Part shown: positions 1-64,000 of the stretch, piece by piece | Numbering within the stretch: the stretch's first letter is position 1 | Layout of the letters: the number at the start of each line of letters is the position of its first letter | Position numbers and translations under genes: made by a program | IMG/VR virus record: IMGVR_UViG_3300033073_001448 | Span: 1-64,000 of that record | Origin: a virus | Taxonomy: Duplodnaviria; Caudoviricetes | Length of the DNA stretch: 64,000 nt | Direction: 5' to 3' (one strand) | The notes under the pieces: model-generated | Seen by the model: only the letters and a program-made list of their open reading frames with translations | Told to the model about the DNA's origin: nothing | Database searches by the model: none

Positions 1-35
1 TTTGTAAATGCTGGACGCAAAATGAGGGAGGCAAT

Positions 36-194
36 ATGACATTGCGTTCATGGTGCCGCGAGATGTGGTTTCAGCATGTTGACGAATGCCTAGCATGGGA
101 AGGACATGAACCTTCTGCCACAGCACAAGAATACTTCAACCGATATAAATTTTGGTTAAAACGTGAATATCGTCATCAACAAGGAGTAAAATAA
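36..194 (+). CDS. hypothetical protein (52 aa, not in ORF track)
   Basis: GGAGG SD at ~26-31, ATG 36, MTLRSWCREMW...; TAA overlaps next ATG. Confidence 0.7.
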   Translation: MTLRSWCREMWFQHVDECLAWEGHEPSATAQEYFNRYKFWLKREYRHQQGVK

Positions 195-652
195 TGGGTC
201 TAGACATGTACCTCAAAGGCAAGCGTTATCTGTCCACTTGGAATGAAGAAGGTGAGGACGCTAAGATCAGCAAAGATGTTTCTGCTCGTTTTCCCGAAAT
301 CGCTGGCCGCACAGTGAATGAAATTACCTGCGAATTGGGCTACTGGCGTAAAGCCAACGCCATTCACGGCTGGTTTGTTCGTCATGTTCAAGACGGACGA
401 GACGAATGCCAAGAAAGTTTTGTGAGCCAAGAAAAGTTAACAAAACTGCGAGATGCCTGCCGGGCTGTGCTAGCCGATCACACCAAGGCCGATGTTCTAT
501 TACCTCCAACACAGGGATTCTTCTTTGGCAGTTCGGATGTGGATCAATACTACCTTGACGATCTCGCAATGACTGCAAAGTTGCTTGACAGCATTCTAGA
601 GTCCAATCTAGCAGAAAAAGGCTGGGACGTTTACTATCAAGCTAGTTGGTAA
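194..652 (+). CDS. conserved phage hypothetical protein
   Basis: AAGGAG SD; MGLDMY / YWRKANAIHGWF / YYQASW motifs typical of a widespread phage family. Confidence 0.8.
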   Translation: MGLDMYLKGKRYLSTWNEEGEDAKISKDVSARFPEIAGRTVNEITCELGYWRKANAIHGWFVRHVQDGRDECQESFVSQEKLTKLRDACRAVLADHTKADVLLPPTQGFFFGSSDVDQYYLDDLAMTAKLLDSILESNLAEKGWDVYYQASW

Positions 653-667
653 TGCACGGACTAAATT

Positions 668-2062
668 ATGACCATAGAGCCATTAAATATGATTGATTAT
701 TCAGAACAAAAATTTATAGGTGTTATGTCAGCAGGCTGGATCCGTGATTTGGAGTCAAGTGATAGCCGAATCCACAAAGAAAAAGTTATCGAGAAGGCTC
801 TTATGGCTGCTAAATTAGGCAGTGCCGATGCACAGGCTTTCTTGTTCAACTGCTACCAAGCCTACAATCCTTTTTATACATTTCACGTCAAGCAGGTTAT
901 TGAAGTCGTTGGACACGAGAAACGACCCAACGCCTGGCCGCAGTTCTGGGCCTTACTAGAGAAACTCAGAACTCGCTCAGTAACAGGTGGTGCGGCGCAA
1001 GAGAGTATTGCAGACTGTGCTGAACTGTTTGATGACGAAGAATGGAACACAGTTTGCCGTCGTGTGATTATCAAAGATCTGCGTTGTGGTATTTCAGAAA
1101 AGACTTTAAACAAGATCTTGGACCGAACAGACTGGCGCATTCCTGTGTTCACCTGTCAGTTGGCCAAGGATTCTACTGACCGGCCAGACAAACTACGCGG
1201 CATTAAACGATTAGAACCTAAACTAGATGGGGTACGTGTACTGGCTGTGGTGCAAGGAATGAATGTGAGCTTGTTTAGCCGCAATGGCAAAGAGTTTGCT
1301 AATTTTCCAGACATTGCCCAAGACATCATGAAGCACCGCGGTGCCTTTCAACGCGGTCTTGGATCAGGCGGCCGCTTTGTGTTAGACGGTGAAGTCACTG
1401 GCGAGAGTTTCCAGAAACTCATGAAGCAAGCCCATCGTAAATCAGATGTGGAAACTTCAAACATGGTTTACAACATTTTTGATATCATTCCGTTGGATGA
1501 CTTCCAACGTGGGCATTGGAATGCACAACAGTACAAGCGTTTTGATATTCTAGGCAGTGCTCGTGGTATGTTACCCGATGATGGGCAGTCTAGCCTGCGT
1601 ATTGTTACAGGCATGGAAGTGGATTTAGACACAGCCGAAGGACATGATATCATGAATCGCTATGCCGAGGACTGTGTGGCCGAAGGCTTTGAAGGCATTA
1701 TGATCAAGTCTATGGATGCACCTTATGAGTGCAAACGTAGTGATTTTTGGATGAAGTGGAAGCCTGTGATTTCTGTAGATCTCGAAATCGTAGGATTTGA
1801 GGAAGGTACTGGTCGCAATGAAGGCCGCTTGGGTGCTATAATCTGTGAAGGAGTAGACAATGACCGTAGAATTCGCGTTAATGTTGGTAGCGGCTTTAGT
1901 GATGCTGTTCGTGATGAGTATTGGGCCGATCGGGATGATCTCCTTGGTCACTTGGTGGAAGTCCAGGCGGACGCAGTCACCCAAAACCAAGACGGAACAT
2001 ACAGTCTCCGATTCCCACGATTCTTGAGATTCCGAGATTTTGAAGCAGGCGAAAAGGTTTGA
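668..2062 (+). CDS. lig: ATP-dependent DNA ligase
   Basis: Motif I EPKLDGVR, LDGE, EGIMIK, KWKP, VGSGFSD, RFPRF; exact start uncertain. Confidence 0.95.
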   Translation: MTIEPLNMIDYSEQKFIGVMSAGWIRDLESSDSRIHKEKVIEKALMAAKLGSADAQAFLFNCYQAYNPFYTFHVKQVIEVVGHEKRPNAWPQFWALLEKLRTRSVTGGAAQESIADCAELFDDEEWNTVCRRVIIKDLRCGISEKTLNKILDRTDWRIPVFTCQLAKDSTDRPDKLRGIKRLEPKLDGVRVLAVVQGMNVSLFSRNGKEFANFPDIAQDIMKHRGAFQRGLGSGGRFVLDGEVTGESFQKLMKQAHRKSDVETSNMVYNIFDIIPLDDFQRGHWNAQQYKRFDILGSARGMLPDDGQSSLRIVTGMEVDLDTAEGHDIMNRYAEDCVAEGFEGIMIKSMDAPYECKRSDFWMKWKPVISVDLEIVGFEEGTGRNEGRLGAIICEGVDNDRRIRVNVGSGFSDAVRDEYWADRDDLLGHLVEVQADAVTQNQDGTYSLRFPRFLRFRDFEAGEKV

Positions 2063-2526
2063 AACGCACATATTATCTCAAACAAGGACGTCGCTATATT
2101 CCTGTGGCGGAATATGACAGTGACCTCATGGACAGTTTTCCCAAAGGCACACACATTGTGATGTGCTATCCTGGGGGACAAAGTCGCCGTTATGGCATTG
2201 ACATAGAATTTGCTCCTATGATTGCGGCCGGACGATATGCCGAAGACGCTATATGTCGTGCCATGCACAAGGAAAGTGAAGCCAAACCCAATAAACGTCC
2301 AATCACTAAACGTCAACGTGCTGCCTGGGAAGAAATGAAGGCGGCATTTGGGGACGAGTTATTTGGTTTACACTTTTCTAGCATTCGAGATCTGGCCGAA
2401 GCAGGAGTTCGTGCTATGCAAGATGAAGCAGATAAATTAATGCAACACGAAAGTGTACGCCTAGCATACGAACAATTTATGTTGGTATGCAAACTCACAA
2501 AGGAAAAACAAAATGATTCACCCTAA
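2059..2526 (+). CDS. hypothetical protein
   Basis: ORF coupled to lig by TTGA overlap. Confidence 0.7.
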   Translation: MKRTYYLKQGRRYIPVAEYDSDLMDSFPKGTHIVMCYPGGQSRRYGIDIEFAPMIAAGRYAEDAICRAMHKESEAKPNKRPITKRQRAAWEEMKAAFGDELFGLHFSSIRDLAEAGVRAMQDEADKLMQHESVRLAYEQFMLVCKLTKEKQNDSP

Positions 2527-2540
2527 GGAATGGATTTACT

Positions 2541-2846
2541 ATGTTCGCTGGTTGGTTACAAAGGCTCTACGTCGGATTTTTAACAAGCGTGGCTGGTATG
2601 CATAGAGCCATAGTAGCACGTCAAATGATTGGGGGTATAGTGGAAATGATGAACGACCCCAAACTGTTTCGCAAGAGCGACATAGGACGCCGACACGAAT
2701 ACTCAAACTGGACAGAAGCGGGCCGAGAGGCCCTGAATGAGTTTGTGGATGAGTATAGCAAGAAACTTCTAGTAGCAGAAGAACGAGACTTAGATGCTCG
2801 TGCCCGAGAAATGACTTTTACAGCACTTAAGGAGAAAGTAGAATGA
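2541..2846 (+). CDS. hypothetical protein (start may be 2598)
   Basis: ORF in operon, ATGA overlap with next gene. Confidence 0.6.
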   Translation: MFAGWLQRLYVGFLTSVAGMHRAIVARQMIGGIVEMMNDPKLFRKSDIGRRHEYSNWTEAGREALNEFVDEYSKKLLVAEERDLDARAREMTFTALKEKVE

Positions 2847-3529
2847 ATTACGCAACAAGTATCTATAGAGATGCCCCGGCTATCAACGAAGCCATGGGGC
2901 GAGTATACGGCCACATGATGCTGGCTGTGATTACATCCATGATTGTGGCCGGACTAGTTGGATCGTCAGCCGAAATGGTCGCATTCTTTTTTACCGGTGT
3001 CATGAAGTGGATAGTGATTTTTGCTCCTTTGGTGGCCATCTTTGGTATCTCGGCGGTGCTAGCAAATAACCCATCGGCACCAGTGGCTATCGGTATGCTA
3101 CACGGTTTTGCGGCACTCATGGGCTTGAGTTTTGCCACCATCTTTGTGTTGTACACTGTGGTCAGTATTTGGTCAGCGTTTATGGGTGCGGCTGTGCTAT
3201 TTGGCACTATGAGTGTGTATGGATACTTTACCAAACGCAGTCTTGACTCTATTGGACGCTATGCATTTGTGGCCTTGATTGCTATTGTTATTGTGAGTTT
3301 GATCAACTTGTTCTTGCAAAACTCTGCGCTACAAATGTTAATCTCAGCCATTGCTGTAGTGGTATTTTTGGCACTGACAGCCTACGACACACAACAGATT
3401 CGCGAAACACTGATGACTGATTCAGCAGGTGTAGCAGAAGAAGTATCAGGTGCGTTGACTTTGTACTTAGATTTTATCAATTTGTTTCTCAGTTTGTTGC
3501 AACTGTTTGGTGATAAGAAAGGCGATTAA
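2843..3529 (+). CDS. Bax inhibitor-1/YccA family membrane protein
   Basis: ~7 TM helices, AYDTQ and ALTLYLDFINLF motifs. Confidence 0.92.
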   Translation: MNYATSIYRDAPAINEAMGRVYGHMMLAVITSMIVAGLVGSSAEMVAFFFTGVMKWIVIFAPLVAIFGISAVLANNPSAPVAIGMLHGFAALMGLSFATIFVLYTVVSIWSAFMGAAVLFGTMSVYGYFTKRSLDSIGRYAFVALIAIVIVSLINLFLQNSALQMLISAIAVVVFLALTAYDTQQIRETLMTDSAGVAEEVSGALTLYLDFINLFLSLLQLFGDKKGD

Positions 3530-4503
3530 TGGCCACCACTAAAGAAAAAGAACAACTAATCGAAGTTCTTAAGTTTACCCCACGCACCTACAAGATTAGA
3601 CTCTGGGGCTACGGAGGCGAGTATGTGATGGGCACCGTGGATCGCAAGATTTACGATTACTTCCGTAAGCACAGACTTGACGTGTCAGAGTATGCATGGG
3701 ACTCAGACTATGCTGATGCAAACAATATTCCCGAAGACATGCAACCATTCTATCCAGGGTCCTGGCACGACTGTGATGACATGGGACATTGCTGGGGTGT
3801 GGATCGATCTGCAGGCACGCTACAAATTGAAGATGAAAACGGAAATACAGTTTACGAAAAAAGCCTAGAAGATATCAGTGGCTATGGTGTGGATGAGGAA
3901 AACCCCGAGGCCAGTGAACCAGAGTGGCACGGCGGCGACGAAATCTGGATTGACATGAAAGATCCGGGCACAGTGGTATTCATTGCCACAAGTTCAGAAA
4001 AAGGCACGTTCTTCGAAGGCGACCTCGAGCTTAAAACTCCATTCAACCCTGGCAAACTGGCCTTGGTATACGACGAAATTGACGGCAACGAAATCATCAC
4101 CGGCGTCAAATACAACGATGTTGACATTGATAACTTTGGCGGTGACACATCGGGCAAGAGTTCAGACTTTGGCTTTTACATTGCTGGCTCCAACAAGCAA
4201 GACGGCAAAGGGTGGACCAAGTATCGCAACATGGACGATATTGACTACACGCTAACAGAATGGTTTCCTAAAAAGATCAAGCCTGTCCGCGAAGGTGATT
4301 ACGAAGTTAGAACGCCAGGTAAGAATGGTTATACACATCGCGCTCGCTGGAATGGCACAGATTGGTACAACACCTGGAACGGCGAAGAAACTGTTAAAAT
4401 CAAAGAATGGCGCGGCATTGCCTACGACCCCGACGAACAGTTTTTGCGTGACGAATTAGATCAACTTTACCTGGAGATGAACAATGGCAACGTGGGTGCT
4501 TAA
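3529..4503 (+). CDS. hypothetical acidic protein
   Basis: 324 aa ORF, TAATG coupling. Confidence 0.75.
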   Translation: MATTKEKEQLIEVLKFTPRTYKIRLWGYGGEYVMGTVDRKIYDYFRKHRLDVSEYAWDSDYADANNIPEDMQPFYPGSWHDCDDMGHCWGVDRSAGTLQIEDENGNTVYEKSLEDISGYGVDEENPEASEPEWHGGDEIWIDMKDPGTVVFIATSSEKGTFFEGDLELKTPFNPGKLALVYDEIDGNEIITGVKYNDVDIDNFGGDTSGKSSDFGFYIAGSNKQDGKGWTKYRNMDDIDYTLTEWFPKKIKPVREGDYEVRTPGKNGYTHRARWNGTDWYNTWNGEETVKIKEWRGIAYDPDEQFLRDELDQLYLEMNNGNVGA

Positions 4504-4867
4504 GACATTAGAAAAGAAAAGCGTTGAAGAAACTGAGTTTTGGACCAAAGATGGCCAAACTATCAAACGCATCACTGGATTTCGTTGGGGTACGGTGTCG
4601 TGTGAAAGTGACGAGCGGCCAGACATTGATTTGGCCAACCCCGACGGCCTAGAAGTGTTTGCCACTGACTATGATTTTGAACTGGACAGTTTGGATGATG
4701 GTTGGTATGGTGACGTAGAGTATCCTGAGGATATGTCAGACGAAGAACGCGAACGTCTAGAAGAACTCTGGGATGAAGATGGCTACGATGGTTGGGAAAG
4801 CGAAGGCTGGACCAACGACGATACTGAAACTTGGTTCTACGGACCACTGAGTTTAGAACAAGAATAA
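4484..4867 (+). CDS. hypothetical acidic protein
   Basis: GGAG SD, D/E/W-rich ORF. Confidence 0.75.
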   Translation: MATWVLKTLEKKSVEETEFWTKDGQTIKRITGFRWGTVSCESDERPDIDLANPDGLEVFATDYDFELDSLDDGWYGDVEYPEDMSDEERERLEELWDEDGYDGWESEGWTNDDTETWFYGPLSLEQE

Positions 4868-4880
4868 TACCACACACTTC

Positions 4881-4909
4881 TTGACTATCACCATTTCCTT
4901 TGCTATAAT
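4881..4909 (+). promoter_or_regulatory. sigma70-type promoter
   Basis: TTGACT-17-TATAAT with extended TG. Confidence 0.8.
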
Positions 4910-4914
4910 TACTG

Positions 4915-5090
4915 TGCATGACCAAGGAGATTGTGCAGTCTAATGGGAGTAGTGGGGCGTTCGAACCTTGCCGGACCACTGCTTTGCCGTGGCATGTAGA
5001 CGTAAGTCACGTAGTTTGCGACAAAGGCCTTGAGAAATCAAAACCTGGGCTGGTACCCTGGGGGTATGCTATAAAGGATTAACCTAGTAA
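4915..5090 (+). ncRNA. putative structured RNA or long leader (alternative: leaderless 54-aa ORF 4918-5082)
   Basis: Stems AGTAGTGG/CCACTGCT and CTTTG/CAAAG; GNRA hairpins GAC-GTAA-GTC and TTGA-GAAA-TCAA; directly behind a promoter. Confidence 0.45.
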
Positions 5091-5102
5091 GGATATTGTA
5101 GA

Positions 5103-5411
5103 ATGTCTATCAACATCGAGGCCTCTGCGCAGAGCACGCCTAAATCTCTTGATTCGCTTGAAGTAACGCCCTTGGTCATGCACCGTATTTTGGTAGAGCT
5201 TGTCAACACAGATCAATGGTATGCTGTGATGCGTGAGCTACGTGTTTGGTTCGGAAAAGACTGGCGAGGTCAACCTCGCGTGAAGCGCAAACTTGAACAC
5301 AATTGGGCAAAAGAAAAACAACAAGTTTGGTTTGAAGTGCCTGACCCTAGTTGTGCATCTTGGCTTGGAATTAAATTAGGTATCCAAGCACAGGTAAAAC
5401 CCAATAAATAA
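5103..5411 (+). CDS. hypothetical protein, possible divergent member of the FxL(R/K)W family
   Basis: RVWFGKDW...WFEVPDPSCASWLGIKL pattern. Confidence 0.65.
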   Translation: MSINIEASAQSTPKSLDSLEVTPLVMHRILVELVNTDQWYAVMRELRVWFGKDWRGQPRVKRKLEHNWAKEKQQVWFEVPDPSCASWLGIKLGIQAQVKPNK

Positions 5412-5417
5412 AGATCT

Positions 5418-6932
5418 ATGCTATTTGGTTTCGGAATATTAGCCACTGCTTTGTTGTTGAGCATGGTGGCTGCTTACTACTCGGTGGCTGGTTTGGTGGC
5501 CATTTTCTCAGCGGCCACTATTCCAGTGATTATCATGGGCGGAAGCCTAGAACTGGGTAAGATTGTAGCCACCGTGTGGTTGCACAATAACTGGCGGCGG
5601 GCAGGATGGGCGTTCAAAGCATACCTAGTGCCTGCTGTGGCATTCCTGATGTTACTGACCAGCATGGGCATCTTTGGTTACTTGAGTAAAGCACACTCTG
5701 ACCAAAGTCTTGTGTCTGGAGATGCCACTGCTAAGATTGCTATCTATGACGAGAAAATCAAGATAGAACGGGAGAACATAGATGCAAACCGTAAGGCGCT
5801 TAAACAACTTGACGAAGCAGTGGACCAAGTTATGGGCCGCTCAAGCGATGAAAAAGGTGCCGACAAAGCAGTTCAAATACGTCGCTCCCAACAGAAAGAG
5901 CGTGGTCGACTACTTGCAGAAATTGGGGAGAGTCAAAAAAGGATTACCGCACTTAACGAAGAACGAGCTCCGTTGGCGGCTGAGTACAGAAAAGTCGAAG
6001 CCGAAGTGGGCCCGATCAAGTATATTGCCGCCTTGGTCTATGGCGACGCTACTGACCAAAATGTACTCGAAAAGGCCGTTAGATTTGTAATCATAATGAT
6101 TGTGCTGGTATTTGATCCACTAGCACTAACACTTATTCTAGCAGCCAACAAACAGTTTGAGTGGGCACGTCGTGGCACCGGTGGCTGGGTACACGATGAA
6201 GAAAAATTGTCAGTACTACCAACACCACAGCCTGAACCTGAGCCAGTGCCTAAAGCAGAACAAGATCCGCATCCACCAGGGTGGATGTTCAATGATTTTC
6301 CATATCTTCGAGACGGATCTAAGATGTTTTTTCAAAACATCAAGCCCATGCCAGCAGTACCAGAGCCGCCCAATGATTACAAAGAACACTGGGAAGACAA
6401 AGAAACACAAGAACTAATACGAGAGTTAGAAACTGCGCCGATTCCAGATGTTGAACGACCCGGCGACTACGTAAACCCACCATTGTACGAAGAACAAGAA
6501 GATGATGAGTCTCCTGAGATGAAAGCCGCCAAGGCACGTTGGAAGGCCGAAAATCCACATGATACATTGAAGCATCAACGATTTTTACACGAACGCGGAT
6601 CTATTCCTGAACTTCCTTGGATGAAATACCTGCAAATAGAAGCAGACAATGTTCCAAAGATCAGCACAACTACAGGGTTTGGAATAGAGTTTCCCGGTAA
6701 TCCAAACAAAGGGGACAGTTTTGTAAGAGTAGATATGTTACCTACTCGTTTATACAAATATAACGGCAACGATTGGATGTCAGTTGACAAAAATCTTTCT
6801 GACAGTTATACTTACGATACAGCCTACATTGATCATTTGATTGCTAAAATCGAATCTGGTGAATATGATCCAGACATGTTGAGCGACAGCGAACGTGAGC
6901 AAGTAACTGCAAGATTACAAGGACCAAAATGA
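5418..6932 (+). CDS. membrane protein with coiled-coil domain
   Basis: N-terminal TM helices, coiled coil, further TM; preceded by TAAATA. Confidence 0.8.
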   Translation: MLFGFGILATALLLSMVAAYYSVAGLVAIFSAATIPVIIMGGSLELGKIVATVWLHNNWRRAGWAFKAYLVPAVAFLMLLTSMGIFGYLSKAHSDQSLVSGDATAKIAIYDEKIKIERENIDANRKALKQLDEAVDQVMGRSSDEKGADKAVQIRRSQQKERGRLLAEIGESQKRITALNEERAPLAAEYRKVEAEVGPIKYIAALVYGDATDQNVLEKAVRFVIIMIVLVFDPLALTLILAANKQFEWARRGTGGWVHDEEKLSVLPTPQPEPEPVPKAEQDPHPPGWMFNDFPYLRDGSKMFFQNIKPMPAVPEPPNDYKEHWEDKETQELIRELETAPIPDVERPGDYVNPPLYEEQEDDESPEMKAAKARWKAENPHDTLKHQRFLHERGSIPELPWMKYLQIEADNVPKISTTTGFGIEFPGNPNKGDSFVRVDMLPTRLYKYNGNDWMSVDKNLSDSYTYDTAYIDHLIAKIESGEYDPDMLSDSEREQVTARLQGPK

Positions 6933-8134
6933 AAAGCACAGAAAATCTAAACACCTGCAGTTTTTGTGGCAAGCACAAAGATGCTGTGGCCAAACTTATT
7001 GTGGGTGTGGACGTTGCAATATGCAATGAATGTGTAGAGCTTTGCGAGGATCTGCTGAAAAAAGATATTCCGCTGGCCAGTCAAGAACCTGCTACTACAT
7101 TGGATCCAGTAGATATCAAAGAACATCTAGATCAATATGTTATTGGCCAAGATGCGGCCAAGCGTGTGCTCAGTGTTGCAATTGCCAATCACTACAAACG
7201 TATAAACAACGTAGATATCAACACCGAAATTGAAAAAACCAATATTCTCATGTTAGGTCCCACTGGGTCAGGAAAAACCTTGTTGGCTCGTACAGTGGCT
7301 CGATATTTAGATGTTCCTTTTGTTATTGCCGATGCTACAAGTCTAACTGAAGCAGGCTATGTTGGCGACGATGTTGAAAGTTTGATTTCGAGACTGTATG
7401 CGGCTGCAAACTACAACGTGGAAAAAACACAGCGTGGTATTGTGTTCTTAGATGAAGTAGATAAAATTAGTCGTAGAAGCGAGTCAGCATCAATCACTCG
7501 CGACGTGTCTGGTGAAGGAGTACAGCAGGCCTTACTTAAACTAGTTGAAGGCACCAAGTGCAGAATTACTCCACAAGGCGGTCGCAAGCATCCTTCGGGA
7601 GAGACTGTGGAAATTGATACCACAAACATCTTGTTCATTGCCGGCGGAGCATTTGTGGGCTTAGAAAACATTGTAAAGAATCGAGTAAAAGGCACCAGTA
7701 TCGGCTTTGGTGCAAAAGTTGATACCAAAGATACTGTAGCACTGAGTGAAACTACCCCCGAAGATATTATTAAATTTGGTATGATTCCTGAGTTTGTGGG
7801 TCGCTTTGCTACCTGGGTTGCCTTGGAAGAACTTGGCAAGGCAGATCTTGTGAGAATCCTCAAAGATATCAAACACAGTTATGTAAGTCAATATACCTGG
7901 TTGTTTGAAAGAGACAATGTTGCACTGGATTTTAGTCCTGAGAGTCTGGATTTAATTGCTCAGAGAACCATTGCTAACAAAACAGGAGCTCGTGGTTTAC
8001 ACTCGGAACTAGAAAGAGTATTGTTGCCACACATGTTCTATATCAAACGCTACAAGAAGTCTGGTATTCAGCATATCAATATAGACGTAGATTTGGTAAA
8101 TACCCCAAGAACATTGCAGGAAATCAATGAATAA
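6929..8134 (+). CDS. clpX: ATP-dependent Clp protease ATPase subunit ClpX
   Basis: Zn finger [20 protein letters not shown] pore loop, DEVDK, RKH, IGF loop, GARGL. Confidence 0.97.
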
Positions 8135-8351
8135 ACTACGTGGAAGATCAGTGCTGGTACAAGATGGGAATGTTGACCGAGCACTACGTAAATTTAAAAA
8201 GAAAGTTCAAACCAGTGGTATCTTAGACGACCTAAGAGCCAAGGAATTTTTTGAAAAGCCTACCACAGAGAAGAAACGCAAACGAGGTGCAGCAGTAAAT
8301 CGTTGGCGTAAAAAATTAGCCTCTCAACAACTGCCTAAGAAATTGTACTGA
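8127..8351 (+). CDS. rpsU: 30S ribosomal protein bS21
   Basis: [12 protein letters not shown]...EFFEKPT..KKRK signature. Confidence 0.92.
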
Positions 8352-8617
8352 TGTATATTGAATTCCGTCTGCCCACTGGTGCAGGAGGAATGACTGCACA
8401 ATACACAAACTCAGTGTTAAATCACAACCTCCAGGAATGGAGTGATCGGTACAATATTCCTTACAATAAAAAAATACACAAATGGACTGTGCGTGTGACC
8501 TTTAACGACGATGCTCATTACAGTCTGTTTGCAATGACCTGGCAACCACAGTCAGAGCATCTACTGGATCATCTAAAAAATTATAAGTTTGTAGAGCCTA
8601 TGGCTCGACCGGAATAA
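8351..8617 (+). CDS. hypothetical protein, likely divergent FxL(R/K)W family member
   Basis: LQEWS...VTFNDDAHYSLFAMTW. Confidence 0.7.
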   Translation: MYIEFRLPTGAGGMTAQYTNSVLNHNLQEWSDRYNIPYNKKIHKWTVRVTFNDDAHYSLFAMTWQPQSEHLLDHLKNYKFVEPMARPE

Positions 8618-8625
8618 ATAAAATC

Positions 8626-8677
8626 GTAGTGCCAATCGCGGGCTACACTTTGTTACTTGCTTGAAAAAGGAGAAAAC
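8626..8677 (+). promoter_or_regulatory. ROSE-like twin-hairpin leader
   Basis: CTTGCTT pairs with AAGGAG leaving a bulged G; upstream GTAGT-G-CC/GGGCTAC hairpin. Confidence 0.6.
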
Positions 8678-8722
8678 ATGATCAAAAATATCTTTGCTGA
8701 TCACTTGCTCAGCGATCACTAA
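8678..8722 (+). CDS. 14-aa leader peptide or gene remnant upstream of groES
   Basis: Strong AAGGAG SD, MIKNIFADHLLSDH. Confidence 0.35.
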   Translation: MIKNIFADHLLSDH

Positions 8723-8792
8723 TCCTGTATACTAGCATGTTCACGCAATTATTTGCGTTAATAACCTACTTTCAAAAAACCTAGGAGAAACT

Positions 8793-10716
<1,924 letters not shown>

Positions 10717-10751
10717 TTGACCGCAAAATAAGCGATCAGTTATAATAAATA

Positions 10752-10817
10752 CATGTGCGAGTGCTGATGGTCAGGCTCGCACATGATTAGTCAACTTGCT
10801 TTTAAAGGAGAAATAAC
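10752..10817 (+). promoter_or_regulatory. ROSE-like RNA thermometer leader of hsp20
   Basis: Long hairpin 10752-10785 with bulged G, then CTTGCTT/AAGGAG. Confidence 0.7.
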
Positions 10818-11264
10818 ATGACTAAAACTCTAACCCTTCGTTCTTTTGACGTTCCTCAACTACACAAGTTTGGCATTGGCTTTGATTCAATGTTTGATGA
10901 ACTCATGCGTGTTACATCACAGCAAACCAATTCAAACTATCCTCCACACAATGTAATCAAAACTGGCGACGACACAGTTACTATTGAAGTGGCAGTGGCC
11001 GGATTCGCTGAAGGAGAAATTGACATTGCATTAGACAAGCGTATGCTCACTATTACTGGTGCTCGCAAGCGTGAGGATGATGTTGCGCATGAATACCTAC
11101 ACCGTGGCATTTCTAGCCGTGACTTCAAACACACATTTACCCTTGCGGAACATGTGGAAGTCAAGAGTGCCTCTATTTGCGATGGTATTTTGGCAGTGTA
11201 CCTTGAGCGCCAAGTTCCGGAAGAAGCCAAACCAAAGAGTATTGCTATCACATATACAAAGTAA
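10818..11264 (+). CDS. small heat shock protein Hsp20 (IbpA-like)
   Basis: GFD, NYPPHN, AVAGF, YLHRGI, PEEAKPKSIAI. Confidence 0.95.
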   Translation: MTKTLTLRSFDVPQLHKFGIGFDSMFDELMRVTSQQTNSNYPPHNVIKTGDDTVTIEVAVAGFAEGEIDIALDKRMLTITGARKREDDVAHEYLHRGISSRDFKHTFTLAEHVEVKSASICDGILAVYLERQVPEEAKPKSIAITYTK

Positions 11265-11318
11265 TACAATGTTAAATACAGCAGTGGAATGTTCCACTGC
11301 TGATTCAAGGAAATCAAA

Positions 11319-11630
11319 ATGGCACAAACTGAAACTAAACAAAAAATCAAACCCAACGAAGCCGTTAAAGAGCCACCACTGTTTAGAGTAATCTATATCA
11401 ACGACAATCAGACCACAGTTGAATTTGTTGTGGAAAGTTTGATTGAATTTTTTGATTATACACCAGAAACTGCTGAACAAATTACCGTTGACATTCATGA
11501 GTCAGGCAGTGCTGTGGTAGCAGTGTTACCGCATGAGATTGCAGAACAAAAAGGCACAGAAGTTCTTATGAGTGCTCGCTCACAAAACTATCCATTGCAA
11601 ATCAAACTTGAGCCTGAATCAGTACATTAA
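11319..11630 (+). CDS. clpS: Clp protease adaptor ClpS
   Basis: PPLFRVIYIND..T.EFVV, IHESGSAVV, EIAEQK, YPL. Confidence 0.92.
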   Translation: MAQTETKQKIKPNEAVKEPPLFRVIYINDNQTTVEFVVESLIEFFDYTPETAEQITVDIHESGSAVVAVLPHEIAEQKGTEVLMSARSQNYPLQIKLEPESVH

Positions 11631-12418
11631 AAATCAATAACAATTCTTTTGGGGTGGTATGCGTGTTGACAAAACTCCGTATCACCCCTTCCTCTACAGT
11701 TGTTGACAAATCTTGCGTTGTTGCGTATTTGATCCACTGATCCATGATAATGACCAAAACACCAAGTATGTATTTTGTTCTCAGTGTCTTGACTCAATGC
11801 TGAACCAATAAAACTATTGCCCATTTGATTGAATTTGTGTTTACCCACTAGACCTATGTCATGTTCTATCAGCGCAGGATCGGGCACGGTATGTGTGACT
11901 ATCACAATCTTTTTAACATCGTTGTGTGTCTGTAGTCTTTTGACACTGCTGGAAAGATAGGTAGAATCTTGATTGCTCATTCTAGTCAGTCGTTTGATAG
12001 CGTCAGAACTAAGGCTGTGTTTGGCTTGAAACCAAATCGCACTTTCTGTGGGATCAATGGTCATATCAAAGTCCCATCCCCACCAGCCATTGGTGCCCAC
12101 AAATGCAATGTTGTCTACCACTGCCACATTGTCCTGGAGGTACACAACGTTTTTTAACTGACTGAGTTGTCTAGCCAGTGACCTATAACTTCCATCAAGG
12201 TCTTCCATGTAATTACGATGTTCATCGTTGCCATCGATGTAAAACACTGCTTGGTAACAGCGACCCAAATGTGCCAGTGTTTGGATTGCTAGTGAACGAT
12301 CACGTGCAACATCACCGGCTACCACACAGTAAGGGCTAGTGGCGCGATCGGACCAATCAAATGTGCCTTCCCAGGTTTCTACGTGTAAATCAGAAATTAA
12401 ATCAAATGCTAATGCCAT
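11627..12418 (-). CDS. calcineurin-like metallophosphoesterase
   Basis: SDLH, AGD, GNDE, THTVP, FGHYH motifs. Confidence 0.88.
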   Translation of the reverse strand: MALAFDLISDLHVETWEGTFDWSDRATSPYCVVAGDVARDRSLAIQTLAHLGRCYQAVFYIDGNDEHRNYMEDLDGSYRSLARQLSQLKNVVYLQDNVAVVDNIAFVGTNGWWGWDFDMTIDPTESAIWFQAKHSLSSDAIKRLTRMSNQDSTYLSSSVKRLQTHNDVKKIVIVTHTVPDPALIEHDIGLVGKHKFNQMGNSFIGSALSQDTENKIHTWCFGHYHGSVDQIRNNARFVNNCRGRGDTEFCQHAYHPKRIVIDF

Positions 12419-12442
12419 GATACATATTTAAAAGGAATTACA

Positions 12443-12820
12443 ATGAACATTATTTTTGGCCCACCTAGCGCAGACATGTTGGAAAAATACACAGTGTTAG
12501 AACTTGACACTTTCAAATTTCCCAACGATCGTGTTGCTACCAGTTATTGTGTGGTAGAAAAATTGCCACTAGAAGAGTTTATGATTGCTGAGTCATTGAA
12601 AAAAGTACATGCAGATCTCTTACACTATTATCGCCAGCGTGAGTGGAATTACTGTTTGCAGGCCATTGAAGGTCTCACTGGCAAATGGAATGGAGATCTG
12701 GACTCATTCTATACAAATCTAGCAGACAGAATCAAACAGTATCAGGAGTCTCCGCCACCTGAGTCATGGGACGGGTTTTTGGTCCGGGGGGACACAAGTT
12801 CCCAGACAGTAACTGGCTGA
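12443..12820 (+). CDS. hypothetical protein (TPR-like C-terminus ending PPESWDG)
   Basis: AAGGA SD; helical repeat pattern. Confidence 0.7.
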   Translation: MNIIFGPPSADMLEKYTVLELDTFKFPNDRVATSYCVVEKLPLEEFMIAESLKKVHADLLHYYRQREWNYCLQAIEGLTGKWNGDLDSFYTNLADRIKQYQESPPPESWDGFLVRGDTSSQTVTG

Positions 12821-13037
12821 ACCATTCAGTCATGTGACTTTCTTGCCCGGCCAAATACATAGGCCAGTAGTGTATTCTCAATGCAATATCAACCCCGAGA
12901 TCACAATAGTACTGACCTAACGGAGTATCCATCCAATAATCTAACCAAATATTGAGAGGATGGTTTTGCATAGCCTCTTGACATGCTTTTTGAATCTCAA
13001 CAGCAAGTCCAAGGCCAGTTTTAACAAAGTCTTGCAT
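12732..13037 (-). CDS. hypothetical protein
   Basis: AAGG SD, follows the glycosyltransferase-like gene; long 3-prime overlap lowers confidence. Confidence 0.4.
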   Translation of the reverse strand: MQDFVKTGLGLAVEIQKACQEAMQNHPLNIWLDYWMDTPLGQYYCDLGVDIALRIHYWPMYLAGQESHMTEWFSQLLSGNLCPPGPKTRPMTQVAETPDTV

Positions 13038-13049
13038 ACACCTTACTTT

Positions 13050-14315
13050 TTAGTGGGTGACGGACCTGGAGGACGCTTCACGGGTTTGTGTTTGAACCAA
13101 CTCATTGTCAATCTCCTTTGAGTTATTTACCCACTGTTTGTGTATTTTTTCTGCGTACTCAATTACACTGTTTGGTATTGAATCCCGCACCCCTTTAAAA
13201 GAATCAATATGTCTAAAAAAATATGCACCGCTTTGATGTTTTTTTACTTCTTTTATGCCCTGGGCAATATTTGACTCAAATTCAGTTATTACCTGGTTAA
13301 TAAACTTTTTGCTGAAAAAGTGCTGCTGATTGTATCTAGCAATTGATCTTGCCAATGTCAAGTCAACATCAGTTAAATTTTTCATTAGTTTTACAATTGC
13401 ATGCAGTCTTTGAATCGGATCACTGATTGAATCATAGGACTCGTCCCAGCACTGATGATATGTTTGAAATCCGTACCTGCGAAGGTATTCCAAACTTCCA
13501 GGAGTTGAGCACAACACAAAAGGTTGGCCCACTGCTATAGCCCTTAAAGTTTTTTCAGTCAAATGCCATCTTGCGTCGTCAAACAGTGTTTCAAGCACAA
13601 TCTCAATGTCGGTGGATTGATAATCTGTAGCACAATAATCGGCACTGGCCCAACTTGGTGCGGTATTTAAAGGAAAGAATTTTTCTAAGTTATCTCTAGC
13701 AGGACGAAACTGTTCATTAACAAAACAATGAGACACATAAGGTTCGTTGTCGTCTGTGGGATTGAAAGAGGTCACACAGCAGTCGTGAAGATTGTTATCA
13801 ACCAGCAGATCTGCTAATTTAAGTCTGTATTCTCTAGAACCTTTCCATGCTCTGTTGTAAATTAAAAACTTTTTATGTTGTGTTTTTTCTTTGAGCGTGT
13901 GATCATACTCTGCGTATCTAAACCAATCTCTAGCAATGAGTGCGTGGCTCCAGTAATATACTAACACAGCACCGTCACGATCAAACTTTTCTGCTTCAGC
14001 ACTGTTGAGTTCGCTATGTACAAGAATCGGTTTGTCGTAGGTACTGAACCTACCAACCTTTACTCTGAGTTTAGAAAAAGGATAGTTAGCTATTTTGTAT
14101 CCTGCTGAAACTCCTGCCCAGATATCAAAATTCAATGGTTCCTGATCGTGAAATAAAATTGGAACATTGAGAAATGCTTTTACGCTGTCGGGCGAATACA
14201 AGGGTCTAACATCTTCGGGTTTTTTTGAACCGTGTGGGTAGAAGTGATAAATTAACACATCGTGGTTGCAACGATCATGCAAAAAGTTATATAATCTATC
14301 TAAAGGAACACTCAT
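13050..14315 (-). CDS. glycosyltransferase-like protein
   Basis: FLIYNR..REYR, IVLETLF, HLTEKT, GQPF, GFQTY..WDESYD pattern resembling GT10-like phage proteins. Confidence 0.6.
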   Translation of the reverse strand: MSVPLDRLYNFLHDRCNHDVLIYHFYPHGSKKPEDVRPLYSPDSVKAFLNVPILFHDQEPLNFDIWAGVSAGYKIANYPFSKLRVKVGRFSTYDKPILVHSELNSAEAEKFDRDGAVLVYYWSHALIARDWFRYAEYDHTLKEKTQHKKFLIYNRAWKGSREYRLKLADLLVDNNLHDCCVTSFNPTDDNEPYVSHCFVNEQFRPARDNLEKFFPLNTAPSWASADYCATDYQSTDIEIVLETLFDDARWHLTEKTLRAIAVGQPFVLCSTPGSLEYLRRYGFQTYHQCWDESYDSISDPIQRLHAIVKLMKNLTDVDLTLARSIARYNQQHFFSKKFINQVITEFESNIAQGIKEVKKHQSGAYFFRHIDSFKGVRDSIPNSVIEYAEKIHKQWVNNSKEIDNELVQTQTREASSRSVTH

Positions 14316-15557
14316 ATGGCAAAAATTGGTTTTATTGGTATTGGCAAACTAGGTTTGGACTGTGCCGAAGTCATGGCGGAAAAGCACGAAGTGCGAGGCT
14401 ATGATATTTACCCGCGCTCCAGCGACTCAGTAAAAGTCTGCAATATTGATGAACTTGTAAACGAAAGCGAATGGATTTTCATTGCAGTACCCACCCCTCA
14501 TGCCGAAGGATACGATGGTTCAGTACCAAGTTCGCACATGGACCCACGAGACTTTGGCCATGACGCTGTGATTGATGCTATTCAAAACGTCAACACCTAT
14601 GCCAAGTCTGGCAAGAAGGTTGTATTGATTTCCACTGTATTACCTGGTACCACTAGAGCGAAGTTTGTGCCATTGCTGGACAAGAAACATCAATTCTTGT
14701 ACAACCCTTATCTAATTGCCATGGGTAGTGTGAAGTGGGACATGGTGAACCCCGAAATGATCATGATTGGCACCGAAGACGGAAACCCTAATGCTCTAGC
14801 AGGCGAACTCAGAGCACTGTATGACACAGTGATGCAAAACAATCCACGCTATGAAATTGGCACCTGGGACGAATGTGAAGCAATCAAGATTTTCTACAAC
14901 ACATTTATTTCTGCCAAAGTTGGCCTAGTAAACATGATTCAAGACTTTGCCATGCGTATTGGCAACATCAATGTAGACGTTGTGACCAATGCTCTAGCAA
15001 GATCAACCATGCGTATCATGGGGCCTAAGTATATGACAGCAGGCATGGGAGATGCTGGCGCTTGCCATCCACGAGACAACATTGCTCTGCGTTGGCTAGC
15101 TCAAGAATACAACATTGGCTACGACTTGTTTGACACAGTGATGCATGCTAGAGAAATCCAGGCCAAGAACCTAGGCTTATTCATGTTAGATATTTCAGTA
15201 ATGAATAACAATATGCCTATCTACATTCATGGCAAGGCCTACAAGCCCGACGTTGAATACTGTATTGGTTCATACTCTACCTTGGTAGGACACTATATTG
15301 AACAAGAAGGTCGAGAAGTACACTACATTGATCCCTTGGCTGACAACAAAGACAAAGTGGTTGACAGTATCAACGGGCCTGCTGTTATTTTATGGGCACA
15401 CGATCGTCAGATCACTTATGAATACACCGGCGACCAAGACAAAACCAAACCTTACTGCGAAATTCCTGCAGGTTCAATCATTGTAGATCCTTGGCGCAAA
15501 CTAAAGTCTGCTGACAATATTGAAGTCATTCACTATGGCAACACCCGCGGTGTTTAA
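14316..15557 (+). CDS. UDP-glucose/GDP-mannose dehydrogenase family protein
   Basis: GIGKLG Rossmann motif, AVPTP, STVLPGT, EAIKIFYN, GACHPRD catalytic Cys. Confidence 0.9.
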   Translation: MAKIGFIGIGKLGLDCAEVMAEKHEVRGYDIYPRSSDSVKVCNIDELVNESEWIFIAVPTPHAEGYDGSVPSSHMDPRDFGHDAVIDAIQNVNTYAKSGKKVVLISTVLPGTTRAKFVPLLDKKHQFLYNPYLIAMGSVKWDMVNPEMIMIGTEDGNPNALAGELRALYDTVMQNNPRYEIGTWDECEAIKIFYNTFISAKVGLVNMIQDFAMRIGNINVDVVTNALARSTMRIMGPKYMTAGMGDAGACHPRDNIALRWLAQEYNIGYDLFDTVMHAREIQAKNLGLFMLDISVMNNNMPIYIHGKAYKPDVEYCIGSYSTLVGHYIEQEGREVHYIDPLADNKDKVVDSINGPAVILWAHDRQITYEYTGDQDKTKPYCEIPAGSIIVDPWRKLKSADNIEVIHYGNTRGV

Positions 15558-16053
15558 ATATCACATTGAACGGTTCTGGGATGACGAGTTCAAAACTCTA
15601 GACTATATTCAGGAACCTTTCAATGATCCAGTAAGTGTAAACTTATGGATCAGTCAAGGATACCAAAGCAAAATCACAGGAGATCTCTGTGACATGAGAC
15701 ATCGTTTGCCTAGTTGGACCAGTAAGTTTATTAAAATTTACGAGTTGCAAGGATGGAAAGATGTTGGAATTGCATTCTATCGTATGCGCACTGGCACAGT
15801 AATGCCAGTTCACTCTGACTTATACAAACGCTATATAGAATTATTTGATCTACAAGGTCAAGAGACTTCAATTCGCCGAGCATTGTTGTTGTTAGAGGAT
15901 TGGAAGTCTGGACACTACCTTGAAGTTGAAGGTCGTCCATATGTAAATTGGCGAGCCGGAGATACAGTAGAGTGGGTGTATGACACCCCACATTCTGCAG
16001 CCAACATTGGCTTAGAGGATCGTTATACATTGCAAATCACAGGACATTTATGA
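15535..16053 (+). CDS. cupin / 2OG-Fe(II) oxygenase-like protein
   Basis: PVHSD (HxD), PHSAAN, RYTLQITG. Confidence 0.75.
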   Translation: MATPAVFKYHIERFWDDEFKTLDYIQEPFNDPVSVNLWISQGYQSKITGDLCDMRHRLPSWTSKFIKIYELQGWKDVGIAFYRMRTGTVMPVHSDLYKRYIELFDLQGQETSIRRALLLLEDWKSGHYLEVEGRPYVNWRAGDTVEWVYDTPHSAANIGLEDRYTLQITGHL

Positions 16054-16961
16054 TATCAAGTTGGAACGAGTGGTCACCACTAAAAAAAGTTATTGTGGGA
16101 GATGCTACTCATGCTAACTGGCCGGTTCACGATCCTGTGTTCTCTCGAGAATCAGAAAAAACAACCTGGAAAGAAACCCCAGTGCCACGTGGTCCTGTGC
16201 CGCAATGGATTATAGACGAAACAAACGAAGATTTAGATGATCTAGCAACGACCTTGACAAGTCTAGGTGTAGAAGTCATACGCCCGGACCCACTCAACTT
16301 CCAAATTCATGATGGTATGTATAACTACTGCCCTCGTGATCGTTTGTTAGTCTACGGTAGTGCTATTGTGAACCCTGCTATGATGTATCCATGTAGAGAC
16401 ATGGAGCTACAATGTTATCATGATGTTGTAGATTCAGCAGAGCATTATTATTTCATGCCCAGGCACGAAGGTATGATATTGGATGCTGCCAACGTATGTA
16501 GGCTAGGAAATTCTATGTTATTTTTAGAATCAGCCAGCGGTAATCGTCAAGCCTATGAGTGGTTGTGCAAACAATTCCCTGGCGTCACAATTGAATTGTG
16601 TAACTTTTATGCAGGAGTACACATTGATTCTACCATTGTCCCACTTCGGGAAGGATTGGTTATGCTTAACACTAGTCGTGTAAACTTTGATAATGTTCCT
16701 CGTGTGTTTGACGGGTGGCATAAAATTTGGGTCAATGACGTAGTGGCGCAGGATTTTTATCAATACCCTTATGCTTCTAAATGGATCGCTATGAATATGC
16801 TAGTTGTTGATCCCAACACAGTAATATGCGATGCCGATCAACCTGAGTTAATCAAAACATTAGAAGCATACAAATTCACAGTGATTCCAAAAACACTCCG
16901 CCACAGCAGAACACTGGGCGGAGGATTTCATTGTGTGACTTTGGATTTAGTAAGAAGTTAG
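16050..16961 (+). CDS. amidinotransferase (glycine/inosamine-phosphate amidinotransferase family)
   Basis: SWNEWSPLK, CPRD, DAAN, HIDST, GGGFHCVT. Confidence 0.9.
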   Translation: MISSWNEWSPLKKVIVGDATHANWPVHDPVFSRESEKTTWKETPVPRGPVPQWIIDETNEDLDDLATTLTSLGVEVIRPDPLNFQIHDGMYNYCPRDRLLVYGSAIVNPAMMYPCRDMELQCYHDVVDSAEHYYFMPRHEGMILDAANVCRLGNSMLFLESASGNRQAYEWLCKQFPGVTIELCNFYAGVHIDSTIVPLREGLVMLNTSRVNFDNVPRVFDGWHKIWVNDVVAQDFYQYPYASKWIAMNMLVVDPNTVICDADQPELIKTLEAYKFTVIPKTLRHSRTLGGGFHCVTLDLVRS

Positions 16962-17266
16962 TCTTGAACTATTTCAATTGAGCGTGACCAATTGTTTGTG
17001 TCATTGGCGGCCGCCCAGGTAATGCAAAAATCAAGGTATTCTTGAGCCACAGACAACGATTGCCATGTCATAGTAACTGTGATTTCAGTGTCAGTTACTA
17101 CAATCTGTGTTTCGTCGCCACGATATCTAGGCAACTCTCCCCGATTTACCAAATCAATGAGTTTTTCTCTACCTTCGGGGTGAATAGCCGGGTTGAGACG
17201 GTCAAAAGTTGGGCTCAAATCAATCGGAGCACCTGGATCGAAAATCTGGACAGTTTTGATAGCCAT
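16958..17266 (-). CDS. hypothetical protein
   Basis: AGGA SD and TAAATA upstream on minus strand. Confidence 0.65.
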   Translation of the reverse strand: MAIKTVQIFDPGAPIDLSPTFDRLNPAIHPEGREKLIDLVNRGELPRYRGDETQIVVTDTEITVTMTWQSLSVAQEYLDFCITWAAANDTNNWSRSIEIVQD

Positions 17267-17291
17267 AAAGTATATTCCTAACGTAATAAGG

Positions 17292-17320
17292 TTGACAAGG
17301 TATTTATTAGAAGTTATAAT
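17292..17320 (+). promoter_or_regulatory. sigma70 promoter, leaderless start of uvsE
   Basis: TTGACA-17-TATAAT, ATG 6 nt downstream. Confidence 0.8.
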
Positions 17321-17326
17321 TACTGT

Positions 17327-18358
17327 ATGACTATTCCACGCTTTGGCTTTTGTTGCAAGTGGCTCAATGATCCCAGTGAAACTGGTGGCATGAAAGTCAA
17401 TGCAAAGGACCGTGATATCAACGGCAGATCAACTACTATGCGCTGGCTCCGTGAGCATGCGGACGAGGCTGAACAACGTCAGTGGGACATTATGAACCAC
17501 AATGCTCGTGCGGCTCTGCTCATGGTAGAACGTGTGGGCACACTTCCGCCTGAACGGCGCATGGTACGACTGGGGTCAGAAATGCTACAAGGCTATACTG
17601 AACCCTCATGGATTGATTGGTGGCAACGACGTGAAATACAAGATCACTGTGAAAAGATATTTGCACCGGTGGGTGACGCTGCTCGTCGACTGGGTGTTCG
17701 GTTATCATTCCATCCAGGACAGTTTTGTGTGCTTGCAAGCGAATCGGATGAAATTGTGGAGCGATCAATTCTCGAATTTGAGTACCATGCTGATATGGCC
17801 CGATGGATGGGATATGGCAGCACCTGGCACGATTCGGGCTTCAAGATCAACGTTCACTTATCGGGCAAGGGCGGTGCTGAGAAGTTTCTGCGAACCCTGG
17901 GCCGATTATCTCCAGAGGCTCGCAACCTCATAACCATCGAAAACGACGAGGTATCAAATGGTCTCGATATTAGTTTGCTTGTGGCTGAGCATGTTGCTCT
18001 TGTGCTGGATATTCACCATCACTGGGTCAAAACGGGCGAATACATCAGCCCTGAAGACTCTCGTGTCCAGCGGGTTATTGAGTCTTGGCGTGGTCAGCGT
18101 CCTGCTCTTCACTTTTCTACTAGCCGCGAAGATCTTTTGGTCGACCATGATCCAGGAGTTCGACCCAACTTGGATTCTCTTATTGCTAGAGGTTTTAAAA
18201 AACAGCAACTCCGGGCACACAGTGATTTCTGCTGGAATCACGCTGTGAATGATTGGGCATTGACATTCAGTGAGCACTTTGACATTCAAGTTGAAGCCAA
18301 GGGCAAGAATCTAGCAACACAACAACTTTATGAACAACATCTTAGCCGGAATATTTGA
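17327..18358 (+). CDS. uvsE: UV damage endonuclease UvsE
   Basis: RLSFHPGQF, LEFEYH, INVH, IENDE, LDIHHH, RAHSD, VEAKGK. Confidence 0.93.
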   Translation: MTIPRFGFCCKWLNDPSETGGMKVNAKDRDINGRSTTMRWLREHADEAEQRQWDIMNHNARAALLMVERVGTLPPERRMVRLGSEMLQGYTEPSWIDWWQRREIQDHCEKIFAPVGDAARRLGVRLSFHPGQFCVLASESDEIVERSILEFEYHADMARWMGYGSTWHDSGFKINVHLSGKGGAEKFLRTLGRLSPEARNLITIENDEVSNGLDISLLVAEHVALVLDIHHHWVKTGEYISPEDSRVQRVIESWRGQRPALHFSTSREDLLVDHDPGVRPNLDSLIARGFKKQQLRAHSDFCWNHAVNDWALTFSEHFDIQVEAKGKNLATQQLYEQHLSRNI

Positions 18359-18617
18359 TTGGATACGAAATGACTTTAAGTCTCACCCAGTTCGCTTTGC
18401 TATTGAGTTGCTTGCTTGGGTTGTTAGTATTGGTTGCTCGATTACTATGGCGGTCACAGTCCCAAACCCTCCGCTTCTTACTCTTTATCCCATTTGGATT
18501 TCTGGCTGTGCTATGTACGCTTGGGCTGCTTGGACTCGGAAATCTTTTGGCATGTTGGCTAACTATCTACTGTTGACTACTATTGATACTATTGGACTTG
18601 TAAGAATGTTGCTCTAA
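18330..18617 (+). CDS. small membrane protein
   Basis: 3 hydrophobic segments. Confidence 0.75.
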   Translation: MNNILAGIFDWIRNDFKSHPVRFAIELLAWVVSIGCSITMAVTVPNPPLLTLYPIWISGCAMYAWAAWTRKSFGMLANYLLLTTIDTIGLVRMLL

Positions 18618-18627
18618 TAAATAGGGA

Positions 18628-19266
18628 ATGAACCCTACCATTGCATTATTCTTACATCACCCCAGAGGATCAGTGCAATGTGGCAATGGCATTATCAAAT
18701 CATTACAAAAATACTACAACTTCAAAATATTCACTAGGCACGAACTTGAAACTGACTTTTTCAACGACGTAGATTGTGTGGCTTTCCCCGGCGGTGTAGG
18801 AGATGCAGACTCCTACGACTGGTTACTACAAGTCAATGGCGTCGCAATACAACAATTTGTACATCGGGGCGGAAAGTATCTTGGCATTTGCATGGGTGCA
18901 TATTGGGCAGATCAAATTTATTTTGATATTTTGCAAGATCTTAGAGTAGTACAATATATCAAGCGGCCAGGCACTGATACTCGCCGACCACATCCCAAAG
19001 CCTGCGCTGTTAATTGGCGAGGACAGTTGGAAAAAATGTATTTCTACGATGGGTGCGCTATAGTAGGGTCTGGGGCCTGTGATGTTATTGCTACCTATGC
19101 CAACGGTGATGCCATGGCTGTGATTCAAAACAACATTGGTATTGTGGGCTGTCATCCCGAAAGTCAGGATTTTTGGTACGACAAATCATATCTAAGGTCT
19201 CACTGGCATCATGGGCGGCACAATGATTTGTTGCTAGAGTTTGTTGATCAATTGATGTGTAAGTAA
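18628..19266 (+). CDS. class I glutamine amidotransferase-like (BPL_N-like) protein
   Basis: FPGG, YLGICMGAY nucleophile elbow, HPE. Confidence 0.85.
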   Translation: MNPTIALFLHHPRGSVQCGNGIIKSLQKYYNFKIFTRHELETDFFNDVDCVAFPGGVGDADSYDWLLQVNGVAIQQFVHRGGKYLGICMGAYWADQIYFDILQDLRVVQYIKRPGTDTRRPHPKACAVNWRGQLEKMYFYDGCAIVGSGACDVIATYANGDAMAVIQNNIGIVGCHPESQDFWYDKSYLRSHWHHGRHNDLLLEFVDQLMCK

Positions 19267-19288
19267 AAAGCCCCTTGCGGGGCTTTTT
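19265..19288. terminator. bidirectional intrinsic terminator
   Basis: AAAAAGCCCC-TTGC-GGGGCTTTTT between convergent genes. Confidence 0.85.
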
Positions 19289-19613
19289 ATTTGGTCTTAG
19301 GCTTGCGTGGCGCCCTAGGTTTGGCAGGTGCTTTCATAGCAGCCGGCTTAGATGTTTTCTTCTTGGCAGGTGCTTTTTGAGCAGGTTGGGCCTTTACAAC
19401 CGGTTTGTTTGGGTTGTCTGGATGTTGATCCCATTCCGTTTGAGTTAACTTGTGCAATCCAACACAATGGCCAGAGGAACTGCGACCACATCCGCACTTG
19501 GCAGGTTCCGGTGGGACCATAACAGGTGTGACCACAGGTGTTTCTACCTTGTAAGGCGCCTCAGTTGTTGGTGGCTCCTTGGGTTTGAAAAAACTTTTTA
19601 AAAGTCTAAGCAT
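19287..19613 (-). CDS. CDGSH-like Fe-S protein with Lys/Pro/Ala-rich tail
   Basis: CGCGRSSSGHCVGLH motif; AGGAG SD. Confidence 0.65.
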   Translation of the reverse strand: MLRLLKSFFKPKEPPTTEAPYKVETPVVTPVMVPPEPAKCGCGRSSSGHCVGLHKLTQTEWDQHPDNPNKPVVKAQPAQKAPAKKKTSKPAAMKAPAKPRAPRKPKTK

Positions 19614-19676
19614 AATATTCTCCTATTGAGTATTTACGAAATTAGTGACCAAACACTAGAAAAAACACACCAAAAA

Positions 19677-19693
19677 ATGTTGCGACGCAACAT
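19677..19693. promoter_or_regulatory. palindromic operator (PhaR-box-like) over the -35
   Basis: ATGTTGCG-A-CGCAACAT; TTGCGA-18-TATAAT. Confidence 0.55.
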
Positions 19694-19718
19694 AATTATC
19701 ATATATAATATAGACTGA

Positions 19719-19771
19719 GGACGCTGAATAGGTCAGGTCCCAATCGTAAACTCGCTTAATAAGGAGAAACC
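19719..19771 (+). promoter_or_regulatory. ROSE-like twin-hairpin leader
   Basis: GGAC-G-CTGA/TCAG-GTCC and CTCGCTT/AAGGAG. Confidence 0.6.
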
Positions 19772-20032
19772 ATGTTTACAGCAGACTTTTTCATCGACAC
19801 CGTACAAACCGGTAAGAAATCTTTCGTTAATACCTTTGTTCAACACGAGCCTACCAAAAAGGCCATGATTGAATTCATCGACGCCCAAGCCTCTTACACC
19901 AAAGAAGCAGTTAAAACTGGAACCAAGTTGGTTACCAAATTGGCCGACGAAGGCATGAAAGCCGCACAAGAAGTTACCAAATTTGACATGAGCAAATTCG
20001 ACTTCAGCAAAGCATTTGCCACTAAAAAGTAA
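19772..20032 (+). CDS. phasin-like amphipathic helical protein
   Basis: 86 aa amphipathic helices; PhaR-like box upstream. Confidence 0.5.
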   Translation: MFTADFFIDTVQTGKKSFVNTFVQHEPTKKAMIEFIDAQASYTKEAVKTGTKLVTKLADEGMKAAQEVTKFDMSKFDFSKAFATKK

Positions 20033-20053
20033 TACCTAAGTATTAATTTTCTC

Positions 20054-20075
20054 AAGCCCCAATTTTTGGGGCTTT
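20054..20075 (+). terminator. intrinsic terminator
   Basis: AAGCCCCAA-TTT-TTGGGGCTTT. Confidence 0.75.
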
Positions 20076-20078
20076 CTC

Positions 20079-20107
20079 TTGACCGGAAATTCTAGTTTTG
20101 CTATAAT
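20079..20107 (+). promoter_or_regulatory. sigma70 promoter
   Basis: TTGACC-17-TATAAT. Confidence 0.8.
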
Positions 20108-20116
20108 TACGATATT

Positions 20117-20275
20117 ATGAAAGCCATACAGTTTAAGATTCAACCTCCTAAGGAGCGTCGACACCGTGCCCTGTTTGATCAGGACCTGCCGTTCCGCGCC
20201 CGTGTGGAACGTCCCAAAACTGAGTATCGTCGTCGACCCAAACACACCAAGCGAGGGTACGATGAATCTGCGTGA
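20117..20275 (+). CDS. ArfA-like alternative ribosome rescue factor (52 aa, not in ORF track)
   Basis: ALFDQDLPFRARVERPKTEYRRRPKH aligns with the ArfA core ALLHDPLFRQRVE...YMRKGKH. Confidence 0.65.
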   Translation: MKAIQFKIQPPKERRHRALFDQDLPFRARVERPKTEYRRRPKHTKRGYDESA

Positions 20276-20420
20276 ATTAATTGTTGGACGAATCCTATTT
20301 GCGTGTGATGAGGAAATTTTGATTCGCAACCACGGCATCACAGAAGATGAAGTAGAAGAGTTAAGCGACCTAGATTTGTTTGAGCTCTTTGAATCTGTTT
20401 TCTTGGAAGAAATTAAATGA
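20262..20420 (+). CDS. hypothetical protein
   Basis: GAGG SD, MNLRELIVG... Confidence 0.65.
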   Translation: MNLRELIVGRILFACDEEILIRNHGITEDEVEELSDLDLFELFESVFLEEIK

Positions 20421-20635
20421 TATCTTTTACTCCCGAACAAGACCAATACCTGCAACTGGCTCAAACTCGTGCTTACTATGATGGCGTGCGCGAAGGCGTG
20501 ACTATGTATGCCCACTGGAAAGATGGTGAGCAGTATGTGGGCACCACTGGTCGCACACTCAAAGAAGCCATTGAGCGAGTGAGCTTGGCCGAAGCCGATG
20601 TGCTGAGTCGTTTTCGCAACATGGCATTGATCTAA
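20417..20635 (+). CDS. hypothetical protein
   Basis: ATGA coupling; AHWKDGEQYVGTTG. Confidence 0.7.
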   Translation: MISFTPEQDQYLQLAQTRAYYDGVREGVTMYAHWKDGEQYVGTTGRTLKEAIERVSLAEADVLSRFRNMALI

Positions 20636-20880
20636 TGATGGCACGACCCGTTCATTTACCTTACCGAGCCTCTAACCCGCGAAGCATTCGTGGTGCAAAA
20701 AAACGTGGGTGGACTGTGGTTCGTGTTCGGAACAACTATTCAGAAACTACATCCTGGATGGGGTTGAATATTTGGTGTGAACGCGGGGTTGGTGGCTATT
20801 GGCTGTCAAGTTTTCATTATCGTGAATTTGCATTTGAAAATGGTCGAGATGCTACAATGTTCAAATTGAAATGGGGCTGA
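20635..20880 (+). CDS. FxL(R/K)W family small protein
   Basis: NIWCE...FAFENGRDATMFKLKWG. Confidence 0.8.
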   Translation: MMARPVHLPYRASNPRSIRGAKKRGWTVVRVRNNYSETTSWMGLNIWCERGVGGYWLSSFHYREFAFENGRDATMFKLKWG

Positions 20881-20881
20881 A

Positions 20882-21106
20882 ATGTATCGTACCATTTTTG
20901 TCTCGGTGTTGATTGTGTTAACAGGATGTGCTAATCGCATCCCCCCTCCGCCCATGGCTGTACAAGCCATGCCCAACGATTGTGCTAATCGCACAGCCAT
21001 AATCAATTGGCTGAGCGATTTAGAACGAAAGCAAACCGATGAACGCTATCGTGGAGAAATCCGTGCTAAAATTTGGACTGTGCGCTATAACTGTCAGCCT
21101 GTTTAG
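20882..21106 (+). CDS. lipoprotein
   Basis: Lipobox LTGC. Confidence 0.75.
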   Translation: MYRTIFVSVLIVLTGCANRIPPPPMAVQAMPNDCANRTAIINWLSDLERKQTDERYRGEIRAKIWTVRYNCQPV

Positions 21107-21392
21107 TGGATGCGCCTCCACTGGCTCTGTGCCTGCTGGTCGTCCCACTATGCGTTATCAAGACTTGAACTATTTTCAAGTTGACTGTCGCAGAAAACAG
21201 CAACAGGTAGAAATGTTGCAGGCCATGAGACAAACACAGGACGACATGGCTTCTGCGGCACTGACCAATCTATTCAAGCCGTGGACTGCTGTGACAGACC
21301 CTCAGGGCTATTATGAACGTCAAAAATCCAGCGAAGGCGGAATCAATAAACAAATCAACTACAACCTATTTTTGTTGAGCTATTGTCCATGA
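21039..21392 (+). CDS. lipoprotein
   Basis: Lipobox FSGC. Confidence 0.7.
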   Translation: MNAIVEKSVLKFGLCAITVSLFSGCASTGSVPAGRPTMRYQDLNYFQVDCRRKQQQVEMLQAMRQTQDDMASAALTNLFKPWTAVTDPQGYYERQKSSEGGINKQINYNLFLLSYCP

Positions 21393-21946
21393 AACGATTG
21401 TTACTGTTACTGACTGTTCCGATGATTGTTCATGCAGAATGTGTATTGCATGATCGAACAGTATCTACGTCCACTGCTCGCATCGAAGAGCGCAGTGGGT
21501 TACGACAAAATATAGTTCGATTACCTTCGGGCGAAAGCCGATGCTTGGTTAACTTTCGGGCCAGAATTGGTTCGCAGTGGCACATGGCGGCAGGACACTA
21601 TGACTGGCCTGGCGATCGTCCAGCCGGCGAGGCCTGTGCAGTTGCCGCGGCTCGTGCTGATGATTTTGCCTTGAGTTCGGCCGCACCAAAAAATGTTCGC
21701 AGTGAAAAAGTCATGGTTTGTAACGATCAACCAGACAATCGTATATTAAAAGAAGCACGAATTGGCACGCAAGGAGAGCTTCACCAATTCAGACCACATC
21801 CGAAATACCCCGAACGTTTTTGGCACAATGGTGCTCAGTGTCGTTGGTTTTTAGATTCGGGCTGGAACGGACAAGATGTCCGAACTATGCAAGGAGTAAT
21901 TTGTGAACTGTCAAACCAGAAATGGGTGGTGGTTGACAAGTTTTAA
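21389..21946 (+). CDS. secreted Cys-containing protein
   Basis: Signal peptide MKRLLLLL...VHA. Confidence 0.7.
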   Translation: MKRLLLLLTVPMIVHAECVLHDRTVSTSTARIEERSGLRQNIVRLPSGESRCLVNFRARIGSQWHMAAGHYDWPGDRPAGEACAVAAARADDFALSSAAPKNVRSEKVMVCNDQPDNRILKEARIGTQGELHQFRPHPKYPERFWHNGAQCRWFLDSGWNGQDVRTMQGVICELSNQKWVVVDKF

Positions 21947-21961
21947 TTTGATGTGTATAAT
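21933..21961 (+). promoter_or_regulatory. sigma70 promoter
   Basis: TTGACA-17-TATAAT. Confidence 0.75.
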
Positions 21962-21994
21962 AAAACTATCTTAATTGCAACCTGAAAGGACAAT

Positions 21995-22801
21995 ATGTTC
22001 AAGTCATTATCAACTGTGGCTCTTGCGGCATCACTTGTTGCTTGTGCTAGCACTCAAAAGGCCGAAGTGGCACCTGCACCTGCACCTGCAATGGTCCCAC
22101 ACCCGTATGCCCTGCCAGCACAGCCGGCCCGAACAGTGGTGGCTGCCCCGGGTTGGTTTGTTAAAATGCCCGACAATACCGCAGACATGATCTTTGCTGT
22201 CGGAACTGCTACATCAACGGATGAACAAATGGCCTACGACAAAGCACGTATGGCTGCCGAACGCAAGTTGGTAGAGCAAATGTCCAGCCAAGTCCGTACT
22301 CAGACCAAGAGCTACAAAGTAGATACAGGCAATGCAGTTGCTGAACGTTTTGAGCAAACTGTACAAAAAACTGCCAATGGAGAATTGATTGGTGCTCAAC
22401 GTGTAGATGCTCAGGCAACATTTGACGGTCGTCAATACAAGGTCTATGTTTTGTTGCGATATCCTTTGGCAGAAAACAATGTTCTGCGTCGAGAGCGTGA
22501 ACAAGCCCGTGCTCAGCGCGAAACCGAACTGCGAGCCGCTCGAGCCCAGCAAGAACTTGATGCTACAATGACACAGCAACGTCAAGACCAAAAAGCCGAC
22601 GAGGCCCAGCAACGTCGCGATATTGGCCCTGTGCAACCGCAGAGTTCAGCACCGGCTACTATTCCCTATGCACCTACATCTGTGCCCACAGCAGACGGAG
22701 ACGTCAAACTGCTTCAAGTTGACAATGCAGAATATCAGCGTCGACGTGCAGAAGCTCTGGAAAAACCTGGTGCTGTGATTGGTAACACAACTGTTCGTTG
22801 A
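21995..22801 (+). CDS. LPP20-like lipoprotein
   Basis: Lipobox LVAC, PGWF, AVGTA, A.DKA...A...L. Confidence 0.75.
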   Translation: MFKSLSTVALAASLVACASTQKAEVAPAPAPAMVPHPYALPAQPARTVVAAPGWFVKMPDNTADMIFAVGTATSTDEQMAYDKARMAAERKLVEQMSSQVRTQTKSYKVDTGNAVAERFEQTVQKTANGELIGAQRVDAQATFDGRQYKVYVLLRYPLAENNVLRREREQARAQRETELRAARAQQELDATMTQQRQDQKADEAQQRRDIGPVQPQSSAPATIPYAPTSVPTADGDVKLLQVDNAEYQRRRAEALEKPGAVIGNTTVR

Positions 22802-22814
22802 CCAAAAACGGCGT

Positions 22815-22851
22815 ATAAATAAGTGCGGCCCTGTGCCGCACTTCTCTTTTT
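22815..22851 (+). promoter_or_regulatory. T4-like late promoter TATAAATA followed by a terminator-like hairpin
   Basis: TATAAATA then AAGTGCGGC-CCTGT-GCCGCACTT-CTCTTTTT. Confidence 0.65.
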
Positions 22852-22856
22852 CAACC

Positions 22857-23429
22857 ATGGCAGAAGAAACCAATACCAGTGATCTAAGTCACAGTCAAGC
22901 TCTTGCTGATGCAGGAATGTATGTTTTCATGGGCGATGTTGACCCCCAAAACATCAAACCCATCATTGAGTGGATTTTGCATGAAAATTATGTCACTAAG
23001 AAAAAACGAAAAGAACTGCTGTTGATGATTTGCAGTTCAGGCGGTGACATGGAAGCCGCTTTTGCACTGATAGATGTCATGCACAGTTCGGATATTTTTA
23101 TAAAGACTGTGGGGCTAGGGCAAATCGCTTCGGCAGGATTGATGATATTTTTAGCAGGGTCTCCGGGTCGAAGAGTGCTTACACCCAATACTTCAATCTT
23201 GAGTCATCAGTTTAGTTGGGGCTCAGATGGCAAAGCCCACGAACTGTTTGCCATACAAAAAGAATTCAGTCTCACACAAAAACGCATGTTAGAGCACTAC
23301 AAAACCACAACTGGTCTCAGCGCCGAAGAAATTCAAACTGCACTATTGCCACCACACGATGTTTGGTTATCGGCTGAAGAAGCATTGGCTTTGAATATCT
23401 GTGACGCTATCAGCGAAATCAAACGTTAA
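22857..23429 (+). CDS. ClpP-like protease (divergent paralog)
   Basis: ICSSGG, GQIASAG (Ser), LSHQ (His), HDVWLSAEEA (Asp). Confidence 0.88.
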   Translation: MAEETNTSDLSHSQALADAGMYVFMGDVDPQNIKPIIEWILHENYVTKKKRKELLLMICSSGGDMEAAFALIDVMHSSDIFIKTVGLGQIASAGLMIFLAGSPGRRVLTPNTSILSHQFSWGSDGKAHELFAIQKEFSLTQKRMLEHYKTTTGLSAEEIQTALLPPHDVWLSAEEALALNICDAISEIKR

Positions 23430-25018
23430 GCACGTCTGCGTTTTCGACCCAGAGTTTTTTCATCAAAGTCGGGTTCAGGTTCTCTAGCAGTTTTTGCACC
23501 GGGACCTCTGAGTTTTGCTCTGGCTTGAGTTACTGCATCTAAGTCAGACACATCAGTACGTGCCGGCTCACCGGCATCGCCTTGTAAATTGTCTACTCCG
23601 TCAATGTCATTGACATCGTCGGGACGGGCACCGTTCTTCAAGATCTTGAATGTAAAGTTTCCCTTACCTTGTGTACTCATGTAGGCTTTGGTAGCATCCA
23701 ATAGTACCCCTGTAACAGTTTGTGATGGATACACTGCTTCAAGTTTAGTAATGGTAATTGTATCTTTGCTGTCTGTAGTGTTAGTGTACATTTGTACCAA
23801 AGCCGCGTTGTTCAAAATACTAGAAGCGGCTTCTCCAAACTGTGTGTTTTCGTTGACATAATCTGCCACACGATAAGCAATGGCAGAAATCATGTGTTCG
23901 ATGGGAATAATTTTGCCCATGTCTCTAGCCTTACGACCGTCATACAATGCTTTGAGTCTTTGATTTAGTATGCTTGACACATCGTCATTGGGTCCTAAAT
24001 TTTTAAGTTGCATGACCAAAGCACCGTCGCCTTTGCCAATGATACCAAACTCTTCGGCCATAGCAATAGGCGCACCAAAATGTCCTAGCTTCTCAATGCT
24101 TTCTAGCATGGCAATTTCTTTGGCATAGGTTTGTTTGAGTTTCTTGCCAGCAGGTGCTGCCTCTAGTTCTTTCACAGACTTGATCAAGTTAGTTACACTG
24201 GCATTGGCGCCATCTTTGCCTTTGCTGGATAGTTTGATCTGTTTGCCTTCGGGATTGACCAACAAACTATCATACAAACCTCCAATGGTGTTGTTGTTAA
24301 AACTGATGGTACAATCTGAATAGTCTGACCCCGGGCCAAAGAAAATCTCTGCTGCCTCGGCTGCATTTCCCTTGACACTTTTGCCCATGACTAGAGCAAT
24401 AGGTTGCAATACTTCAGCAAAGTAATCACGGAACGCACCAGGATTCATGTTGCCTTTGGCAACTTCAACTGGAATATCTGACTCCATAAAAGTTCTCAGT
24501 GCCGCGGCCTCTGCACTATCCTCTCCAAACTTATCCACAGCCTGTTGTAAAATTGTTTCAGGTGTGTTGTTTTGGAACTGTGTGAGCCACTCGCTGGGCT
24601 TGAGCCCTGAGTTTTCTTTTTGTCCTACTTTGCTTTGAAATTTAAACCCGCCAGGAATGTCAGAATGAGCAAAGTTGTTTTGCACACGATTTGGGCTGAT
24701 CTCTTTGACCCATTTGCCAAGATAGTAAGGACTACCATCCTCACCAGTAAAAGACGCAATCATAAATGCACGAGTTGATGCATTTGGAGTGTTTAACCAA
24801 TGTACGTTTTTGCCTTGCTTATCTACTGCATCAACTTTAGCACCCACAAGTTCACTGGGATCTGCATAAGATCCGGATTCGGGATAAAATTCCAAACCTT
24901 GAAAGGTCACAATGTCGCCAACATGGTTTTTAAATTTTTCGCCTGGTTTGCGGTTAGCCAAACCCACGCCTTCGGTTAAAGGACGTATGCCATTGATAAT
25001 ATCGAGTAGATCACGCAT
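23426..25018 (-). CDS. large hypothetical protein, possibly virion-associated, nuclease-like motif
   Basis: MRDLLDII..LTEG leader; LYDS...IKLSSK resembles PD-(D/E)xK. Confidence 0.6.
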   Translation of the reverse strand: MRDLLDIINGIRPLTEGVGLANRKPGEKFKNHVGDIVTFQGLEFYPESGSYADPSELVGAKVDAVDKQGKNVHWLNTPNASTRAFMIASFTGEDGSPYYLGKWVKEISPNRVQNNFAHSDIPGGFKFQSKVGQKENSGLKPSEWLTQFQNNTPETILQQAVDKFGEDSAEAAALRTFMESDIPVEVAKGNMNPGAFRDYFAEVLQPIALVMGKSVKGNAAEAAEIFFGPGSDYSDCTISFNNNTIGGLYDSLLVNPEGKQIKLSSKGKDGANASVTNLIKSVKELEAAPAGKKLKQTYAKEIAMLESIEKLGHFGAPIAMAEEFGIIGKGDGALVMQLKNLGPNDDVSSILNQRLKALYDGRKARDMGKIIPIEHMISAIAYRVADYVNENTQFGEAASSILNNAALVQMYTNTTDSKDTITITKLEAVYPSQTVTGVLLDATKAYMSTQGKGNFTFKILKNGARPDDVNDIDGVDNLQGDAGEPARTDVSDLDAVTQARAKLRGPGAKTAREPEPDFDEKTLGRKRRRA

Positions 25019-25069
25019 TGATTTTTTCCAACTTAGATGTTATACTTATGCTTTCTATCAGGAGTATAC

Positions 25070-25693
25070 ATGCCAAATTTAGTGCCTATCGTTATTGAAC
25101 ACAGTAGCAAAGGCGAGCGTAGTTACGATATCTACAGTCGCTTGCTCAAAGATCGAGTGATCATGCTAGATGGTGAAGTTGGATCACACAATGCCAGTTT
25201 GATTGTAGCTCAATTGTTGTTTCTCGAAGCCGAAAATCCAGACAAAGACATCAATTTGTATATCAACTCGCCCGGGGGGTCTGTCACAGCAGGCCTGGCA
25301 ATCTATGATACCATGCAGTTTATCAAGTGCGATGTGTCTACCATTGTGATTGGGCAGGCTGCTAGCATGGGCAGTTTCTTAGCACAGGCCGGAGCCCGGG
25401 GCAAACGTTTTGTGCTTCCAGAATCACGTACAATGATCCATCGTGTTAGTTCTGGTACTCCAGGAACTCGTGGCTCAGTTCATGTACAAGAACTTGAGTT
25501 TGAAGACGCACGACGTCACTTTGAAGAATCAAAACGTTTAAATAAACGTCTAACTGAGTTGTATGTTAAACACAACACAGCGGGCAAGACTTACGAAGAA
25601 CTGTTTGAGACCATGAAGTTTGATACATTCTTGTCCGCACAAGAAGCAGTGGATGCTGGCTTTGCCGACAAGGTTGTTGAAAAACGTGCCTAA
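25070..25693 (+). CDS. clpP: ATP-dependent Clp protease proteolytic subunit
   Basis: [40 protein letters not shown]. Confidence 0.96.
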
Positions 25694-26966
25694 CCAACAT
25701 ATATTTTGCAATACTCCGTGGTACGAACTACACATCTATTGGGATGGTAGTTTAGGTATCTGTTGTCAAGAGGATCATAAACTGTACTCTGGCAATGCCT
25801 ACAACATAGCCACCACAGGTATTGCAGAATGGTTTAATTCTGAACCAGTTAGAAATTTTCGACATCGCATACTAGGATCAAATCCTGTGAGTGAATGTGC
25901 TCGTTGCTATCGCGAAGAAACTGTTAACGGTGTGAGTCGTAGAATTCGTAGCAATCAAAAAAGTGCAATCTTTACTCAAGCATTTGATGCTAGTTTTGAG
26001 CAAAGCCCAGGACGGAAACACTTTGCAATATCTGGGCACACCAACACACAACCCATTGACATTCACATTGACCTAGGAAACTATTGCAATTTGGCTTGTA
26101 AGATGTGCAATGCACAAGCCAGTTCAACTATTGCAGTTCAAGAAGTCAAGTGGGGCATTGATTCGAGCAAACCTTATGTAGGATTAGATTGGACTCGCAA
26201 TCAGTTAGTATGGGACAGTTTCAAACAACAGTTACTGGATATTACTGGTCTCAACAATATCCACTTCATGGGCGGAGAGACGCTACTCACTGATCGATTC
26301 GAAGATCTAGTGGATTGGTTAATTGAGCATCGGCGATTTGAAGTTTGTTTGAGTTTTGTAACCAACGGCACAGTCTACAAGCCGGAATTAATGACTAAAT
26401 TGCAACGGTTTCGACGTGTGGGTATTGAAATCAGCATAGAGACTGTGGACCAACACAATGCCTATCAAAGACAAGGTACAGACACGTCTGTGGTATTGAC
26501 CAACATTGATCAATATTGCAAACTTGGTAATCCCATGGAAGTTTGTTTACGTCCAGCAGTGAGTGCATTGACCATTGGGTATCATGCTGGATTGATTGAA
26601 TATGCACTGGATAAAAAATTACCAATCAAAAGTTTGTTGGTCAACGAACCTAGATTTTTAGACGCTGAAATTTTGCCCCAGTTTGTGAAATTACAGTACC
26701 TGCAGACCTACGTGCCGCTGATTCACAAGCTGTCAACAGGCCACAGCAAAGATTACAATGCTATGGACCCAAATGAATTTCGGCGTAACTTGGCTCAGCA
26801 GGTTGAAATGTGTGTGAGTATTCTTTCAACGCCGCAGGCCCCGGACAGTGAAGCTCAACTTGCACTCATGGTTGATCACTGCCGCAAATGGGATCAAGTA
26901 TACAATTTAGATGCCCGACAATTGTATCCTGAATTAGATGACGTATGGGACCAGCATGCTTACTAA
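25686..26966 (+). CDS. radical SAM protein with N-terminal SPASM/twitch-like domain
   Basis: [27 protein letters not shown]. Confidence 0.88.
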
Positions 26967-27384
26967 AGTGGCAGTTACTTTGATACCAAAATTTGATCAT
27001 GTACCGCCGCAGGTATTTGTATCAGTTCCGGGCAGAGTCATTCAACAAAGATTGCAAACTGCTGAACGTATTGAATTAGAATTTGATGCTCCAGTTGGAT
27101 GGCTAGAAATAACATTCATGAACAAGCCCGACAACGACTCAACTATGGCGGTGATAATTGAGTCAATAGATTTTTTTGGTATATCAGATCCGAAATTCGC
27201 TTGGCAAGGCGTTTACACTCCAAAATATCCAGAGCCGTGGTTTAGCCAACAGATCGATCGTCCGCTGGCTCAAATACCACAGCAAACATATTTGGGATGG
27301 AATGGTGTATGGCGATTGGATTTTTCCATGCCAGTTTTTTCATGGATGCACAAAATTATGAACCTAGGATGGCTCTATGATTAA
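26956..27384 (+). CDS. hypothetical protein
   Basis: Coupled to radical SAM gene; YLGWNGVW. Confidence 0.7.
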   Translation: MLTKVAVTLIPKFDHVPPQVFVSVPGRVIQQRLQTAERIELEFDAPVGWLEITFMNKPDNDSTMAVIIESIDFFGISDPKFAWQGVYTPKYPEPWFSQQIDRPLAQIPQQTYLGWNGVWRLDFSMPVFSWMHKIMNLGWLYD

Positions 27385-27485
27385 ATCCAGTGATTGAAAT
27401 TACGACCTTGGCTACGGCGATAAGCCTCCATGGTCTCTCCCCAGGCCACTAAAAAATCCCAAACTGCTATAAAAAATTCTTTCAT
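27381..27485 (-). CDS. small hypothetical protein (34 aa)
   Basis: MKEFFIAVWDFLVAWGE..., ATGA-coupled to upstream minus gene. Confidence 0.5.
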   Translation of the reverse strand: MKEFFIAVWDFLVAWGETMEAYRRSQGRNFNHWI

Positions 27486-27640
27486 AAGAAACCCTTTTGT
27501 TGTTGGTTGTATTGGCGTTCCAAATATTCTACATCCCCAACTGATTGGGGATAATGACTGGAGATGTAACGTTCTAAACGAGACTGGTAGTCCTGTTTTG
27601 GAAACATCTCAGCCAATCTTTTTAAGATTTCTGCTAACAT
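27482..27640 (-). CDS. small protein, DUF3563-like
   Basis: AAGGA SD; LERYISS..PQSVGDVEYLERQY. Confidence 0.6.
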   Translation of the reverse strand: MLAEILKRLAEMFPKQDYQSRLERYISSHYPQSVGDVEYLERQYNQQQKGFL

Positions 27641-27685
27641 ATCATTGTTTCCTTTCTCAGTATTTACCACTAATGGTTTCTACTA

Positions 27686-27785
27686 GTATTACAAAAGTAT
27701 TACTTTTTTCTGAATATTTTTGGTTGACCCAAAATGCTCATTTTGCTATAATATACACATAGACACACAAAAGGAGCCTCAAATG
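27686..27785 (+). promoter_or_regulatory. GTANTAC dyad + early promoter + RBS cassette
   Basis: GTATTAC-4-GTATTAC, TTGACC-17-TATAAT, AAGGAG. Confidence 0.85.
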
Positions 27786-28037
27786 CGTACACCCCGACTG
27801 ATCGCCGGTTTCAATAACAGCCAACGCATTCGCGTGATTGTGGATGGCGTGGGTTTTTACACCACAGTGGGCGGCACGTCAGACATCATGACCCGTAAGC
27901 ATCGCATGGCAGTTCAAATTGCCCTGATGAACATGCATGCCAACGGTGGCACCGGTTTTGCGTTCAATTATCAGTACTACGAAGGTACTACCAACAACAA
28001 CGCCTGTACAGTGCCTGTGCAAGTGGATCTGCTGTAA
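27783..28037 (+). CDS. early hypothetical protein
   Basis: Directly behind promoter cassette. Confidence 0.75.
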   Translation: MRTPRLIAGFNNSQRIRVIVDGVGFYTTVGGTSDIMTRKHRMAVQIALMNMHANGGTGFAFNYQYYEGTTNNNACTVPVQVDLL

Positions 28038-28121
28038 TACTTGAGTATTACATTTCGTGGTTGACCCAAAATGCCCGTTTTGCTATAATATAGACATACA
28101 GACACAAAGGAGCCCGAGATG
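28034..28121 (+). promoter_or_regulatory. GTANTAC dyad + early promoter + RBS cassette
   Basis: GTAATAC-TTGA-GTATTAC, TTGACC-17-TATAAT, AAGGAG; near copy of 27722-27785. Confidence 0.85.
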
Positions 28122-28304
28122 AGCACTACAATTGTTTGGCTGATGGTGATTGTTAACGCACACGGTAGCATTTGGAGCACCGGTCCTGAGTTCACTAGCC
28201 GAGAGAAGTGCGAAGTGGCCGCTAAGGTACTCTACAAGAGTGTTGACGAACTCCGTTGGGGCATGAACATCAAGACCCCCATTTGCGTTAAAATTGAGAA
28301 GTAA
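28119..28304 (+). CDS. early hypothetical protein
   Basis: AAGGAG SD. Confidence 0.7.
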   Translation: MSTTIVWLMVIVNAHGSIWSTGPEFTSREKCEVAAKVLYKSVDELRWGMNIKTPICVKIEK

Positions 28305-28314
28305 GGAGCCCAAA

Positions 28315-28569
28315 ATGGATTACACCGTTGAACTTTACAAGTTGGATCGCCGTCAAAAGAATGGCCGTGTACTGGTCAGCAAAACTGACTTCGAGGACAT
28401 TGACTTGGGCGACCTTGAAACTTTGGTGCCCCAGGGTCCGGGTTACATCCGTGAAATTCACGAAACCTATTTCACTCGTAAGAATGCTATGACTGGTGCA
28501 GAGTTCCAAGAGCGTTATGACACGCCTTACTTCTGCTCGCCTTCTTCTGAATCTTTCTGGAGCATGTAA
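28315..28569 (+). CDS. conserved phage hypothetical protein
   Basis: TAAGGAG SD; NAMTG..F.E..DTPYFCSPSSESFWSM. Confidence 0.75.
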   Translation: MDYTVELYKLDRRQKNGRVLVSKTDFEDIDLGDLETLVPQGPGYIREIHETYFTRKNAMTGAEFQERYDTPYFCSPSSESFWSM

Positions 28570-28658
28570 TGAACGTAGATGCTCTAATTAACTTTGGTAT
28601 TGTTTTTAGTCCTATTATAATCATGGCCTTGGCCTTGCTGATCAAAGGAGAATTGTGA
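28569..28658 (+). CDS. small membrane peptide (29 aa)
   Basis: TAATG/TGATG coupling, single TM. Confidence 0.5.
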   Translation: MNVDALINFGIVFSPIIIMALALLIKGEL

Positions 28659-28816
28659 TGCGACAAAAACTTTACACTGTGAGTTGGACCCAAGCCTATG
28701 ACACCTGGACAAAAAACGAATTACTGTCTGGTGCCGAAGAGATAGTAGAAATTGGTTTGCAATTCTCTGACTTTGCCGAAGCCCGCGAAGTTCTGGCCAG
28801 GATTATGTCACTATGA
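28658..28816 (+). CDS. hypothetical protein (52 aa)
   Basis: AAGGAG SD, coupled at both ends. Confidence 0.55.
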   Translation: MRQKLYTVSWTQAYDTWTKNELLSGAEEIVEIGLQFSDFAEAREVLARIMSL

Positions 28817-29169
28817 AATGGTTCGTTGAAACTACCCAGTGGAGCGATTCTACCGTCAACGGCATTTACCTGCTGGATGACTCCAAGAGCAAGATGTATG
28901 CGTATCGACCCAATGCCCGAGCACCAATCAAAACATTCAAAGCACCTATCAAAATTGATATTCGAGGACGAAAGTTTGCCGTCAATCCCACACAATACCG
29001 CACGACAGTCGAAGAAGAACAGCCCGAAGGTCGCGTATGGGAAGTTAAAGGAAGCAAGGGCGATGTCTACAAAGTTTCAGAAAGTGGTGGAAATTTCTCA
29101 TGCACATGCTCGGGGTTCAAGTTTCGGGGCAAATGTAAGCACGAAGAAAGTATTCGTCAAACGGTTTGA
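28813..29169 (+). CDS. SWIM zinc finger protein
   Basis: GSKG..Y.V...CTCSGFKFRGKCKH. Confidence 0.85.
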   Translation: MKWFVETTQWSDSTVNGIYLLDDSKSKMYAYRPNARAPIKTFKAPIKIDIRGRKFAVNPTQYRTTVEEEQPEGRVWEVKGSKGDVYKVSESGGNFSCTCSGFKFRGKCKHEESIRQTV

Positions 29170-29173
29170 CCGT

Positions 29174-29326
29174 GTGAGCATGGCGCAGTGGCAGGAAATG
29201 GCTGACTGGTGCTACAACAATCTCTACCATGGCGGTCACTATGAGCCTAACTGGCATCACGAGTGGCCCACTTTTTACTTCTGGGACGAACGGGAATATA
29301 CCTTGTTCTTGTTGAGGTGGTCATGA
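29174..29326 (+). CDS. FxL(R/K)W family small protein (start uncertain)
   Basis: MADWCY...FYFWDEREYTLFLLRWS. Confidence 0.7.
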   Translation: MSMAQWQEMADWCYNNLYHGGHYEPNWHHEWPTFYFWDEREYTLFLLRWS

Positions 29327-29544
29327 AAGATACAAAAATAGACATAGATGTTAACCTAAGACGTGCCGCATTAATTTGGGCACGGGAAACCTTTGGTATG
29401 CCAAAACCCCAAGGAGTCGGTTTCTGTGACATGCGCTGGTATCACCGTAGTTTTGCCTCAGTCAACGAACGCAATAAAACCATTGCACGATTTTATTTCA
29501 AGAATCCAGCAGACGCTACATTGTTTGCGTTGAGGTGGTCATGA
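29323..29544 (+). CDS. FxL(R/K)W family small protein
   Basis: LIWARETFG...FYFKNPADATLFALRWS. Confidence 0.8.
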   Translation: MKDTKIDIDVNLRRAALIWARETFGMPKPQGVGFCDMRWYHRSFASVNERNKTIARFYFKNPADATLFALRWS

Positions 29545-29795
29545 GATTAGAATTCAATCAAGGTGTCTCACAAGAGTGTATAGATTGGTTGTGGGCTAAT
29601 GTTGGGCAGGGCAATGTTCAGCCAAAGATAACTGGACCGTTGCGGACATTTTCTCCTTGCGATAACGATGCTTGGTTCTACGAGCGTGTGTTCATACCAA
29701 ACCCAGGAACATTTCGTGGTGAAGGCCGTAATGTGCCTACTATTACGGTAAAGGATCCAAAGATGGCCGTGATGTTCGCACTGAGGTGGGCATGA
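29541..29795 (+). CDS. FxL(R/K)W family small protein
   Basis: IDWLWANVG...VKDPKMAVMFALRWA. Confidence 0.8.
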   Translation: MRLEFNQGVSQECIDWLWANVGQGNVQPKITGPLRTFSPCDNDAWFYERVFIPNPGTFRGEGRNVPTITVKDPKMAVMFALRWA

Positions 29796-30019
29796 AAAAC
29801 GAATTCAATCAATGGTATGTGGCAACTGTATCGCCGCCGCCATATCCTTCTGGGGTATATCATGGATGGACTCCTTGTATGGATTGGTGCAGAACTGCGT
29901 TTGGTGGCGATCCTGCCGCACCTATAACCGTTGGTGCTGGCTGGCGATATCTTTCCGAAGGGGTGTTTGAGTTTGAACGTGAGTTAGATAGAACTGCATT
30001 TTTACTGAGGTGGTCATGA
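29792..30019 (+). CDS. FxL(R/K)W family small protein
   Basis: MDWCRTAFG...FEFERELDRTAFLLRWS. Confidence 0.8.
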   Translation: MKNEFNQWYVATVSPPPYPSGVYHGWTPCMDWCRTAFGGDPAAPITVGAGWRYLSEGVFEFERELDRTAFLLRWS

Positions 30020-30309
30020 AATACCTAATTGCTTTCTTATTGTCAGTAAGCCTGCCGGCGTTGTCGGCTCCGCAACATAACATCACATTTGAAGCCAAAG
30101 AAAATCTTCCTGAAGTCAGTGTACGATGGGCAGTAGTCGATAACGTTGATGAAGTATGCCGATTTTATGGTGTCCAAACCCATCGCAACATTGCCGCTTG
30201 CTCAATCTATGATGGTAAAAAGTGTTTGATAATAACTGCTCGACGCCTGGATATGGCTGTGTTAGGACACGAACTAAGACATTGTTTTGAAGGTCGATGG
30301 CACAATTAA
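30016..30309 (+). CDS. secreted mini zincin-like protein
   Basis: Signal peptide; GHELRHC (HExxH). Confidence 0.7.
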   Translation: MKYLIAFLLSVSLPALSAPQHNITFEAKENLPEVSVRWAVVDNVDEVCRFYGVQTHRNIAACSIYDGKKCLIITARRLDMAVLGHELRHCFEGRWHN

Positions 30310-30331
30310 AAAAGCCCCTTTAGGGGCTTTT
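30310..30331. terminator. bidirectional intrinsic terminator
   Basis: AAAAGCCCCT-TT-AGGGGCTTTT. Confidence 0.85.
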
Positions 30332-30334
30332 ATT

Positions 30335-30562
30335 TTAGGCTTGGTCTACAAACTTTTTCAGTTCTTCAGCCTTGACCACAATTTCTGTGCTAGACGGAAA
30401 ATCTGGTAAGGTTGGGAAAGGTAGCGTACCACGGTTAGCTTCGGTTAGCTTGGAATGATATTCCTGTAACTTGGCATCGCGAGTTTGGTAGATTGGCTCC
30501 CAGAGTGAATCTTTGGCCAATTTGAGAAGTTCGAGACGGATCTCGTAAGGTGTTTTGCTCAT
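30335..30562 (-). CDS. conserved phage hypothetical protein
   Basis: KTPYEIRLELLKLAKD...P...EIV.KAEEL..FV; AGGAG SD. Confidence 0.8.
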   Translation of the reverse strand: MSKTPYEIRLELLKLAKDSLWEPIYQTRDAKLQEYHSKLTEANRGTLPFPTLPDFPSSTEIVVKAEELKKFVDQA

Positions 30563-30634
30563 GTTTTTCTCCTGTGTGTAATGTGTGTTATCAAGTCCCG
30601 CCCCTTGCAGGACAAGATTGCTACACGAGCATGT

Positions 30635-31066
30635 TTACTTATAGATGTAATTGACGGTGTCAGAATTTTCGCGGTAGACGCCAGCACCGTTTTTTAAGTG
30701 GAAACGTCGGGCCATCTCGGTCTTGGGACTGAGGGTAACATAGGTTTGTACACCAGGAAATTCTTCTTTAATACTTTTTTGAGCTTCAATGATCAAGTCG
30801 CGCCCCGCACCTGCGGCGTACGACCAAATGGTATAAAATACTGCTGTTGTGGCACTACCGATACCTTCCACTAACTCGTCTACCGCCGCAGGAACAGTGT
30901 CTAGGAACTTCACACATGTCACTGCCTGCGGTTTGTCTCCGTCTTTGAGCATGTAGATACGTGAGTTGGAATTGACACGTCGAGTCAATGGTATTTCAGG
31001 ACGCACTGGATCGTCTTTGACAATAAAATCTAGTTCTTCGGTAATGGTGGTTATGATGTTTAACAT
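30635..31066 (-). CDS. conserved phage hypothetical protein (GNAT-like)
   Basis: DDPVRP, FYTIWSY..GAG, VTLSPKTEMARRFHLKNGA; TATAAATA upstream. Confidence 0.75.
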   Translation of the reverse strand: MLNIITTITEELDFIVKDDPVRPEIPLTRRVNSNSRIYMLKDGDKPQAVTCVKFLDTVPAAVDELVEGIGSATTAVFYTIWSYAAGAGRDLIIEAQKSIKEEFPGVQTYVTLSPKTEMARRFHLKNGAGVYRENSDTVNYIYK

Positions 31067-31129
31067 AGTACGCTCTTTATGTTAATCGTATTTATATCTA
31101 CTCACAGAAAACTGCTACTATATAAATTT

Positions 31130-32134
31130 ATGGAATATACTGGTGCGTATCAAGCTCTCAAATCATTTGTTGCTGACCAAGTTGATTTGAATTGGTTCCT
31201 TGACTGCATACACAATTATAACTTTTTAGAATCCAACAAGTCAACGGCCTATGACTTTTTAAAACAAAATGGTATCCCAATTCCTGAATCACAAAAATTC
31301 AACGATCTGCAACAACTTCGCAAGCTCTTGCAACAGCCCGTACCTTACGTAGTCAAATTTGATACTGCTATAACTTTGGGTATACAGACCGTGGTAGTAC
31401 ACACATCCAAAGACGCTATGTCAGTTTTGCTCACAGCAGATAAACTCAAAGTCACAACTGGGCTGGTTCAACGCTTTGTTTCTGGTTATGAATTTACTGT
31501 AACAGTGCTGGTAGGTGCTCATAATTGGGTGCAAATTGGCACTGCCCAAGACTACAAAAAACAGTTTGAAAATAACCAAGGTGCCAATACATTTGGCATG
31601 GGCAGTTTGTCACCAGCCCCACATACTCACAGTCAAGCAGACCTTTGGATTAACAACATAGTGCAACTGCTACGCCAGCACCATGATTATCGGGGATTTT
31701 TGAGTTGTCAGTTTATTGCCAACACCAATGGGATTTGGTTATTGGAATATAACACACGGTTCTGCGACCCAGAATTGCAGAGCATGTTAGAACTGTTGGA
31801 CCAATCTTTTGTACAGAGTTTAACACAATGTCAACAGAACAATTTTATGCAGGCACCTGTGATTGATATGTCTAAACGTGCAGTAACCGTCAGTTTGGTG
31901 CACCAAGACTGGCCCAAATACGTCAATGGTCAAACCCTGGATCTTCAATCAGACCAATACCGACTGTGGCGTAACCAACATACCAACTGTGTGTGGTGGG
32001 GTACAGTGACCAATGCTGGAAATCAGTCATACCAACAGTTGGCTGATCAATTGTACCAATGGCTCAGAACACAATCTCTTGGACCATTTAGATATCGAAC
32101 CGACATTGGGAGGGTTTATCCCCAAACTTCGTGA
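31130..32134 (+). CDS. ATP-grasp protein (PurD/GAR synthetase-like)
   Basis: LESNK, YVVK, GYEF, QDYKK, GANTFGMG, LEYNTRFCDPE. Confidence 0.8.
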   Translation: MEYTGAYQALKSFVADQVDLNWFLDCIHNYNFLESNKSTAYDFLKQNGIPIPESQKFNDLQQLRKLLQQPVPYVVKFDTAITLGIQTVVVHTSKDAMSVLLTADKLKVTTGLVQRFVSGYEFTVTVLVGAHNWVQIGTAQDYKKQFENNQGANTFGMGSLSPAPHTHSQADLWINNIVQLLRQHHDYRGFLSCQFIANTNGIWLLEYNTRFCDPELQSMLELLDQSFVQSLTQCQQNNFMQAPVIDMSKRAVTVSLVHQDWPKYVNGQTLDLQSDQYRLWRNQHTNCVWWGTVTNAGNQSYQQLADQLYQWLRTQSLGPFRYRTDIGRVYPQTS

Positions 32135-32427
32135 TACTTTTTCATAGCCAACATGCGAGCCAGCATTAGCCTAAATTTAGCATGATCCGATATGTCCACT
32201 TCTAATCGATCTGGCTGCCAACGGTATCTACGTTGAGGTAACACGTCTTCGTCGTCTACGGTGGTCAAGGGATCAGTTTTCAGCAATCTGATTGAAGTAA
32301 ATCTAAACGGATGGCTTCGGAACAGTTTGACTTTTTTTACAATCACAGTTTTTTGAGCCGGCTGCGGAACAGAGGCAAAGGTTGGGGTTGAAAGTCCAAT
32401 AATCAGTGATGCAATCAAGGTCTTCAT
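32116..32427 (-). CDS. hypothetical protein with signal peptide
   Basis: MKTLIASL...TFA. Confidence 0.6.
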   Translation of the reverse strand: MKTLIASLIIGLSTPTFASVPQPAQKTVIVKKVKLFRSHPFRFTSIRLLKTDPLTTVDDEDVLPQRRYRWQPDRLEVDISDHAKFRLMLARMLAMKKYHEVWG

Positions 32428-32565
32428 AATAATATAACGCCTTTGGTACTATTTAGGCTGACACAAAAAGAGTAGTTTGTCCAAAACACTTGTTTTTTAC
32501 TAGAGCGATGTAATACAATAGAAAAATGCTGTAACGCAACAGCACCATCTATATAGGAGATCAAT

Positions 32566-32832
32566 ATGCGTTTTAATGAAGACACCAAGACCTACAAATT
32601 GTTCAACGCCCTGCGCAATGGCGATGCAATTACCCCTGCTGCCGCTGAAAAGCGTTTTGGCATTAAGAACATCAGCGCCGAAGCCAGTCGCATTCGTCAG
32701 GCTGGCTTTGCTGTGTATGCTAACCAGCGTACCGCAGGCAATGGCGTTCAGGTCACTGAGTATGTTTTAGGCAAGCCTAGCCGCAAGATTGTGGCCGCTG
32801 GTTACAAGGCCATGGCACTTGGTTTGGTCTAA
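32566..32832 (+). CDS. putative winged helix-turn-helix DNA-binding protein
   Basis: AGGAG SD; ITPAAAEKRFGIKNISAEASRIRQAG..VY. Confidence 0.65.
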   Translation: MRFNEDTKTYKLFNALRNGDAITPAAAEKRFGIKNISAEASRIRQAGFAVYANQRTAGNGVQVTEYVLGKPSRKIVAAGYKAMALGLV

Positions 32833-32853
32833 GTAGACCTGGTAGGACGTAGT

Positions 32854-32878
32854 AACCCGCCCCAATGGCGGGTTTCTC
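32854..32878 (+). terminator. intrinsic terminator
   Basis: AACCCGCC-CCAAT-GGCGGGTTTCTCTT. Confidence 0.75.
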
Positions 32879-32907
32879 TTGACCAAAAAATCAATTTAGG
32901 TTATAAT
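32879..32907 (+). promoter_or_regulatory. sigma70 promoter, leaderless start
   Basis: TTGACC-17-TATAAT, ATG 6 nt downstream. Confidence 0.8.
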
Positions 32908-32913
32908 TAGGGC

Positions 32914-34188
32914 ATGAAGTATATCTCTGCTCTTGTTACAACTTTGGTATTAACTGCCTGTGGTGGCGGGGGCGGGGCCTCTAGCGGATCAAACGGTCCT
33001 GCGTTAGCCGGCTTGGCCTACTCTAATGTTGGTGCAGTTTTGGTGCCAGGAAAATTCGGGCCCGACCAAAGCCAGTATGTAATATCTTCTTCGATTAGAT
33101 ATCTAGGCAACGGTCAAACTGAGCCAGGCCCGGTAAAAGTTTTCAAATTGGCTAGTACTGGATTGTTGACAGATCAAACTGTGGAAATTCTAGGTGGTGC
33201 TGTTTCAGCATTTACCAACGTGCCCATAGTAACTGATTTCAATCATGACGGCATCGACGACATATTTTTACCAGGATTCACTGACACCCAGGATCTTGTG
33301 GGCAGTATTGCATTTATCAGTCGCAGTGGACAAAGTCATATCAAAGTAACTCTTCCTGATCCAGTTTGGGCGCATGGTGCAGCCGCAGTTGACATCAATA
33401 ATGATGGACATACAGATGTGATCAGTAGCCAAGGTCATGCATGGATCAATGATGGACAAGGTAACTTTAATTTTCGTGCTCACAGTTATAATGATGTTCC
33501 TGGATTATGGATGCATGGATCAGGCGTGTGCGCCGGTGACTTTAATAACACAGGACGTCCACAATTGGTTTTTACTGACTTGAACAATGATGGAAACAAA
33601 GCCCCTATTGCCGACACAGTGATTTTTGAAATTGACCATCAAGGGTTACCTACAGTACAACACACTCTTCCTGTGCCCATTCTAGACAGGGTCACCGCCA
33701 CTGAAACCAGTCATGATGTGGCATGCAAGGTTGCAGATTTAAACAATGATGGACTGCTAGACATTGTGGTATTGAGTCGTCCTTGGGCCTCGACTGGCCA
33801 GTCGTGGTCCAATCAAGGTCAGGCTCAAATCTTAATAAACCGTGGAAATTGGCAATTTGATGATGTTACAGATACTGCTTTAGCAGGATTTAATACCAAT
33901 GTGCTGATTAGTTATGCTCCATTGGTGCTCGACCTAAACGGAGACGGCAAACTTGATCTGTGGTTTGGATATTTTGATTATGACACTGGACAAGCCAATC
34001 AAGTGTTTTTAAACAACGGTAGTGGTATTTTTACCAAGGTGGCGTCGGACATGGTCAATGGGTTTGTGGCCTCTGGCGGAATGATTCCTGTAGCAGTTAA
34101 CAACCGATGGGCATTGGTATACGCTAAAATGAATACATCAAACAAAACCACAACCTTTTATGTCACTGAATCAATCTATAACTTTTAG
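32914..34188 (+). CDS. FG-GAP/VCBS repeat lipoprotein
   Basis: Lipobox LTAC-GGGGG; repeats DFNHDGIDD, DINNDGHTD, DLNNDGLLD, DLNGDGKLD. Confidence 0.88.
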   Translation: MKYISALVTTLVLTACGGGGGASSGSNGPALAGLAYSNVGAVLVPGKFGPDQSQYVISSSIRYLGNGQTEPGPVKVFKLASTGLLTDQTVEILGGAVSAFTNVPIVTDFNHDGIDDIFLPGFTDTQDLVGSIAFISRSGQSHIKVTLPDPVWAHGAAAVDINNDGHTDVISSQGHAWINDGQGNFNFRAHSYNDVPGLWMHGSGVCAGDFNNTGRPQLVFTDLNNDGNKAPIADTVIFEIDHQGLPTVQHTLPVPILDRVTATETSHDVACKVADLNNDGLLDIVVLSRPWASTGQSWSNQGQAQILINRGNWQFDDVTDTALAGFNTNVLISYAPLVLDLNGDGKLDLWFGYFDYDTGQANQVFLNNGSGIFTKVASDMVNGFVASGGMIPVAVNNRWALVYAKMNTSNKTTTFYVTESIYNF

Positions 34189-34191
34189 AGC

Positions 34192-34220
34192 TTGACTTCA
34201 AAATAAAATCTGTGTATAAT
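34192..34220 (+). promoter_or_regulatory. sigma70 promoter
   Basis: TTGACT-17-TATAAT. Confidence 0.75.
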
Positions 34221-34240
34221 ACAACAGTAAAGGAGTTATT

Positions 34241-34696
34241 ATGTTTCTCAAATTGCTAGAGCGTTTGGGCCGTAAACGCATTGTGTACGATCGAATCGAT
34301 GATCAACCTTACTTGGAACGCTACTATCTGTTTTTGAAAGACAGAGACAACTTTCCGTTTAACATTTTCCTGCACAAGTTTTTAAAGTCAGACATTGATG
34401 ACTTGCATGATCATCCTTGGCCTTACTTCACATTGATTCTGCGTGGTGGGTACTGGGAATGGGTACCGCAGTTCAATGCAGAAGGCAAGAAGGTTGGTGA
34501 AATTGCCAAATGGCGTGCTCCTGGACACTTCCGTTTTTGCAGTGCAGAAACATATCACAGAATTGAATTGGATCCAGGCATCACTGCTTGGACCTTGTTC
34601 ATACCTGGACCTAAAAAACGTGACTGGGGATTTTTAGTTAAAAACAAATGGGTACAATGGGAACAGTACCTAAAGAATAGAAAGGCACAAGTATGA
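34241..34696 (+). CDS. cupin-fold protein
   Basis: LHDHPW, GGYWE, YHRIEL, WTLF. Confidence 0.8.
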   Translation: MFLKLLERLGRKRIVYDRIDDQPYLERYYLFLKDRDNFPFNIFLHKFLKSDIDDLHDHPWPYFTLILRGGYWEWVPQFNAEGKKVGEIAKWRAPGHFRFCSAETYHRIELDPGITAWTLFIPGPKKRDWGFLVKNKWVQWEQYLKNRKAQV

Positions 34697-34977
34697 AGTG
34701 GTTAGGGCGCTGGTTATTCAAAATCATTAAACGTAGTCAGGAAGAAGAGCGAATGACAGCAGATGTTCCGGTGGCTAGCATCAGCAAAAGTCGAGATGTG
34801 GATGGTGAAGAAGATCTCAACATCACAATTCGAAAAGCCATTGGCGGACGTATTGTGAGTTTTCGCCTGTATGATCGCAAGTCCGATCGTCACTTATGGA
34901 AAACTTATGTGATCCATGATGAACTAGATTTTGAACGTGAACTAGGCAAGATCATCACTTTAGAATCACTGCGTTAA
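34693..34977 (+). CDS. hypothetical protein
   Basis: ATGA coupling. Confidence 0.7.
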   Translation: MKWLGRWLFKIIKRSQEEERMTADVPVASISKSRDVDGEEDLNITIRKAIGGRIVSFRLYDRKSDRHLWKTYVIHDELDFERELGKIITLESLR

Positions 34978-34986
34978 ATAATTGCT

Positions 34987-35367
34987 ATGGAACTGATTGA
35001 CTACATTGTTGATTTATTGTTTTGGATCATTGTATGGTCTGTGGTTTTTCGCTTGTTGTTCGCCTGGTTAGAACGCAGATTGGCACAACGACTAGAACGA
35101 GAAGTTGGCCCGATCATACGTGATTTAGATTCTGGACAACTGATTCCACTCACAGTAGAGTTGCACGATAATCAGTTTTTGTGCTATAATAGTCTTACAG
35201 ATGATTTTGTATGCCAAGGCCACACCCTGACTGAAATAGCACAGAGATTCAATCAACGCTATCCAGGACGCAGGGCCACAATACATCGTGGAGATTCGGA
35301 TGCCATAAGCAAACTCCGACAACAAATACAAGATGGTGTAGATAACATCACCTTGCCCGCAGGTTAA
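34987..35367 (+). CDS. membrane-anchored hypothetical protein
   Basis: N-terminal TM; TAAATA 6 nt upstream. Confidence 0.7.
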   Translation: MELIDYIVDLLFWIIVWSVVFRLLFAWLERRLAQRLEREVGPIIRDLDSGQLIPLTVELHDNQFLCYNSLTDDFVCQGHTLTEIAQRFNQRYPGRRATIHRGDSDAISKLRQQIQDGVDNITLPAG

Positions 35368-35371
35368 TATT

Positions 35372-36259
35372 ATGAAAATTTCAATTGCCTCCGACATCCA
35401 TTTGGAGTTCGGAGATTTAAACATTCAAAACACAGACTCCGCAGATGTGCTAATTCTCAGCGGCGACATCTGTGTGGCCGCTGACCTTGGGCGTCCTGAT
35501 CCGCACAACATCATGGAAGGTGCTCGTAGCAACCGCATTGTGGATTTCTTCCGTCGATGCAGTTTTCAGTTTCCGCATGTGATTTATATCCTGGGCAACC
35601 ATGAACACTATCATGGCGACTTTGCCACCACTGGTGCCAAGATCCAAGACATGTTGAACTACAACTGCTTGAGCAATGTTTACCTGCTGGAAAAGCAAAT
35701 CCGAGTAATCGATGACATTACATTCATTGGTGGTACACTGTGGACTGATATGAACAACGGTGATCAACTCACGCTGTATCACATGCGTTCAATGATGAAC
35801 GACTTTCGCTGTGTGGAAAACTCTGCCAAGGTTGTACATTACAAAGCATATGAGCAGATACACGGGGTAGACAATCGCGAAAAACCTATCTTCAAGACCC
35901 GAACTGCAAAGTTTTCGCCAGAGGATGCTTTTGAAGATCATGTTCAAATGAAAGGCTACATTCAGCACATCATTGAAGGCAAATTTGATCAAAAGTTTGT
36001 GGTTGTGGGACACCATGCACCCAGCAGGCTCAGCACACATCCACGCTATGCTGATCAAACCATCATGAACGGCGGCTACAGTTCTAGCCTGGATGAATTC
36101 ATCCAGGATCACCCGCAGATCAAGCTGTGGACACACGGTCACACGCATGAAGATTTTGACTACATGATTGGTTCTACTCGTATTGTTTGTAACCCCAGGG
36201 GGTATATAAACTATGAATCGAGGGCCGACCAATGGACTTTAAAGACCGTGGACATATGA
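35372..36259 (+). CDS. calcineurin-like metallophosphoesterase
   Basis: SDIHLE, SGDI, GNHEHY, HHAP, HGHTH, NPRGY. Confidence 0.92.
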   Translation: MKISIASDIHLEFGDLNIQNTDSADVLILSGDICVAADLGRPDPHNIMEGARSNRIVDFFRRCSFQFPHVIYILGNHEHYHGDFATTGAKIQDMLNYNCLSNVYLLEKQIRVIDDITFIGGTLWTDMNNGDQLTLYHMRSMMNDFRCVENSAKVVHYKAYEQIHGVDNREKPIFKTRTAKFSPEDAFEDHVQMKGYIQHIIEGKFDQKFVVVGHHAPSRLSTHPRYADQTIMNGGYSSSLDEFIQDHPQIKLWTHGHTHEDFDYMIGSTRIVCNPRGYINYESRADQWTLKTVDI

Positions 36260-36438
36260 AAACTTGGACAGAAACAGTTCAAAAGGATGAACAAGGAGAC
36301 TTGTTCATCCAACTAGCCCCAGAGTTGCTGGCCGAAGTAGGCTGGAACCCTGGAGATACATTACAGTGGGTAGACCGAGGAGACGGCACATGGGAACTAA
36401 GGAAGAAAAGCCCGCCATCGGAGAGCGCGGATTCTTGA
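36256..36438 (+). CDS. AbrB/MazE-like DNA-binding protein
   Basis: GDLFIQL.PELL.EVGW.PGD.L.W. Confidence 0.7.
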   Translation: MKTWTETVQKDEQGDLFIQLAPELLAEVGWNPGDTLQWVDRGDGTWELRKKSPPSESADS

Positions 36439-36620
36439 TTCGCGGCATTGATGATCAGGTTTGGTTTAGAATCTATCATCCAGACAAAAGTTTCACTGAT
36501 TACGAACTTACGCACCACGATTGTGAAATTGTGATCATTGATAAATCGGCGGCACTGATTCACAACGATGCTGGGGACTTTTTAGACTACACAGATGACA
36601 GCATGAGAATTGTCAAATGA
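36390..36620 (+). CDS. hypothetical protein
   Basis: GAGGAG SD. Confidence 0.6.
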   Translation: MGTKEEKPAIGERGFLIRGIDDQVWFRIYHPDKSFTDYELTHHDCEIVIIDKSAALIHNDAGDFLDYTDDSMRIVK

Positions 36621-36811
36621 AAACCATAACATTGACACGAAAGCAAATTGAGCAACTTGCGCTAGTATTAGCACTGAAAGACAGCATACGAAGTGTTTCA
36701 ATACATGAAGGCAGTAAGTCTGGCATTGGACACAGCCACGAGGCTGTGTATCACAATGAGCGAATGGAACTTGATTTTCGTGCAGACATAACAGATGTGG
36801 ATACGTGGTAA
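36617..36811 (+). CDS. hypothetical protein
   Basis: Coupled ORF. Confidence 0.65.
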   Translation: MKTITLTRKQIEQLALVLALKDSIRSVSIHEGSKSGIGHSHEAVYHNERMELDFRADITDVDTW

Positions 36812-37440
36812 TGAAAGTTTATATCTCTAATTATCGAGACCATTGGCTCAGCCCTTACACTATCATTAAGCGAGTGTGTTTTTGGCGTGTGTTGACCACA
36901 GGCAAAGACGACGAGGATTCCTGGCAAGATGAACCTTGGGCCGAGCGTTGGTCAGATCGTCTTGAGCCATGGTGTATACGGTTACAAAAACTTTTGGATT
37001 GGATTCATCCGCCCGTTCGTTATGTCAAGATTGATCACTATGACACATGGAGCATGGATCATACACTGGCCCACATCATCTTGCCCATGCTTCGCCAACT
37101 CAAGGCAACCAAGCACGGGTCACCGCTCACTGATTTAGAAGATGTGCCTGAGCACCTACATCCCAAGGTTCCAGCATCAGCAGCCAACAATTTTGACGAT
37201 GAAACTGTACATGAACGTTGGAACTGGGTCATGGACGAAATAATTTGGGCATTCGAACAAGAACTCATGGACGATGACGAATCCAAATTTTTTGATCACT
37301 CTGCTGTTGATAAAACCGCTAACTTTCAAACTCAGATGAATCAAATCAAAATGGATAGCGAAGGATTGCGAGCACATCAGGCTCGCAAGACCAATGGTTT
37401 TAGACTCTTTGGAAAGTACTATCAAGGACTTTGGGACTGA
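36811..37440 (+). CDS. conserved phage hypothetical protein
   Basis: DTWSMDHTLA.II.P.L..LK, G..LFGKYY..LWD. Confidence 0.8.
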   Translation: MKVYISNYRDHWLSPYTIIKRVCFWRVLTTGKDDEDSWQDEPWAERWSDRLEPWCIRLQKLLDWIHPPVRYVKIDHYDTWSMDHTLAHIILPMLRQLKATKHGSPLTDLEDVPEHLHPKVPASAANNFDDETVHERWNWVMDEIIWAFEQELMDDDESKFFDHSAVDKTANFQTQMNQIKMDSEGLRAHQARKTNGFRLFGKYYQGLWD

Positions 37441-37441
37441 C

Positions 37442-38152
37442 ATGAACACTATGATCGCGAATATGAAAGAACTTTCAACCTTTGACGACTTTGATTGGTT
37501 AGACTCTACATCCAAACGGCCGCCACGTGAAATTGCATTTTCGGATGATCCAGTGGCTTTGGCAGTGGCCAGTCATCGACTGTGGATCGAAGGTGGCCCG
37601 CGCTGGTGCGAACTGGACAAAATGAAGCCTACAGATCAAGATCGTACCACTGCACAACAACTGCGCGGTTACTATCGACAGCGCATGGTCATGGAAAAAC
37701 TCAAACAAACCACTGGGGTAGAAACCAGCAGTTTTAGAAAAAAACTGGGACAGTTGGTCACTGATCAACTCTGCATTACCTCAGACGAAGTTGGTATGCT
37801 GATGCGATTGCCGTATTTTTACGCCGAGGATCAAGCAGTGGATCAGGTCATGTCTAATACCGAGTCAGCACAGTTACATCTACGGGGCCAACCCTATACC
37901 GGTGAGTTCACTTTGGTTCAGCGTGTGTTGCGTAGCCGCCGTAGTGGTGAGTATTATGATTATTGGCTTACTGACGGTGCAAGCCCAACTGCTCACAGGT
38001 TTGTCATGAAAACTGACAATCCTTTGCGTCAATTCATGGAAACTTACATGGATCAAAAATTCCAGGCTCGGGTGTTGATCTACACACAGCCCATGCGCGG
38101 TTTTTGGCGCGGCCGAAATGTGTATCAGGTGGCGTTCGTTGGGGTAGCATAA
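37442..38152 (+). CDS. hypothetical protein
   Basis: Long ORF in operon. Confidence 0.7.
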   Translation: MNTMIANMKELSTFDDFDWLDSTSKRPPREIAFSDDPVALAVASHRLWIEGGPRWCELDKMKPTDQDRTTAQQLRGYYRQRMVMEKLKQTTGVETSSFRKKLGQLVTDQLCITSDEVGMLMRLPYFYAEDQAVDQVMSNTESAQLHLRGQPYTGEFTLVQRVLRSRRSGEYYDYWLTDGASPTAHRFVMKTDNPLRQFMETYMDQKFQARVLIYTQPMRGFWRGRNVYQVAFVGVA

Positions 38153-38370
38153 TGCATCCTGTGGTAGTTCTGCACGTCAACGCTGTGAGAGCTTTGGAAC
38201 TACGAGATCAAGTTTTGAGTCATGGATTAATACAAGATCGAGATTTTGTCTGGGAGTACACACAGGCCTCTTATGACAATGATGGGTATACCGCAGTAAC
38301 TCCGCGTCAAGTCAAGTTTAAATTTGTGGATCCAGCCATGGCCACATTTTTCAATCTTAAATGGAGGTAA
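38152..38370 (+). CDS. FxL(R/K)W family small protein
   Basis: FKFVDPAMATFFNLKWR. Confidence 0.75.
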   Translation: MHPVVVLHVNAVRALELRDQVLSHGLIQDRDFVWEYTQASYDNDGYTAVTPRQVKFKFVDPAMATFFNLKWR

Positions 38371-38377
38371 GTAGAAG

Positions 38378-39178
38378 ATGTCAAAGATACTTGCTATTTT
38401 ACTGTTTGTCATGGCTTTTTCAACACAGGCGCATGAAAGCATTTTGGTCTACAACGTATCACAAAATGTTATAGAAATGCAACGCAACGCCGATGCTATT
38501 CGTCCTATTGCATCAATCACTAAACTTATGACTGCTATCACTACTTTGGACTGGGACAAAGACCTAAGTCGTAAATTGTTATTGAGTGGTCGAGCCGGTA
38601 GCCATTTACCTCGTCAATCTTACAATCGCTATCAACTGTTGATGGCCATGCTGATTCGTTCAGACAATGCTGCCGCTGAAACATTGGCTGAAGATTATCC
38701 CGGCGGACGAGAAGCATTTATTGAGACTATGAATCGCAAAGCCAAAGACTGGGGCATGACTCACACTCATTTTGCCGACGCATCAGGACTCAGTGCCAGC
38801 AATGTTTCAACTGCACGAGATGTTATGAATTTAGTTGAAACTGCTTCGGGTTATTGGCTTATACAAGAAGCAAGCAAGCAGAAACAAATTGCACTGGAAA
38901 CCAAAGCAAAGAAAAAAGTCAGAACTATCGGACTGTCACATACTTCGGGACCGTTATTGTTTGTGTTTGATCAAGTCACTGTGAGCAAGACTGGACTTAC
39001 TTCGGCAGCAGGTTGGTGTGTAGGAATGATGGCCCAACAAAACGGGCAGTCGTACATTGTTGTGGTTTTGGGATCCAAAACCAAACAACAACGATTTGAC
39101 ACAGTCAAAGACATACGATATAATCATTTCACTGATAAAAATTTATTCGATACACCATTACCTAATAATTATAGATAA
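38378..39178 (+). CDS. peptidase S11 (D-Ala-D-Ala carboxy/endopeptidase, PbpG-like)
   Basis: Signal peptide, SITK (SxxK), SDN, KTG. Confidence 0.9.
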   Translation: MSKILAILLFVMAFSTQAHESILVYNVSQNVIEMQRNADAIRPIASITKLMTAITTLDWDKDLSRKLLLSGRAGSHLPRQSYNRYQLLMAMLIRSDNAAAETLAEDYPGGREAFIETMNRKAKDWGMTHTHFADASGLSASNVSTARDVMNLVETASGYWLIQEASKQKQIALETKAKKKVRTIGLSHTSGPLLFVFDQVTVSKTGLTSAAGWCVGMMAQQNGQSYIVVVLGSKTKQQRFDTVKDIRYNHFTDKNLFDTPLPNNYR

Positions 39179-39408
39179 TGCAACTCGAATCATATCAGAT
39201 TAGAGACAAAGAATCCTTTGCTTACGCCAAAGAAATTGCTAAACCTTTTGGTCAATTAGATGTAATTATTGATTGGTGCAGAACGGAACTTTCTGGTGAG
39301 TGGCGCTGGCAGTTGATCCGCACATCCACAGACCGCGAACCTGGCCGCTACATTTTTTACTTTGACTCTGACCGTGATTGCTGTGCGTTTACATTGAAGT
39401 GGCAGTAA
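39178..39408 (+). CDS. FxL(R/K)W family small protein
   Basis: IDWCR...FYFDSDRDCCAFTLKWQ. Confidence 0.8.
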   Translation: MQLESYQIRDKESFAYAKEIAKPFGQLDVIIDWCRTELSGEWRWQLIRTSTDREPGRYIFYFDSDRDCCAFTLKWQ

Positions 39409-39450
39409 TACTTTTTACTACTTGACACAAAATCGCGTATCCTTTACAAT
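39405..39450 (+). promoter_or_regulatory. GTAATAC site + sigma70 promoter
   Basis: GTAATAC, TTGACA-17-TACAAT. Confidence 0.7.
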
Positions 39451-39477
39451 AAGGTTATTGTATAGCAAAGGATTGCC

Positions 39478-39708
39478 GTGGAAATCAACATTGAACATCT
39501 CACCACAGAGCAGAAAGAAATGCTGGACTTTATGTGGAATGAACTTGAAGACCTCGAAGACTATGAACGCTGGTTTGAGTGTTTGAGCACAGAGCAACAA
39601 GAGCAGGCTGTGGTACTGCAACGCCTTATCATCTTGGAAATGATGGAAGAGTTGCTAGAAGATACCACAGTAGCCAACAACTACCTTAAAAAATTTCAAC
39701 TGCAATGA
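39478..39708 (+). CDS. acidic hypothetical protein
   Basis: AAGGA SD, GTG start. Confidence 0.7.
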   Translation: MEINIEHLTTEQKEMLDFMWNELEDLEDYERWFECLSTEQQEQAVVLQRLIILEMMEELLEDTTVANNYLKKFQLQ

Positions 39709-40058
39709 GTTCAGGACAAGACGCCGAGGATCCTCGGCCACAACAGTTTGCTATAATGTGGGACTGTCATGGTCTTGAAGCTGTGGCTCGAGTACCTAAT
39801 CCTGCTGACACTACCTTTGCACTGCTCAAAGGTACTAAACCCCCCAAACCGCCCAACATCTTGCATTGGCAACTGCGAGCAAGATATAACCCCCAGCGTC
39901 ATTACGAAATTTATATCATCACTGCCACACCGGGCATTAGCGAAGATGATATTCTCAAAATGTTTGATACCAACCCACAAGTGGCCGCTGACACTATTCG
40001 GCGTATCGGTCACTGTTTCTACAGTGATCGCGAAACCAAAGAAAGAGTAATTACTTGA
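39705..40058 (+). CDS. conserved phage hypothetical protein
   Basis: MWDC.GLE, LRARYNPQRHYEIY. Confidence 0.75.
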   Translation: MSSGQDAEDPRPQQFAIMWDCHGLEAVARVPNPADTTFALLKGTKPPKPPNILHWQLRARYNPQRHYEIYIITATPGISEDDILKMFDTNPQVAADTIRRIGHCFYSDRETKERVIT

Positions 40059-40618
40059 ATCAAAATATCATAGACAGCTTAAAAGCATTTGATTGGCAAA
40101 AAATTATTGACTATGCCAACAGCCTCGATGACCTCAATGATGCACAACTTAGATTTGTCAAAGGTCTTGCAATAGAACTAGCCATTGAGCAACTAAGCAA
40201 CACAGACCTAACTTATGTAGGATTACCGCACCAAGACTATGTTTGGCCAAGTCAAGGCAACATCAGCGTAGAACTCAAAAGCGTAGTCAGTCATAAAATG
40301 TACGATCGCAAAGGGCAGATAAAAAACACACTGCCTGGTATCAGACTCAGCAACAGTATTGGGACAAATAAAACAAAAACATTAGACCCTACCAAAATTT
40401 CTGATCTACTGCTGGTGGTCCTACAAAATGGCGCATTTGCTGTGCCCAAGCAAACTGTAATATCCAAAGCCACACATTCTGGAGATGGCTGGTATCTTGA
40501 AGTTAACAAAACGGACCTAGTTGAGCTGTCGGGGTGCGTGACCAAAAAAGAAGACTATCAAACTAAGTTAAGCGAAAGTATTAAAGGAGCGATCAAAGAT
40601 TCGTTGTCAGGGATCTAA
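40055..40618 (+). CDS. PD-(D/E)xK nuclease-like protein
   Basis: GLAIE...QDY...SVELKS. Confidence 0.5.
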   Translation: MNQNIIDSLKAFDWQKIIDYANSLDDLNDAQLRFVKGLAIELAIEQLSNTDLTYVGLPHQDYVWPSQGNISVELKSVVSHKMYDRKGQIKNTLPGIRLSNSIGTNKTKTLDPTKISDLLLVVLQNGAFAVPKQTVISKATHSGDGWYLEVNKTDLVELSGCVTKKEDYQTKLSESIKGAIKDSLSGI

Positions 40619-40627
40619 CCAAAATTG

Positions 40628-40656
40628 TTGACCTCAAATTAGAGTTACAGTATAAT
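40628..40656 (+). promoter_or_regulatory. sigma70 promoter
   Basis: TTGACC-17-TATAAT. Confidence 0.75.
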
Positions 40657-40705
40657 CAAAGGGTAGCGTAACAACTACGTATCAAAATTTAACTTGGAGA
40701 AGCAT

Positions 40706-41827
40706 ATGATAAAGCGAATTTCGCGCTCACTGTCAGATGTTGCTGATGAAATTCTTGACAAACTCAAGAACGAGCACGGCGTCACTGACCAACAACTCAA
40801 GCAACTGCGTAGTCGCGTAGTTAACTCAGGATATCGTTTCCCCTTAGGGGGCATCAAAGTACCAGTATCGGTCATTTGGATCGACTATGAAGTACAACGT
40901 GACGTCATTATCAAAACAATTTTGGCTTTGTTAGCAAAGTGGGACAACCGCATTTGTCAACCGGCTGCATGTAACACTTATCCAGATTTGGTCGAAATCT
41001 GTGACACTGTTAAGCATATCTATAAGTTCAAGCGACTGTTTGTATATGACGCCCAGCATCGCTGTGTAACTTTGGCCATTCTTGGTTTCAAAGAAATCAA
41101 TGTCACTGTGGTTGTCGATGATGATCCTAAATTCCCCAGTTACGCATTTCGAACCAGTAACAGCGTGGTTAAAAAAATTGGCAAGCCTGATTTTCACCGC
41201 AACAACATTCGTCTTTATACCTTGGGTGTACACGACGAAGAAACCATTCCTGCCTACAATCTACAGGAACAGTTCAATCGTCTCAAGATTGACTTTGTAG
41301 AACACCCGGATAAAATTCCAGCGGCAGAGCGTCAAGACTTCTACATGAGTCACTTTGACTATGCATACAAGCCCATGGGCGCAGACAAAACTGGCAAAGT
41401 AGCCGGACAAATCCTAGAAGCCATTATCAAGACTTGGCCCAAGCAATCCAAGGTTCAGAACGGTATCTATATCGGACTGTATCACATGAACACTGTAGTA
41501 AACAGTCTTGGCAAGAAGTTTCCCCGAGATTGGATGCTACAAGTATGCCGCGGTGTAGCCCAGAGTTTCGACAACAGTGAACATGTTGAGGCTGCGGCCA
41601 GCCGACATTCCAAATGGATCAGCCGCACTAAGACTTGGAACGTTCCTGAGTGTATGTTCAAGTTCATGCGCGAAGTGTACAAACTCAATGGTGGTACTTT
41701 GCCCATTCCCAGCGACGGTGAAGATTTTGAACTTCACAAAGGTCTTTGGGTTGACGCCGCACTGATTCCTAATCATGCACACCTTTATCGTGAACAAGTT
41801 GAAGACGACGAGGAGGTCACAGCATGA
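40706..41827 (+). CDS. ParB/Srx-fold (DGQHR-like) protein
   Basis: YEVQR and VYDAQHR motifs. Confidence 0.65.
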   Translation: MIKRISRSLSDVADEILDKLKNEHGVTDQQLKQLRSRVVNSGYRFPLGGIKVPVSVIWIDYEVQRDVIIKTILALLAKWDNRICQPAACNTYPDLVEICDTVKHIYKFKRLFVYDAQHRCVTLAILGFKEINVTVVVDDDPKFPSYAFRTSNSVVKKIGKPDFHRNNIRLYTLGVHDEETIPAYNLQEQFNRLKIDFVEHPDKIPAAERQDFYMSHFDYAYKPMGADKTGKVAGQILEAIIKTWPKQSKVQNGIYIGLYHMNTVVNSLGKKFPRDWMLQVCRGVAQSFDNSEHVEAAASRHSKWISRTKTWNVPECMFKFMREVYKLNGGTLPIPSDGEDFELHKGLWVDAALIPNHAHLYREQVEDDEEVTA

Positions 41828-42390
41828 GTTACGAGTCGCTCAAAGAAGCCGTAGAAGGTTTTGAAGAAATCAACTATCGCCAAGTCATGGTTGAACGCAA
41901 CGAAGCGGCATATCGTATCACCGAAGAATTTATTCGAGCCGAAGTGTCACGTTTAGTTGAAATGTATCAAAATCTCACTGTGCTAGATCAACGTGCTCGT
42001 TTGATACGAGATGGTATTGATTTGTATCTGCGTCGTGGCCACGGATATGCCATTGAAGGACGAATTGGATCTCACTACCGAGAAGTGGGAGTAGATCCAG
42101 ACAACTGTATCTTCGAGCACATGATTCCGCAGAGTCGTATCCGTGACTTATTGATCCAAGATCGTATTTCTCTCAAACAAGCAATGAATCCACCGACTTG
42201 CTTGATCAGCAAATCTAACGATGTGTTATTGAGCAAAAGTGGGTTCAATAACAAGACTCCAAGTTACTGGCATTTTTTTGATCGTTATACCGGAGTGTTT
42301 CAGTCGCAGTACGAAACATTCAACGGTCAAAAAATAGTAGACCCACATAATTGGACATTAGGCCGTCATTACGAATTTTTTGGGATATAA
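41824..42390 (+). CDS. putative His-Me finger (HNH-like) nuclease
   Basis: FEHMIPQ followed by CLISKSND; ATGA-coupled to the ParB-like gene. Confidence 0.5.
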   Translation: MSYESLKEAVEGFEEINYRQVMVERNEAAYRITEEFIRAEVSRLVEMYQNLTVLDQRARLIRDGIDLYLRRGHGYAIEGRIGSHYREVGVDPDNCIFEHMIPQSRIRDLLIQDRISLKQAMNPPTCLISKSNDVLLSKSGFNNKTPSYWHFFDRYTGVFQSQYETFNGQKIVDPHNWTLGRHYEFFGI

Positions 42391-42391
42391 C

Positions 42392-42640
42392 ATGAGCATC
42401 CTGCAACTCAATTCAAGACCATGGACAGTTTTTGATCCTGCCAACAAAGAACATCGGCGTTGGTACAACGAATTTGTACAGCATCGAACCTGGGGCCGTT
42501 GTCCTTACAAATTCATTATTCCTGACGACTCTGGAGACTTGATCACCATGTGCCAGCGAAGTTTGGTCAAGTACTATGTAGAGCATGAGTTCAAAAATGT
42601 GGCAAAAATCCCACGTGTTAAAAAAGTAGTACGCAAGTAG
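42392..42640 (+). CDS. hypothetical protein
   Basis: FDPANKEHR..Y..F.....WG.CP..F. Confidence 0.7.
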   Translation: MSILQLNSRPWTVFDPANKEHRRWYNEFVQHRTWGRCPYKFIIPDDSGDLITMCQRSLVKYYVEHEFKNVAKIPRVKKVVRK

Positions 42641-42715
42641 TACTTTTTGTGGTTGACCAAAAATTCACCATTTGCTATAATAATGACATACTGAAACACA
42701 AAGGAGCCCCAAATG
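42626..42715 (+). promoter_or_regulatory. GTANTAC dyad + early promoter + RBS cassette
   Basis: GTAGTAC-4-GTAGTAC, TTGACC-17-TATAAT, AAGGAG. Confidence 0.85.
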
Positions 42716-42997
42716 AGTACCGCGATTTACAATGCACTGACCGAGCAAGAACGTCGAGAGGTGCGAATGTATGGTTGCACCGAAGCCCAGATGCGTGAAG
42801 CAGTGGAGCAGAGCATTACCTTTCGCTTTTCGGGTCCGGCTATGATGGCCGCAAGCCTCATGAGCGACTGCCAAGAAATGGTGGGCTATGGCCCCTATGA
42901 CGGTGACACCCTGGCCAATATTCTGGAAGACCAGCGCCAGTGTCTCAACCGCGCCAAGTGGATTTTGTTCAACTATTGCATGAAAGGCCAAGAATGA
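42713..42997 (+). CDS. early hypothetical protein
   Basis: RMYGC, SDCQE, RQCLNRAK. Confidence 0.75.
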   Translation: MSTAIYNALTEQERREVRMYGCTEAQMREAVEQSITFRFSGPAMMAASLMSDCQEMVGYGPYDGDTLANILEDQRQCLNRAKWILFNYCMKGQE

Positions 42998-43197
42998 GCA
43001 CCCTGGCAGAACAAGTGTTTGGTCTCAACCCCGGCATCCAATCAGAAGATGCAGTGATTGGCCTGGGCTTTGATTGCATGCGAGTGCAACACGGCATCAA
43101 GTCTGCTCGTTATAGTTTTTGGTATAACGAAGATTTTGCCGCAGATTTTGTCAGTGAATATCGTTGGCTTCAACAGAACTCAAAGGAGAAAGCATAA
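42994..43197 (+). CDS. hypothetical protein
   Basis: ATGA coupling. Confidence 0.65.
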   Translation: MSTLAEQVFGLNPGIQSEDAVIGLGFDCMRVQHGIKSARYSFWYNEDFAADFVSEYRWLQQNSKEKA

Positions 43198-43658
43198 TGG
43201 GAACTCGTAGTCGTATTGGTGTGATGCATGGTGACAAACTCAAGTCTGTGTATTGCCATTGGGATGGTTATCTGGATCACAACGGCCGTATCCTGCTGGA
43301 ATATTATAACTCTGCCAAGGCCAACCAACTGGTAGCCCTGGGCGACCTCTCCAGCCTGGGCGAAGAAATCGGCGAGAAGCACGGATTTGATGACCGCTCT
43401 AACCCCAACTGGTGCACCTTCTACGGACGTGACCGCGGCGAGACCGGCACTGAGTGGACTTGCCATGAGGACTTCCAAAGTTTCCTGGAGCACTGTGACT
43501 CCTGCGGCGCTGAGTATTACTACATCATGCGGGACGGTGTTTGGTATTGCGGCACTACCTACGACGGGCATGCTATGTCCAGCAAATTGGCGGTCTTGGC
43601 AGAAGCCTTGGCAGACCACGACATTGAGCAGGCTGAAGAACAAAATGAGCCAGCGTGA
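43197..43658 (+). CDS. conserved phage hypothetical protein
   Basis: MGTRSRIG, YCHWDGY, GDLSSL, YGRDRGE, EYYY. Confidence 0.8.
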   Translation: MGTRSRIGVMHGDKLKSVYCHWDGYLDHNGRILLEYYNSAKANQLVALGDLSSLGEEIGEKHGFDDRSNPNWCTFYGRDRGETGTEWTCHEDFQSFLEHCDSCGAEYYYIMRDGVWYCGTTYDGHAMSSKLAVLAEALADHDIEQAEEQNEPA

Positions 43659-43899
43659 TTTTCTCAACCGCGAACTGGCCCTGGATGACTATGTGGTTTT
43701 TCCAGGTGCCTACAACGGTGGCATGAAACTGGGCCGGATCATCAAGTTCACACCCAAGAATGTCAAGATTGAACACCCTGGAATAAACTGGAGGAACAAC
43801 AGTCACATGATCACTACCTTGCGAGCAGCCAATCAATGTGTGCGTGTGGAAGGCCCGGATCTAACTTTCTTCTTGTTGTCAAAAGGAAATCAAGGATGA
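43645..43899 (+). CDS. hypothetical SH3-like protein
   Basis: DFLNREL..DD.VV, G.IIKFTPK.V. Confidence 0.65.
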   Translation: MSQRDFLNRELALDDYVVFPGAYNGGMKLGRIIKFTPKNVKIEHPGINWRNNSHMITTLRAANQCVRVEGPDLTFFLLSKGNQG

Positions 43900-44102
43900 A
43901 CAAACGAATTAAAGAACTTGCTCTACAGGCTGGAGCACAAGGTATTGTCAATCGAGACTTTATTAATATTGAAAAGTTTGCTGAGTTGATTGTTCAGGAA
44001 TGTGCCAAGGTATCTGAACGAACAGGTGCCTTAAACGAAGCCGATTATGAAGGCGAGATGATTGCTGATGCCATCAAAGAACATTTCGGAGTTCGAGAAT
44101 GA
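43896..44102 (+). CDS. hypothetical protein
   Basis: MNKRIKELA, EKFAELIV.EC, IKEHFGV phage family. Confidence 0.75.
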   Translation: MNKRIKELALQAGAQGIVNRDFINIEKFAELIVQECAKVSERTGALNEADYEGEMIADAIKEHFGVRE

Positions 44103-44221
44103 CCGAAGGTGACCGGGCTGGTTGGTGGGCAATTGCGTATCTACTTATGGTAGGTGCGGCCGCTTACTTTACCATGTTTATGGTTGTTTTTAGTTTTATT
44201 AAAAGAATGTTTTGGAGTTGA
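44099..44221 (+). CDS. small membrane protein (40 aa)
   Basis: ATGA coupling, single TM. Confidence 0.5.
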   Translation: MTEGDRAGWWAIAYLLMVGAAAYFTMFMVVFSFIKRMFWS

Positions 44222-44224
44222 ATC

Positions 44225-44623
44225 GTGAGCGGCTACTCAACCTACCTACGCCTACAACGCATTGAAGAGCAGGCCAAACTGCTGGGCTTTCGTTTAGGTA
44301 ACCCCAAGCATGGCCATTGGAGTAGTTCCAACGAAGGCTCTGACCAGGTCACCCTTTACCCCAACGGTGAGGCACTGCCAACCTTTAACCGCGAGGCCGA
44401 TATCTTTACTGGCTCGTTCCGTGACTGTGAAATCTTCATGATGGGCTGGGTTCGTGCTCAACAATACGACATGATTCTGCGTCTTAGCGATGAGAAAAAG
44501 CGTAAAAAATACGAGGACCGAGAACGTGCTCGTCAAGCAGAGCGAAAAAAGCGAGCAGAGCAAGCAGAAATGTTAAAAGTACTAAAGGCAACCGATGCTG
44601 AAAATCAAGGCAAAAAGCCATAA
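44225..44623 (+). CDS. hypothetical protein
   Basis: GGAG SD, GTG start. Confidence 0.7.
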   Translation: MSGYSTYLRLQRIEEQAKLLGFRLGNPKHGHWSSSNEGSDQVTLYPNGEALPTFNREADIFTGSFRDCEIFMMGWVRAQQYDMILRLSDEKKRKKYEDRERARQAERKKRAEQAEMLKVLKATDAENQGKKP

Positions 44624-44630
44624 ATACAAC

Positions 44631-44804
44631 ATGCGTATAAATGAAGTTCAACAACCATCAGACAAAACTCTGTTTGAAAGCATCGATGCCGAAAACAATA
44701 CTGGATATTTAACTGAGGATCTGGTGCGTGTGGTACGTGCCGCTGAATCTAATCAGTGGTCCGCGCCCATGACTGCTCAAGACCTCTTGGAGAGTTTAAA
44801 ATGA
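44631..44804 (+). CDS. putative antitoxin (acidic, 57 aa)
   Basis: TAAATA 4 nt upstream; coupled to toxin-like gene; C-terminal MTAQDLLESL resembles RelB/DinJ tails. Confidence 0.55.
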   Translation: MRINEVQQPSDKTLFESIDAENNTGYLTEDLVRVVRAAESNQWSAPMTAQDLLESLK

Positions 44805-45172
44805 CTGTGCGGTTCACAATGAGCCCACTGTTTAAAGAAACCTATGCTAGGCATGCCAGGGGAGCTCCTGGTCTGGCTGCAAAATTTGACGCATTTATTT
44901 CCGCCAAAACGCAAGCGCCAATTCAGCAATTTGGCAAAAACGATACTCTGTTGATCAGTACTGGCCCTTTGGGTCGTTCAGTTCCTGGATTGAGACACGC
45001 ACACCTGTCACAGGACCTATCAGTATTTTACACCATTGAAGGCAGGAACCCTACCTTGATCAAACTCTACGGAATTTTTAGTCACAAAGAATCCGGTACA
45101 AGCAACAATGCCAACATCAAAGTCCAAAAAAATCTAGGGCAACAACTGTCAAATCAGGTGTTTACAGATTAA
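44801..45172 (+). CDS. RelE/YafQ-like mRNA interferase
   Basis: SPLFKE, LRHAHLSQDLSVFY, LIKLYGIFSHKE resemble the YafQ pattern. Confidence 0.65.
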   Translation: MTVRFTMSPLFKETYARHARGAPGLAAKFDAFISAKTQAPIQQFGKNDTLLISTGPLGRSVPGLRHAHLSQDLSVFYTIEGRNPTLIKLYGIFSHKESGTSNNANIKVQKNLGQQLSNQVFTD

Positions 45173-45179
45173 ACCCAAA

Positions 45180-45281
45180 GTATTACAAAACCCTGGTAGT
45201 ACCAGGGTTATTTTTTTGGTTGACCAGAATTTACCGATTTGCTATAATAATGACATGTTGAAACAAAAGGAGAGTCAGATG
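45180..45281 (+). promoter_or_regulatory. GTANTAC sites + early promoter + RBS cassette
   Basis: GTATTAC, palindrome AACCCTGGTAGTACCAGGGTT, TTGACC-17-TATAAT, AAGGAG. Confidence 0.8.
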
Positions 45282-45755
45282 TCCCAAGCAACTCGTCAAC
45301 GTCATTATGGTGCCGATGGTGAAGTCAAGTTTGTTCCGCATCGCAACCTCTACGTGGGGTTCTGGGGTGGCAAGGTTCGGGTGACCAAACGCACTGCTGA
45401 AGCCTGTGCTGAATTTCTGGCTCGCACATATAGTAGCACTGTGGTTGCCAAAGCCGCCCGGCCCGTGGTTGCCAAGCCTGCAAAACCTGTGGTTGGTGCA
45501 GAACTGCAAGAGTTTGTGGATCGTCAAAACGCCATGGCTCGAGCATTCAAATCCAGTGTGTTCACCTTGGACACTGCTGACGGTCGTCAACACATTGCAG
45601 ACTCCATTGACGCCGCACTGAGCCCTGAAAATCTCACTTGCGATGGCGAACTGCCTCGTGCCACTGTGCAGGCCAAATATCGCGGTCTCACCCGTGCCGC
45701 CAAGCAACTGCTGGCGCTGGACCCCACTGTGAAGTTTTACGAATTTTCGGAGTAA
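45279..45755 (+). CDS. early hypothetical protein
   Basis: LSPENLTCDGE motif. Confidence 0.8.
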   Translation: MSQATRQRHYGADGEVKFVPHRNLYVGFWGGKVRVTKRTAEACAEFLARTYSSTVVAKAARPVVAKPAKPVVGAELQEFVDRQNAMARAFKSSVFTLDTADGRQHIADSIDAALSPENLTCDGELPRATVQAKYRGLTRAAKQLLALDPTVKFYEFSE

Positions 45756-45758
45756 ATT

Positions 45759-46022
45759 ATGAGCATCGAAATTGAATACAACTTGACCAGCAACTCAGTG
45801 CCTGATTATGCCATGTATACCGAACTTGGCAATGCTGGCGTGCATGGCATTGTGGTTGCGGCTCGTGCCAAGCAACTGACCTGGCGTCAAACACTGGCCG
45901 CCCTACGTGAACTGGCCGACAGCAACTCTGATGTTTTTGGCGAAGCCATGGACACCATGGTTCGCGAGTATGTATATGATGCCATTGGTGCCGGTCGCCG
46001 TGGTGAAGACTTTTACGTGTAA
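45759..46022 (+). CDS. hypothetical protein
   Basis: YAMYTELGN, EAMDTMVRE. Confidence 0.75.
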   Translation: MSIEIEYNLTSNSVPDYAMYTELGNAGVHGIVVAARAKQLTWRQTLAALRELADSNSDVFGEAMDTMVREYVYDAIGAGRRGEDFYV

Positions 46023-46108
46023 TACTTAGGTACTACTTTTAAAACGGTTGACCAAAAATTTCCAATTTGTTATAATATAGGTATAGTGAACAATAAGGAG
46101 CCGATATG
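46019..46108 (+). promoter_or_regulatory. GTANTAC dyad + early promoter + RBS cassette
   Basis: GTAATAC-4-GTACTAC, TTGACC-17-TATAAT, TAAGGAG. Confidence 0.85.
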
Positions 46109-46879
46109 CCTGGATTTGTAGATGTTACTGGTTGGACCAGCGAAGAAGTGCGCCGCTTGGGGCATGCTGATGACTACGATGATGTAGATCAGCCCCGTCG
46201 CGGTCGCCGCAGTTATAGCCGGCCCGTGGGCACAAAGTATACAGCCGCTGACGTCTGGGCCGCCGCGGCTGCCGCACATCGTGTGAACGATGGCTATGTC
46301 AAGGAAGAAACTTATCACTACGACGAAGCAACCAACACTCGCGTCTTGCTTAAACGCCGCAACCGTGACTTGGTAGCAGAGTTCCTTGCCCAACCCAACA
46401 CCATCCTGCCCCAAGATCGCGAGCAGGGTCAAACAGTTCGTGACTTCCTACAAAAGGATCTAACCTTCCGTGGGCTCAAAGGCCGACTCAACGACTTTGA
46501 CGTGGCCGCAAGCCGTTGTCTTGCCCTGGCAGAATTTGACACAGTTCAGCATCGTTATGAACTGGCAGTGGTAGCATGCCTGCCCAATTCAGCCGCCAAG
46601 CAACAGGTTCGCCAGTCAACAGACGAGCGTATCAAGTTTGCTACAGGTGGCTTGATTGGTCAGCCCGATGACAAGGTCACAGTGAACCTTGAGGTGCTGA
46701 CCAGCACCTGGAGTGCCAACTATGGCATCTACTGGATTCGTGGCATCACGGATCAGGATCAGCCTGTGTTCTTCAGCAACAAAGAAAACTTTGACGCAGG
46801 AACACATCTCACTGTTCGGGGAACGGTAAAGGCCCACAAAGATAACTTTACCCAACTTAACCGTGTGAAGGTGCTGTAA
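46106..46879 (+). CDS. hypothetical protein with C-terminal OB-fold-like domain
   Basis: GTVKAH...TQLNRVK C-terminus. Confidence 0.7.
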   Translation: MPGFVDVTGWTSEEVRRLGHADDYDDVDQPRRGRRSYSRPVGTKYTAADVWAAAAAAHRVNDGYVKEETYHYDEATNTRVLLKRRNRDLVAEFLAQPNTILPQDREQGQTVRDFLQKDLTFRGLKGRLNDFDVAASRCLALAEFDTVQHRYELAVVACLPNSAAKQQVRQSTDERIKFATGGLIGQPDDKVTVNLEVLTSTWSANYGIYWIRGITDQDQPVFFSNKENFDAGTHLTVRGTVKAHKDNFTQLNRVKVL

Positions 46880-47007
46880 TGACCAAGTTTGTTATTGGGT
46901 TCGTGGCTGGTATTGTTGTGGCCACAGTGGGATTCTCGGGCATCACAAAGGTGCTGGATCGAGGCGTTCAAACTATTCAACAACAAACCAAAGAACTTGC
47001 ACAATAA
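46879..47007 (+). CDS. small membrane protein (42 aa)
   Basis: TAATG coupling, hydrophobic N-terminus. Confidence 0.55.
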   Translation: MTKFVIGFVAGIVVATVGFSGITKVLDRGVQTIQQQTKELAQ

Positions 47008-47029
47008 CTGCATTGGCTTTAAATAGACG

Positions 47030-48493
47030 ATGCACCTAAAATGTCTTGACAACGCAGGTCGAACCGCAGATGTTGTGTTGATCACAACACCTTGGGTTAA
47101 CACTAACTTGCCGTTGATGGCCCCTGCTTCTTTGAAGCCTGCCATTGAAATGGCAGGCTATTCTTCTTTTTGTACCGATCTAAATGGTGAGGTCTATAAT
47201 CTTCTACAACAGCACCCGTACCGAGAACAGGTGTTGGAATTTTTCTTTGCAGGCACCACGTGTGACAAGATCAAAGATTGGGTTGAAGATTTTATGAACA
47301 GCACTGTAGATCAAATTTTGCAATTTAATCCAAAGTTTGTTGGTCTGAGCTTGTTTACCTATGCGTCACGGAGTGCCTGTTTTTGGATTTGTGAAAAAAT
47401 AAAGCAACGTCAGCCCGAGATCAAAATCATAGTTGGCGGCGCTGGTTGCTTGGAGTCTTTCACTGGTCCAGGAATATTTGCTGAAGAAATGATAGCTCTA
47501 GGGTTGGTAGATTATCATATACGAGGCGATGGTGAACATGCATTGACTCAGTTACTGTTGGGCAACGATCGGTATCCGGGCATCAACAGCCCAACATGGA
47601 AAGAAATTACCAACGAAGAACTACATCAACTTCCTTGGCCTAATTACGACGATTATGATTTTTCGCAATACGAACGCAAAGTAATTGGTATACACGGCAG
47701 TCGCGGATGTGTGCGAGCTTGTACATTTTGTGACTACATTGAAAATTGGACCAAGTTTCAGTGGCGCACCGCCGAAAGCATATTTGAAGAAATGAAAACG
47801 CAGTACAAAAAATATGGCATGCGTTACTTTAAATTCAACGATACACTGACCAATGGCAATCTCAAAGAATTCAACAAGTTGATTAAATTATTGGCCGACC
47901 ACAACATAGCCAATCCCAACGATCGTTTGCATTGGGGCGGTTACTATATTTTTAGAGAACAGTCAGCCAACGATGACGAAATGTGGAATACTATCAAACA
48001 ATCAGGAGCTTCGTTTTTGGTAGTAGGCATTGAGAATCTCAATGAGGAGATTAGATACCATATTGGCAAAAAGTTCAGCAATGCCAGTATTGATTATCAT
48101 CTTGCCCAGGCCAAAAAACATCGCATAGGCATGCTATTGTTGTTTATTGTGGGCTATGTTACTGAAACTCAGCAACACATTGACTTTAGTAAAAAGTGGC
48201 TAGAGGATCATGTTGAGTTCAAAGATTCTATTCAACTACATTGGGACCAAACCTTGGCTATCTTTCCCAATACGCATTTGCATCGCAACAAAGACCAGTT
48301 AGGCATTAAACTAGGAACCAACCCTCACCTTTGGATCAACATTGAGACTGGGTCCGATCAATCTACCCGCGCTCAATGGATACAAGAGTTAGTAGACAAA
48401 AGTCGAGAGTTAGGCTATAACATCTTAGACAAGGTTGACAATCACTATTATTTAGAGCAGAAATTAAGTGCATTGTCTATGAAAAATCTGTAA
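47030..48493 (+). CDS. B12-binding-domain radical SAM enzyme
   Basis: IIVGGAG, GDGE, SRGCVRACTFC, GIE, IVGY.TE. Confidence 0.88.
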   Translation: MHLKCLDNAGRTADVVLITTPWVNTNLPLMAPASLKPAIEMAGYSSFCTDLNGEVYNLLQQHPYREQVLEFFFAGTTCDKIKDWVEDFMNSTVDQILQFNPKFVGLSLFTYASRSACFWICEKIKQRQPEIKIIVGGAGCLESFTGPGIFAEEMIALGLVDYHIRGDGEHALTQLLLGNDRYPGINSPTWKEITNEELHQLPWPNYDDYDFSQYERKVIGIHGSRGCVRACTFCDYIENWTKFQWRTAESIFEEMKTQYKKYGMRYFKFNDTLTNGNLKEFNKLIKLLADHNIANPNDRLHWGGYYIFREQSANDDEMWNTIKQSGASFLVVGIENLNEEIRYHIGKKFSNASIDYHLAQAKKHRIGMLLLFIVGYVTETQQHIDFSKKWLEDHVEFKDSIQLHWDQTLAIFPNTHLHRNKDQLGIKLGTNPHLWINIETGSDQSTRAQWIQELVDKSRELGYNILDKVDNHYYLEQKLSALSMKNL

Positions 48494-48639
48494 CACTTTG
48501 GTACTACAAAAAATTTACCAAAAGTGGTTGACCATAAAAGGCAGAAGTGTTACAATCTAAACATGTTCGGCAAAAACGAACAAATCGAATCAAAATTATT
48601 GCAAAATTGGTTGACACTAAATCGCAGTTTTGCTATAAT
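48490..48639 (+). promoter_or_regulatory. GTANTAC-like dyad and two tandem sigma70 promoters
   Basis: GTAACAC-4-GTACTAC; TTGACC-17-TACAAT; TTGACA-17-TATAAT. Confidence 0.75.
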
Positions 48640-48707
48640 ATTGATATGTTGAGCAGTAAGGCGCAACATTTTTTCAACCCTGTTAGGCAACTTTGAAAGG
48701 CAACTTT

Positions 48708-49064
48708 ATGTCCGCAGACAAACTTTTTACCGTGGCTGGTACCGCTCGCAACTCCGACGGCACCGTTAAGGCCCGTTTCGCTAATGACTTGGTGGCTCGC
48801 ATCAAGATCCTCAACAAAGCAGGTTGCACCGATGTTAATCTCATCGAACTGCCCCGTGCTATGACCAAACTGGAAGCTCTCCAGTATCTTACCGAGCAAG
48901 GTATCACTGAAGGTGATGCCGGTTTTGCTGTGGCCAATAAACTGGCCGAGAAGGCCAAGGTTGCCAAGAAAGGCGAAGTCAAGGTCAAGGCCACCAAGGC
49001 CAAAGCCAAGACCACCGCTAAGGCCACTATCAAGTCTGATGCTGTTGAAAGCACCAACGCTTAA
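48708..49064 (+). CDS. conserved phage protein with Lys/Ala-rich tail
   Basis: FTVAG, KARFAND, IELP..MTK. Confidence 0.8.
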   Translation: MSADKLFTVAGTARNSDGTVKARFANDLVARIKILNKAGCTDVNLIELPRAMTKLEALQYLTEQGITEGDAGFAVANKLAEKAKVAKKGEVKVKATKAKAKTTAKATIKSDAVESTNA

Positions 49065-49081
49065 ACTATCAGGCTCACAAC

Positions 49082-49110
49082 AGCGGCACCAAGGGTGCCG
49101 CTTTTTCTTT
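49082..49110 (+). terminator. intrinsic terminator
   Basis: AGCGGCACC-AAG-GGTGCCGCT-TTTTCTTT. Confidence 0.85.
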
Positions 49111-49177
49111 GCCCAAAATATTCTGGGCACTAAATACTAGGCTGGAATTATAACAATAAACAGCCTATCTACACCGC

Positions 49178-49426
49178 ATGCCTTTACCATGTTATCGTGC
49201 AGTGGAACCACTGTACATTGTAATTTTTAGAAACAACCCACAGGCTGAATCTCGATTACGGTCCTGGATCAAGGACCACCGTGTGGAACATGCAGTGGTT
49301 CAAGGTAACAAGATGATGCTCCATCACCAGCAGGCCCTGGATCGATTTATGATTACCTGGCGAGACAACTGGGAATCAATCACAATTTGGGACACTTGGA
49401 ATCGCAAGCACATCTACGTGGCTTGA
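49178..49426 (+). CDS. hypothetical protein
   Basis: TAAATA upstream; RSWIK...DRFMITW weakly resembles the FxL(R/K)W family. Confidence 0.65.
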   Translation: MPLPCYRAVEPLYIVIFRNNPQAESRLRSWIKDHRVEHAVVQGNKMMLHHQQALDRFMITWRDNWESITIWDTWNRKHIYVA

Positions 49427-49447
49427 CTAGAGTGCCAAATTTCACTC

Positions 49448-49483
49448 ATAGACGTTGACAACGTCTATAAATTGTTGTACAAT
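49448..49483 (+). promoter_or_regulatory. promoter with 21-bp palindrome over the -35
   Basis: ATAGACGTTG-A-CAACGTCTAT; TTGACA-17-TACAAT. Confidence 0.7.
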
Positions 49484-49503
49484 TACTGTTCAAGGAGAAT
49501 ACT

Positions 49504-49692
49504 ATGTCAACACAACATGACGCAATCAAATCTGCCTACGAAACCTATCTAGCAGAAAACGAAAAATTTACCGCCAAGGGTGTCAAAGCATCAGCGGCTC
49601 GTGCTCGCAAGGCCTTGCAAGAATTAGGCAAAGCGCTCAAAGAGCGTCGCAAGGAAATCACTGCTGAGAAAGAGGCGCTGGCAGCAAAATGA
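49504..49692 (+). CDS. histone H1-like (Hc1-type) small basic protein
   Basis: KF..KG.KA.A.RARKAL.EL.K..KE.RK pattern. Confidence 0.7.
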   Translation: MSTQHDAIKSAYETYLAENEKFTAKGVKASAARARKALQELGKALKERRKEITAEKEALAAK

Positions 49693-49848
49693 AATTGAGA
49701 AAGTTGGCCCATGATCATGTGCAGGACTGGCCTATGATCATGACTGCTGAAGATCAGCAGAAGATGCTACGCGAGAAACTGGAACGTGCAGCCATTTGGG
49801 CCAGCACCGCCGGTGCTTGTGTAGCGGACATTCTCAAGGAATGTTGCT

Positions 49849-50382
49849 GTGAGTACCATCGACAACAAGATCAAATTAGATAACCCTTTTAAAATCGAAC
49901 CATTAACTCCCGATTCTATTACTATTGGACCGCTTGAGAGTACCACTATTGGTGCTATTGGCAGTGATACAATCAGCACAATAGATCTCAGTAGCTCAAC
50001 ACTGACCTATTCTAGTAGTCCAAATTACACTATCAACAATAGTGCATTACCAAACAGCATTTGGACTACAACCACTACCGGAACCGGATACAATTGGTCT
50101 GGTGTAGGTGGAGTCAGCGACGGAACCACCGTAGGTGCTGGAGGCAAGATATCATTAAAGGGACCGGACGCCGACGTTGACATCAACGGCAAGAGTCTCA
50201 AAAACTGGATGGAAAAAGTAGAAGAGCGTTTGAATATTCTTACCCCAAATCCCGAACTTGAAAAAGAGTGGGACGACTTGCGTAAGTTAGGTGAACGCTA
50301 TCGTAAACTAGAAAAGAAGTGCAAAGAGAAAGCCGAAGTATGGAAAAAACTCAAAGAGATGCCTCCACCAAAACTGGATTGA
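49849..50382 (+). CDS. hypothetical protein
   Basis: S/T-rich N-half, EERLNIL.PN.ELE.EW. Confidence 0.7.
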   Translation: MSTIDNKIKLDNPFKIEPLTPDSITIGPLESTTIGAIGSDTISTIDLSSSTLTYSSSPNYTINNSALPNSIWTTTTTGTGYNWSGVGGVSDGTTVGAGGKISLKGPDADVDINGKSLKNWMEKVEERLNILTPNPELEKEWDDLRKLGERYRKLEKKCKEKAEVWKKLKEMPPPKLD

Positions 50383-51194
50383 CTCCCCGGCAACGCATCA
50401 GCCATATCACAAAGTGGTTGAAGCAGTATGCCCGCAGTGCCAAAATCAACACTTTTGTAGTGGGTATTTCCGGTGGCATTGATTCCTCAGTGGTCAGTGC
50501 GCTGTGCGCCAAGACGGGTATCAAGACCATTGTGGTTCAGATGCCCATTCGTCAAAACAAGACTTTGGACAATCGCAGTTCAATGCAAGCCACCTGGCTG
50601 CTGAATCAACATCCAGAAACTGTCACCCACATGAGCATGGACTTGACTCCGGTGTTCTCTGCGTTTGAAAAGAAAGTGGATCCTTTCTGCAACATCGAAG
50701 ATGATACTTACGGAACATACAAACTGGCATCTGCTAACTCACGTGCTAGACTGCGAATGATGACCTTGTACCAGATTGCTCAGTGCCACAACGGCATTGT
50801 TGTGGGCACAGGCAACAAAGTGGAAGACTTTGGCGTGGGCTTTTTTACCAAGTATGGTGATGGTGGCGTGGACATTAGTCCCATTGGCGATTGCTTGAAA
50901 ACCGAAGTCTGGGACATGGGCCGTGAACTGGGCCTGGAGCAAGAGATCATTGACGCAGAACCCACTGACGGACTCTGGGACGACGGCCGTACAGACGAAG
51001 GTCAACTGGGCATGACATATCCTGAACTGGAACGGGCCATGGCCAATGACAAGATTGACCGAGACTGTGTATATGAAACTTTGGAAATCCCAATGGACCG
51101 AACCGAAAAGGCACAGTTAAAAAAGTATCGTGAGATTCGTGCTCGTAACCTGCACAAAATGCAACCAATTCCTGTGTGCGAAATGCCCAAGTAA
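50379..51194 (+). CDS. nadE: NH3-dependent NAD+ synthetase
   Basis: GISGGIDS, NSRARLRM, GTGNKVE, FFTKYGDG, PTDGLW, TDE. Confidence 0.95.
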   Translation: MTPRQRISHITKWLKQYARSAKINTFVVGISGGIDSSVVSALCAKTGIKTIVVQMPIRQNKTLDNRSSMQATWLLNQHPETVTHMSMDLTPVFSAFEKKVDPFCNIEDDTYGTYKLASANSRARLRMMTLYQIAQCHNGIVVGTGNKVEDFGVGFFTKYGDGGVDISPIGDCLKTEVWDMGRELGLEQEIIDAEPTDGLWDDGRTDEGQLGMTYPELERAMANDKIDRDCVYETLEIPMDRTEKAQLKKYREIRARNLHKMQPIPVCEMPK

Positions 51195-51276
51195 ACTACG
51201 CCGTTTACTTCAAAACGGCACCTTTTTGGCCCGGTCTTTGGCCGGTTCTTCAACCATCTGAGTAAGTAAAACTACC

Positions 51277-51852
51277 ATGAAAGCACAAGTAAACTACATC
51301 AGTGATCAACTCACAACTTGGAGTTCACGAGCACTCAAAGCCGCAGGGCTTTGGTTAGTGGTCTTAGCAGTGATTGCTGTTTGCGATCATCGTCTCGGAG
51401 AACTTCGCTCGGGTGTGGAAACCATGCCCCCTGGTTATGTGTCGGCCCAAGAAAAAATCCGTCAATTGGATTGCTTGACTCGTAATATCTACTGGGAAGC
51501 CGCTTCTGAGCCTTTTGAAGGCAAAGTAGCAGTGGCCCAAGTCACAATGAACAGACTTGCATCTGGACGCTTTGGCGATTCTGTATGTGGAGTTATCTAT
51601 CAAAAGAATATTATCTACGAAAAGGTAATTTGCCAATTTTCGTGGGTGTGTGAAACCACACACAAGACCAAACCTGTGTATCAGCCCTTATGGGCAGAAT
51701 CAGAACTAGTGGCCAGAAAAGTGTTGTTGGAAAACTTCCGCTTGCCCGGACTCAAAGAAGCACTGTACTATCACGCAGATTATGTAAGCCCGGGATGGAA
51801 AAAACCCCGAATTGATAAAATTGGTCGTCACATTTTTTACGGAGAGCGTTAA
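51277..51852 (+). CDS. cell wall hydrolase (SleB/Hydrolase_2)
   Basis: CLTRNIYWEA, AVAQV..NR, CQFSW, YYHADYV.P.W, IGRHIFY. Confidence 0.92.
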   Translation: MKAQVNYISDQLTTWSSRALKAAGLWLVVLAVIAVCDHRLGELRSGVETMPPGYVSAQEKIRQLDCLTRNIYWEAASEPFEGKVAVAQVTMNRLASGRFGDSVCGVIYQKNIIYEKVICQFSWVCETTHKTKPVYQPLWAESELVARKVLLENFRLPGLKEALYYHADYVSPGWKKPRIDKIGRHIFYGER

Positions 51853-52166
51853 TGCCTTTTAAGTTTCCTGTCACCATTGTTGCTATTCGCGAATTTCTCA
51901 ACAATAGCCTTGCAAAACTTTCGGCTGATACACTAGGCTGGCTAGCAGCCATTGTGCTACATTGTGCCACTTTGCCAGCATTTCTGGCTCTGATGACCGG
52001 ACTGTCAGACAAGACACCAGGTTTGGACACGATCTTGTTTCTCTGGGGTGGCCTGGTGCTGTTGTTTTTGCGAGCAGTGGTACTCAAAGATATCCTCAAC
52101 ATCATTACTATTGGCTTTGGTTTTATACTGCAAGCAGGGTGCATGGCGCTGATCTTGTTTAAGTAA
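51852..52166 (+). CDS. membrane protein (SemiSWEET/PQ-loop-like, 3 TM)
   Basis: 3 TM segments, LGW.A..L....LP. Confidence 0.65.
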   Translation: MPFKFPVTIVAIREFLNNSLAKLSADTLGWLAAIVLHCATLPAFLALMTGLSDKTPGLDTILFLWGGLVLLFLRAVVLKDILNIITIGFGFILQAGCMALILFK

Positions 52167-52169
52167 AAA

Positions 52170-52206
52170 GTATTACATTGACCAATAATCCTATATTTGC
52201 TATAAT
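52170..52206 (+). promoter_or_regulatory. GTATTAC site + sigma70 promoter, leaderless start
   Basis: TTGACC-17-TATAAT, ATG 6 nt downstream. Confidence 0.8.
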
Positions 52207-52212
52207 ATAGGC

Positions 52213-52440
52213 ATGATTACGCAAACAACCAAGACTTACATTTGTCTGCGCCCTGGCGACCCGGACTTTGCATTTTCGCCCAATGGCATCTCCCTGGTGC
52301 CACGTGCAGGTTTTGAAATCAGCAAAAAGTGTCCGGACCATTACAAACAGATTTTAATGGAATGCTTGCGGCATGACTGGATCACGCCTGTGGCACACAT
52401 GCGCGACACTGAATATACCATGGAGTTACTTCGAAAATGA
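52213..52440 (+). CDS. hypothetical protein
   Basis: PRAGFEI...CP. Confidence 0.7.
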   Translation: MITQTTKTYICLRPGDPDFAFSPNGISLVPRAGFEISKKCPDHYKQILMECLRHDWITPVAHMRDTEYTMELLRK

Positions 52441-52832
52441 CAATGCATCTTTGTGGCCCTGCCCTGAGTCTCAACGGCAAGAAAAAAGGCAAAGTCAAGT
52501 TCCGCAACGCCGAAGAGGCTCGCAAGGCACGTGAGCTTGCGGCCGACTGGGAGAAACTTAAAACTAAATGGGCTGTGCCCGCAAAGGAGAAACGTGTGGG
52601 CAAAATTTTTGAACCCTTACACACTGGTGGTTATCGTTTGACTGCGCCGCCCGGTCGCACTACCTCTCGCGACTTGCCCAGCCGTGTCACAGAAGGCCAT
52701 TCCACTGCGGCCGTACACAAGGTCTATACCGGCGACAAAGTTCTTGGCATTGCTACCATGCACAAGTCAAATGCTGTGCCTGTATTTGCACAGGAAGAGG
52801 CTGTGGAAATTTCCAAGATGCGTCGTGGCTAA
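52437..52832 (+). CDS. conserved phage basic protein
   Basis: YTG...GIATMHKSNAVPV...ISKMRR. Confidence 0.8.
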   Translation: MTMHLCGPALSLNGKKKGKVKFRNAEEARKARELAADWEKLKTKWAVPAKEKRVGKIFEPLHTGGYRLTAPPGRTTSRDLPSRVTEGHSTAAVHKVYTGDKVLGIATMHKSNAVPVFAQEEAVEISKMRRG

Positions 52833-53037
52833 ACCGCATTTTATTGTGGCTGACCCAGAGATAGCTCGTAGTCTTGGTCAACCTGTGATTGTGATGTTGA
52901 GCGACATTGCATTTTGGAACATAAATTATGATTCATTGCATGAATGGTGTCGGCAAAATCACAGTGAAGTGCAAGGTATGACTGTGAATATCCCCGACGA
53001 TGTCACACTCACTGCATTTTGTTTGAGGTGGGCATGA
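52825..53037 (+). CDS. FxL(R/K)W family small protein
   Basis: HEWCR...IPDDVTLTAFCLRWA. Confidence 0.75.
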   Translation: MAKPHFIVADPEIARSLGQPVIVMLSDIAFWNINYDSLHEWCRQNHSEVQGMTVNIPDDVTLTAFCLRWA

Positions 53038-53270
53038 TCGAAATTACATTGAACAATCAACTCTGTGATCGAGTGCTATATTATGAAACTGGATTCGAAC
53101 AACTGCATCCTTTGCCTGAAATTCATTGCTGGATGGATCAGCGTGGCCAAACCTACCAACAAGATTGGCATGTCAAGCGTGTAAACCACACCATGTATCA
53201 ACGCAGTCATTACATGTTGGTTATCAACAACGACCAAATAGCAACTGAATTTGTACTACGCTGGCTATGA
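53034..53270 (+). CDS. FxL(R/K)W family small protein
   Basis: HCWMD...INNDQIATEFVLRWL. Confidence 0.8.
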   Translation: MIEITLNNQLCDRVLYYETGFEQLHPLPEIHCWMDQRGQTYQQDWHVKRVNHTMYQRSHYMLVINNDQIATEFVLRWL

Positions 53271-53485
53271 TAAAATATCACTATCCCTGGCCTGAGCAGG
53301 CACCTACACTAAAGGTTCCAGTGTTACACCGTGTGAACTTTTCGGGTTATCGTTTTGCAGAAATGCGTGAGTGGTTGGAAGCCAACTGTAGGGCACCATA
53401 CTACACCAGTCCAGGATGGACCGGCAACTTTGTTGAGTTTGAAGACGACCAGGATGCCACTGCATTTGCACTGAGGTGGTCATGA
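53267..53485 (+). CDS. FxL(R/K)W family small protein
   Basis: REWLE...EFEDDQDATAFALRWS. Confidence 0.8.
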   Translation: MIKYHYPWPEQAPTLKVPVLHRVNFSGYRFAEMREWLEANCRAPYYTSPGWTGNFVEFEDDQDATAFALRWS

Positions 53486-53706
53486 TCTTAGCCACAGTCA
53501 AACTGTATCATCCGAAACAACAAAATCGTTGGGTTGACGAAAGCCCTATCAATGTGTGGCTGTTGGCCAATGTTGGTGTTCATGCCCGCTATAGAGATTT
53601 AGTAGACGAATCAAGACCGTGGCATGTGGATCATGAAAGAGATTATCTTGTGTATCACTTTGCTCGTGAGCGCGATGCCACAGCGTTTGCACTGAAGTTT
53701 GCATGA
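53482..53706 (+). CDS. FxL(R/K)W family small protein
   Basis: NVWLLANVG...HFARERDATAFALKFA. Confidence 0.8.
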   Translation: MILATVKLYHPKQQNRWVDESPINVWLLANVGVHARYRDLVDESRPWHVDHERDYLVYHFARERDATAFALKFA

Positions 53707-53924
53707 ATCCACTGTTGGTTCACGAAGTTGTAATCTACAACGATGATTGGTACAAGGCAGAAGCTTGGTGCGAGCAAAACATTGGGCAATTTAATATCAC
53801 ATGGTATAAACTTGGTATTGATCCGTTGGAGATGATGATGCGTTCCCCAGGAGCCAAAACCAAGACAGTTTGGTATTTCCTCCGCGAACAAGACGCAACA
53901 ATGTTTAAACTAAAATGGACGTGA
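53703..53924 (+). CDS. FxL(R/K)W family small protein
   Basis: EAWCEQNIG...YFLREQDATMFKLKWT. Confidence 0.8.
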   Translation: MNPLLVHEVVIYNDDWYKAEAWCEQNIGQFNITWYKLGIDPLEMMMRSPGAKTKTVWYFLREQDATMFKLKWT

Positions 53925-54136
53925 TGGGTACCAAAACATTTGCTGAAAAGGGCAGAGTTCGACTGGTGGGTGACGAAAGAGATGTCGCTGTGGTTTCAAA
54001 CTATCGCGAAGATGTATGGGCATGGTGCGATGCCAACAACATCGAGGTGGAATATCAAGGAACTTTGGCCAAAGTAGATCTCTGGCGTATTCGCAATGAG
54101 CAACAACGTGTGGCATTTTTATTAAAATGGAGTTAG
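53915..54136 (+). CDS. FxL(R/K)W family small protein (start 53915 or 53924)
   Basis: WAWCD...RIRNEQQRVAFLLKWS. Confidence 0.8.
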   Translation: MDVMGTKTFAEKGRVRLVGDERDVAVVSNYREDVWAWCDANNIEVEYQGTLAKVDLWRIRNEQQRVAFLLKWS

Positions 54137-54378
54137 ATATCAGCGAAGGCTCAGTGTATGGTGCAAGGTACTATACTGTGCGCCCAATGTTTCCAGCACA
54201 TGCGCCAACTTGGTTTAGGCAAGAATGGGATGATATGCTACAATGGTGTGTTAGTACATTCGGTCCCACACCTGAAGATGGTGTATGGACACCTGGTGCT
54301 CGCTGGTATGTCAACAATTCTAAGTTTTGGTTTCGAAATGAGCAAGATCGCTCTTGGTTTGTATTAAGGTGGACATGA
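54127..54378 (+). CDS. FxL(R/K)W family small protein
   Basis: LQWCVSTFG...WFRNEQDRSWFVLRWT. Confidence 0.8.
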   Translation: MELDISEGSVYGARYYTVRPMFPAHAPTWFRQEWDDMLQWCVSTFGPTPEDGVWTPGARWYVNNSKFWFRNEQDRSWFVLRWT

Positions 54379-54623
54379 TGCCGGAACGATTTTGTGTACC
54401 GATTACCTATGGCAACTTTGGTGAAAAGTGGCCCACATACTTTGAAAACTTTTTTCGACATTGCAATGAAATAGCCGAAGCCAATGGCTGGATGCCTATT
54501 ACCGTGATGAACCATCAACTAAAACCCTATGGAGGCAAACTGATTATGACCAAAACACAAGGATGGTATCTGCGATGGGACACCGAATCTGCACAAACGG
54601 CGTTTGTACTGAAATGGAATTAA
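54375..54623 (+). CDS. FxL(R/K)W family small protein
   Basis: RWDTESAQTAFVLKWN. Confidence 0.8.
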   Translation: MMPERFCVPITYGNFGEKWPTYFENFFRHCNEIAEANGWMPITVMNHQLKPYGGKLIMTKTQGWYLRWDTESAQTAFVLKWN

Positions 54624-54625
54624 TT

Positions 54626-54922
54626 ATGTCAGGATTTCAATCAAAGCGCATGATAACAACCCATGGACGAGGAATGGGCAAATCAGTTTGGGCCAATATG
54701 ATTAGAGAACTAACAATGCCAGATGTAAAAGTTTTGGACAGTGCCGACGTTGACGGAAAAACATGGTATACAGTACAATTGAGTATGCCTGCCAGGGAGT
54801 GGCTACGGGAACAACCTACAGAAGATTGGCATGAGCACATTGATCAACGATATTACGTAAATCAAAGTATGTTTGACATAAGTGAACAGATGTATTCAGC
54901 ACTGACATTAAAATGGAGTTGA
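54626..54922 (+). CDS. FxL(R/K)W family small protein (start 54614 or 54626)
   Basis: REWLRE...FDISEQMYSALTLKWS. Confidence 0.75.
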   Translation: MSGFQSKRMITTHGRGMGKSVWANMIRELTMPDVKVLDSADVDGKTWYTVQLSMPAREWLREQPTEDWHEHIDQRYYVNQSMFDISEQMYSALTLKWS

Positions 54923-55290
54923 ATACACCTTTCAAAATTAGGGACCTGCCCGACAATTCATGGTCAGTGAGTTGGCCCGGCTATGAATATGTTTTGGTCA
55001 ACAACATTGTCAAGGCACAGAATTTACTTGAAATTTTATTTGACAAACTCAAAATCAATGAAGTAGAGTTAGCTCTGCGTAGAGAAGGTTGGAGTGAAGA
55101 TAAAACCGAAATCATGCACGTCAATGTGTCTGCCTGGTGGCAAGATAAAGTCGGTTTGGCAAAGTATCTCACTGATTTTATTGTTGTAGGAATAAAGTTT
55201 AGAGATCTTGCTAAAGCAGAACAATTCAAAGACATTATGGACAAGCGACTAATGTGGTCCAGACTCAGCGGCGGAAAAAAGTGGAAATGA
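54913..55290 (+). CDS. hypothetical protein
   Basis: Starts inside the KW codons of the upstream gene. Confidence 0.7.
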   Translation: MELNTPFKIRDLPDNSWSVSWPGYEYVLVNNIVKAQNLLEILFDKLKINEVELALRREGWSEDKTEIMHVNVSAWWQDKVGLAKYLTDFIVVGIKFRDLAKAEQFKDIMDKRLMWSRLSGGKKWK

Positions 55291-55574
55291 ACTACAATCC
55301 TGCGCCGCCTGTTAAGTTGGGTAGAAGCATTGGCTGGAACTTGGATAGACAGGACATGGAAATAACCCAACGCATACACGACGGTGCAGGATGTTATCCT
55401 TGGCGCAAGACATTTTTATTGGTTCCTAGACGTAGCATTACCGGTCAAGAACTTTGGATGACTGTTGCCTACAAACGACGATACTGGGCAGTATGGGGCA
55501 CCGGATTTCATTACGAACCTCACGTAGAATATGCTACAATATTTGAAATACTAGCAGACCAGAGAGAACAATGA
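55287..55574 (+). CDS. hypothetical protein
   Basis: Coupled ORF. Confidence 0.65.
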   Translation: MNYNPAPPVKLGRSIGWNLDRQDMEITQRIHDGAGCYPWRKTFLLVPRRSITGQELWMTVAYKRRYWAVWGTGFHYEPHVEYATIFEILADQREQ

Positions 55575-55774
55575 ACGTCGCAAAAGAAAACACATTTAGA
55601 GCCTTAAAGGATGATCCATTGTTGATTACTTCGTGGCTGTGTAGATTTGGTTGGCATCGTTGGACACAATGGTCAGAAGTGTATTTGCCCAAGAATGGCA
55701 AAAACAACATTCAACATGGCCATTGCGGCTGTTGCAACAAAATGCGAGTTAGAATAGTGGTAGGTCCGATATGA
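55571..55774 (+). CDS. hypothetical protein (Cys/His, DUF1660-like)
   Basis: LCRFGWHRW...CGCC. Confidence 0.65.
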   Translation: MNVAKENTFRALKDDPLLITSWLCRFGWHRWTQWSEVYLPKNGKNNIQHGHCGCCNKMRVRIVVGPI

Positions 55775-56106
55775 AAGCCTGTGTTTGGTATACCATAGAT
55801 GAACGGGTTCCGCCCCGTAGTGGCTACTACCTTGGCTTCAAAGGCATGAGCATGGGCGACAGTGAAACTGGCTGTGACTATTATTACTGGAACGCCAAAT
55901 CAGCGGAGTGGCGAGAAAGTCAAATCAGCAATGCGCATCCGGTCAATGTGGTGTATTGGACTGAAGCAGATCCCGGCGGCTGGTATGACAAGTATCGTAT
56001 TCGACAGAAGTCCGGACCCTTGCCTCCAGCAGAACAAGATGCTTGGAATGAAGTACAACGAGCAATCGAACGATATGAAATGGTAAAGGCTTTGACACAG
56101 TTATGA
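55771..56106 (+). CDS. hypothetical protein (DUF551-like)
   Basis: W.TIDERVP..SG.YL, V.YW. Confidence 0.65.
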   Translation: MKACVWYTIDERVPPRSGYYLGFKGMSMGDSETGCDYYYWNAKSAEWRESQISNAHPVNVVYWTEADPGGWYDKYRIRQKSGPLPPAEQDAWNEVQRAIERYEMVKALTQL

Positions 56107-56333
56107 ACAAAATAATTTGGGACATAGACAAAGAAGATCCGATGCATATCAGAATCTGGGCATCAAGTGATGACTACAACTTAAAACTGCCACCAATGGC
56201 CAGTATTTTCTTAGGCGAGGCCATGGAATCTGCAGGCCGAGAAGCAGTGATGAGTCATATCGCGGAAATTGATCGTAGCCCCTGGATACGTGCCTGGCAC
56301 GCTGACCATACTTTCAAACTGTTAAAGAGATAA
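56103..56333 (+). CDS. hypothetical protein
   Basis: Coupled ORF. Confidence 0.6.
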   Translation: MNKIIWDIDKEDPMHIRIWASSDDYNLKLPPMASIFLGEAMESAGREAVMSHIAEIDRSPWIRAWHADHTFKLLKR

Positions 56334-56336
56334 AAT

Positions 56337-56804
56337 ATGAACTACAATTCTATGACAGATCTTGAACTGTTACACTACTTGGATATCTACAGCGACGATC
56401 CACTGGTTCGCAGACTGATTGATGTGCTCACAAGAACTCGTGGTGCAATTATTTCAGACCTTGAAGAAGCAGGCATGGATCCACAGACCTGGACATTCGG
56501 CGATGGCTGGGAACAGCAGTTTCCAGGACAATACATTATAGATCTCAAGAAACAAGTAACATACGCTGAAGAAGAACTTGAGGGTGTAAAATACAAACTG
56601 GAAGAAGCAGAAAAAGAGCTTGACGAGCTCAAGACTCGTAGCATTATGGACTTTGTTCAAGAAGTTTGGCAAGAGAAGCGAACTGCTACTTTCAAAGTTC
56701 AAGAAGCGTTGAAAGAAGCCGAACATCAGCGCAAAGAAAATGATCGCCTTCGAGAGCAGATTGACATGTGGGGCAAACTTAACCAAGTGAAACAAGGAGT
56801 GTAA
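56337..56804 (+). CDS. coiled-coil protein
   Basis: Heptad-rich C-half. Confidence 0.7.
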   Translation: MNYNSMTDLELLHYLDIYSDDPLVRRLIDVLTRTRGAIISDLEEAGMDPQTWTFGDGWEQQFPGQYIIDLKKQVTYAEEELEGVKYKLEEAEKELDELKTRSIMDFVQEVWQEKRTATFKVQEALKEAEHQRKENDRLREQIDMWGKLNQVKQGV

Positions 56805-56805
56805 A

Positions 56806-57186
56806 ATGGATTGGGAAAAATCGGAAGTGGTACGACTACTCAAGGGCGCACCGGGCACACACTATCAAGAAGCAGATGATACAAATAAAACAATTATTAG
56901 AGATTGGATTCGCAGTCTGCTACAAAGAAGTTCTATCACAGTGACCTTTGTCAAAGCCGACGGCACTGTGCGCGACATGAAATGTACTCTAAACTGGGAG
57001 TTAATTCCTGTAGACAAACAGCCCAAGGGCGATGTTCCTGTGGAAAATTTGCTTAAAGAAAACAAAAAACCCCGCAAAGAACCTGATCCGCACAGCCTCA
57101 GGGTATTTGACATTGAGAAGCAAGAATGGCGCAGTTTCCGTTTTGACCGACTGCAAAAGGTCACTGCGGAATTAGAATTCAAATAA
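56806..57186 (+). CDS. SH3/WYL_2-like phage protein
   Basis: VTFVKADGTVRDM.CTL, VFDIEKQEWRSFR. Confidence 0.8.
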   Translation: MDWEKSEVVRLLKGAPGTHYQEADDTNKTIIRDWIRSLLQRSSITVTFVKADGTVRDMKCTLNWELIPVDKQPKGDVPVENLLKENKKPRKEPDPHSLRVFDIEKQEWRSFRFDRLQKVTAELEFK

Positions 57187-57196
57187 ATATTGATTC

Positions 57197-57415
57197 ATGG
57201 CTAAAGAAGAAGGTTTAAAAATGGACGGTGTTGTGGTAGATGTACTGCCCAACGCTATGTTTAAAGTCAAAATTGCAAATACAGAATCTGTGATCACAGG
57301 CATAATTTCAGGACGCATGAGACAGCACAACATCAAAATTTTACTGGGAGATACTGTGGAAGTAGAATTCAGTCCATATGACCTCACCCGCGGACGTATC
57401 ACACGTCGCCGCTAA
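57197..57415 (+). CDS. infA: translation initiation factor IF-1
   Basis: MAKEE, LPNAMF.V, ISGRMR...I.IL.GD.V.VE.SPYDLTRGRI. Confidence 0.96.
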   Translation: MAKEEGLKMDGVVVDVLPNAMFKVKIANTESVITGIISGRMRQHNIKILLGDTVEVEFSPYDLTRGRITRRR

Positions 57416-57425
57416 ATATCAAGTT

Positions 57426-57977
57426 ATGACAACAATTCGCGACACCATCAACATTGTTGAAGCCAGTACAAAACCAGCAAAACTGGAAACCACTCCCTTG
57501 CCTTACAGTGAAAAAGACCTTGAACCTGTAATGAGCCGGGCTACCATTGACTATCACTACGAGCATTTGGCCAAAGGCTATGCAAAACGCTACAACGCAG
57601 GAGAAGGTAATGCGAATTTTAATCGTGCTGGCAATTTTTTACACAATCAGTTCTTCACTCAGTTTAGGGCTCCTAAGGGCGCCAATCGTCCCCGTGGCCC
57701 AGTACTTGAACTAATCGAAGAGCATTTCAAGACCTGGGAAGATTTCAAAGAAGCCTTCAAAGAAACTGCAATGAAGATACAAGGATCAGGCTGGGTTTAC
57801 TTGAGCACTGGTGGAGACATCAAGACCATTGCCAATCATGCTGTACGCACTGACATCTGTGTGTTGGTAGACTGGTGGGAGCATGCCTGGGCCCTGGACT
57901 ATCAAAGCGACAAAGAAGGTTATCTAGACAACATCTGGAAAATCATCAACTGGGACATTTGCAACGCAAGACTATGA
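57426..57977 (+). CDS. sod: Fe/Mn superoxide dismutase
   Basis: LPY...LEP.MS, YHYEH, LHN.FF, GSGW, DWWEHA. Confidence 0.92.
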
Positions 57978-58294
57978 CACTTACAGAATCCGCAGTAATC
58001 AAACTCAAAGACATTTTGGCAGAAGAAAACAACCCCAACATCAAACTACGAGTGTTTGTGCAGGGCGGTGGATGTGCTGGTTTCAGTTATGGATTTACCT
58101 TGGATGAATTGCAGAACGAAGATGACTTTGAACAGGATTATGATGGAGTTAAAGTGCTTGTTGATTCCATGAGTTGGCAGTACCTGCAAGGCAGTAATAT
58201 CAAGTACAAAGAAGACCTCATGGGCGCCAGTTTTGTAATAGACAATCCGCAAGCAGTTACCACTTGCGGATGCGGATCTAGTTTCTCAGTTTAA
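57974..58294 (+). CDS. Fe-S cluster insertion protein ErpA/IscA
   Basis: [20 protein letters not shown]....CGCGSSF. Confidence 0.95.
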
Positions 58295-59406
58295 CTGTAA
58301 TAAGCCAAAGTAAAGTTTTTCCACGAGCCATTTTGATAAACCTGTGGCAAACTGTCGGTAGTGTTGTACACCATGTCACCATTCTGCGGTGAAAGTGCAT
58401 TGATTTGAGTCTGTGTTAGATTGGGCAATCTAAAAGCACTGGTAGTTCCGGTGGTTACTACAGAATTAGCAATCACAGTATCCACAGTCAGTGTACCTGA
58501 CATAGTAACTGCATTTGACACTTTGTTAAATGTAAAACCAGGCGATGCATTGGCAGTGCCATTGTCATTGAATACTACTTGAGTATTTGCACCACCGACG
58601 GTAATGTTGCCACTGATATTACCGCTGACATTTCCCTGCAAATTACCAATAAAGTTTGGTGCTGACACATTGCCGGCAGCAACGATAGTTCCAGCACTGT
58701 TAATGGCTCCGCTGTTAATTGCACCTGCTAAATTTAGGTTACTGATAACGTTGCCGCTGAGGCTTAGATTTACAGCATTGACGTTGGTTCCTGTGACATT
58801 GCCCCCAGCACTGATCAAGCCTCCGGTCAGCAAATTACCGCCAGTGACGTTGCCGGTGGTAGAAATAGCACCACTGCCTTGTAACTGATTGATCACAAAT
58901 GCTGTGGTAGCAATTTGCGTGGTTGATGTGCCATTGGCGGCAGTTACCGCAGTGCTGTTGCCAGTCAGTGTGGCATTGTTGATGCTGCCGCTGAAATTTC
59001 CAATGCTTTGATTTACAAACGCTGTGGTAGCAATTTGATTGGTATTGGTGCCTGCGCTGGCAGTAGGCGCACTGGGAGTACCACTAAAAGTTGGGCTAAT
59101 TAAGTACGCCGTTAATGCAGTGTCTACGTAGCTTTGGGATGCCAATGCGGTCCAACTGTTGGCTGAGTTATAGGCATTCAATGTGTCTGTGTTTGCATTG
59201 TACCACAGTTGTCCTAGAATGGGTGTGGTAGGTGCAGTGCCGTTGGCAAAATTTTCCAGTAGATATAGATAATTTTCGTTTTGATAGGTACCGTAGTTTG
59301 TAACTGCTTGACCAATCAAAGCCAAATTTGTGGCTGATGTATTCACTACACCGTCAGGAATAACTGCAACAATTTGCCCGCGACTGTTGTTGATAATATA
59401 ACTCAT
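58291..59406 (-). CDS. tail fibre / baseplate-type structural protein
   Basis: [27 protein letters not shown] and GNVTGGN repeats. Confidence 0.8.
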
Positions 59407-59483
59407 ATCTGCTCCGAATTGCAGTATTTAGCGAAACCAGGTTGCTGATACTGCTGGTAAATAGCATACTAGGACTGAATTTT

Positions 59484-61610
59484 ATGGCACAACAGATAAT
59501 CAACGTAGGCTCAGCAGCGAATGATGGGCAAGGCGATCCCATTAGATCTGCTTTTGAAATTTGCAACGAAAACTTTTCTGAACTCTATGGTATTGGTGGG
59601 GTTTCTGGCATTGCCAACGGAACAAGTAATATATCCATTGCACAAGACTCACCAGTTAGAATCAGTGCCGAAGGTGTACCCAATGTTGTTGTTGTGGGTT
59701 CCACAGGCGCCACAGTTACTGGCACCTTAATTGGCAACGTTGATATCAGTGCAGTTGGCAATGTAACTGCTGGCGGGTTGTTCATTGGTAACGGCAGCGC
59801 ACTCACAGGTATCACTGCAACTGCGCCTGCTATTTTGCTAACTGGTAACACACTGAGTTCAAACGTGCTCAACAGTTCCCTTACATCAGTTGGAACGTTA
59901 ACTAGCTTGAACGTAACTGGCAACGTCACAGGTGGTAATATCAACACCGGCGGGGCTATCAGTACTTCGGGCACGGTGTCTGCATTTACTGTGACCACAG
60001 GTTCGGGTGTTACTGCCACAGGTAATGTAGTAGGTGGTAACATAAACACTGGTGGCATTGTTAGTGCTGCCGGTATTATCAGTACTGTGGCCAATATTTC
60101 TGGTGCATATTTTATTGGCAACGGCAGTCAACTCACTGGTATTCAAGCTACTACAGCAGCCAACTTGCTTACTGGCACTGTATTGAGTTCTAATGTACTG
60201 AGTTCTAGCCTGCGTTCTTTGGGCAATTTAGATTCATTGGTTGTCAGCAATGCACTGGGCGGATCGGGCAGTGTCACTGCCAACGCTATCACACTAGGCA
60301 CCACAGTGGCAGCCACTGGAAACATTACAGGTGGCAATTTAATAACCGGTGCCGCGGTAATTGGTGCCACAGTAAGTGCCAGCGGAGATATCACTGGTGC
60401 AAACATTTCGGGCACTGCGGACTTGGCTGGTAACAATGTTATTGCAACCAACAGTGTGTCGGGAACCATAGTCAGCGCATCGGGCAACATCACTGGCGGC
60501 AATGTTAGAACAGGCGGGCAAGTTTCAGCCACTGGCAATATCACAGGCGGCAATATTGTTACCGCAGGAGTGGTCACTGTTCAAGGTGGTATTTTATCTG
60601 GATCAACAATCAGCGCCACAGGTCAAATTAGTGGTAGTAGCGCAAGCCTTAGCGGTAACATCACAGGTGGCAATCTACTCACCAGTGGTACTATTTCGGC
60701 CGCAGGTAATATCACTGGTGGTAATTTGAGTGCCACCAGTATTGTGGGTACATTAACCACTGCAAGTCAAACCAATATTACCACAGTTGGCACATTGAGC
60801 TCGCTGACAGTCACTGCCAATGTTACTGGTGGTAATTTGTTAACCGGCGGTTTAATTTCATCCACTGGCAATATCGTTGGTGGCAATATTGTCACTGGCG
60901 GTTTGATCAGTGTAACAGGAAGTATCACTAGTGCCTCAACTGTGCAAGGTGCTACTGTGTCTGCAACTGGTAATATTACTGGTGGTAATGTTACAACCAG
61001 TGGCGTAGTCAGTTCTTCTGGTAATATTTTAAGCGCGGGTATAATTCAAGCGCAAGGAAACATCACAGGCGGTAACATCAACACTGGTGGATTGGTCAGT
61101 GTAACTAGCAACGTTGTTGCTGGAAACATCAACACTAGTGGACTAATCAGTGCCACTGGCAACGTTACTAGTGGAAACATCAACACCGGTGGACTAATTA
61201 GTGCCACTGGCAATGTACAGGCAGGCAATTTAAATGCTGCTGGACTTAGCCTTAGCGGCAACGTAGTCAGCGCATTAAATGTAACTTCAAATATTGCTGT
61301 AGGAAATTTGTCTACTCCCGGACTGGTCACAGTCACTGGCAACGTCACTGGTGGCAACGTTAATACAGCCGGCGTAGTAACTGCCACAGGAAACGTCACT
61401 GGTGGCAATGTAATTGCAGCCGCATTGGTACAAGGTGTTACAGTCAGTGCCACTGGTAACGTCAGTGGCGGTAATGTCACTGCGGTATCAAGGTTGATTA
61501 TACCTGTTGCTTCTAGTGATCCGGCCAGTCCAGTAACAGGGCAACTTTATTACAACACAGTATTGGGCGGATTAAAGCTCTGGACTGGCTCAACTTGGGA
61601 TGCTGTTTAA
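59484..61610 (+). CDS. fibre protein with SATGNITGGN beta-helix-type repeats
   Basis: INVG..ANDG.GDP.R.AF...N.NF.ELY N-terminus typical of T4-like fibre/baseplate proteins; many ~18-aa repeats. Confidence 0.85.
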   Translation: MAQQIINVGSAANDGQGDPIRSAFEICNENFSELYGIGGVSGIANGTSNISIAQDSPVRISAEGVPNVVVVGSTGATVTGTLIGNVDISAVGNVTAGGLFIGNGSALTGITATAPAILLTGNTLSSNVLNSSLTSVGTLTSLNVTGNVTGGNINTGGAISTSGTVSAFTVTTGSGVTATGNVVGGNINTGGIVSAAGIISTVANISGAYFIGNGSQLTGIQATTAANLLTGTVLSSNVLSSSLRSLGNLDSLVVSNALGGSGSVTANAITLGTTVAATGNITGGNLITGAAVIGATVSASGDITGANISGTADLAGNNVIATNSVSGTIVSASGNITGGNVRTGGQVSATGNITGGNIVTAGVVTVQGGILSGSTISATGQISGSSASLSGNITGGNLLTSGTISAAGNITGGNLSATSIVGTLTTASQTNITTVGTLSSLTVTANVTGGNLLTGGLISSTGNIVGGNIVTGGLISVTGSITSASTVQGATVSATGNITGGNVTTSGVVSSSGNILSAGIIQAQGNITGGNINTGGLVSVTSNVVAGNINTSGLISATGNVTSGNINTGGLISATGNVQAGNLNAAGLSLSGNVVSALNVTSNIAVGNLSTPGLVTVTGNVTGGNVNTAGVVTATGNVTGGNVIAAALVQGVTVSATGNVSGGNVTAVSRLIIPVASSDPASPVTGQLYYNTVLGGLKLWTGSTWDAV

Positions 61611-64000
61611 TGTCGCAACCTATTTGGATCACACCGGCTGGTAGTCTAGGCGTAATACCCGAAGGGGTATTTTACCAAACAGCATTGACCGCAGATGTTG
61701 CACCATTGCTGAATGCGCCTACTTGTACAGCAACATCATCGATTACAAATTTAATAACCTGCTCGTCAACCGCAGGAGTGTATCCTGGTCTTGAAGTTGT
61801 ATTTGTTGGAACTACCTTTGGTGGCATTGAAGAAAACATCAGATACTTTGTGTTGACCGTGCCCGATTCCACACATTTTAGCATTTGCGACACTGAAAAT
61901 CTCAATGTCAACCCAAATTCTTTGACCACTGCCACGGGCATAATGACTGCTAGTTTCAAACAACACACATACTACAGTTTGATCTCTGGTAAATTGCCGG
62001 CCGGCATTCAATGTGCAGACAATGGGTTGTTGGTGGGAGTGCCCAAAGCTGTGGCTAGTTTGCAAGGTGTGCCGTTGGATGTAAGCCGAGATGTTACTAG
62101 TAAATTTGCCATTCGTGGTTACACCAAAACACAGGCTGGCACAGTGGATGCTATTTCGGATAGAACCTTTACACTAACAGTTACTGGCAACGATACTCCT
62201 GAATTTACTACTCCTGCAGGATCGATTGGCACCTATTATGACAGTGATTTTGTTGACATTCAATTGGAATACACAGGTGTAGATCCTGACGAAACTATCA
62301 CTATCACTGTGGCGTCTGGAGAATTGCCACCCGGACTGGCACTGAGTTACAGTGGTGTAATTGAGGGTTGGATTGAGCCAGCGATCAACATTGATCAGCC
62401 GCCGGGCTATGATTTAACTGGCAATAGCTCTGAGCCTTACGATTTTACTATCATAAGCACCAGTAAAAACTATCAGTTTACTTGTAAAATCAGCGACGGC
62501 AAATCTGCCACACTGAGAACATTTTACATTTATGTTTACAATCGGTCAGATCTTAGTGCCGATGATACTTTCTTAACTGCTGACAACTCATTTGTTACCG
62601 CAGACGAAACACCAACTCGCGCACCATTTTTATACAACAGTGTTATCACTGATCTTGGCAGAGTCCGCAGTGATAATTTTTATGCCTATCAATTTGAAGG
62701 CAATCTCTACGGTGGTACAGGTGTGGGGTATCTTATTTCTGTCAACGAAGGTTTTGGATTGCCGCCAGGACTACAACTAGATCCTCTCACAGGCTGGTAC
62801 TATGGATTTATACCTGACCAAGGTACCACAGAGATTACCTACAGTTTTAACATTCAAGTTTACGATTTAGAAGATCCCACAAACGTAAGTCCTTTGTATC
62901 CATTTACAATAACCATCACCGGTGCCATTGACGCAGAAGTTACCTGGGAAGTACCGCCAGAAACGGCTGGGTATACTCGAGTAATTTCTAAAAAGTACGA
63001 CGAAAATTTAGACGCTTTTGTAACCACTTCTATGTTTGTGTATGACCTTGGTTCCATTGACAACGGTGGTACCAGCATGTTCTATGTCAAAGCAGTCAAT
63101 CGCGGCGGTAGAGATTTACAGTATAGATTAAAAAGCGGCGCCTACAATGAGCTCCCACAAGGACTGAAGTTAATGCCTTCGGGCGATATCATTGGTCGAG
63201 TGAGTTTTGATACATTTGCCCTAGACGGCGGATCTACTACATTTGATGAAACATTGGCAGTCACTAGAAATCTTGATTTGCAAAAAACAACATTTGATTC
63301 AACATTTGTGTTTACAGTCAACGCCTACGCTGAAGATACAGCGCAGGTATTGTACAAAGTAGACAGTGTCACTGTGGCTGACGGGGGCACTGGCTACAGC
63401 AGTGTGACTCTACCAACTTTGGAATTTAGTACTCCCATTGGAGCCAGTGCTGTACAAGCTCAAGCAGGCAACATTGTGGTCTCGGGTGGCGCGATTACCA
63501 GTGTCGGCGTTGTTAATTCTGGCGCTGGCTACAGCAGTCCAGCCACACTGACCATTACCGAAGGCTTTGGCGGCTCGGGCGCTGTGTTGACCCCGGTAAT
63601 GAAAGCCACTGGTGCTAGAGACGTTATTTCTGTTTACCGAACATTCTCTATCCGAGTCAATAGAACCTACAATAAACCTTATCAGAATCTCTACGTAGAA
63701 GCAATGCCACCAGAAAATGATCGTGTGATCATCAACGAATTGCTCAGCAACACAGAAATATTTGTACCCGATTTTATCTATAGAATTGACGATCCCAATT
63801 TTGGCATAGCTCGTAGAGTGACTTATCAACATGCATTCGGTCTTGCACCAGACACATTTGATCAATATGTAGAAAGTCTTTATCTCAATCACTATTGGAA
63901 AGACTTGGTGTTGGGCAGTGTAAAAACCGCACAGGCTGTGGATCCTGTTTCTGGCGAAGTGGTCTACGAAGTTGTGTATTCAGAGATTGTTGATAATTTG
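61610..64000 (+). CDS. large Ig-like-domain structural protein, truncated by window end
   Basis: TAATG start, MSQPIWITPAGSLG; repeated SG.LP.G.....G...G Ig-like motifs; absent from ORF track, apparently because it has no stop in the window. Confidence 0.8.
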   Translation, partial: MSQPIWITPAGSLGVIPEGVFYQTALTADVAPLLNAPTCTATSSITNLITCSSTAGVYPGLEVVFVGTTFGGIEENIRYFVLTVPDSTHFSICDTENLNVNPNSLTTATGIMTASFKQHTYYSLISGKLPAGIQCADNGLLVGVPKAVASLQGVPLDVSRDVTSKFAIRGYTKTQAGTVDAISDRTFTLTVTGNDTPEFTTPAGSIGTYYDSDFVDIQLEYTGVDPDETITITVASGELPPGLALSYSGVIEGWIEPAINIDQPPGYDLTGNSSEPYDFTIISTSKNYQFTCKISDGKSATLRTFYIYVYNRSDLSADDTFLTADNSFVTADETPTRAPFLYNSVITDLGRVRSDNFYAYQFEGNLYGGTGVGYLISVNEGFGLPPGLQLDPLTGWYYGFIPDQGTTEITYSFNIQVYDLEDPTNVSPLYPFTITITGAIDAEVTWEVPPETAGYTRVISKKYDENLDAFVTTSMFVYDLGSIDNGGTSMFYVKAVNRGGRDLQYRLKSGAYNELPQGLKLMPSGDIIGRVSFDTFALDGGSTTFDETLAVTRNLDLQKTTFDSTFVFTVNAYAEDTAQVLYKVDSVTVADGGTGYSSVTLPTLEFSTPIGASAVQAQAGNIVVSGGAITSVGVVNSGAGYSSPATLTITEGFGGSGAVLTPVMKATGARDVISVYRTFSIRVNRTYNKPYQNLYVEAMPPENDRVIINELLSNTEIFVPDFIYRIDDPNFGIARRVTYQHAFGLAPDTFDQYVESLYLNHYWKDLVLGSVKTAQAVDPVSGEVVYEVVYSEIVDNL

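What the first reader, a model, noticed from the sequence alone, without database searches (positions are those of the whole stretch)
20117..20275. Unlisted 52-aa ArfA-like ribosome rescue factor on a near-leaderless early transcript
Seen: MKAIQFKIQPPKERRHRALFDQDLPFRARVERPKTEYRRRPKHTKRGYDESA, starting 9 nt after a TATAAT with no SD. Established: the E. coli ArfA core is ALLHDPLFRQRVE..KGKGSY.RKGKH; it recruits RF2 to non-stop ribosomes and is normally made as a truncated product controlled by tmRNA. Inference: this version stops naturally at about the active length and lacks the KGKGS loop, so it may be a constitutive rescue factor or a ribosome mRNA-channel modulator.
Basis: partly seen in the sequence, partly recalled or inferred. 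Interest (0 to 1): 0.72.

Follow-up and report, generated by a model that had tools for sequence, protein, structure and literature searches.

The report
Phage ArfA-like ribosome-rescue mini-protein
A large uncultured freshwater phage carries a real, strongly conserved 52-codon early gene that is a stripped-down distant relative of ArfA, the bacterial peptide that frees ribosomes stuck on broken messages; the phage probably makes it all the time from an almost leaderless mRNA, but nobody has tested what it does.

Summary
The 52-aa ORF at 20117-20275(+) exists. It sits 9 nt after a TG-extended TATAAT with TTGACC 17 nt upstream, and it has no Shine-Dalgarno sequence. It is a real gene: relatives have dN/dS of 0.05-0.3, there are 30 close clusters and 139 distant cluster representatives, and synteny is conserved in T4-like phages of about 340 kb.

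The ArfA reading is largely supported as remote homology. P0001 does not match Pfam ArfA, and its DUF7230 match is below threshold. However, the family profile hits only ArfA chains in the PDB (E 0.002). Profile-profile alignment to 31 bacterial ArfAs gives 93.7% probability (P 2e-7; best of 200 shuffles 18 against 35). In six-frame searches of 401 proteobacterial genomes, its only two hits are their arfA genes.

Retained ArfA features are the A18-L19 helix, the Phe, the RxRVE strand that pairs with RF2, and the KH motif. Missing are the KGKGS loop (invariant in the bacterial ArfAs), the hydrophobic tail and the RNase III hairpin. The gene ends in a normal stop.

The most likely function is a constitutive, early, host-RF2-dependent rescue factor. 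That activity is untested. The scan has reported this class on many other phage genomes, and IMG already names some members ArfA. I class it as a new variant of a known kind, of moderate interest.

The parts
20055..20073 (+). GC-rich hairpin (7-bp stem AGCCCCA/TGGGGCT, 5-nt loop) followed by a T-rich stretch. It is the probable terminator of the upstream 86-aa gene and marks the start of a new transcription unit.
   Evidence: Read directly. Relatives have hairpins of different sequence at the same place just before the -35. It was not scored by the terminator scan because the T-run is weak.
20079..20084 (+). -35 hexamer TTGACC
   Evidence: Identical hexamer and 17-nt spacer in 15 of 19 homologous loci.
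20099..20107 (+). Extended -10 element, TGcTATAAT
   Evidence: the TG before the second hexamer is flagged. Conserved in relatives.
20114..20116 (+). Predicted 0-3 nt leader. The likely start is A20114, the 7th nt after the -10. Inferred, not mapped.
   Evidence: Inference from standard sigma-70 geometry. Relatives have 6, 7 or 9 nt between the -10 and the ATG. No RNA reads covered this gene.
20117..20275 (+). 52-aa ArfA-like protein (P0001), with a natural TGA stop
20262..20420 (+). Next gene of the unit (52 aa, no family match). Its ATG overlaps the ArfA-like stop by 14 nt and is preceded by GAGGG at 20254-20258.
20417..21106 (+). Further tightly packed small genes of the same + strand unit (72, 81 and 74 aa), with no family match.
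   Evidence: The 72-aa gene follows the ArfA-like gene directly in relative L003.

Best explanation
P0001 is a phage-borne, naturally short, loop-less homologue of the bacterial alternative ribosome-rescue factor ArfA.

The proposed mechanism has four steps:
1. Host RNA polymerase transcribes the gene early from a consensus sigma-70 promoter, giving an mRNA with a 0-3 nt leader.
2. Because the gene ends in a real stop codon, and has no RNase III hairpin and no hydrophobic tail, the peptide escapes the tmRNA-dependent switch that keeps bacterial ArfA off. It is therefore made constitutively.
3. Its basic C-terminal half, including the KH motif, threads into the vacant mRNA entry channel of 70S ribosomes stalled at the 3' end of truncated mRNAs.
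4. The short helix (A18-L19), F26 and the RxRVE strand dock host RF2 by beta-strand addition and let it hydrolyse the peptidyl-tRNA. This returns ribosomes to the pool while host, or nuclease-cut, mRNAs are being destroyed during infection.

Shown here: the gene is real, it is homologous to ArfA, the named residues are retained, the regulatory features are absent, the promoter geometry is conserved, and the phage lineage has no release-factor, SmpB or tmRNA gene. Inferred: ribosome binding, RF2 recruitment, early timing, and the benefit to the phage.
For: Real gene:
- dN/dS is 0.05-0.3 against 18 relatives.
- There are 30 clusters at 63-90% identity and 139 representatives at E<=1e-3 among 1.84 billion proteins.
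- The UvdE...gene...ClpP order is conserved in contigs of about 348 kb.

Homology to ArfA:
- The A1 profile against the PDB returns only ArfA chains, E 0.002-0.03. The broader A2 profile gives the same result.
- hhalign of A1 against 31 bacterial ArfAs gives 93.7% probability, P 1.9e-7, score 35.2. Two hundred column shuffles gave mean 9.5, sd 2.3, maximum 18.3.
- The A2 profile searched six-frame in 401 Pseudomonadota genomes gives only two hits. Both coincide with the PF03889-defined arfA loci.
- The bridging protein, Pseudoalteromonas phage J2-1 ArfA (also loop-less and stop-terminated), scores 41 bits on PF03889 and is 47% identical to P0001 over 36 aa.
- IMG names several cluster members ArfA.

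Functional residues, as listed in review PMC8012679, align and are invariant or nearly invariant in A1:
- A18-L19 of the helix (A18T kills RF2 activation)
- F25 of ArfA, aligned to F26
- the Q27-E30 strand, aligned to A28-E31
- Y39/R41
- K44-H45, aligned to K42-H43

Regulation:
- There is no significant structure at the 3' end of the gene (z -0.87), whereas E. coli arfA has a 20-bp hairpin.
- All family members stop 6-10 aa after the KH motif.

No own partner: no RF-1/RF-2 domain, no SmpB, and no tmRNA above cut-off in this record or in four relatives, two of them at least 97% complete.

Fold: AF2 predicts an extended chain with a single short helix at 17-20, mean pLDDT 81. This is compatible with ribosome-bound ArfA.
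Against: - P0001 does not match Pfam ArfA at all. Its only Pfam hit is DUF7230, below threshold at 19 bits against a cut-off of 27.
- The KGKGS loop is invariant in all 31 bacterial ArfAs examined and lies in the mRNA channel. It is deleted here. Literature says no single residue of that motif is essential (PMC6299226).
- The N-terminal 14 residues, which in ArfA become ordered against the RF2 switch loop, are unrelated in sequence.
- No experiment on any phage ArfA-like protein was found in the paper library.
- No transcript evidence for this gene was obtained.
- Fold searches found nothing, as expected for an extended peptide.
- The host is unknown, so the presence of a compatible RF2 is assumed.
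Confidence: 0.55

Rival explanations
1. The peptide is a ribosome mRNA-channel plug or modulator, not a rescue factor. It binds vacant channels through its basic tail and KH motif but does not activate RF2, much like the ArfA A18T mutant. It thereby blocks tmRNA-SmpB or host ArfA, or holds idle ribosomes for phage use.
For: The best-conserved similarity to ArfA, DUF7230 and the PHROG families lies in the C-terminal channel-binding half. The N-terminus and the KGKGS loop differ from ArfA.
Against: The residues that contact RF2 in ArfA, not rRNA, are the most invariant in the family: A18, L19, F26 and RxRVE. Channel binding in ArfA is redundant and tolerant of substitution (PMC8012679), so it would not explain that invariance.
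Confidence: 0.2
2. The peptide is a rescue factor with altered partner or substrate range. It may recruit RF1 as well as RF2, as ArfT of Francisella does. Alternatively, because the channel-obstructing loop is missing, it may tolerate longer 3' mRNA overhangs than ArfA, which would suit ribosomes stalled on mRNAs cut by nucleases.
For: The loop that in ArfA obstructs the channel and limits overhangs to about 3 nt (PMC8012679) is deleted. The N-terminus is distinct but conserved. ArfT shows that small stop-terminated factors can use either RF (PMC6299226).
Against: There is no direct evidence. F25-type hydrophobic contacts that favour RF2 are retained.
Confidence: 0.12
3. The peptide is an unrelated small basic nucleic-acid-binding protein, and its likeness to ArfA reflects composition or convergence.
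For: It is short, arginine- and lysine-rich, and has no match to PF03889. E-values of single-sequence comparisons are weak.
Against: Column-shuffled profiles never approach the observed score. The ArfA hits are specific in both the PDB and whole bacterial genomes. Motif order and spacing match apart from one 3-residue deletion.
Confidence: 0.06
4. The ORF is not a gene. It is a chance ORF, or the antisense 202-aa ORF is the real gene.
For: The ORF is short, and a long ORF lies on the opposite strand at 20036-20644.
Against: There is strong purifying selection with near-saturated synonymous change. There are hundreds of homologues. The antisense frame is broken in relatives.
Confidence: 0.01

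Closest known systems
ArfA (YhdL), alternative ribosome-rescue factor A of beta- and gammaproteobacteria (Pfam PF03889; PDB 5MDV, 5U4I, 5H5U, 5MGP)
   Same: Same length as the mature form (52-55 aa). Shares the A-L helix, the Phe, the RxRVE strand that pairs with RF2, the Y-x-R motif and the KH motif, all in the same order. The profile relationship is reciprocal and specific.
   Different: No PF03889 match. The invariant KGKGS loop is deleted, and one residue (P25) is inserted before the Phe. The N-terminal 14 residues are unrelated. It has a natural stop instead of a non-stop mRNA made at an RNase III hairpin, and no hydrophobic tail. It is phage-encoded and near-leaderless.
ArfA annotated in Pseudoalteromonas phage J2-1 (ATN93434.1, 51 aa)
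   Same: Phage-borne, stop-terminated and loop-less (ERDKTKY against ERPKTEY). It is 47% identical to P0001 over 36 aa.
   Different: Its N-terminal half is canonical ArfA-like and it passes PF03889 at 41 bits. P0001's N-terminal half is different, and P0001 does not pass.
DUF7230 (Pfam PF23876) and PHROGs 6310, 2701 and 18092 (all of unknown function)
   Same: Short basic proteins that share the strand plus K-x-Y-x-R-K-x-K-H tail. Of the wider family, 42 of 140 members hit DUF7230 at E<0.01.
   Different: P0001 scores 19 bits against a cut-off of 27. The rare bacterial DUF7230 genes (2 of 401 genomes) have another N-terminal motif (NPVAK), and one has a hydrophobic tail. No paper mentions DUF7230.
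ArfT (Francisella) and BrfA (Bacillus), the other small release-factor-dependent rescue factors
   Same: Small basic peptides that bind the empty mRNA channel. BrfA shares the KH motif, and ArfT is a stop-terminated protein of 40 aa (PMC8012679, PMC6299226).
   Different: No sequence relationship was detected here. The PDB profile searches returned ArfA chains almost exclusively.

Membership tests
ArfA (Pfam PF03889) | Scores above the PF03889 gathering threshold (25.5 bits) | tested here: not met
   P0001 has no hit even at E<=10, and there is no hit in the six-frame search of the phage record. Only 5 of 140 members of the wider family reach E<0.01.
ArfA (Pfam PF03889) | Detectable homology to bona fide ArfA by profile methods | tested here: met
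   PDB hits are ArfA chains only, E 0.002. hhalign gives 93.7% probability, P 1.9e-7. The best of 200 shuffles scored 18.3 against 35.2. The only hits in 401 genomes are arfA loci.
ArfA (Pfam PF03889) | RF2-contacting elements: helix with A18, F25, and beta-strand Q27-E30 | tested here: met
   They align to A18-L19, F26 and A28-R29-V30-E31, which are invariant or nearly invariant in A1. Roles are taken from PMC8012679.
ArfA (Pfam PF03889) | KGKGS loop in the mRNA channel | tested here: not met
   The loop is present in all 31 bacterial ArfAs. In P0001 and all of A1 a 3-residue deletion leaves PKTEY in its place.
ArfA (Pfam PF03889) | C-terminal KH motif and basic tail | tested here: met
   K42 is at least 90% conserved and H43 is invariant in A1. 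They align to K44-H45 of ArfA.
ArfA (Pfam PF03889) | Synthesis from a non-stop mRNA (hairpin or RNase III site inside the ORF, hydrophobic C-terminal tail) under tmRNA control | tested here: not met
   The gene has a natural stop, no tail and no significant structure. The E. coli control shows the hairpin.
ArfA (Pfam PF03889) | RF2-dependent peptidyl-tRNA hydrolysis on non-stop ribosomes | not testable with these tools
   This needs biochemistry.
DUF7230 (Pfam PF23876) | Scores above the gathering threshold (27 bits) | tested here: not met
   19.2 bits, E 1.3e-3, over residues 26-49 only; 18 bits in the six-frame search.
Leaderless mRNA genes | Promoter -10 element placed so that transcription starts at, or within about 3 nt of, the start codon, with no SD | tested here: met
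   The geometry is present and conserved in 15 of 19 loci. The transcription start itself has not been mapped.

The most novel reading that the evidence does not exclude
The loop-less, always-on ArfA-like peptide may be one component of a phage translation-takeover set. The set would also include phage-encoded IF-1 and ribosomal protein bS21 and many leaderless early genes. In this reading the peptide strips ribosomes off host mRNAs that are being cut during infection. Because it lacks the channel-obstructing loop, it might do so even with longer 3' overhangs than ArfA tolerates, and so hand 70S ribosomes directly to leaderless phage messages.
Probability: 0.12. Interest if true: 0.75.

Novelty: new variant of a known kind. 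Interest (0 to 1): 0.45.

Why it matters
Bacterial ArfA is a back-up factor that is made only when trans-translation fails. A large family carried by uncultured phages keeps ArfA's RF2-docking and channel-binding residues but has dropped every element of that control, and also the loop that is invariant in bacteria. This suggests that phages deploy ribosome rescue deliberately and early, presumably to recycle ribosomes stranded on degraded mRNAs.

The family also offers a natural minimal ArfA for asking two questions: which parts of the peptide are needed for RF2 activation, and what sets the mRNA-overhang limit. No member has been tested. The class is already partly annotated by IMG and has been found repeatedly in this scan, so the value lies in an experiment rather than in the discovery of the gene.

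Tried and rejected
- Single-sequence searches of P0001 gave nothing usable: Pfam ArfA, NCBIfam, the PDB, and cultured phages by tblastn.
- tblastn of three other family members (P0070, P0104, P0038) against cultured phages found no match, so no cultured host could be named.
- Megablast of the region against cultured phages found no match.
- The scan of 185,579 species genomes with close-family patterns found one weak relative, in a Devosia MAG contig. I did not follow it up.
- Complex prediction with E. coli RF2 was requested six times and was never available. Nothing was folded.
- Foldseek and VIA-align searches with the AF2 model found no match. This is uninformative for an extended 52-mer.
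- Metatranscriptome contigs from four RNA runs covered only the neighbouring gene (19725-19948) and 21745-22000, not this gene. This says nothing about whether the gene is expressed.
- No tRNA, tmRNA or Rfam family was found in the 92-kb record. The sub-threshold tmRNA-model hits in relatives are short and clustered, probably tRNA genes.
- The 'RelE/YafQ-like' ORF suggested by another first-reader note (44801-45172) has no Pfam or PDB sequence match. The attractive link between a phage mRNA interferase and a rescue factor is therefore unsupported.
- The ESM Atlas feature search returned only unnamed clusters and one cluster with a 10% DUF7230 share.

Full report
**1. What is in the sequence**

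The elements upstream, in order, are:
- a GC-rich hairpin at 20055-20073
- TTGACC at 20079-20084
- a 17-nt spacer
- TGcTATAAT at 20099-20107
- nine nucleotides with no Shine-Dalgarno-like run
- the ATG

With standard sigma-70 geometry, transcription would start at about A20114, leaving a leader of 3 nt. That start is an inference. The next ORF (20262-20420) overlaps the stop codon by 14 nt and has its own GAGGG. A string of small genes with no family match follows.

**2. Context**

The window is part of a 91,992-bp IMG/VR virus record that CheckV estimates to be 27% complete. Relatives carrying the same gene are contigs of 343-349 kb. One of them has a T4 gp23-type capsid gene. The window also encodes a DNA ligase, a GroEL-type chaperonin, UvdE, ClpP and radical-SAM enzymes. 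The record additionally encodes IF-1 and ribosomal protein bS21. It holds no tRNA, tmRNA or Rfam match. The DNA is present in freshwater metagenomes from several studies.

**3. It is a real gene**

- A word-indexed search found 30 clusters at 63-90% identity, all 49-57 aa when the start is called correctly.
- An exhaustive HMMER search found 139 representatives of 50%-identity clusters at E<=1e-3. Nearly all are 35-60 aa, with the consensus R-x-H-x-x-L-F-D-x-D-L-P-F-x-x-K/R-x-E-x-x-K-x-x-Y-x-R-K-x-K-H.
- Against 18 relatives' DNA, synonymous sites are near saturation (mean pS 0.68) while pN averages 0.18. For the pairs with the window, dN/dS is 0.05-0.32.
- Gene order from UvdE through this gene to ClpP is conserved.
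- The 202-aa ORF on the opposite strand is broken in relatives.

**4. The promoter arrangement is conserved**

In 15 of 19 distinct loci the gene is preceded by TTGACC, 17 nt (18 nt in one locus) and TATAAT (TACAAT in one locus), then 9 nt to the ATG; two loci have 6 or 7 nt instead. None of the 15 has an SD. Three loci have no such promoter. They have a GGAG or AAGG SD and are coupled to an upstream ORF, using the same start codon, which independently confirms the start. One locus has a 22-nt leader.

Among distant family members whose starts were over-called by gene finders, 8 of 21 read through an in-frame 'Y/H-N' (TATAAT or CATAAT) two or three codons before the true Met. So the geometry recurs beyond the close clade.

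The arrangement is not unique to this gene. The window has 20 strong sigma-70-type promoters on the + strand and one on the - strand. Six of the 20 have an ATG 6-9 nt after the -10, including uvdE at 17327. 'Early' is inferred from the host-type promoter in a T4-like phage.

**5. Relationship to ArfA**

Direct family tests fail:
- P0001 has no PF03889 hit at E<=10 and no NCBIfam hit.
- Its only Pfam hit is a sub-threshold match to DUF7230: 19.2 bits against a cut-off of 27, over residues 26-49.

Profile methods are consistent and specific:

(a) A profile of the 30 close homologues searched against 177,635 PDB sequences returns six hits. All are E. coli ArfA chains, with E from 0.002 to 0.03. 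The 140-member profile returns the same six ArfA chains, plus one bL21 chain at E 1.3.

(b) I collected 30 bona fide bacterial ArfAs by searching PF03889 in 401 Pseudomonadota genomes, where it was found in 36, and added E. coli ArfA. hhalign of the phage family against this set gives 93.7% probability, P 1.9e-7, score 35.2. The wider family gives 91.7%.

(c) Two hundred column shuffles of the phage alignment gave a mean score of 9.5, sd 2.3 and a maximum of 18.3. The reversed alignment scored 10.1. Composition therefore does not explain the match.

(d) The reciprocal test: the 140-member phage profile searched six-frame through the same 401 genomes has exactly two hits at E<=1e-3. Both coincide with arfA loci already defined by PF03889, G251 425310-425477 and G196 15877-15999.

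(e) A bridging sequence exists. The 51-aa protein annotated ArfA in Pseudoalteromonas phage J2-1 passes PF03889 at 41 bits and DUF7230 at 28.6 bits. It is also loop-less and stop-terminated, and it is 47% identical to P0001 over 36 residues.

(f) IMG's pipeline already names several cluster members 'stalled ribosome alternative rescue factor ArfA'.

**6. What is kept and what is lost**

Residue roles come from the review PMC8012679. Equivalences come from the alignments.

| ArfA feature | ArfA residues | P0001 residues |
|---|---|---|
| Helix (A18T blocks RF2 activation) | helix 15-24; A18-L19 | A18-L19 |
| Phe that contacts RF2 strands beta4 and beta5 | F25 | F26 |
| Strand that extends the RF2 domain II/IV sheet | Q27-E30 | A28-E31 |
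| Tyr and Arg | Y39, R41 | Y37, R39 |
| KH motif that sits in a pocket of the mRNA channel | K44-H45 | K42-H43 |

All of these P0001 positions are invariant or nearly invariant in the close family. L19, P25, F26, R39 and K42 stay at least 90% conserved across the 140 distant members. That pattern points to a specific protein partner and not merely to redundant rRNA binding.

What is lost:
- The KGKGS loop is present in all 31 bacterial ArfAs and is replaced here by a 3-residue deletion. The ArfT paper states that no single residue of that motif is essential, although substitutions reduce activity (PMC6299226).
- The ArfA N-terminal 14 residues are replaced by a different conserved segment, M-K-x-I-x-F-x-I/L.
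- The hydrophobic C-terminal tail is absent.
- The intragenic hairpin is absent. The phage RNA shows no significant structure (z -0.87), whereas E. coli arfA folds into its known hairpin of about 20 bp.

At 52 aa the protein matches the mature ArfA length of 52-55 aa (PMC6299226). It extends past the point where truncation kills ArfA, since the 40-aa form is inactive (PMC8012679).

**7. Other evidence on mechanism**

Neither this record nor four relatives, two of them at least 97% complete, encode an RF-1/RF-2 domain, SmpB, or a tmRNA above cut-off. Any release activity must therefore use the host factor. AF2, given the 140-sequence alignment, predicts an extended chain with one short helix at 17-20 and a mean pLDDT of 81. 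This is compatible with the ribosome-bound shape of ArfA. Fold searches are blank. RNA contigs did not cover the gene.

**8. Distribution and prior knowledge**

- The close family was found in only one of 185,579 species genomes, a MAG contig. The wider profile found no member in 401 proteobacterial genomes other than true arfA.
- All contigs that carry family members are 360 kb or shorter.
- No cultured phage matched.
- DUF7230 is rare in bacteria, at 2 of 401 genomes, and no paper in the library mentions it.
- Literature searches found no paper on phage-encoded ArfA.
- Earlier agents of this scan reported the same class on many other phage genomes and reached the same reading. I re-tested the claims here rather than relying on those notes.

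**9. Verdict**

The ArfA-like interpretation is supported as remote homology with retention of the functional core, but formal family membership is not met. Three defining features of ArfA are absent: the KGKGS loop, non-stop regulation and a chromosomal bacterial setting. The most likely function is constitutive, early, host-RF2-dependent ribosome rescue (about 0.55). Rivals are a channel plug without release (about 0.2) and a rescue factor with altered RF or overhang specificity (about 0.12). This is a new variant of a known kind, of moderate interest, and the next step is biochemical.

Noticed in passing
window 4881-4917, 17292-17329, 32879-32916, 45220-45257, 52178-52215: Five further consensus TTGAC(C/A/T)-17-TATAAT promoters have an ATG 6-8 nt after the -10, including uvdE at 17327 and a 424-aa gene at 32914. 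In total, six of the 20 strong + strand promoters drive leaderless or near-leaderless genes, and only one such promoter lies on the - strand.
   Followed up: partly
window 57218-57409 and 8148-8303: The phage encodes translation initiation factor IF-1 (71 bits) and ribosomal protein bS21 (67 bits), both above the Pfam cut-offs.
   Followed up: partly
window 44801-45172: A 123-aa ORF that another first-reader note calls RelE/YafQ-like has no Pfam or PDB sequence match. The E. coli control for the YafQ model also failed to ring, so that one test is inconclusive.
   Followed up: partly
L054, L055, L060, L062, L063, L065 (bacterial arfA loci): Several bacterial ArfA ORFs lack the long hydrophobic tail and end in -AA (endings such as LMAA, LLAA, SKAA, RQAA), resembling the end of the ssrA tag. 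This may be a built-in degron as an alternative way of keeping ArfA low.
   Followed up: no
L077 1480-1710 and L078 (- strand, about 1435-1884): The rare bacterial DUF7230 genes share an N-P-V-A-K motif followed by F-+-x-+-V and a K-H tail. One has a hydrophobic C-terminal extension like ArfA. DUF7230 may therefore be an undescribed ArfA-type rescue factor family.
   Followed up: no
window 19725-19948: Metatranscriptome contigs from three runs in two studies cover the neighbouring 86-aa gene (19772-20032). They begin shortly after its TTGCGA-18-TATAAT promoter at 19680-19709.
   Followed up: no
window 9073-10716, 25620-26966, 47030-48493: Auxiliary genes: a GroEL-type chaperonin, and two radical-SAM enzymes (one with a SPASM domain, one with a B12-binding domain).
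   Followed up: no
L032 (Devosia MAG contig, 3001-3120): This is the only relative of the close family found in 185,579 species genomes (45% identity over residues 16-52). It lies on a 31-kb contig that may be a mis-binned phage or a prophage.
   Followed up: no

Follow-up and report, generated by a model that had tools for sequence, protein, structure and literature searches.

Gene-end junctions that probably combine translation signals with cassette changes in small-gene arrays of a viral contig

In most bacterial groups, more than half of the overlapping gene pairs carry an intragenic Shine-Dalgarno (SD) sequence, and among 5 E. coli pairs, 4 showed less re-initiation once the SD had been removed (Huber et al. 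2019, PMC6728339). At the level of transcription, T4-type phages possess PeSL cassettes, which consist of a sigma-70 promoter and a terminator hairpin (Arbiol et al. 2010, PMC2839356; Comeau et al. 2014, PMC4122927). PeSLs mediate the shuffling of small ORFs, with mini-circles demonstrated (PMC2839356), and the ORFs concerned are non-essential and lie in variable regions. Additionally, a mycobacteriophage example is known in which an inserted gene and its upstream neighbour have their last 18 codons in common (PMC3029335).

The locus presented in this paper can be compared with each of these systems. As in the overlapping pairs (PMC6728339), a 4-nt or 1-nt stop/start overlap is combined with an SD within the 3' end of the upstream gene. 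Unlike those pairs, one SD-stop-start string is formed here by the conserved C-terminal codons of a single protein family and recurs at hundreds of junctions in many phages, the coupling being predicted. As with PeSLs, short repeated expression signals are found between small ORFs, and indels or replacements between close relatives occur at the repeats. However, PeSLs are intergenic and transcriptional, whereas the junction is a translation signal of 14-15 nt within coding sequence, known here from contigs alone; neither promoter nor terminator was found at the junctions by consensus scans and folding. The 3'-end homology of the mycobacteriophage example (PMC3029335) is paralleled by the neighbouring genes 53267-53485 and 53482-53706, which share their 3' ends, and the boundary 'linker' sequences of phages (PMC3029335) offer a likeness in homologous recombination at short shared gene-end sequences; unlike the linkers and the single mycobacteriophage case, the junction recurs systematically and belongs to a single protein family. 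Integron cassettes are likewise promoterless arrays of small ORFs behind one promoter, with variable content and a repeat at each boundary. Unlike integron attC, the junction is asymmetric, 14-15 nt long, not an imperfect palindrome and without significant fold, and one protein family is present throughout. Thus the novelty is the combination, namely a family-wide C-terminus co-opted via codon choice as SD, stop and start, and marking cassette polymorphisms; the mechanistic principles are variants of known ones.

The window, i.e. the whole stretch of 64,000 nt that was analyzed, covers the initial 64 kb of a viral contig of 92 kb from IMG/VR (IMGVR_UViG_3300033073_001448). CheckV completeness is 27%, and the contig is therefore probably a jumbo phage fragment; with the runs containing it being mainly freshwater metagenomes, the source is probably a large freshwater phage. 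The gene content of the window includes a GroEL-type chaperonin, two radical-SAM enzymes, and an ATP-dependent DNA ligase. Searches of 50,697 cultured-phage records using blastn with array 1 and tblastn with a typical family member (P0013) gave no match, and tblastn with a 722-aa neighbouring protein gave a 43-residue match and nothing more.

As seen in Table 1, paralogous small proteins of about 48-99 aa are encoded by 13 genes in two arrays and by 3 solitary genes. All members end in F-x-L-[RK]-W-x-stop. Their common traits are a W-C/L helix, a W-Y turn, an F-x-F strand, and the C-terminal D-A-T-x-F-x-L-[RK]-W-x, while pairwise identity is just 21-33%. The first members of both arrays are short (48 aa for 29180-29326 and about 47-63 aa for 52846-53037) and align without the N-terminal beta-hairpin. 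In the 97-aa member P0077, the last 20 or so residues appear twice in tandem (ending ALRWT and then ALKWS, each after KAMWF), which resembles the product of an in-frame fusion of part of a cassette at a junction. Scans of 10 members against Pfam (E<=1) and PHROGs (E<=0.1) produced no match. A profile search of 1.84 billion representatives recovered at least 1118 metagenomic clusters at E<=1e-3, whose members are all metagenomic and unnamed or 'hypothetical'; among the 150 matches listed, nearly all run to their own C-terminus and 122 end in LRW-x or LKW-x. The AlphaFold2 model (98-sequence alignment) has a pLDDT of 94 and the order beta-beta-alpha-beta-beta-alpha, with the conserved motif as the last helix. 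Foldseek found no PDB match to the model at E<=0.001, the structural search of BFVD returned uncharacterised proteins of uncultured phages only, and that of the Atlas returned unnamed viral clusters only, with neighbours lacking a Pfam family. The wide VIA-align search yielded generic two-layer alpha/beta folds (ACT-like, ferredoxin-like) at Z<=5.7, which were not accepted as a fold assignment.

Table 1. Arrays, junctions, solitary family members and transcription signals in the window
Feature	Position	Strand	Remarks
Solitary member, FKLKWG-stop	20635..20880	+	Profile built from array members
Sigma-70-like promoter, 10/12	28594..28621	+	Heads array-1 operon; consensus scan
Array 1: four tandem family genes (48, 73, 84, 75 aa), ATGA overlap each to next	29180..30019	+
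Junction TGAGGTGGTCATGA	29313..29326	+	Ends gene 29180-29326 (LRWS-stop); putative SD GAGGTG; ATG of 29323-29544
Junction, family genes 29323-29544 / 29541-29795	29531..29544	+	Pattern match
Junction, family genes 29541-29795 / 29792-30019	29782..29795	+	Right-hand repeat of 469-nt indel
Junction, last array-1 family gene / non-family signal-peptide gene 30016-30309	30006..30019	+	Pattern match
Predicted terminator, GC-rich hairpin with T tracts on both sides	30310..30331	.	Closes array-1 operon
Solitary, weaker member, LKWR-stop	38152..38370	+	Profile built from array members
Solitary member, FTLKWQ-stop, AAG codon, no abutting start	39178..39408	+	Profile built from array members
Sigma-70-like promoter, TTGACC-17-TATAAT, 11/12, TG	52178..52206	+	Heads array-2 operon; consensus scan
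Array 2: nine tandem family genes	52846..54922	+	Start of first gene uncertain
Array-2 genes 1-5	52846?-53037, 53034-53270, 53267-53485, 53482-53706, 53703-53924	+
Array-2 genes 6-9	53915-54136, 54127-54378, 54375-54623, 54626-54922	+
Junction TGAGGTGGGCATGA	53024..53037	+	Kept as orphan after 130-aa gene in relatives without the cassette body
Junction without SD, CTA-CGC-TGG-CTA-TGA (LRWL-stop, ATGA overlap)	53256..53270	+	Sole non-AGG LRW in window
Junction	53472..53485	+	Left end of one-cassette indel 53486-53706 relative to L088-L096
LKW junction, AAA-TGG with ATG 53915	53911..53926	+	Second in-frame ATG 53924 (TGATG)
LKW junction, embedded ATG 54127	54123..54136	+	Only nearby start for next ORF; 10-nt overlap
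Variant junction TAAGGTGGACATGA, LRWT-stop	54365..54378	+	Pattern match
LKW junction, embedded ATG 54614	54610..54628	+	Second in-frame ATG 54626
LKW junction, embedded ATG 54913	54909..54922	+	Opens non-family gene 54913-55290

Each array appears to form an operon behind one strong promoter-like site, and inside both arrays consensus scans gave only weaker promoter matches (9-10/12). Strong promoter-like sites of nearly identical sequence (TTGACC-17-TATAAT, extended -10 TG) are present at three positions, 27724-27752, 28061-28089, and 52178-52206; the last of these stops 6 nt short of the ATG at 52213, which leaves no space for an SD. Directly 5' of array 1, positions 28813-29169 encode a 118-aa protein with a C-x-C...C-x-H pattern (FSCTCSGFKFRGKCKH) resembling a SWIM zinc finger, for which no Pfam match was found at E<=0.001. 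The 97-aa non-family protein 3' of the last array-1 junction (30016-30309) begins with a segment resembling a signal peptide and carries HELRH (HExxH) close to its C-terminus; it has no Pfam match. In relatives, the region 3' of array 2 (L088:6518-8009) carries a WYL_2 gene, an IF-1/eIF-1A-like gene, an Fe/Mn superoxide dismutase, and an Fe-S biogenesis gene; the WYL_2 homologue of the window lies at 56806-57186 and differs at its N-terminus.

The genes of the arrays are joined by the element TRAGGTGGNCATGA, which occurs in 7 copies, all on the + strand. The chance expectation from dinucleotide shuffles is 0.01, 7 copies were reached in 0 of 100 shuffles, and no more copies exist in the rest of the 92-kb contig. 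In the upstream frame every copy reads Leu-Arg-Trp-(Ser/Ala/Thr)-stop, and at all 7 an ATGA overlap is present, whose ATG starts the next ORF. The hexamer GAGGTG sits inside the upstream gene, 3 nt before the ATG, so that GAGG ends 5 nt before it. All six bases of GAGGTG match an unbroken stretch of the canonical SD TAAGGAGGTGATC, whose complement is expected at the 16S 3' end of the host. The original prediction, made from the sequence of the window, fares well here: the seven positions that it named for the junction all match TRAGGTGGNCATGA on the + strand, its count of AGG in 7 of 8 LRW codons is correct (the exception being CGC at 53258), and the ATG that it placed in AAA-TGG at 53915, 54127, 54614, and 54913 shares the reading frame of the following ORF. 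When the RNA of all seven junctions was folded, no structure reached significance (z between -1.3 and +0.3), and hence there is no hint that the SD is masked in a way that would enforce strict coupling. Genes throughout this genome, non-family ones included, commonly overlap by ATGA, often with a weak SD or none; the junction is therefore a very uniform case of a genome-wide habit. The genome uses canonical AAGGAG-type SDs, with AAGGA, AGGAG, and TAAGG enriched about 17-18-fold upstream of starts.

The GTG within AGGTGG (29316-29325, and at all AGG-TGG junctions) shares the frame of the downstream ATG and precedes it by two codons. For this reason, ORF callers extend the downstream genes to GTG/TTG starts (29535, 29786, 30010, 53476); the ATGA start suits the SD spacing better.

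Cassette content differs between the window and its relatives. Two loci that are 97-99% identical to the window (L097 and L098) lack exactly 29327-29795, i.e. two cassettes or 469 nt, and their alignments overlap by 15 nt, which is the junction repeat present at both indel ends, the left-hand copy being 29313-29326. The identical joint, placeable within 5-8 shared letters, is found in contigs of three runs from three studies, while a fourth run has the long form. In the three runs parts of 29347-29731 are uncovered, and absence was read from the joining contigs and not from missing depth. Other joints, such as 28916->30513 and 29331->29524, come from a single deep run with short sides and were rejected as noise or other organisms.

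In a more distant lineage (L088-L096), the 75-aa and 130-aa flanking genes are 74-85% identical to those of the window. This lineage lacks the single cassette 53486-53706, with the crossover between GAGGTGG and ATGA in a 33-nt imperfect repeat; this repeat is the 3' tract shared by the neighbouring cassettes 53267-53485 and 53482-53706, in which codons are mostly identical. Three further cassettes (53925-54625, the left end of the indel being the LKW junction 53911..53926) are missing with breakpoints in the junction, the first array-2 cassette differs from that of the window, and the non-family gene block 54920-56811 is also absent. In the first cassette of L088 (L088:5554-5785), a 1-nt deletion relative to L091-L095 puts the C-terminal FALKWA out of frame, which is either a pseudogene or an assembly error. 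The cassettes 53267-53485 and 53703-53924 are 95% and 92% identical between the window and this lineage, with third-position identities of 0.92 and 0.91, compared to 0.54 in the flanking gene and 0.62 in the next cassette. Therefore, these two cassettes were recently exchanged between lineages that are about 25% diverged otherwise and just 74-80% identical in their flanking genes, and the exchanged high-identity tract ends at junctions. Among unrelated pairs compared for indels (L053/L056/L059, L012/L016, L030/L068, L061/L069, and L024/L060), five pure indels of 1-2 cassettes and three replacements have breakpoints 0-22 nt from family stops; the pure indels share 6-22 nt, compared to mostly 0-5 nt for indels elsewhere in the same loci. 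The expectation that cassettes would be gained and lost at the junction is thus borne out in relatives, where the breakpoints of cassette indels lie within it, and in contigs of three independent studies, which skip two cassettes at this site.

These breakpoints could also arise if illegitimate recombination were random and only indels at gene boundaries survived, making the junction irrelevant to recombination, while its SD role may still hold. Such a process is the standard model of phage mosaicism (PMC3029335). It would fit the non-family indels of the same comparisons, which also end at or near gene boundaries with 0-9 nt shared (54920-56811 relative to L088, and events in L012/L016 and L023/L024). 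Moreover, because the genes overlap by ATGA, only joints at the junction leave both neighbours intact, and selection alone would therefore concentrate breakpoints there. However, the pure indels at family junctions have repeats of 4-33 nt with a median of about 15, whereas non-family indels mostly have 0-5 nt, with one exception of 18 nt; the 469-nt joint recurs in three studies; and the exchanged tract ends exactly at junctions. Since the shared tracts are longer, the joint is recurrent, and the exchanged tract is bounded by junctions, the scale tips somewhat toward a mechanistic involvement of the junction in recombination, as judged from these comparisons, and random recombination followed by survival appears the less probable account, without being far-fetched.

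The second group of observations concerns codon choice. AGG is the rarest Arg codon of this genome, with 35 of 1032 Arg codons (3.4%) in ORFs of at least 150 aa and 3 of the 53 Arg codons that family genes have outside LRW, and its use in 7 of 8 LRW positions departs strongly from this (binomial p=4e-10). It represents 15% of AGR codons in the genome but 7 of 7 at LRW (p=2e-6). Descent from Lys codons was considered as the sole cause and rejected: it favours AGR over CGN, and leaves the 7/7 AGG among AGR (p=2e-6) unexplained.

An IMG/VR scan with a tighter family alignment recovered 80 related loci, many from contigs of 150-370 kb, which contain 408 family members, up to 21 per 10 kb. From these, 209 unique junctions ending in [LMIVF][RK][WFY]-x-stop were collected, which are not phylogenetically independent; 115 have an ATGA, 18 a GTGA, and 27 a TRATG overlap. 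Their Arg codons are AGG in 106 cases, AGA in 32, and CGN in 25, against an AGG share of 7.2% among the Arg codons of long ORFs in these loci and of 7.6% at the remaining Arg positions of family genes. The enrichment at the junction that the original prediction implied is therefore strong in this genome and in the 80 related loci alike. It depends on the neighbouring gene: AGG accounts for 72/97 Arg codons at ATGA overlaps and 18/22 at TAATG overlaps, and for 2/23 with no abutting start. Where the abutting start opens at least 45 codons, AGG is found at 100/132 junctions, compared to 6/31 without one (Fisher OR 13, p=8e-9), and after collapsing to 121 sequence clusters the values are 55/73 and 5/19 (p=2e-4). 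About 25% of the abutting junctions lack AGG. In addition, the Leu codon preceding AGG is TTG or CTG in 86% of cases, compared to 33% in the background and 38% before other codons. Since a G-ending Leu codon and AGG are both enriched, two synonymous sites are held to spell GAGGTG. In array-2 relatives without the first cassette body, GTGTTGAGGTGGGCATGA is retained between the stop of the 130-aa gene and the next cassette, and this orphan would be an SD and start outliving its protein. On these codon comparisons, the SD role of the junction is strongly supported. A separate exact-pattern scan of IMG/VR found at least 118 stretches, in which single matches are compatible with chance for a 14-mer; loci with 3-6 copies within a few kb are informative and, being selected by motif, were left out of the statistics.

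Could the junction be a by-product of a protein that needs L-R-W and of the ATGA habit, with AGG arising by descent or by AAG<->AGG interconversion? More than 1000 clusters conserve LRW/LKW in their proteins, non-family genes commonly overlap by ATGA, and K and R alternate at the Arg position, all of which are in keeping with this idea. However, the cassettes are otherwise unalignable and their synonymous sites are therefore saturated, and AGG makes up 106 of 138 AGR codons at the junction compared to 23% expected (p=7e-40). Furthermore, AGG falls to background where no start abuts the stop, the third base of the neighbouring Leu co-varies, and the orphan junction is kept without the protein. 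The by-product reading is thus largely refuted and very improbable. Concerted evolution, in which gene conversion homogenises the AGG and ATGA unit and no selection for ribosome binding acts, would explain how the two are co-inherited as a unit spreads, and the 33-nt 3' tract shared by 53267-53485 and 53482-53706 is of the type expected. Yet codon identity at identical residues of the last helix is 58% within arrays and 56% between unrelated contigs (47% and 47% for the R/K codon), and therefore local homogenisation is not the explanation; with AGG equally favoured in the different TAATG arrangement (18/22), there is very little to be said for it. A pause at the rare AGG three codons before the stop, slowing the ribosome for re-initiation with no 16S pairing, fits the rarity of the codon and its tie to the abutting start, but is highly unlikely, as it leaves unexplained the G at the third base of the preceding Leu, which only lengthens the SD match, the orphan junction, which no long ORF reads through, and the neglect of CGG, which is nearly as rare.

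Wherever a codon that ends in A precedes TGG, an ATG arises 7 nt ahead of the stop, and its reading frame is that of the ATGA start. In the window, a second in-frame ATG follows 9-12 nt downstream of 53915 and 54614, and the start is therefore ambiguous at these two sites. In the related loci, 181 of 201 downstream ORFs are in the frame of the embedded ATG or ATGA start, and 24 junctions (11 AAA, 7 AGA, and 6 CGA) have no start nearby other than the embedded ATG, as at 54127 and 54913. No SD is present upstream of embedded ATGs that are the sole candidate starts, and their translation would therefore need re-initiation after a 10-nt back-step or an AU-rich leader. A second, rarer architecture can be proposed, with the next start within NNA-TGG, a 10-nt overlap, and no SD. 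At 38355-38381, the codons TGG-AGG-TAA that close the weaker solitary member spell GGAGGT, with 11 nt between it and the following ATG; the family C-terminus thereby supplies an SD in another manner.

Taken together, it is probable that the family C-terminus acts both as SD and stop/start for the next gene and as the site where cassette changes resolve. As the codon statistics show, the Arg position accepts R or K, and AGG is retained where a downstream gene abuts the stop. Each cassette would then bring a ribosome-binding site and start codon for whatever comes next, and promoter-distal genes of the arrays may be translated by SD-assisted re-initiation or direct initiation, without intergenic DNA; re-initiation by the terminating ribosome and independent initiation are equally possible on the present sequences. 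The junction is the only DNA common to the otherwise unalignable cassettes, and cassette deletions, insertions, and inter-phage exchanges resolve at it in the loci compared. A more far-reaching proposal, which is tentative and which we consider rather doubtful, is that the junction serves as attachment site in a cassette system that works without an integrase, allowing excision and reinsertion at any junction or array, also across co-infecting phages. Phage recombination or replication machinery would excise single cassettes, possibly as circles, and since C-terminus, SD, stop, and start would lie in one site, every product would be expressed at once.

The junction represents a clean natural case of triple constraint, by C-terminus, ribosome-binding site, and stop/start overlap, that is measurable as codon choice at hundreds of junctions. 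It also provides a systematic example for the long-debated 'conserved boundary sequence' route to phage mosaicism, with a polymorphism of cassette number visible in public metagenomes. For annotation, array starts are better called at the ATGA or embedded A-TGG than at the upstream GTG/TTG. Moreover, the junction marks a very large uncharacterised family, with at least 1100 clusters and phage contigs reaching 300-370 kb, and the dynamics of the arrays suggest an arms-race function. If the attachment-site proposal is true, the arrays would be a fast-evolving, exchangeable library of small effectors among freshwater jumbo phages.

Follow-up and report, generated by a model that had tools for sequence, protein, structure and literature searches.

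Among the closest described counterparts of the locus studied here are the hyperplastic regions of T4-type genomes, which carry small non-essential early genes in promoter/stem-loop (PeSL) cassettes (Arbiol et al. 2010, PMC2839356). Our locus lies in a stretch of 64,000 nucleotides, hereafter the window, which forms the first part of a 91,992-bp viral record. Two further types of system are relevant to it. Translationally coupled genes overlap as ATGA or TGATG, with the Shine-Dalgarno site of the second gene inside the upstream coding sequence. Poxvirus ankyrin-repeat proteins carry a C-terminal F-box-like (PRANC) motif; in an adaptor of the F-box/PRANC kind, a helical module of its own at the C-terminus binds a ubiquitin-ligase subunit and is joined to the repeat domain.

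The window contains a family of small genes whose products share a C-terminal tail. We searched all stop-to-stop open reading frames (ORFs) of at least 40 amino acids in the whole record with the regular expression [FLYWIM]-x-[LIVMF]-[RK]-[WFY]-x-stop. Sixteen ORFs match, all on the plus strand and all within the window; none of the 589 minus-strand ORFs of this length in the record does. The 16 proteins are 70-98 amino acids long and end in F-x-L-[RK]-W-x-stop. Nine of the genes lie in a row at 52825-54922 and four at 29063-30019, and three stand singly at 20635, 38152 and 39178. Members have in common a W..WC helix, an F-x-F strand and a D-A-T-x-F-x-L-[RK]-W helix, at a mean column identity of 22% across the alignment of 16. 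Their isoelectric points span 5.0 to 10.7, with the majority acidic or neutral. An HMM built from the 16 members (A1), as an initial annotation of the window had proposed, scores all of them at E values of 1e-11 to 1e-23, which are circular because the HMM was made from the same sequences. A second HMM (A3), built mostly from unrelated database representatives, recovers 13 of the 16 at E <= 0.001 and two more at 0.0012-0.0026; the remaining one (54342-54623, member 8 below) reaches only 0.48. Judged by sequence, the 16 members are homologous to one another. The initial annotation had described the two arrays, the three singles and the shared skeleton, and had read them as one tandemly expanded family with a constant skeleton and a very divergent remainder, all of which is borne out. 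Its start for the first gene of the four-gene array moves from 29174 to 29063, and an 87-amino acid ortholog (P0001) has the same N-terminus. As for the weaker members it had listed, 8351-8617 and 5103-5411 are borderline (E 0.01-0.06) and 49178-49426 is matched by neither HMM. The members and associated features are as follows.

52825..53037, + strand: member 1 of the nine-gene array; tail CLRWA; junction TGAGGTGGGCATGA; GTG start uncertain, alternative at 52846; orthologs in related loci L094, L006 and L092
53034..53270, + strand: member 2; tail VLRWL; the sole tail Arg encoded by CGC; no ortholog among 80 related loci
53267..53485, + strand: member 3; tail ALRWS; junction TGAGGTGGTCATGA; beta-alpha-beta-beta-alpha model, pLDDT 78.8; orthologs at 69-85% identity
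53482..53706, + strand: member 4; tail ALKFA, with F replacing W
53703..53924, + strand: member 5; tail KLKWT
53924..54136, + strand: member 6; start 53924 or 53915; tail LLKWS; ATG of the next gene inside its AAATGG
54127..54378, + strand: member 7; tail VLRWT; beta-beta-alpha-beta-beta-alpha model, pLDDT 88.7; most widely conserved type, in 193 related viral loci
54378..54623, + strand: member 8; start 54378 or 54375; tail VLKWN; most divergent body (A3 HMM E = 0.48)
54626..54922, + strand: member 9; 98 amino acids, N-terminal extension; tail TLKWS; AAATGG holds the ATG of an unrelated gene at 54913
29063-29326, 29323-29544, 29541-29795 and 29792-30019, + strand: four-gene array; all four end in TGAGGTGG(T/G)CATGA
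20635..20880, + strand: single member; tail KLKWG; basic, pI 10.7
38152..38370, + strand: single member; tail NLKWR; TGGAGGTAA gives GGAGGT 9 nt 5' of the ATG of a DD-carboxypeptidase gene at 38378
39178..39408, + strand: single member; tail TLKWQ; followed by a promoter-like site, not a coupled gene
8351..8617, + strand: borderline member; strand and D-D-A-x-x-x-L-F-A-M-T-W helix motif, followed by some 23 further residues; E 0.013-0.05
52178..52206, + strand: strong sigma70-type promoter; TTGACC, 17-nt spacer, TG-n-TATAAT; 11 of 12 matches; precedes the operon with the nine-gene array
6929-8134: ClpX-like gene
11367-11603: ClpS gene
22779-23429 and 25037-25693: two ClpP genes
9073-10716: GroEL gene

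The family extends far beyond the window. At E <= 0.001, its profile matches 1117 clusters at 50% identity. Among the 150 of these clusters that were listed, the proteins are 57-144 amino acids long with the domain at the extreme C-terminus, and 124 stop exactly one residue past [RK][WFY]. None of 457 matches in the 90% database carries a Pfam domain. We collected 80 related viral loci with an ortholog alignment (A2); they hold 451 members, all co-oriented, with a maximum of 27 per 20 kb. Four complete relatives of 346-374 kb have 3, 28, 30 and 35 copies, a count that the initial annotation had called for, and encode a T4-type Gp23 capsid protein. The source genome is that of an uncultured T4-type giant phage. 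The only nameable neighbours conserved across the 80 loci are a UvsW-like helicase and an Rv2179c-like exonuclease, so the neighbourhood gives no functional lead.

Searches for described relatives were negative. Ten window members gave no Pfam match below E 0.1 and no PHROG match below 0.017, and among 99 diverse members no Pfam family occurs in more than one and no PHROG was found. The best match of the family profile to PDB sequences has E = 1.2, so no solved chain is related. There were no matches in 50,697 phage records (megablast of the array; tblastn of member 7 and the best representative), no family member when the profile was run against a cultured 349-kb giant phage of Vibrio that has GroEL in common, and no relative in bacterial and archaeal species genomes. 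Matches in BFVD and the ESM Atlas are confined to uncharacterised proteins of uncultured phages, and our literature search found no description of such a family. By these searches the family is large, phage-only and so far unnamed. This agrees with the initial annotation, which knew of no assigned function and would have given way to a match with a characterised domain of a single known function; Pfam-A, PHROG and solved structures offered none.

Members are old paralogs with their own orthologs in other phages, to judge from pairwise identities. Paralogs in the window are at most 35% identical (alignments of at least 57 residues), and 15 of the 16 have orthologs elsewhere at 42-72% identity. 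At 44-79% amino-acid identity between orthologs, synonymous sites are expected to be saturated. In the comparison with neighbour genes, ortholog identity is 44-73% for the family against 40-83% for the neighbours, an about equal rate of divergence that gives no sign of an exceptional arms race. Between these arrays and those of relatives, whole genes have been gained or lost, and the boundaries fall exactly at the joints between genes. Syntenic relative L094 has three of the nine members, with the ortholog of member 3 (53267) joined straight to that of member 9 (54626) by an ATGA joint, and in L006 and L007 the member 3 ortholog is followed directly by the ortholog of gene 54913. The record has about 20 near-consensus TTGACn-N16-18-TAnAAT sites, many of which read GGTTGACC...TGCTATAAT. 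Besides the strong promoter before the nine-gene operon, sigma70-type sites at 28061, 20079 and 39096 lie ahead of other members. A PeSL region would have stem-loop terminators paired with such promoters around its small ORFs, and recombination between these cassettes; terminator-like sites within 51-58 kb are not above shuffled expectation, and the gains and losses observed fall at coding joints.

The joints coincide with the tail, whose codons carry a second, nucleotide-level message comprising the ribosome-binding site, the stop and the start of the next gene. Nine of the 16 members end in ATGA with GAGG 5 nt upstream of the ATG. The R-type joint, yTG-AGG-TGG-nCA-TGA, combines a Shine-Dalgarno site with a stop/start overlap and has a 9-bp match to the 16S rRNA 3' end; its duplex with the conserved 16S tail is calculated at -15.8 kcal/mol, versus -9.3 for AAGGAG. 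In K-type tails, the ATG of the next gene is contained in AAATGG, and the resulting M-E-L N-terminus of the 54127 gene is kept in its orthologs. The tail Arg is encoded by AGG in 8 of 9 cases, whereas the share of AGG is 3.2% in long genes and 4.9% within the bodies of family genes (p about 1e-11). In relatives, 131 of the 217 Arg codons in tails are AGG, and AGG and the ATGA overlap tend to occur together (odds ratio 3.5, p = 5e-6); the commonest joint is TGAGGTGGTCATGA. With stop and start overlapping by 1-4 nt and a Shine-Dalgarno site inside the upstream gene, the genes have the features of an overlapping chain and are predicted to be coupled. This role largely accounts for the one-residue ending after W, the preference for R over K, and S or A as the last residue. 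Protein-level selection also acts on the tail. Its F codons vary (TTT/TTC), as do its L codons (TTG/CTG/CTA/TTA/CTT), and W is retained in K-type tails, which form no Shine-Dalgarno site. Recent gene conversion as the source of tail identity is rejected because the F and L codons differ among members.

We modelled two members with AlphaFold2. Member 7 (model 1, 83 residues, pLDDT 88.7) has strands at 2-10, 13-21, 60-62 and 67-69 and helices at 32-45 and 72-82, the last helix having a pLDDT of 93-96. Member 3 (model 2, 72 residues, pLDDT 78.8) has strands at 21-24, 45-47 and 55-58 and helices at 30-40 and 61-71. Both models contain a common beta-alpha-beta-beta-alpha core, where a lack of a shared fold would have counted against the initial annotation. 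The core is modelled at about 55 residues, with N-terminal additions in some members. F-x-L-[RK]-W forms the last turns of the final helix, which is the most confidently modelled part of both structures. Nearly invariant columns are W36, W51, F58, F67, L69 and W71, such that the tail F, L and W are co-conserved with three aromatics in other secondary-structure elements. Since the tail also ends the last helix, it looks like fold core and not an appended docking peptide. From secondary structure, model confidence and co-conservation, we infer that its F, L and W lie in the hydrophobic core. On a helical wheel, L(-4) and the hydrophobic -7 position face roughly away from F and W, which leaves room for an exposed conserved patch in part of the tail. 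An uncontrolled homodimer co-fold of two copies of member 7 with its alignment scored 0.01, which counts neither for nor against self-association.

The predicted fold has only generic structural neighbours. Its secondary-structure order resembles that of two-layer alpha/beta sandwiches such as DCoH/PCD, ACT, KH-like and secretin N domains, but there is no sequence relation to any solved chain, and Foldseek returned no PDB match with E below 0.6. The wide VIA-align search gave best Z scores of 5.9 and 5.7 for the two models, among generic alpha/beta sandwiches (5.9 to an ACT domain, 5.7 to 1tua, 5.5 to 1uso), all under the tool's noise level of 7-8. The DCoH/PCD fold is a beta-beta-alpha-beta-beta-alpha sandwich whose sheet mediates dimer or tetramer formation; member 7 has the same order of elements, with a match (Z 5.5 over 62 residues, rmsd 2.8) that is within noise.

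Two alternative readings concern what the fold and joint are for. The family could be one of small regulators, KH-like or similar in their alpha/beta fold, that bind nucleic acid with the conserved basic residue and Trp of the tail. KH-type domains are the best structural neighbours of model 2 (Z 4.0-5.7) and R/K is conserved beside W, but these scores are within noise and the predominance of acidic or neutral members does not suit such a role. Moreover, a type I KH domain is beta-alpha-alpha-beta-beta-alpha, with a GXXG loop between two helices, and DSSP finds a single helix between the first strand and the hairpin in both models. We regard this reading as very doubtful. A similarly slight chance attaches to the tail being a DNA/RNA coupling and recombination joint on otherwise unrelated small genes, with no common fold or function. 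The AGG bias, the ATGA overlaps and the gain and loss of whole genes at joints are what it predicts. Against it, homology spans about 55-70 residues (profile positions 13-82 align), the models of two members agree in their core at good confidence, and the synonymous variation of F and L codons and the retention of W away from any Shine-Dalgarno site point to the protein. The single member at 39178-39408 keeps the tail with no coupled gene after it.

The initial annotation proposed an adaptor library, in which the tail would dock all members on one partner (ClpX/ClpP/ClpS or GroEL) and the body would recruit host targets. The family, its tandem expansion and its divergence stand; a separable docking motif, likened there to a C-terminal F-box, does not agree with the tail as an integral final helix co-conserved with core aromatics. 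Constant C-terminal elements on divergent bodies do favour adaptors, and the sequence logo shows hydrophobic positions on more than one face of the last helix, which would suit an exposed patch. Related loci also contain 102 further plus-strand ORFs that bear the tail and are missed by the family HMM, so the tail and preceding strand are kept more widely than the body. This fits the constant tail of the initial annotation better than it fits a repertoire with the tail as fold core. The phage does encode the ClpX-like protein, ClpS, two ClpP proteins and GroEL, as had been noted, and Clp proteins occur in all four complete relatives. However, they are present at 3 copies and at 35 copies alike, which makes the co-occurrence uninformative, and many contigs that carry the family look like T4-type fragments of ordinary size. 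The conserved neighbours are the helicase and exonuclease, not Clp, and the fixed ending and R/S preferences have a nucleotide-level explanation. On balance we consider the adaptor library unlikely. A role in head assembly, or in packaging into the head and injection, is less probable still. Some members in complete relatives bear an N-terminal segment of 35-46 residues that is 41-47% identical to residues about 54-104 of their own Gp23-type protein, and in one Atlas neighbour cluster 13% of the members are annotated with Pfam Gp23. The segment is absent from all 16 window members, though, a Gp23 search of the record found none, and the genes follow early-type promoters and have non-structural genes around them.

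We favour, with a probability of roughly 55%, an old, early-expressed repertoire of small binders in which the tail serves as both fold core and gene joint. The members would be small single-domain paralogs of a phage-only family, the tail being a structural element. Host RNA polymerase would transcribe the genes early from the strong sigma70-type promoters upstream, as the promoter consensus suggests, and they would be translated as coupled chains through the tail joint. Each binder may use the one scaffold to engage its own host target, in takeover or counter-defence, comparable to the numerous small early proteins that the plastic regions of T4-type genomes encode. A bolder extension, which we hold only tentatively and think rather unlikely, treats the genes as plug-in cassettes. 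The 14-base joint would then encode part of the protein core and act at the same time as ribosome-binding site, stop, start and crossover point, allowing a library of host-directed proteins, for instance counter-defence ones, to be reshuffled gene by gene. The capsid-mimic fusions would be decoys or modulators for capsid-sensing host systems. The capsid N-terminal segment mimicked in the fused relatives is the region that holds the Gol peptide in T4.

Giant phages carry hundreds of small early genes without a name. A good part of those in one environmental T4-type lineage, up to about 35 per genome, belongs to a single family whose fold can be predicted, whose profile is defined and whose gene chains follow a clear grammar. 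As a new domain family it provides an annotation handle and a defined candidate set for host-takeover or counter-defence screens. It also offers a clean case from nature in which selection acts on a short stretch both as protein and as translation signal.

Compared with known systems, the locus resembles the T4-type PeSL regions in several respects. Both have dense small ORFs behind repeated strong sigma70-like promoters, a Gp23 capsid protein in relatives, and close relatives that differ by insertion, deletion and replacement of whole small genes. Unlike in that description, many of the small genes here form one protein family, and boundaries of gain and loss fall in a coding stop/start joint and not in intergenic promoter/terminator cassettes. 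The family shares with poxvirus PRANC proteins its expansion in a virus, a conserved C-terminal element and a variable remainder. It differs in having no ankyrin repeats and no Pfam match, and in that the conserved element is built into one small alpha/beta domain as its final helix; with one compact domain and no repeat domain, the proteins are not F-box/PRANC-type adaptors, and we know of no cullin/Skp1-type partner in bacteria. As in ordinary coupled genes, the final codons of the upstream gene contain the Shine-Dalgarno site, and stop and start overlap by 1-4 nt. Unlike in ordinary coupled genes, a single kind of joint is repeated throughout the family and its relatives and coincides with the conserved structural peptide L-R-W-S, such that one 14-mer is constrained at both levels.

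A regular expression for the tail F-x-L-[RK]-W-x-stop was run over the ORFs of the whole 91,992-bp record on both strands. It matches 16 ORFs, every one on the + strand and within the window; the - strand, with 589 ORFs, yields no match. The 16 members are laid out as follows.

52825-54922 (+): nine members in a row
29063-30019 (+): four members in a row
20635 (+): single member
38152 (+): single member
39178 (+): single member

A profile built from the 16 recovers its own members at E-values of 1e-11 to 1e-23, with the best other ORF at 0.05, and 15 of the 16 are recovered at E <= 0.003 by a profile made mainly from unrelated database representatives. This clean separation confirms the arrays of tail-sharing small genes described in the initial annotation, and the common skeleton proposed there is visible in the alignment of the 16, which has a mean column identity of 22%. 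Among the weaker members it listed, those at 8351 and 5103 are borderline and the one at 49178 was detected by neither profile. The borderline member at 8351-8617 (+) carries the helix motif ...L-F-A-M-T-W-Q and then extends for about 23 further residues, a rare case of the domain lying away from the extreme C-terminus.

The family is real, large and still unnamed. In a 90%-clustered database 457 proteins match the 16-paralog profile; all are labelled "hypothetical" and none has a Pfam domain. At 50% identity there are 1117 matching clusters, and among the 150 of these listed, lengths are 57-144 aa, the match reaches the very C-terminus, and 124 end exactly one residue past [RK][WFY]. Pfam, PHROGs and PDB sequences gave no family match, in agreement with the earlier statement that no function is assigned, and neither did 50,697 phage records, a profile search of one cultured Vibrio giant phage, or bacterial and archaeal species genomes. 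The most conserved type is member 54127-54378, with orthologs of 83-107 aa (57-77% identity) and 193 related IMG/VR loci. The best 80 of these loci hold 451 members (361 non-redundant), all co-oriented and up to 27 per 20 kb, and four complete genomes carry 3, 28, 30 and 35 copies. Tail-bearing ORFs missed by the profile are also present in related loci (102 on the + strand versus 4 on the - strand). One recurrent profile-missed subfamily of about 100 aa, found in loci L058-L088, ends in ...EIVDEKKY-x-I-F-L-L-K-F-Q and keeps the tail and the preceding strand (for example L063:6780-7094 (+) and L069:3666-3968 (+)).

The window covers the first 64 kb of the viral record, which CheckV rates as 27% complete, giving a genome of roughly 340 kb. 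A major capsid protein of the T4 type, Gp23, is encoded by complete relatives of 346-374 kb (E about 1e-98), two of which have terminal repeats; by homology, the source of the window is therefore an uncultured giant T4-type phage. The record names of close relatives are, we presume, those of lake metagenome samples. Nearly every gene of the window lies on the + strand, and no tRNA genes were found in it. The window encodes a DNA ligase, UvdE, UDP-glucose dehydrogenase, an ATP-grasp enzyme, DD-carboxypeptidase, NAD synthase, a cell-wall hydrolase and superoxide dismutase, together with the following.

6929-8134: ClpX-like ATPase
9073-10716: GroEL
11367-11603: ClpS
22779-23429 and 25037-25693: two ClpP homologs, one divergent (E = 3e-25) and one canonical (E = 3e-64)
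25620-26966 (+) and 47030-48493 (+): two radical-SAM proteins, one carrying a SPASM domain and the other a B12-binding domain
32914-34188: FG-GAP repeat protein

The complete relatives additionally encode a ClpA/B-like protein of about 765 aa.

Structures were predicted with AlphaFold2 for member 54127 with 48 homologs (pLDDT 88.7) and for member 53267 with 99 diverse homologs (pLDDT 78.8). The 83-residue model of 54127 has a hairpin (2-10/13-21), a helix (32-45), two strands (60-62 and 67-69) and a last helix (72-82) that has the highest confidence (93-96). The 72-residue model of 53267 has a strand (21-24), a helix (30-40), two strands (45-47 and 55-58) and a last helix (61-71). The order of these elements therefore gives a common beta-alpha-beta-beta-alpha core, and both models place F-x-L-[RK]-W in the last turns of its final helix. 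Near-invariant columns are W36 in the first helix, W51 and F58 in the two strands, and F67, L69 and W71 in the last helix; the family alignment has no conserved polar or catalytic-looking residues besides an acidic helix cap and the R/K. The tail W is probably buried, judging from its helix position, model confidence and co-conservation. On a helical wheel of the last helix, one face holds Ala(-9), F(-6) and W(-2), and L(-4) together with the hydrophobic -7 position falls roughly on the other side, which makes a conserved exposed patch possible. Structure searches with the models returned only uncharacterised uncultured-phage proteins and generic alpha/beta sandwiches below noise level.

AGG encodes the tail arginine in 8 of 9 window cases, whereas its share of all Arg codons is 3.2% across 84 long genes and 4.9% within the family's own bodies (p about 1e-11). 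Family-wide, AGG accounts for 131 of 217 tail Arg codons. The joint, comprising the tail codons, the stop and the next gene's start, recurs as yTG-AGG-TGG-(T/G)CA-TGA, in which an ATG overlapping the TGA stop has GAGG 5 nt upstream. Paired with the conserved bacterial 16S 3' tail, assumed to be E. coli-type, the L-R-W-S joint gives a 9-bp duplex at -15.8 kcal/mol, compared with -9.3 for AAGGAG. An ATGA ending occurs in 171 of the 361 non-redundant members from the best 80 of 193 related loci, and AGG goes with the ATGA overlap across the family (odds ratio 3.5, p = 5e-6). K-type tails, with Lys in place of Arg before W, contain AAATGG, and for the genes at 54127 and 54913 the start codon is the ATG within the preceding tail. 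Orthologs of the 54127 gene keep its M-E-L N-terminus. At 38370, the tail TGG-AGG-TAA provides GGAGGT to the next gene. An ATGA joint also couples the final member of the four-gene array to an unrelated ORF (30016 onward, +) with a hydrophobic, signal-peptide-like N-terminus (M-K-Y-L-I-A-F-L-L-S-V).

Synonymous codons vary for the tail F and L, and the W is retained in K-type tails and in one member lacking a coupled downstream gene, which implies protein-level selection on the tail as well. Taken with the AGG and ATGA signals, this means that a single 14-mer is under constraint as protein and as nucleotide sequence. The best reading of the tail is a fold element doubling as a translation joint. 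The initial annotation had instead proposed that the constant tail docks members on one shared partner, such as the phage ClpX, ClpP or ClpS, while the variable body binds host targets. Its family and skeleton stand; its docking motif looks unlikely, and we give the adaptor reading a minority share of the probability. The best point in its favour is that tail and strand are widespread on bodies missed by the profile. However, all four complete relatives have Clp genes whatever the copy number, and the two-level constraint accounts better than docking for the fixed ending, the R preference and the S/A last residue.

In the syntenic relative L094, whose flanking genes are conserved at 53-79% identity, the array consists only of orthologs of members 52825, 53267 and 54626. 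The 53267 ortholog is linked end-to-start to the 54626 ortholog through a TGAGGTGGTCATGA joint, unlike the window, where a K-type joint precedes the 54626 gene. In another relative, the 53267 ortholog is followed directly by the counterpart of gene 54913, which is unrelated to the family. Whole genes are therefore gained and lost at joints. No two window paralogs exceed 35% identity over alignments of at least 57 residues, 15 of the 16 have their own orthologs in other contigs (42-72% identity), and ortholog divergence is about equal to that of neighbouring genes. By these comparisons the paralogs are old. Their age, separate orthologs and ordinary divergence suggest distinct specificities with presence/absence variation, and the array would be a stable repertoire rather than a set of freshly duplicating arms-race copies.

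Some relatives' members carry an N-terminal 35-46-residue copy of residues about 54-104 of their own capsid protein; none of the 16 window members does.

L090:851-1270 (-) and L092:997-1407 (-), in complete relatives G002 and G003: capsid-segment fusions, 41-47% identity to own Gp23-type capsid protein
L092:2825-3298 (-): other Gp23-piece fusion, Pfam model positions 124-193, a weak match (E = 7e-4) below the family's cut-off

In T4 gp23, the stretch that corresponds to residues about 54-104 includes the Gol-peptide region. The fusion proteins could be assembly modulators or decoys.

With moderate confidence, we propose that the members would form an early-expressed repertoire of small binders, built on one scaffold and directed at different host factors. 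Their pI range of 5.0 to 10.7 argues against a uniform nucleic-acid-binding role; the neighbours conserved across loci, a UvsW-like helicase and an exonuclease, are uninformative on function. Near-consensus sigma70-type promoters lie upstream of each array or single member (52178, 28061, 20079 and 39096), and the members are probably expressed early. Many sigma70-type sites consist of GGTTGACC, a 17-nt spacer and TGCTATAAT (extended -10). About 20 near-perfect sigma70-type promoters lie between 4881 and 54779, for example at 27724, 28061, 42653, 45220, 46048, 48611 and 52178. In the plastic early regions of T4-type phages, as described by Arbiol et al. (PMC2839356), strong early promoters precede non-essential small genes that are shuffled between close relatives, and the promoters and small genes of the window match that description.
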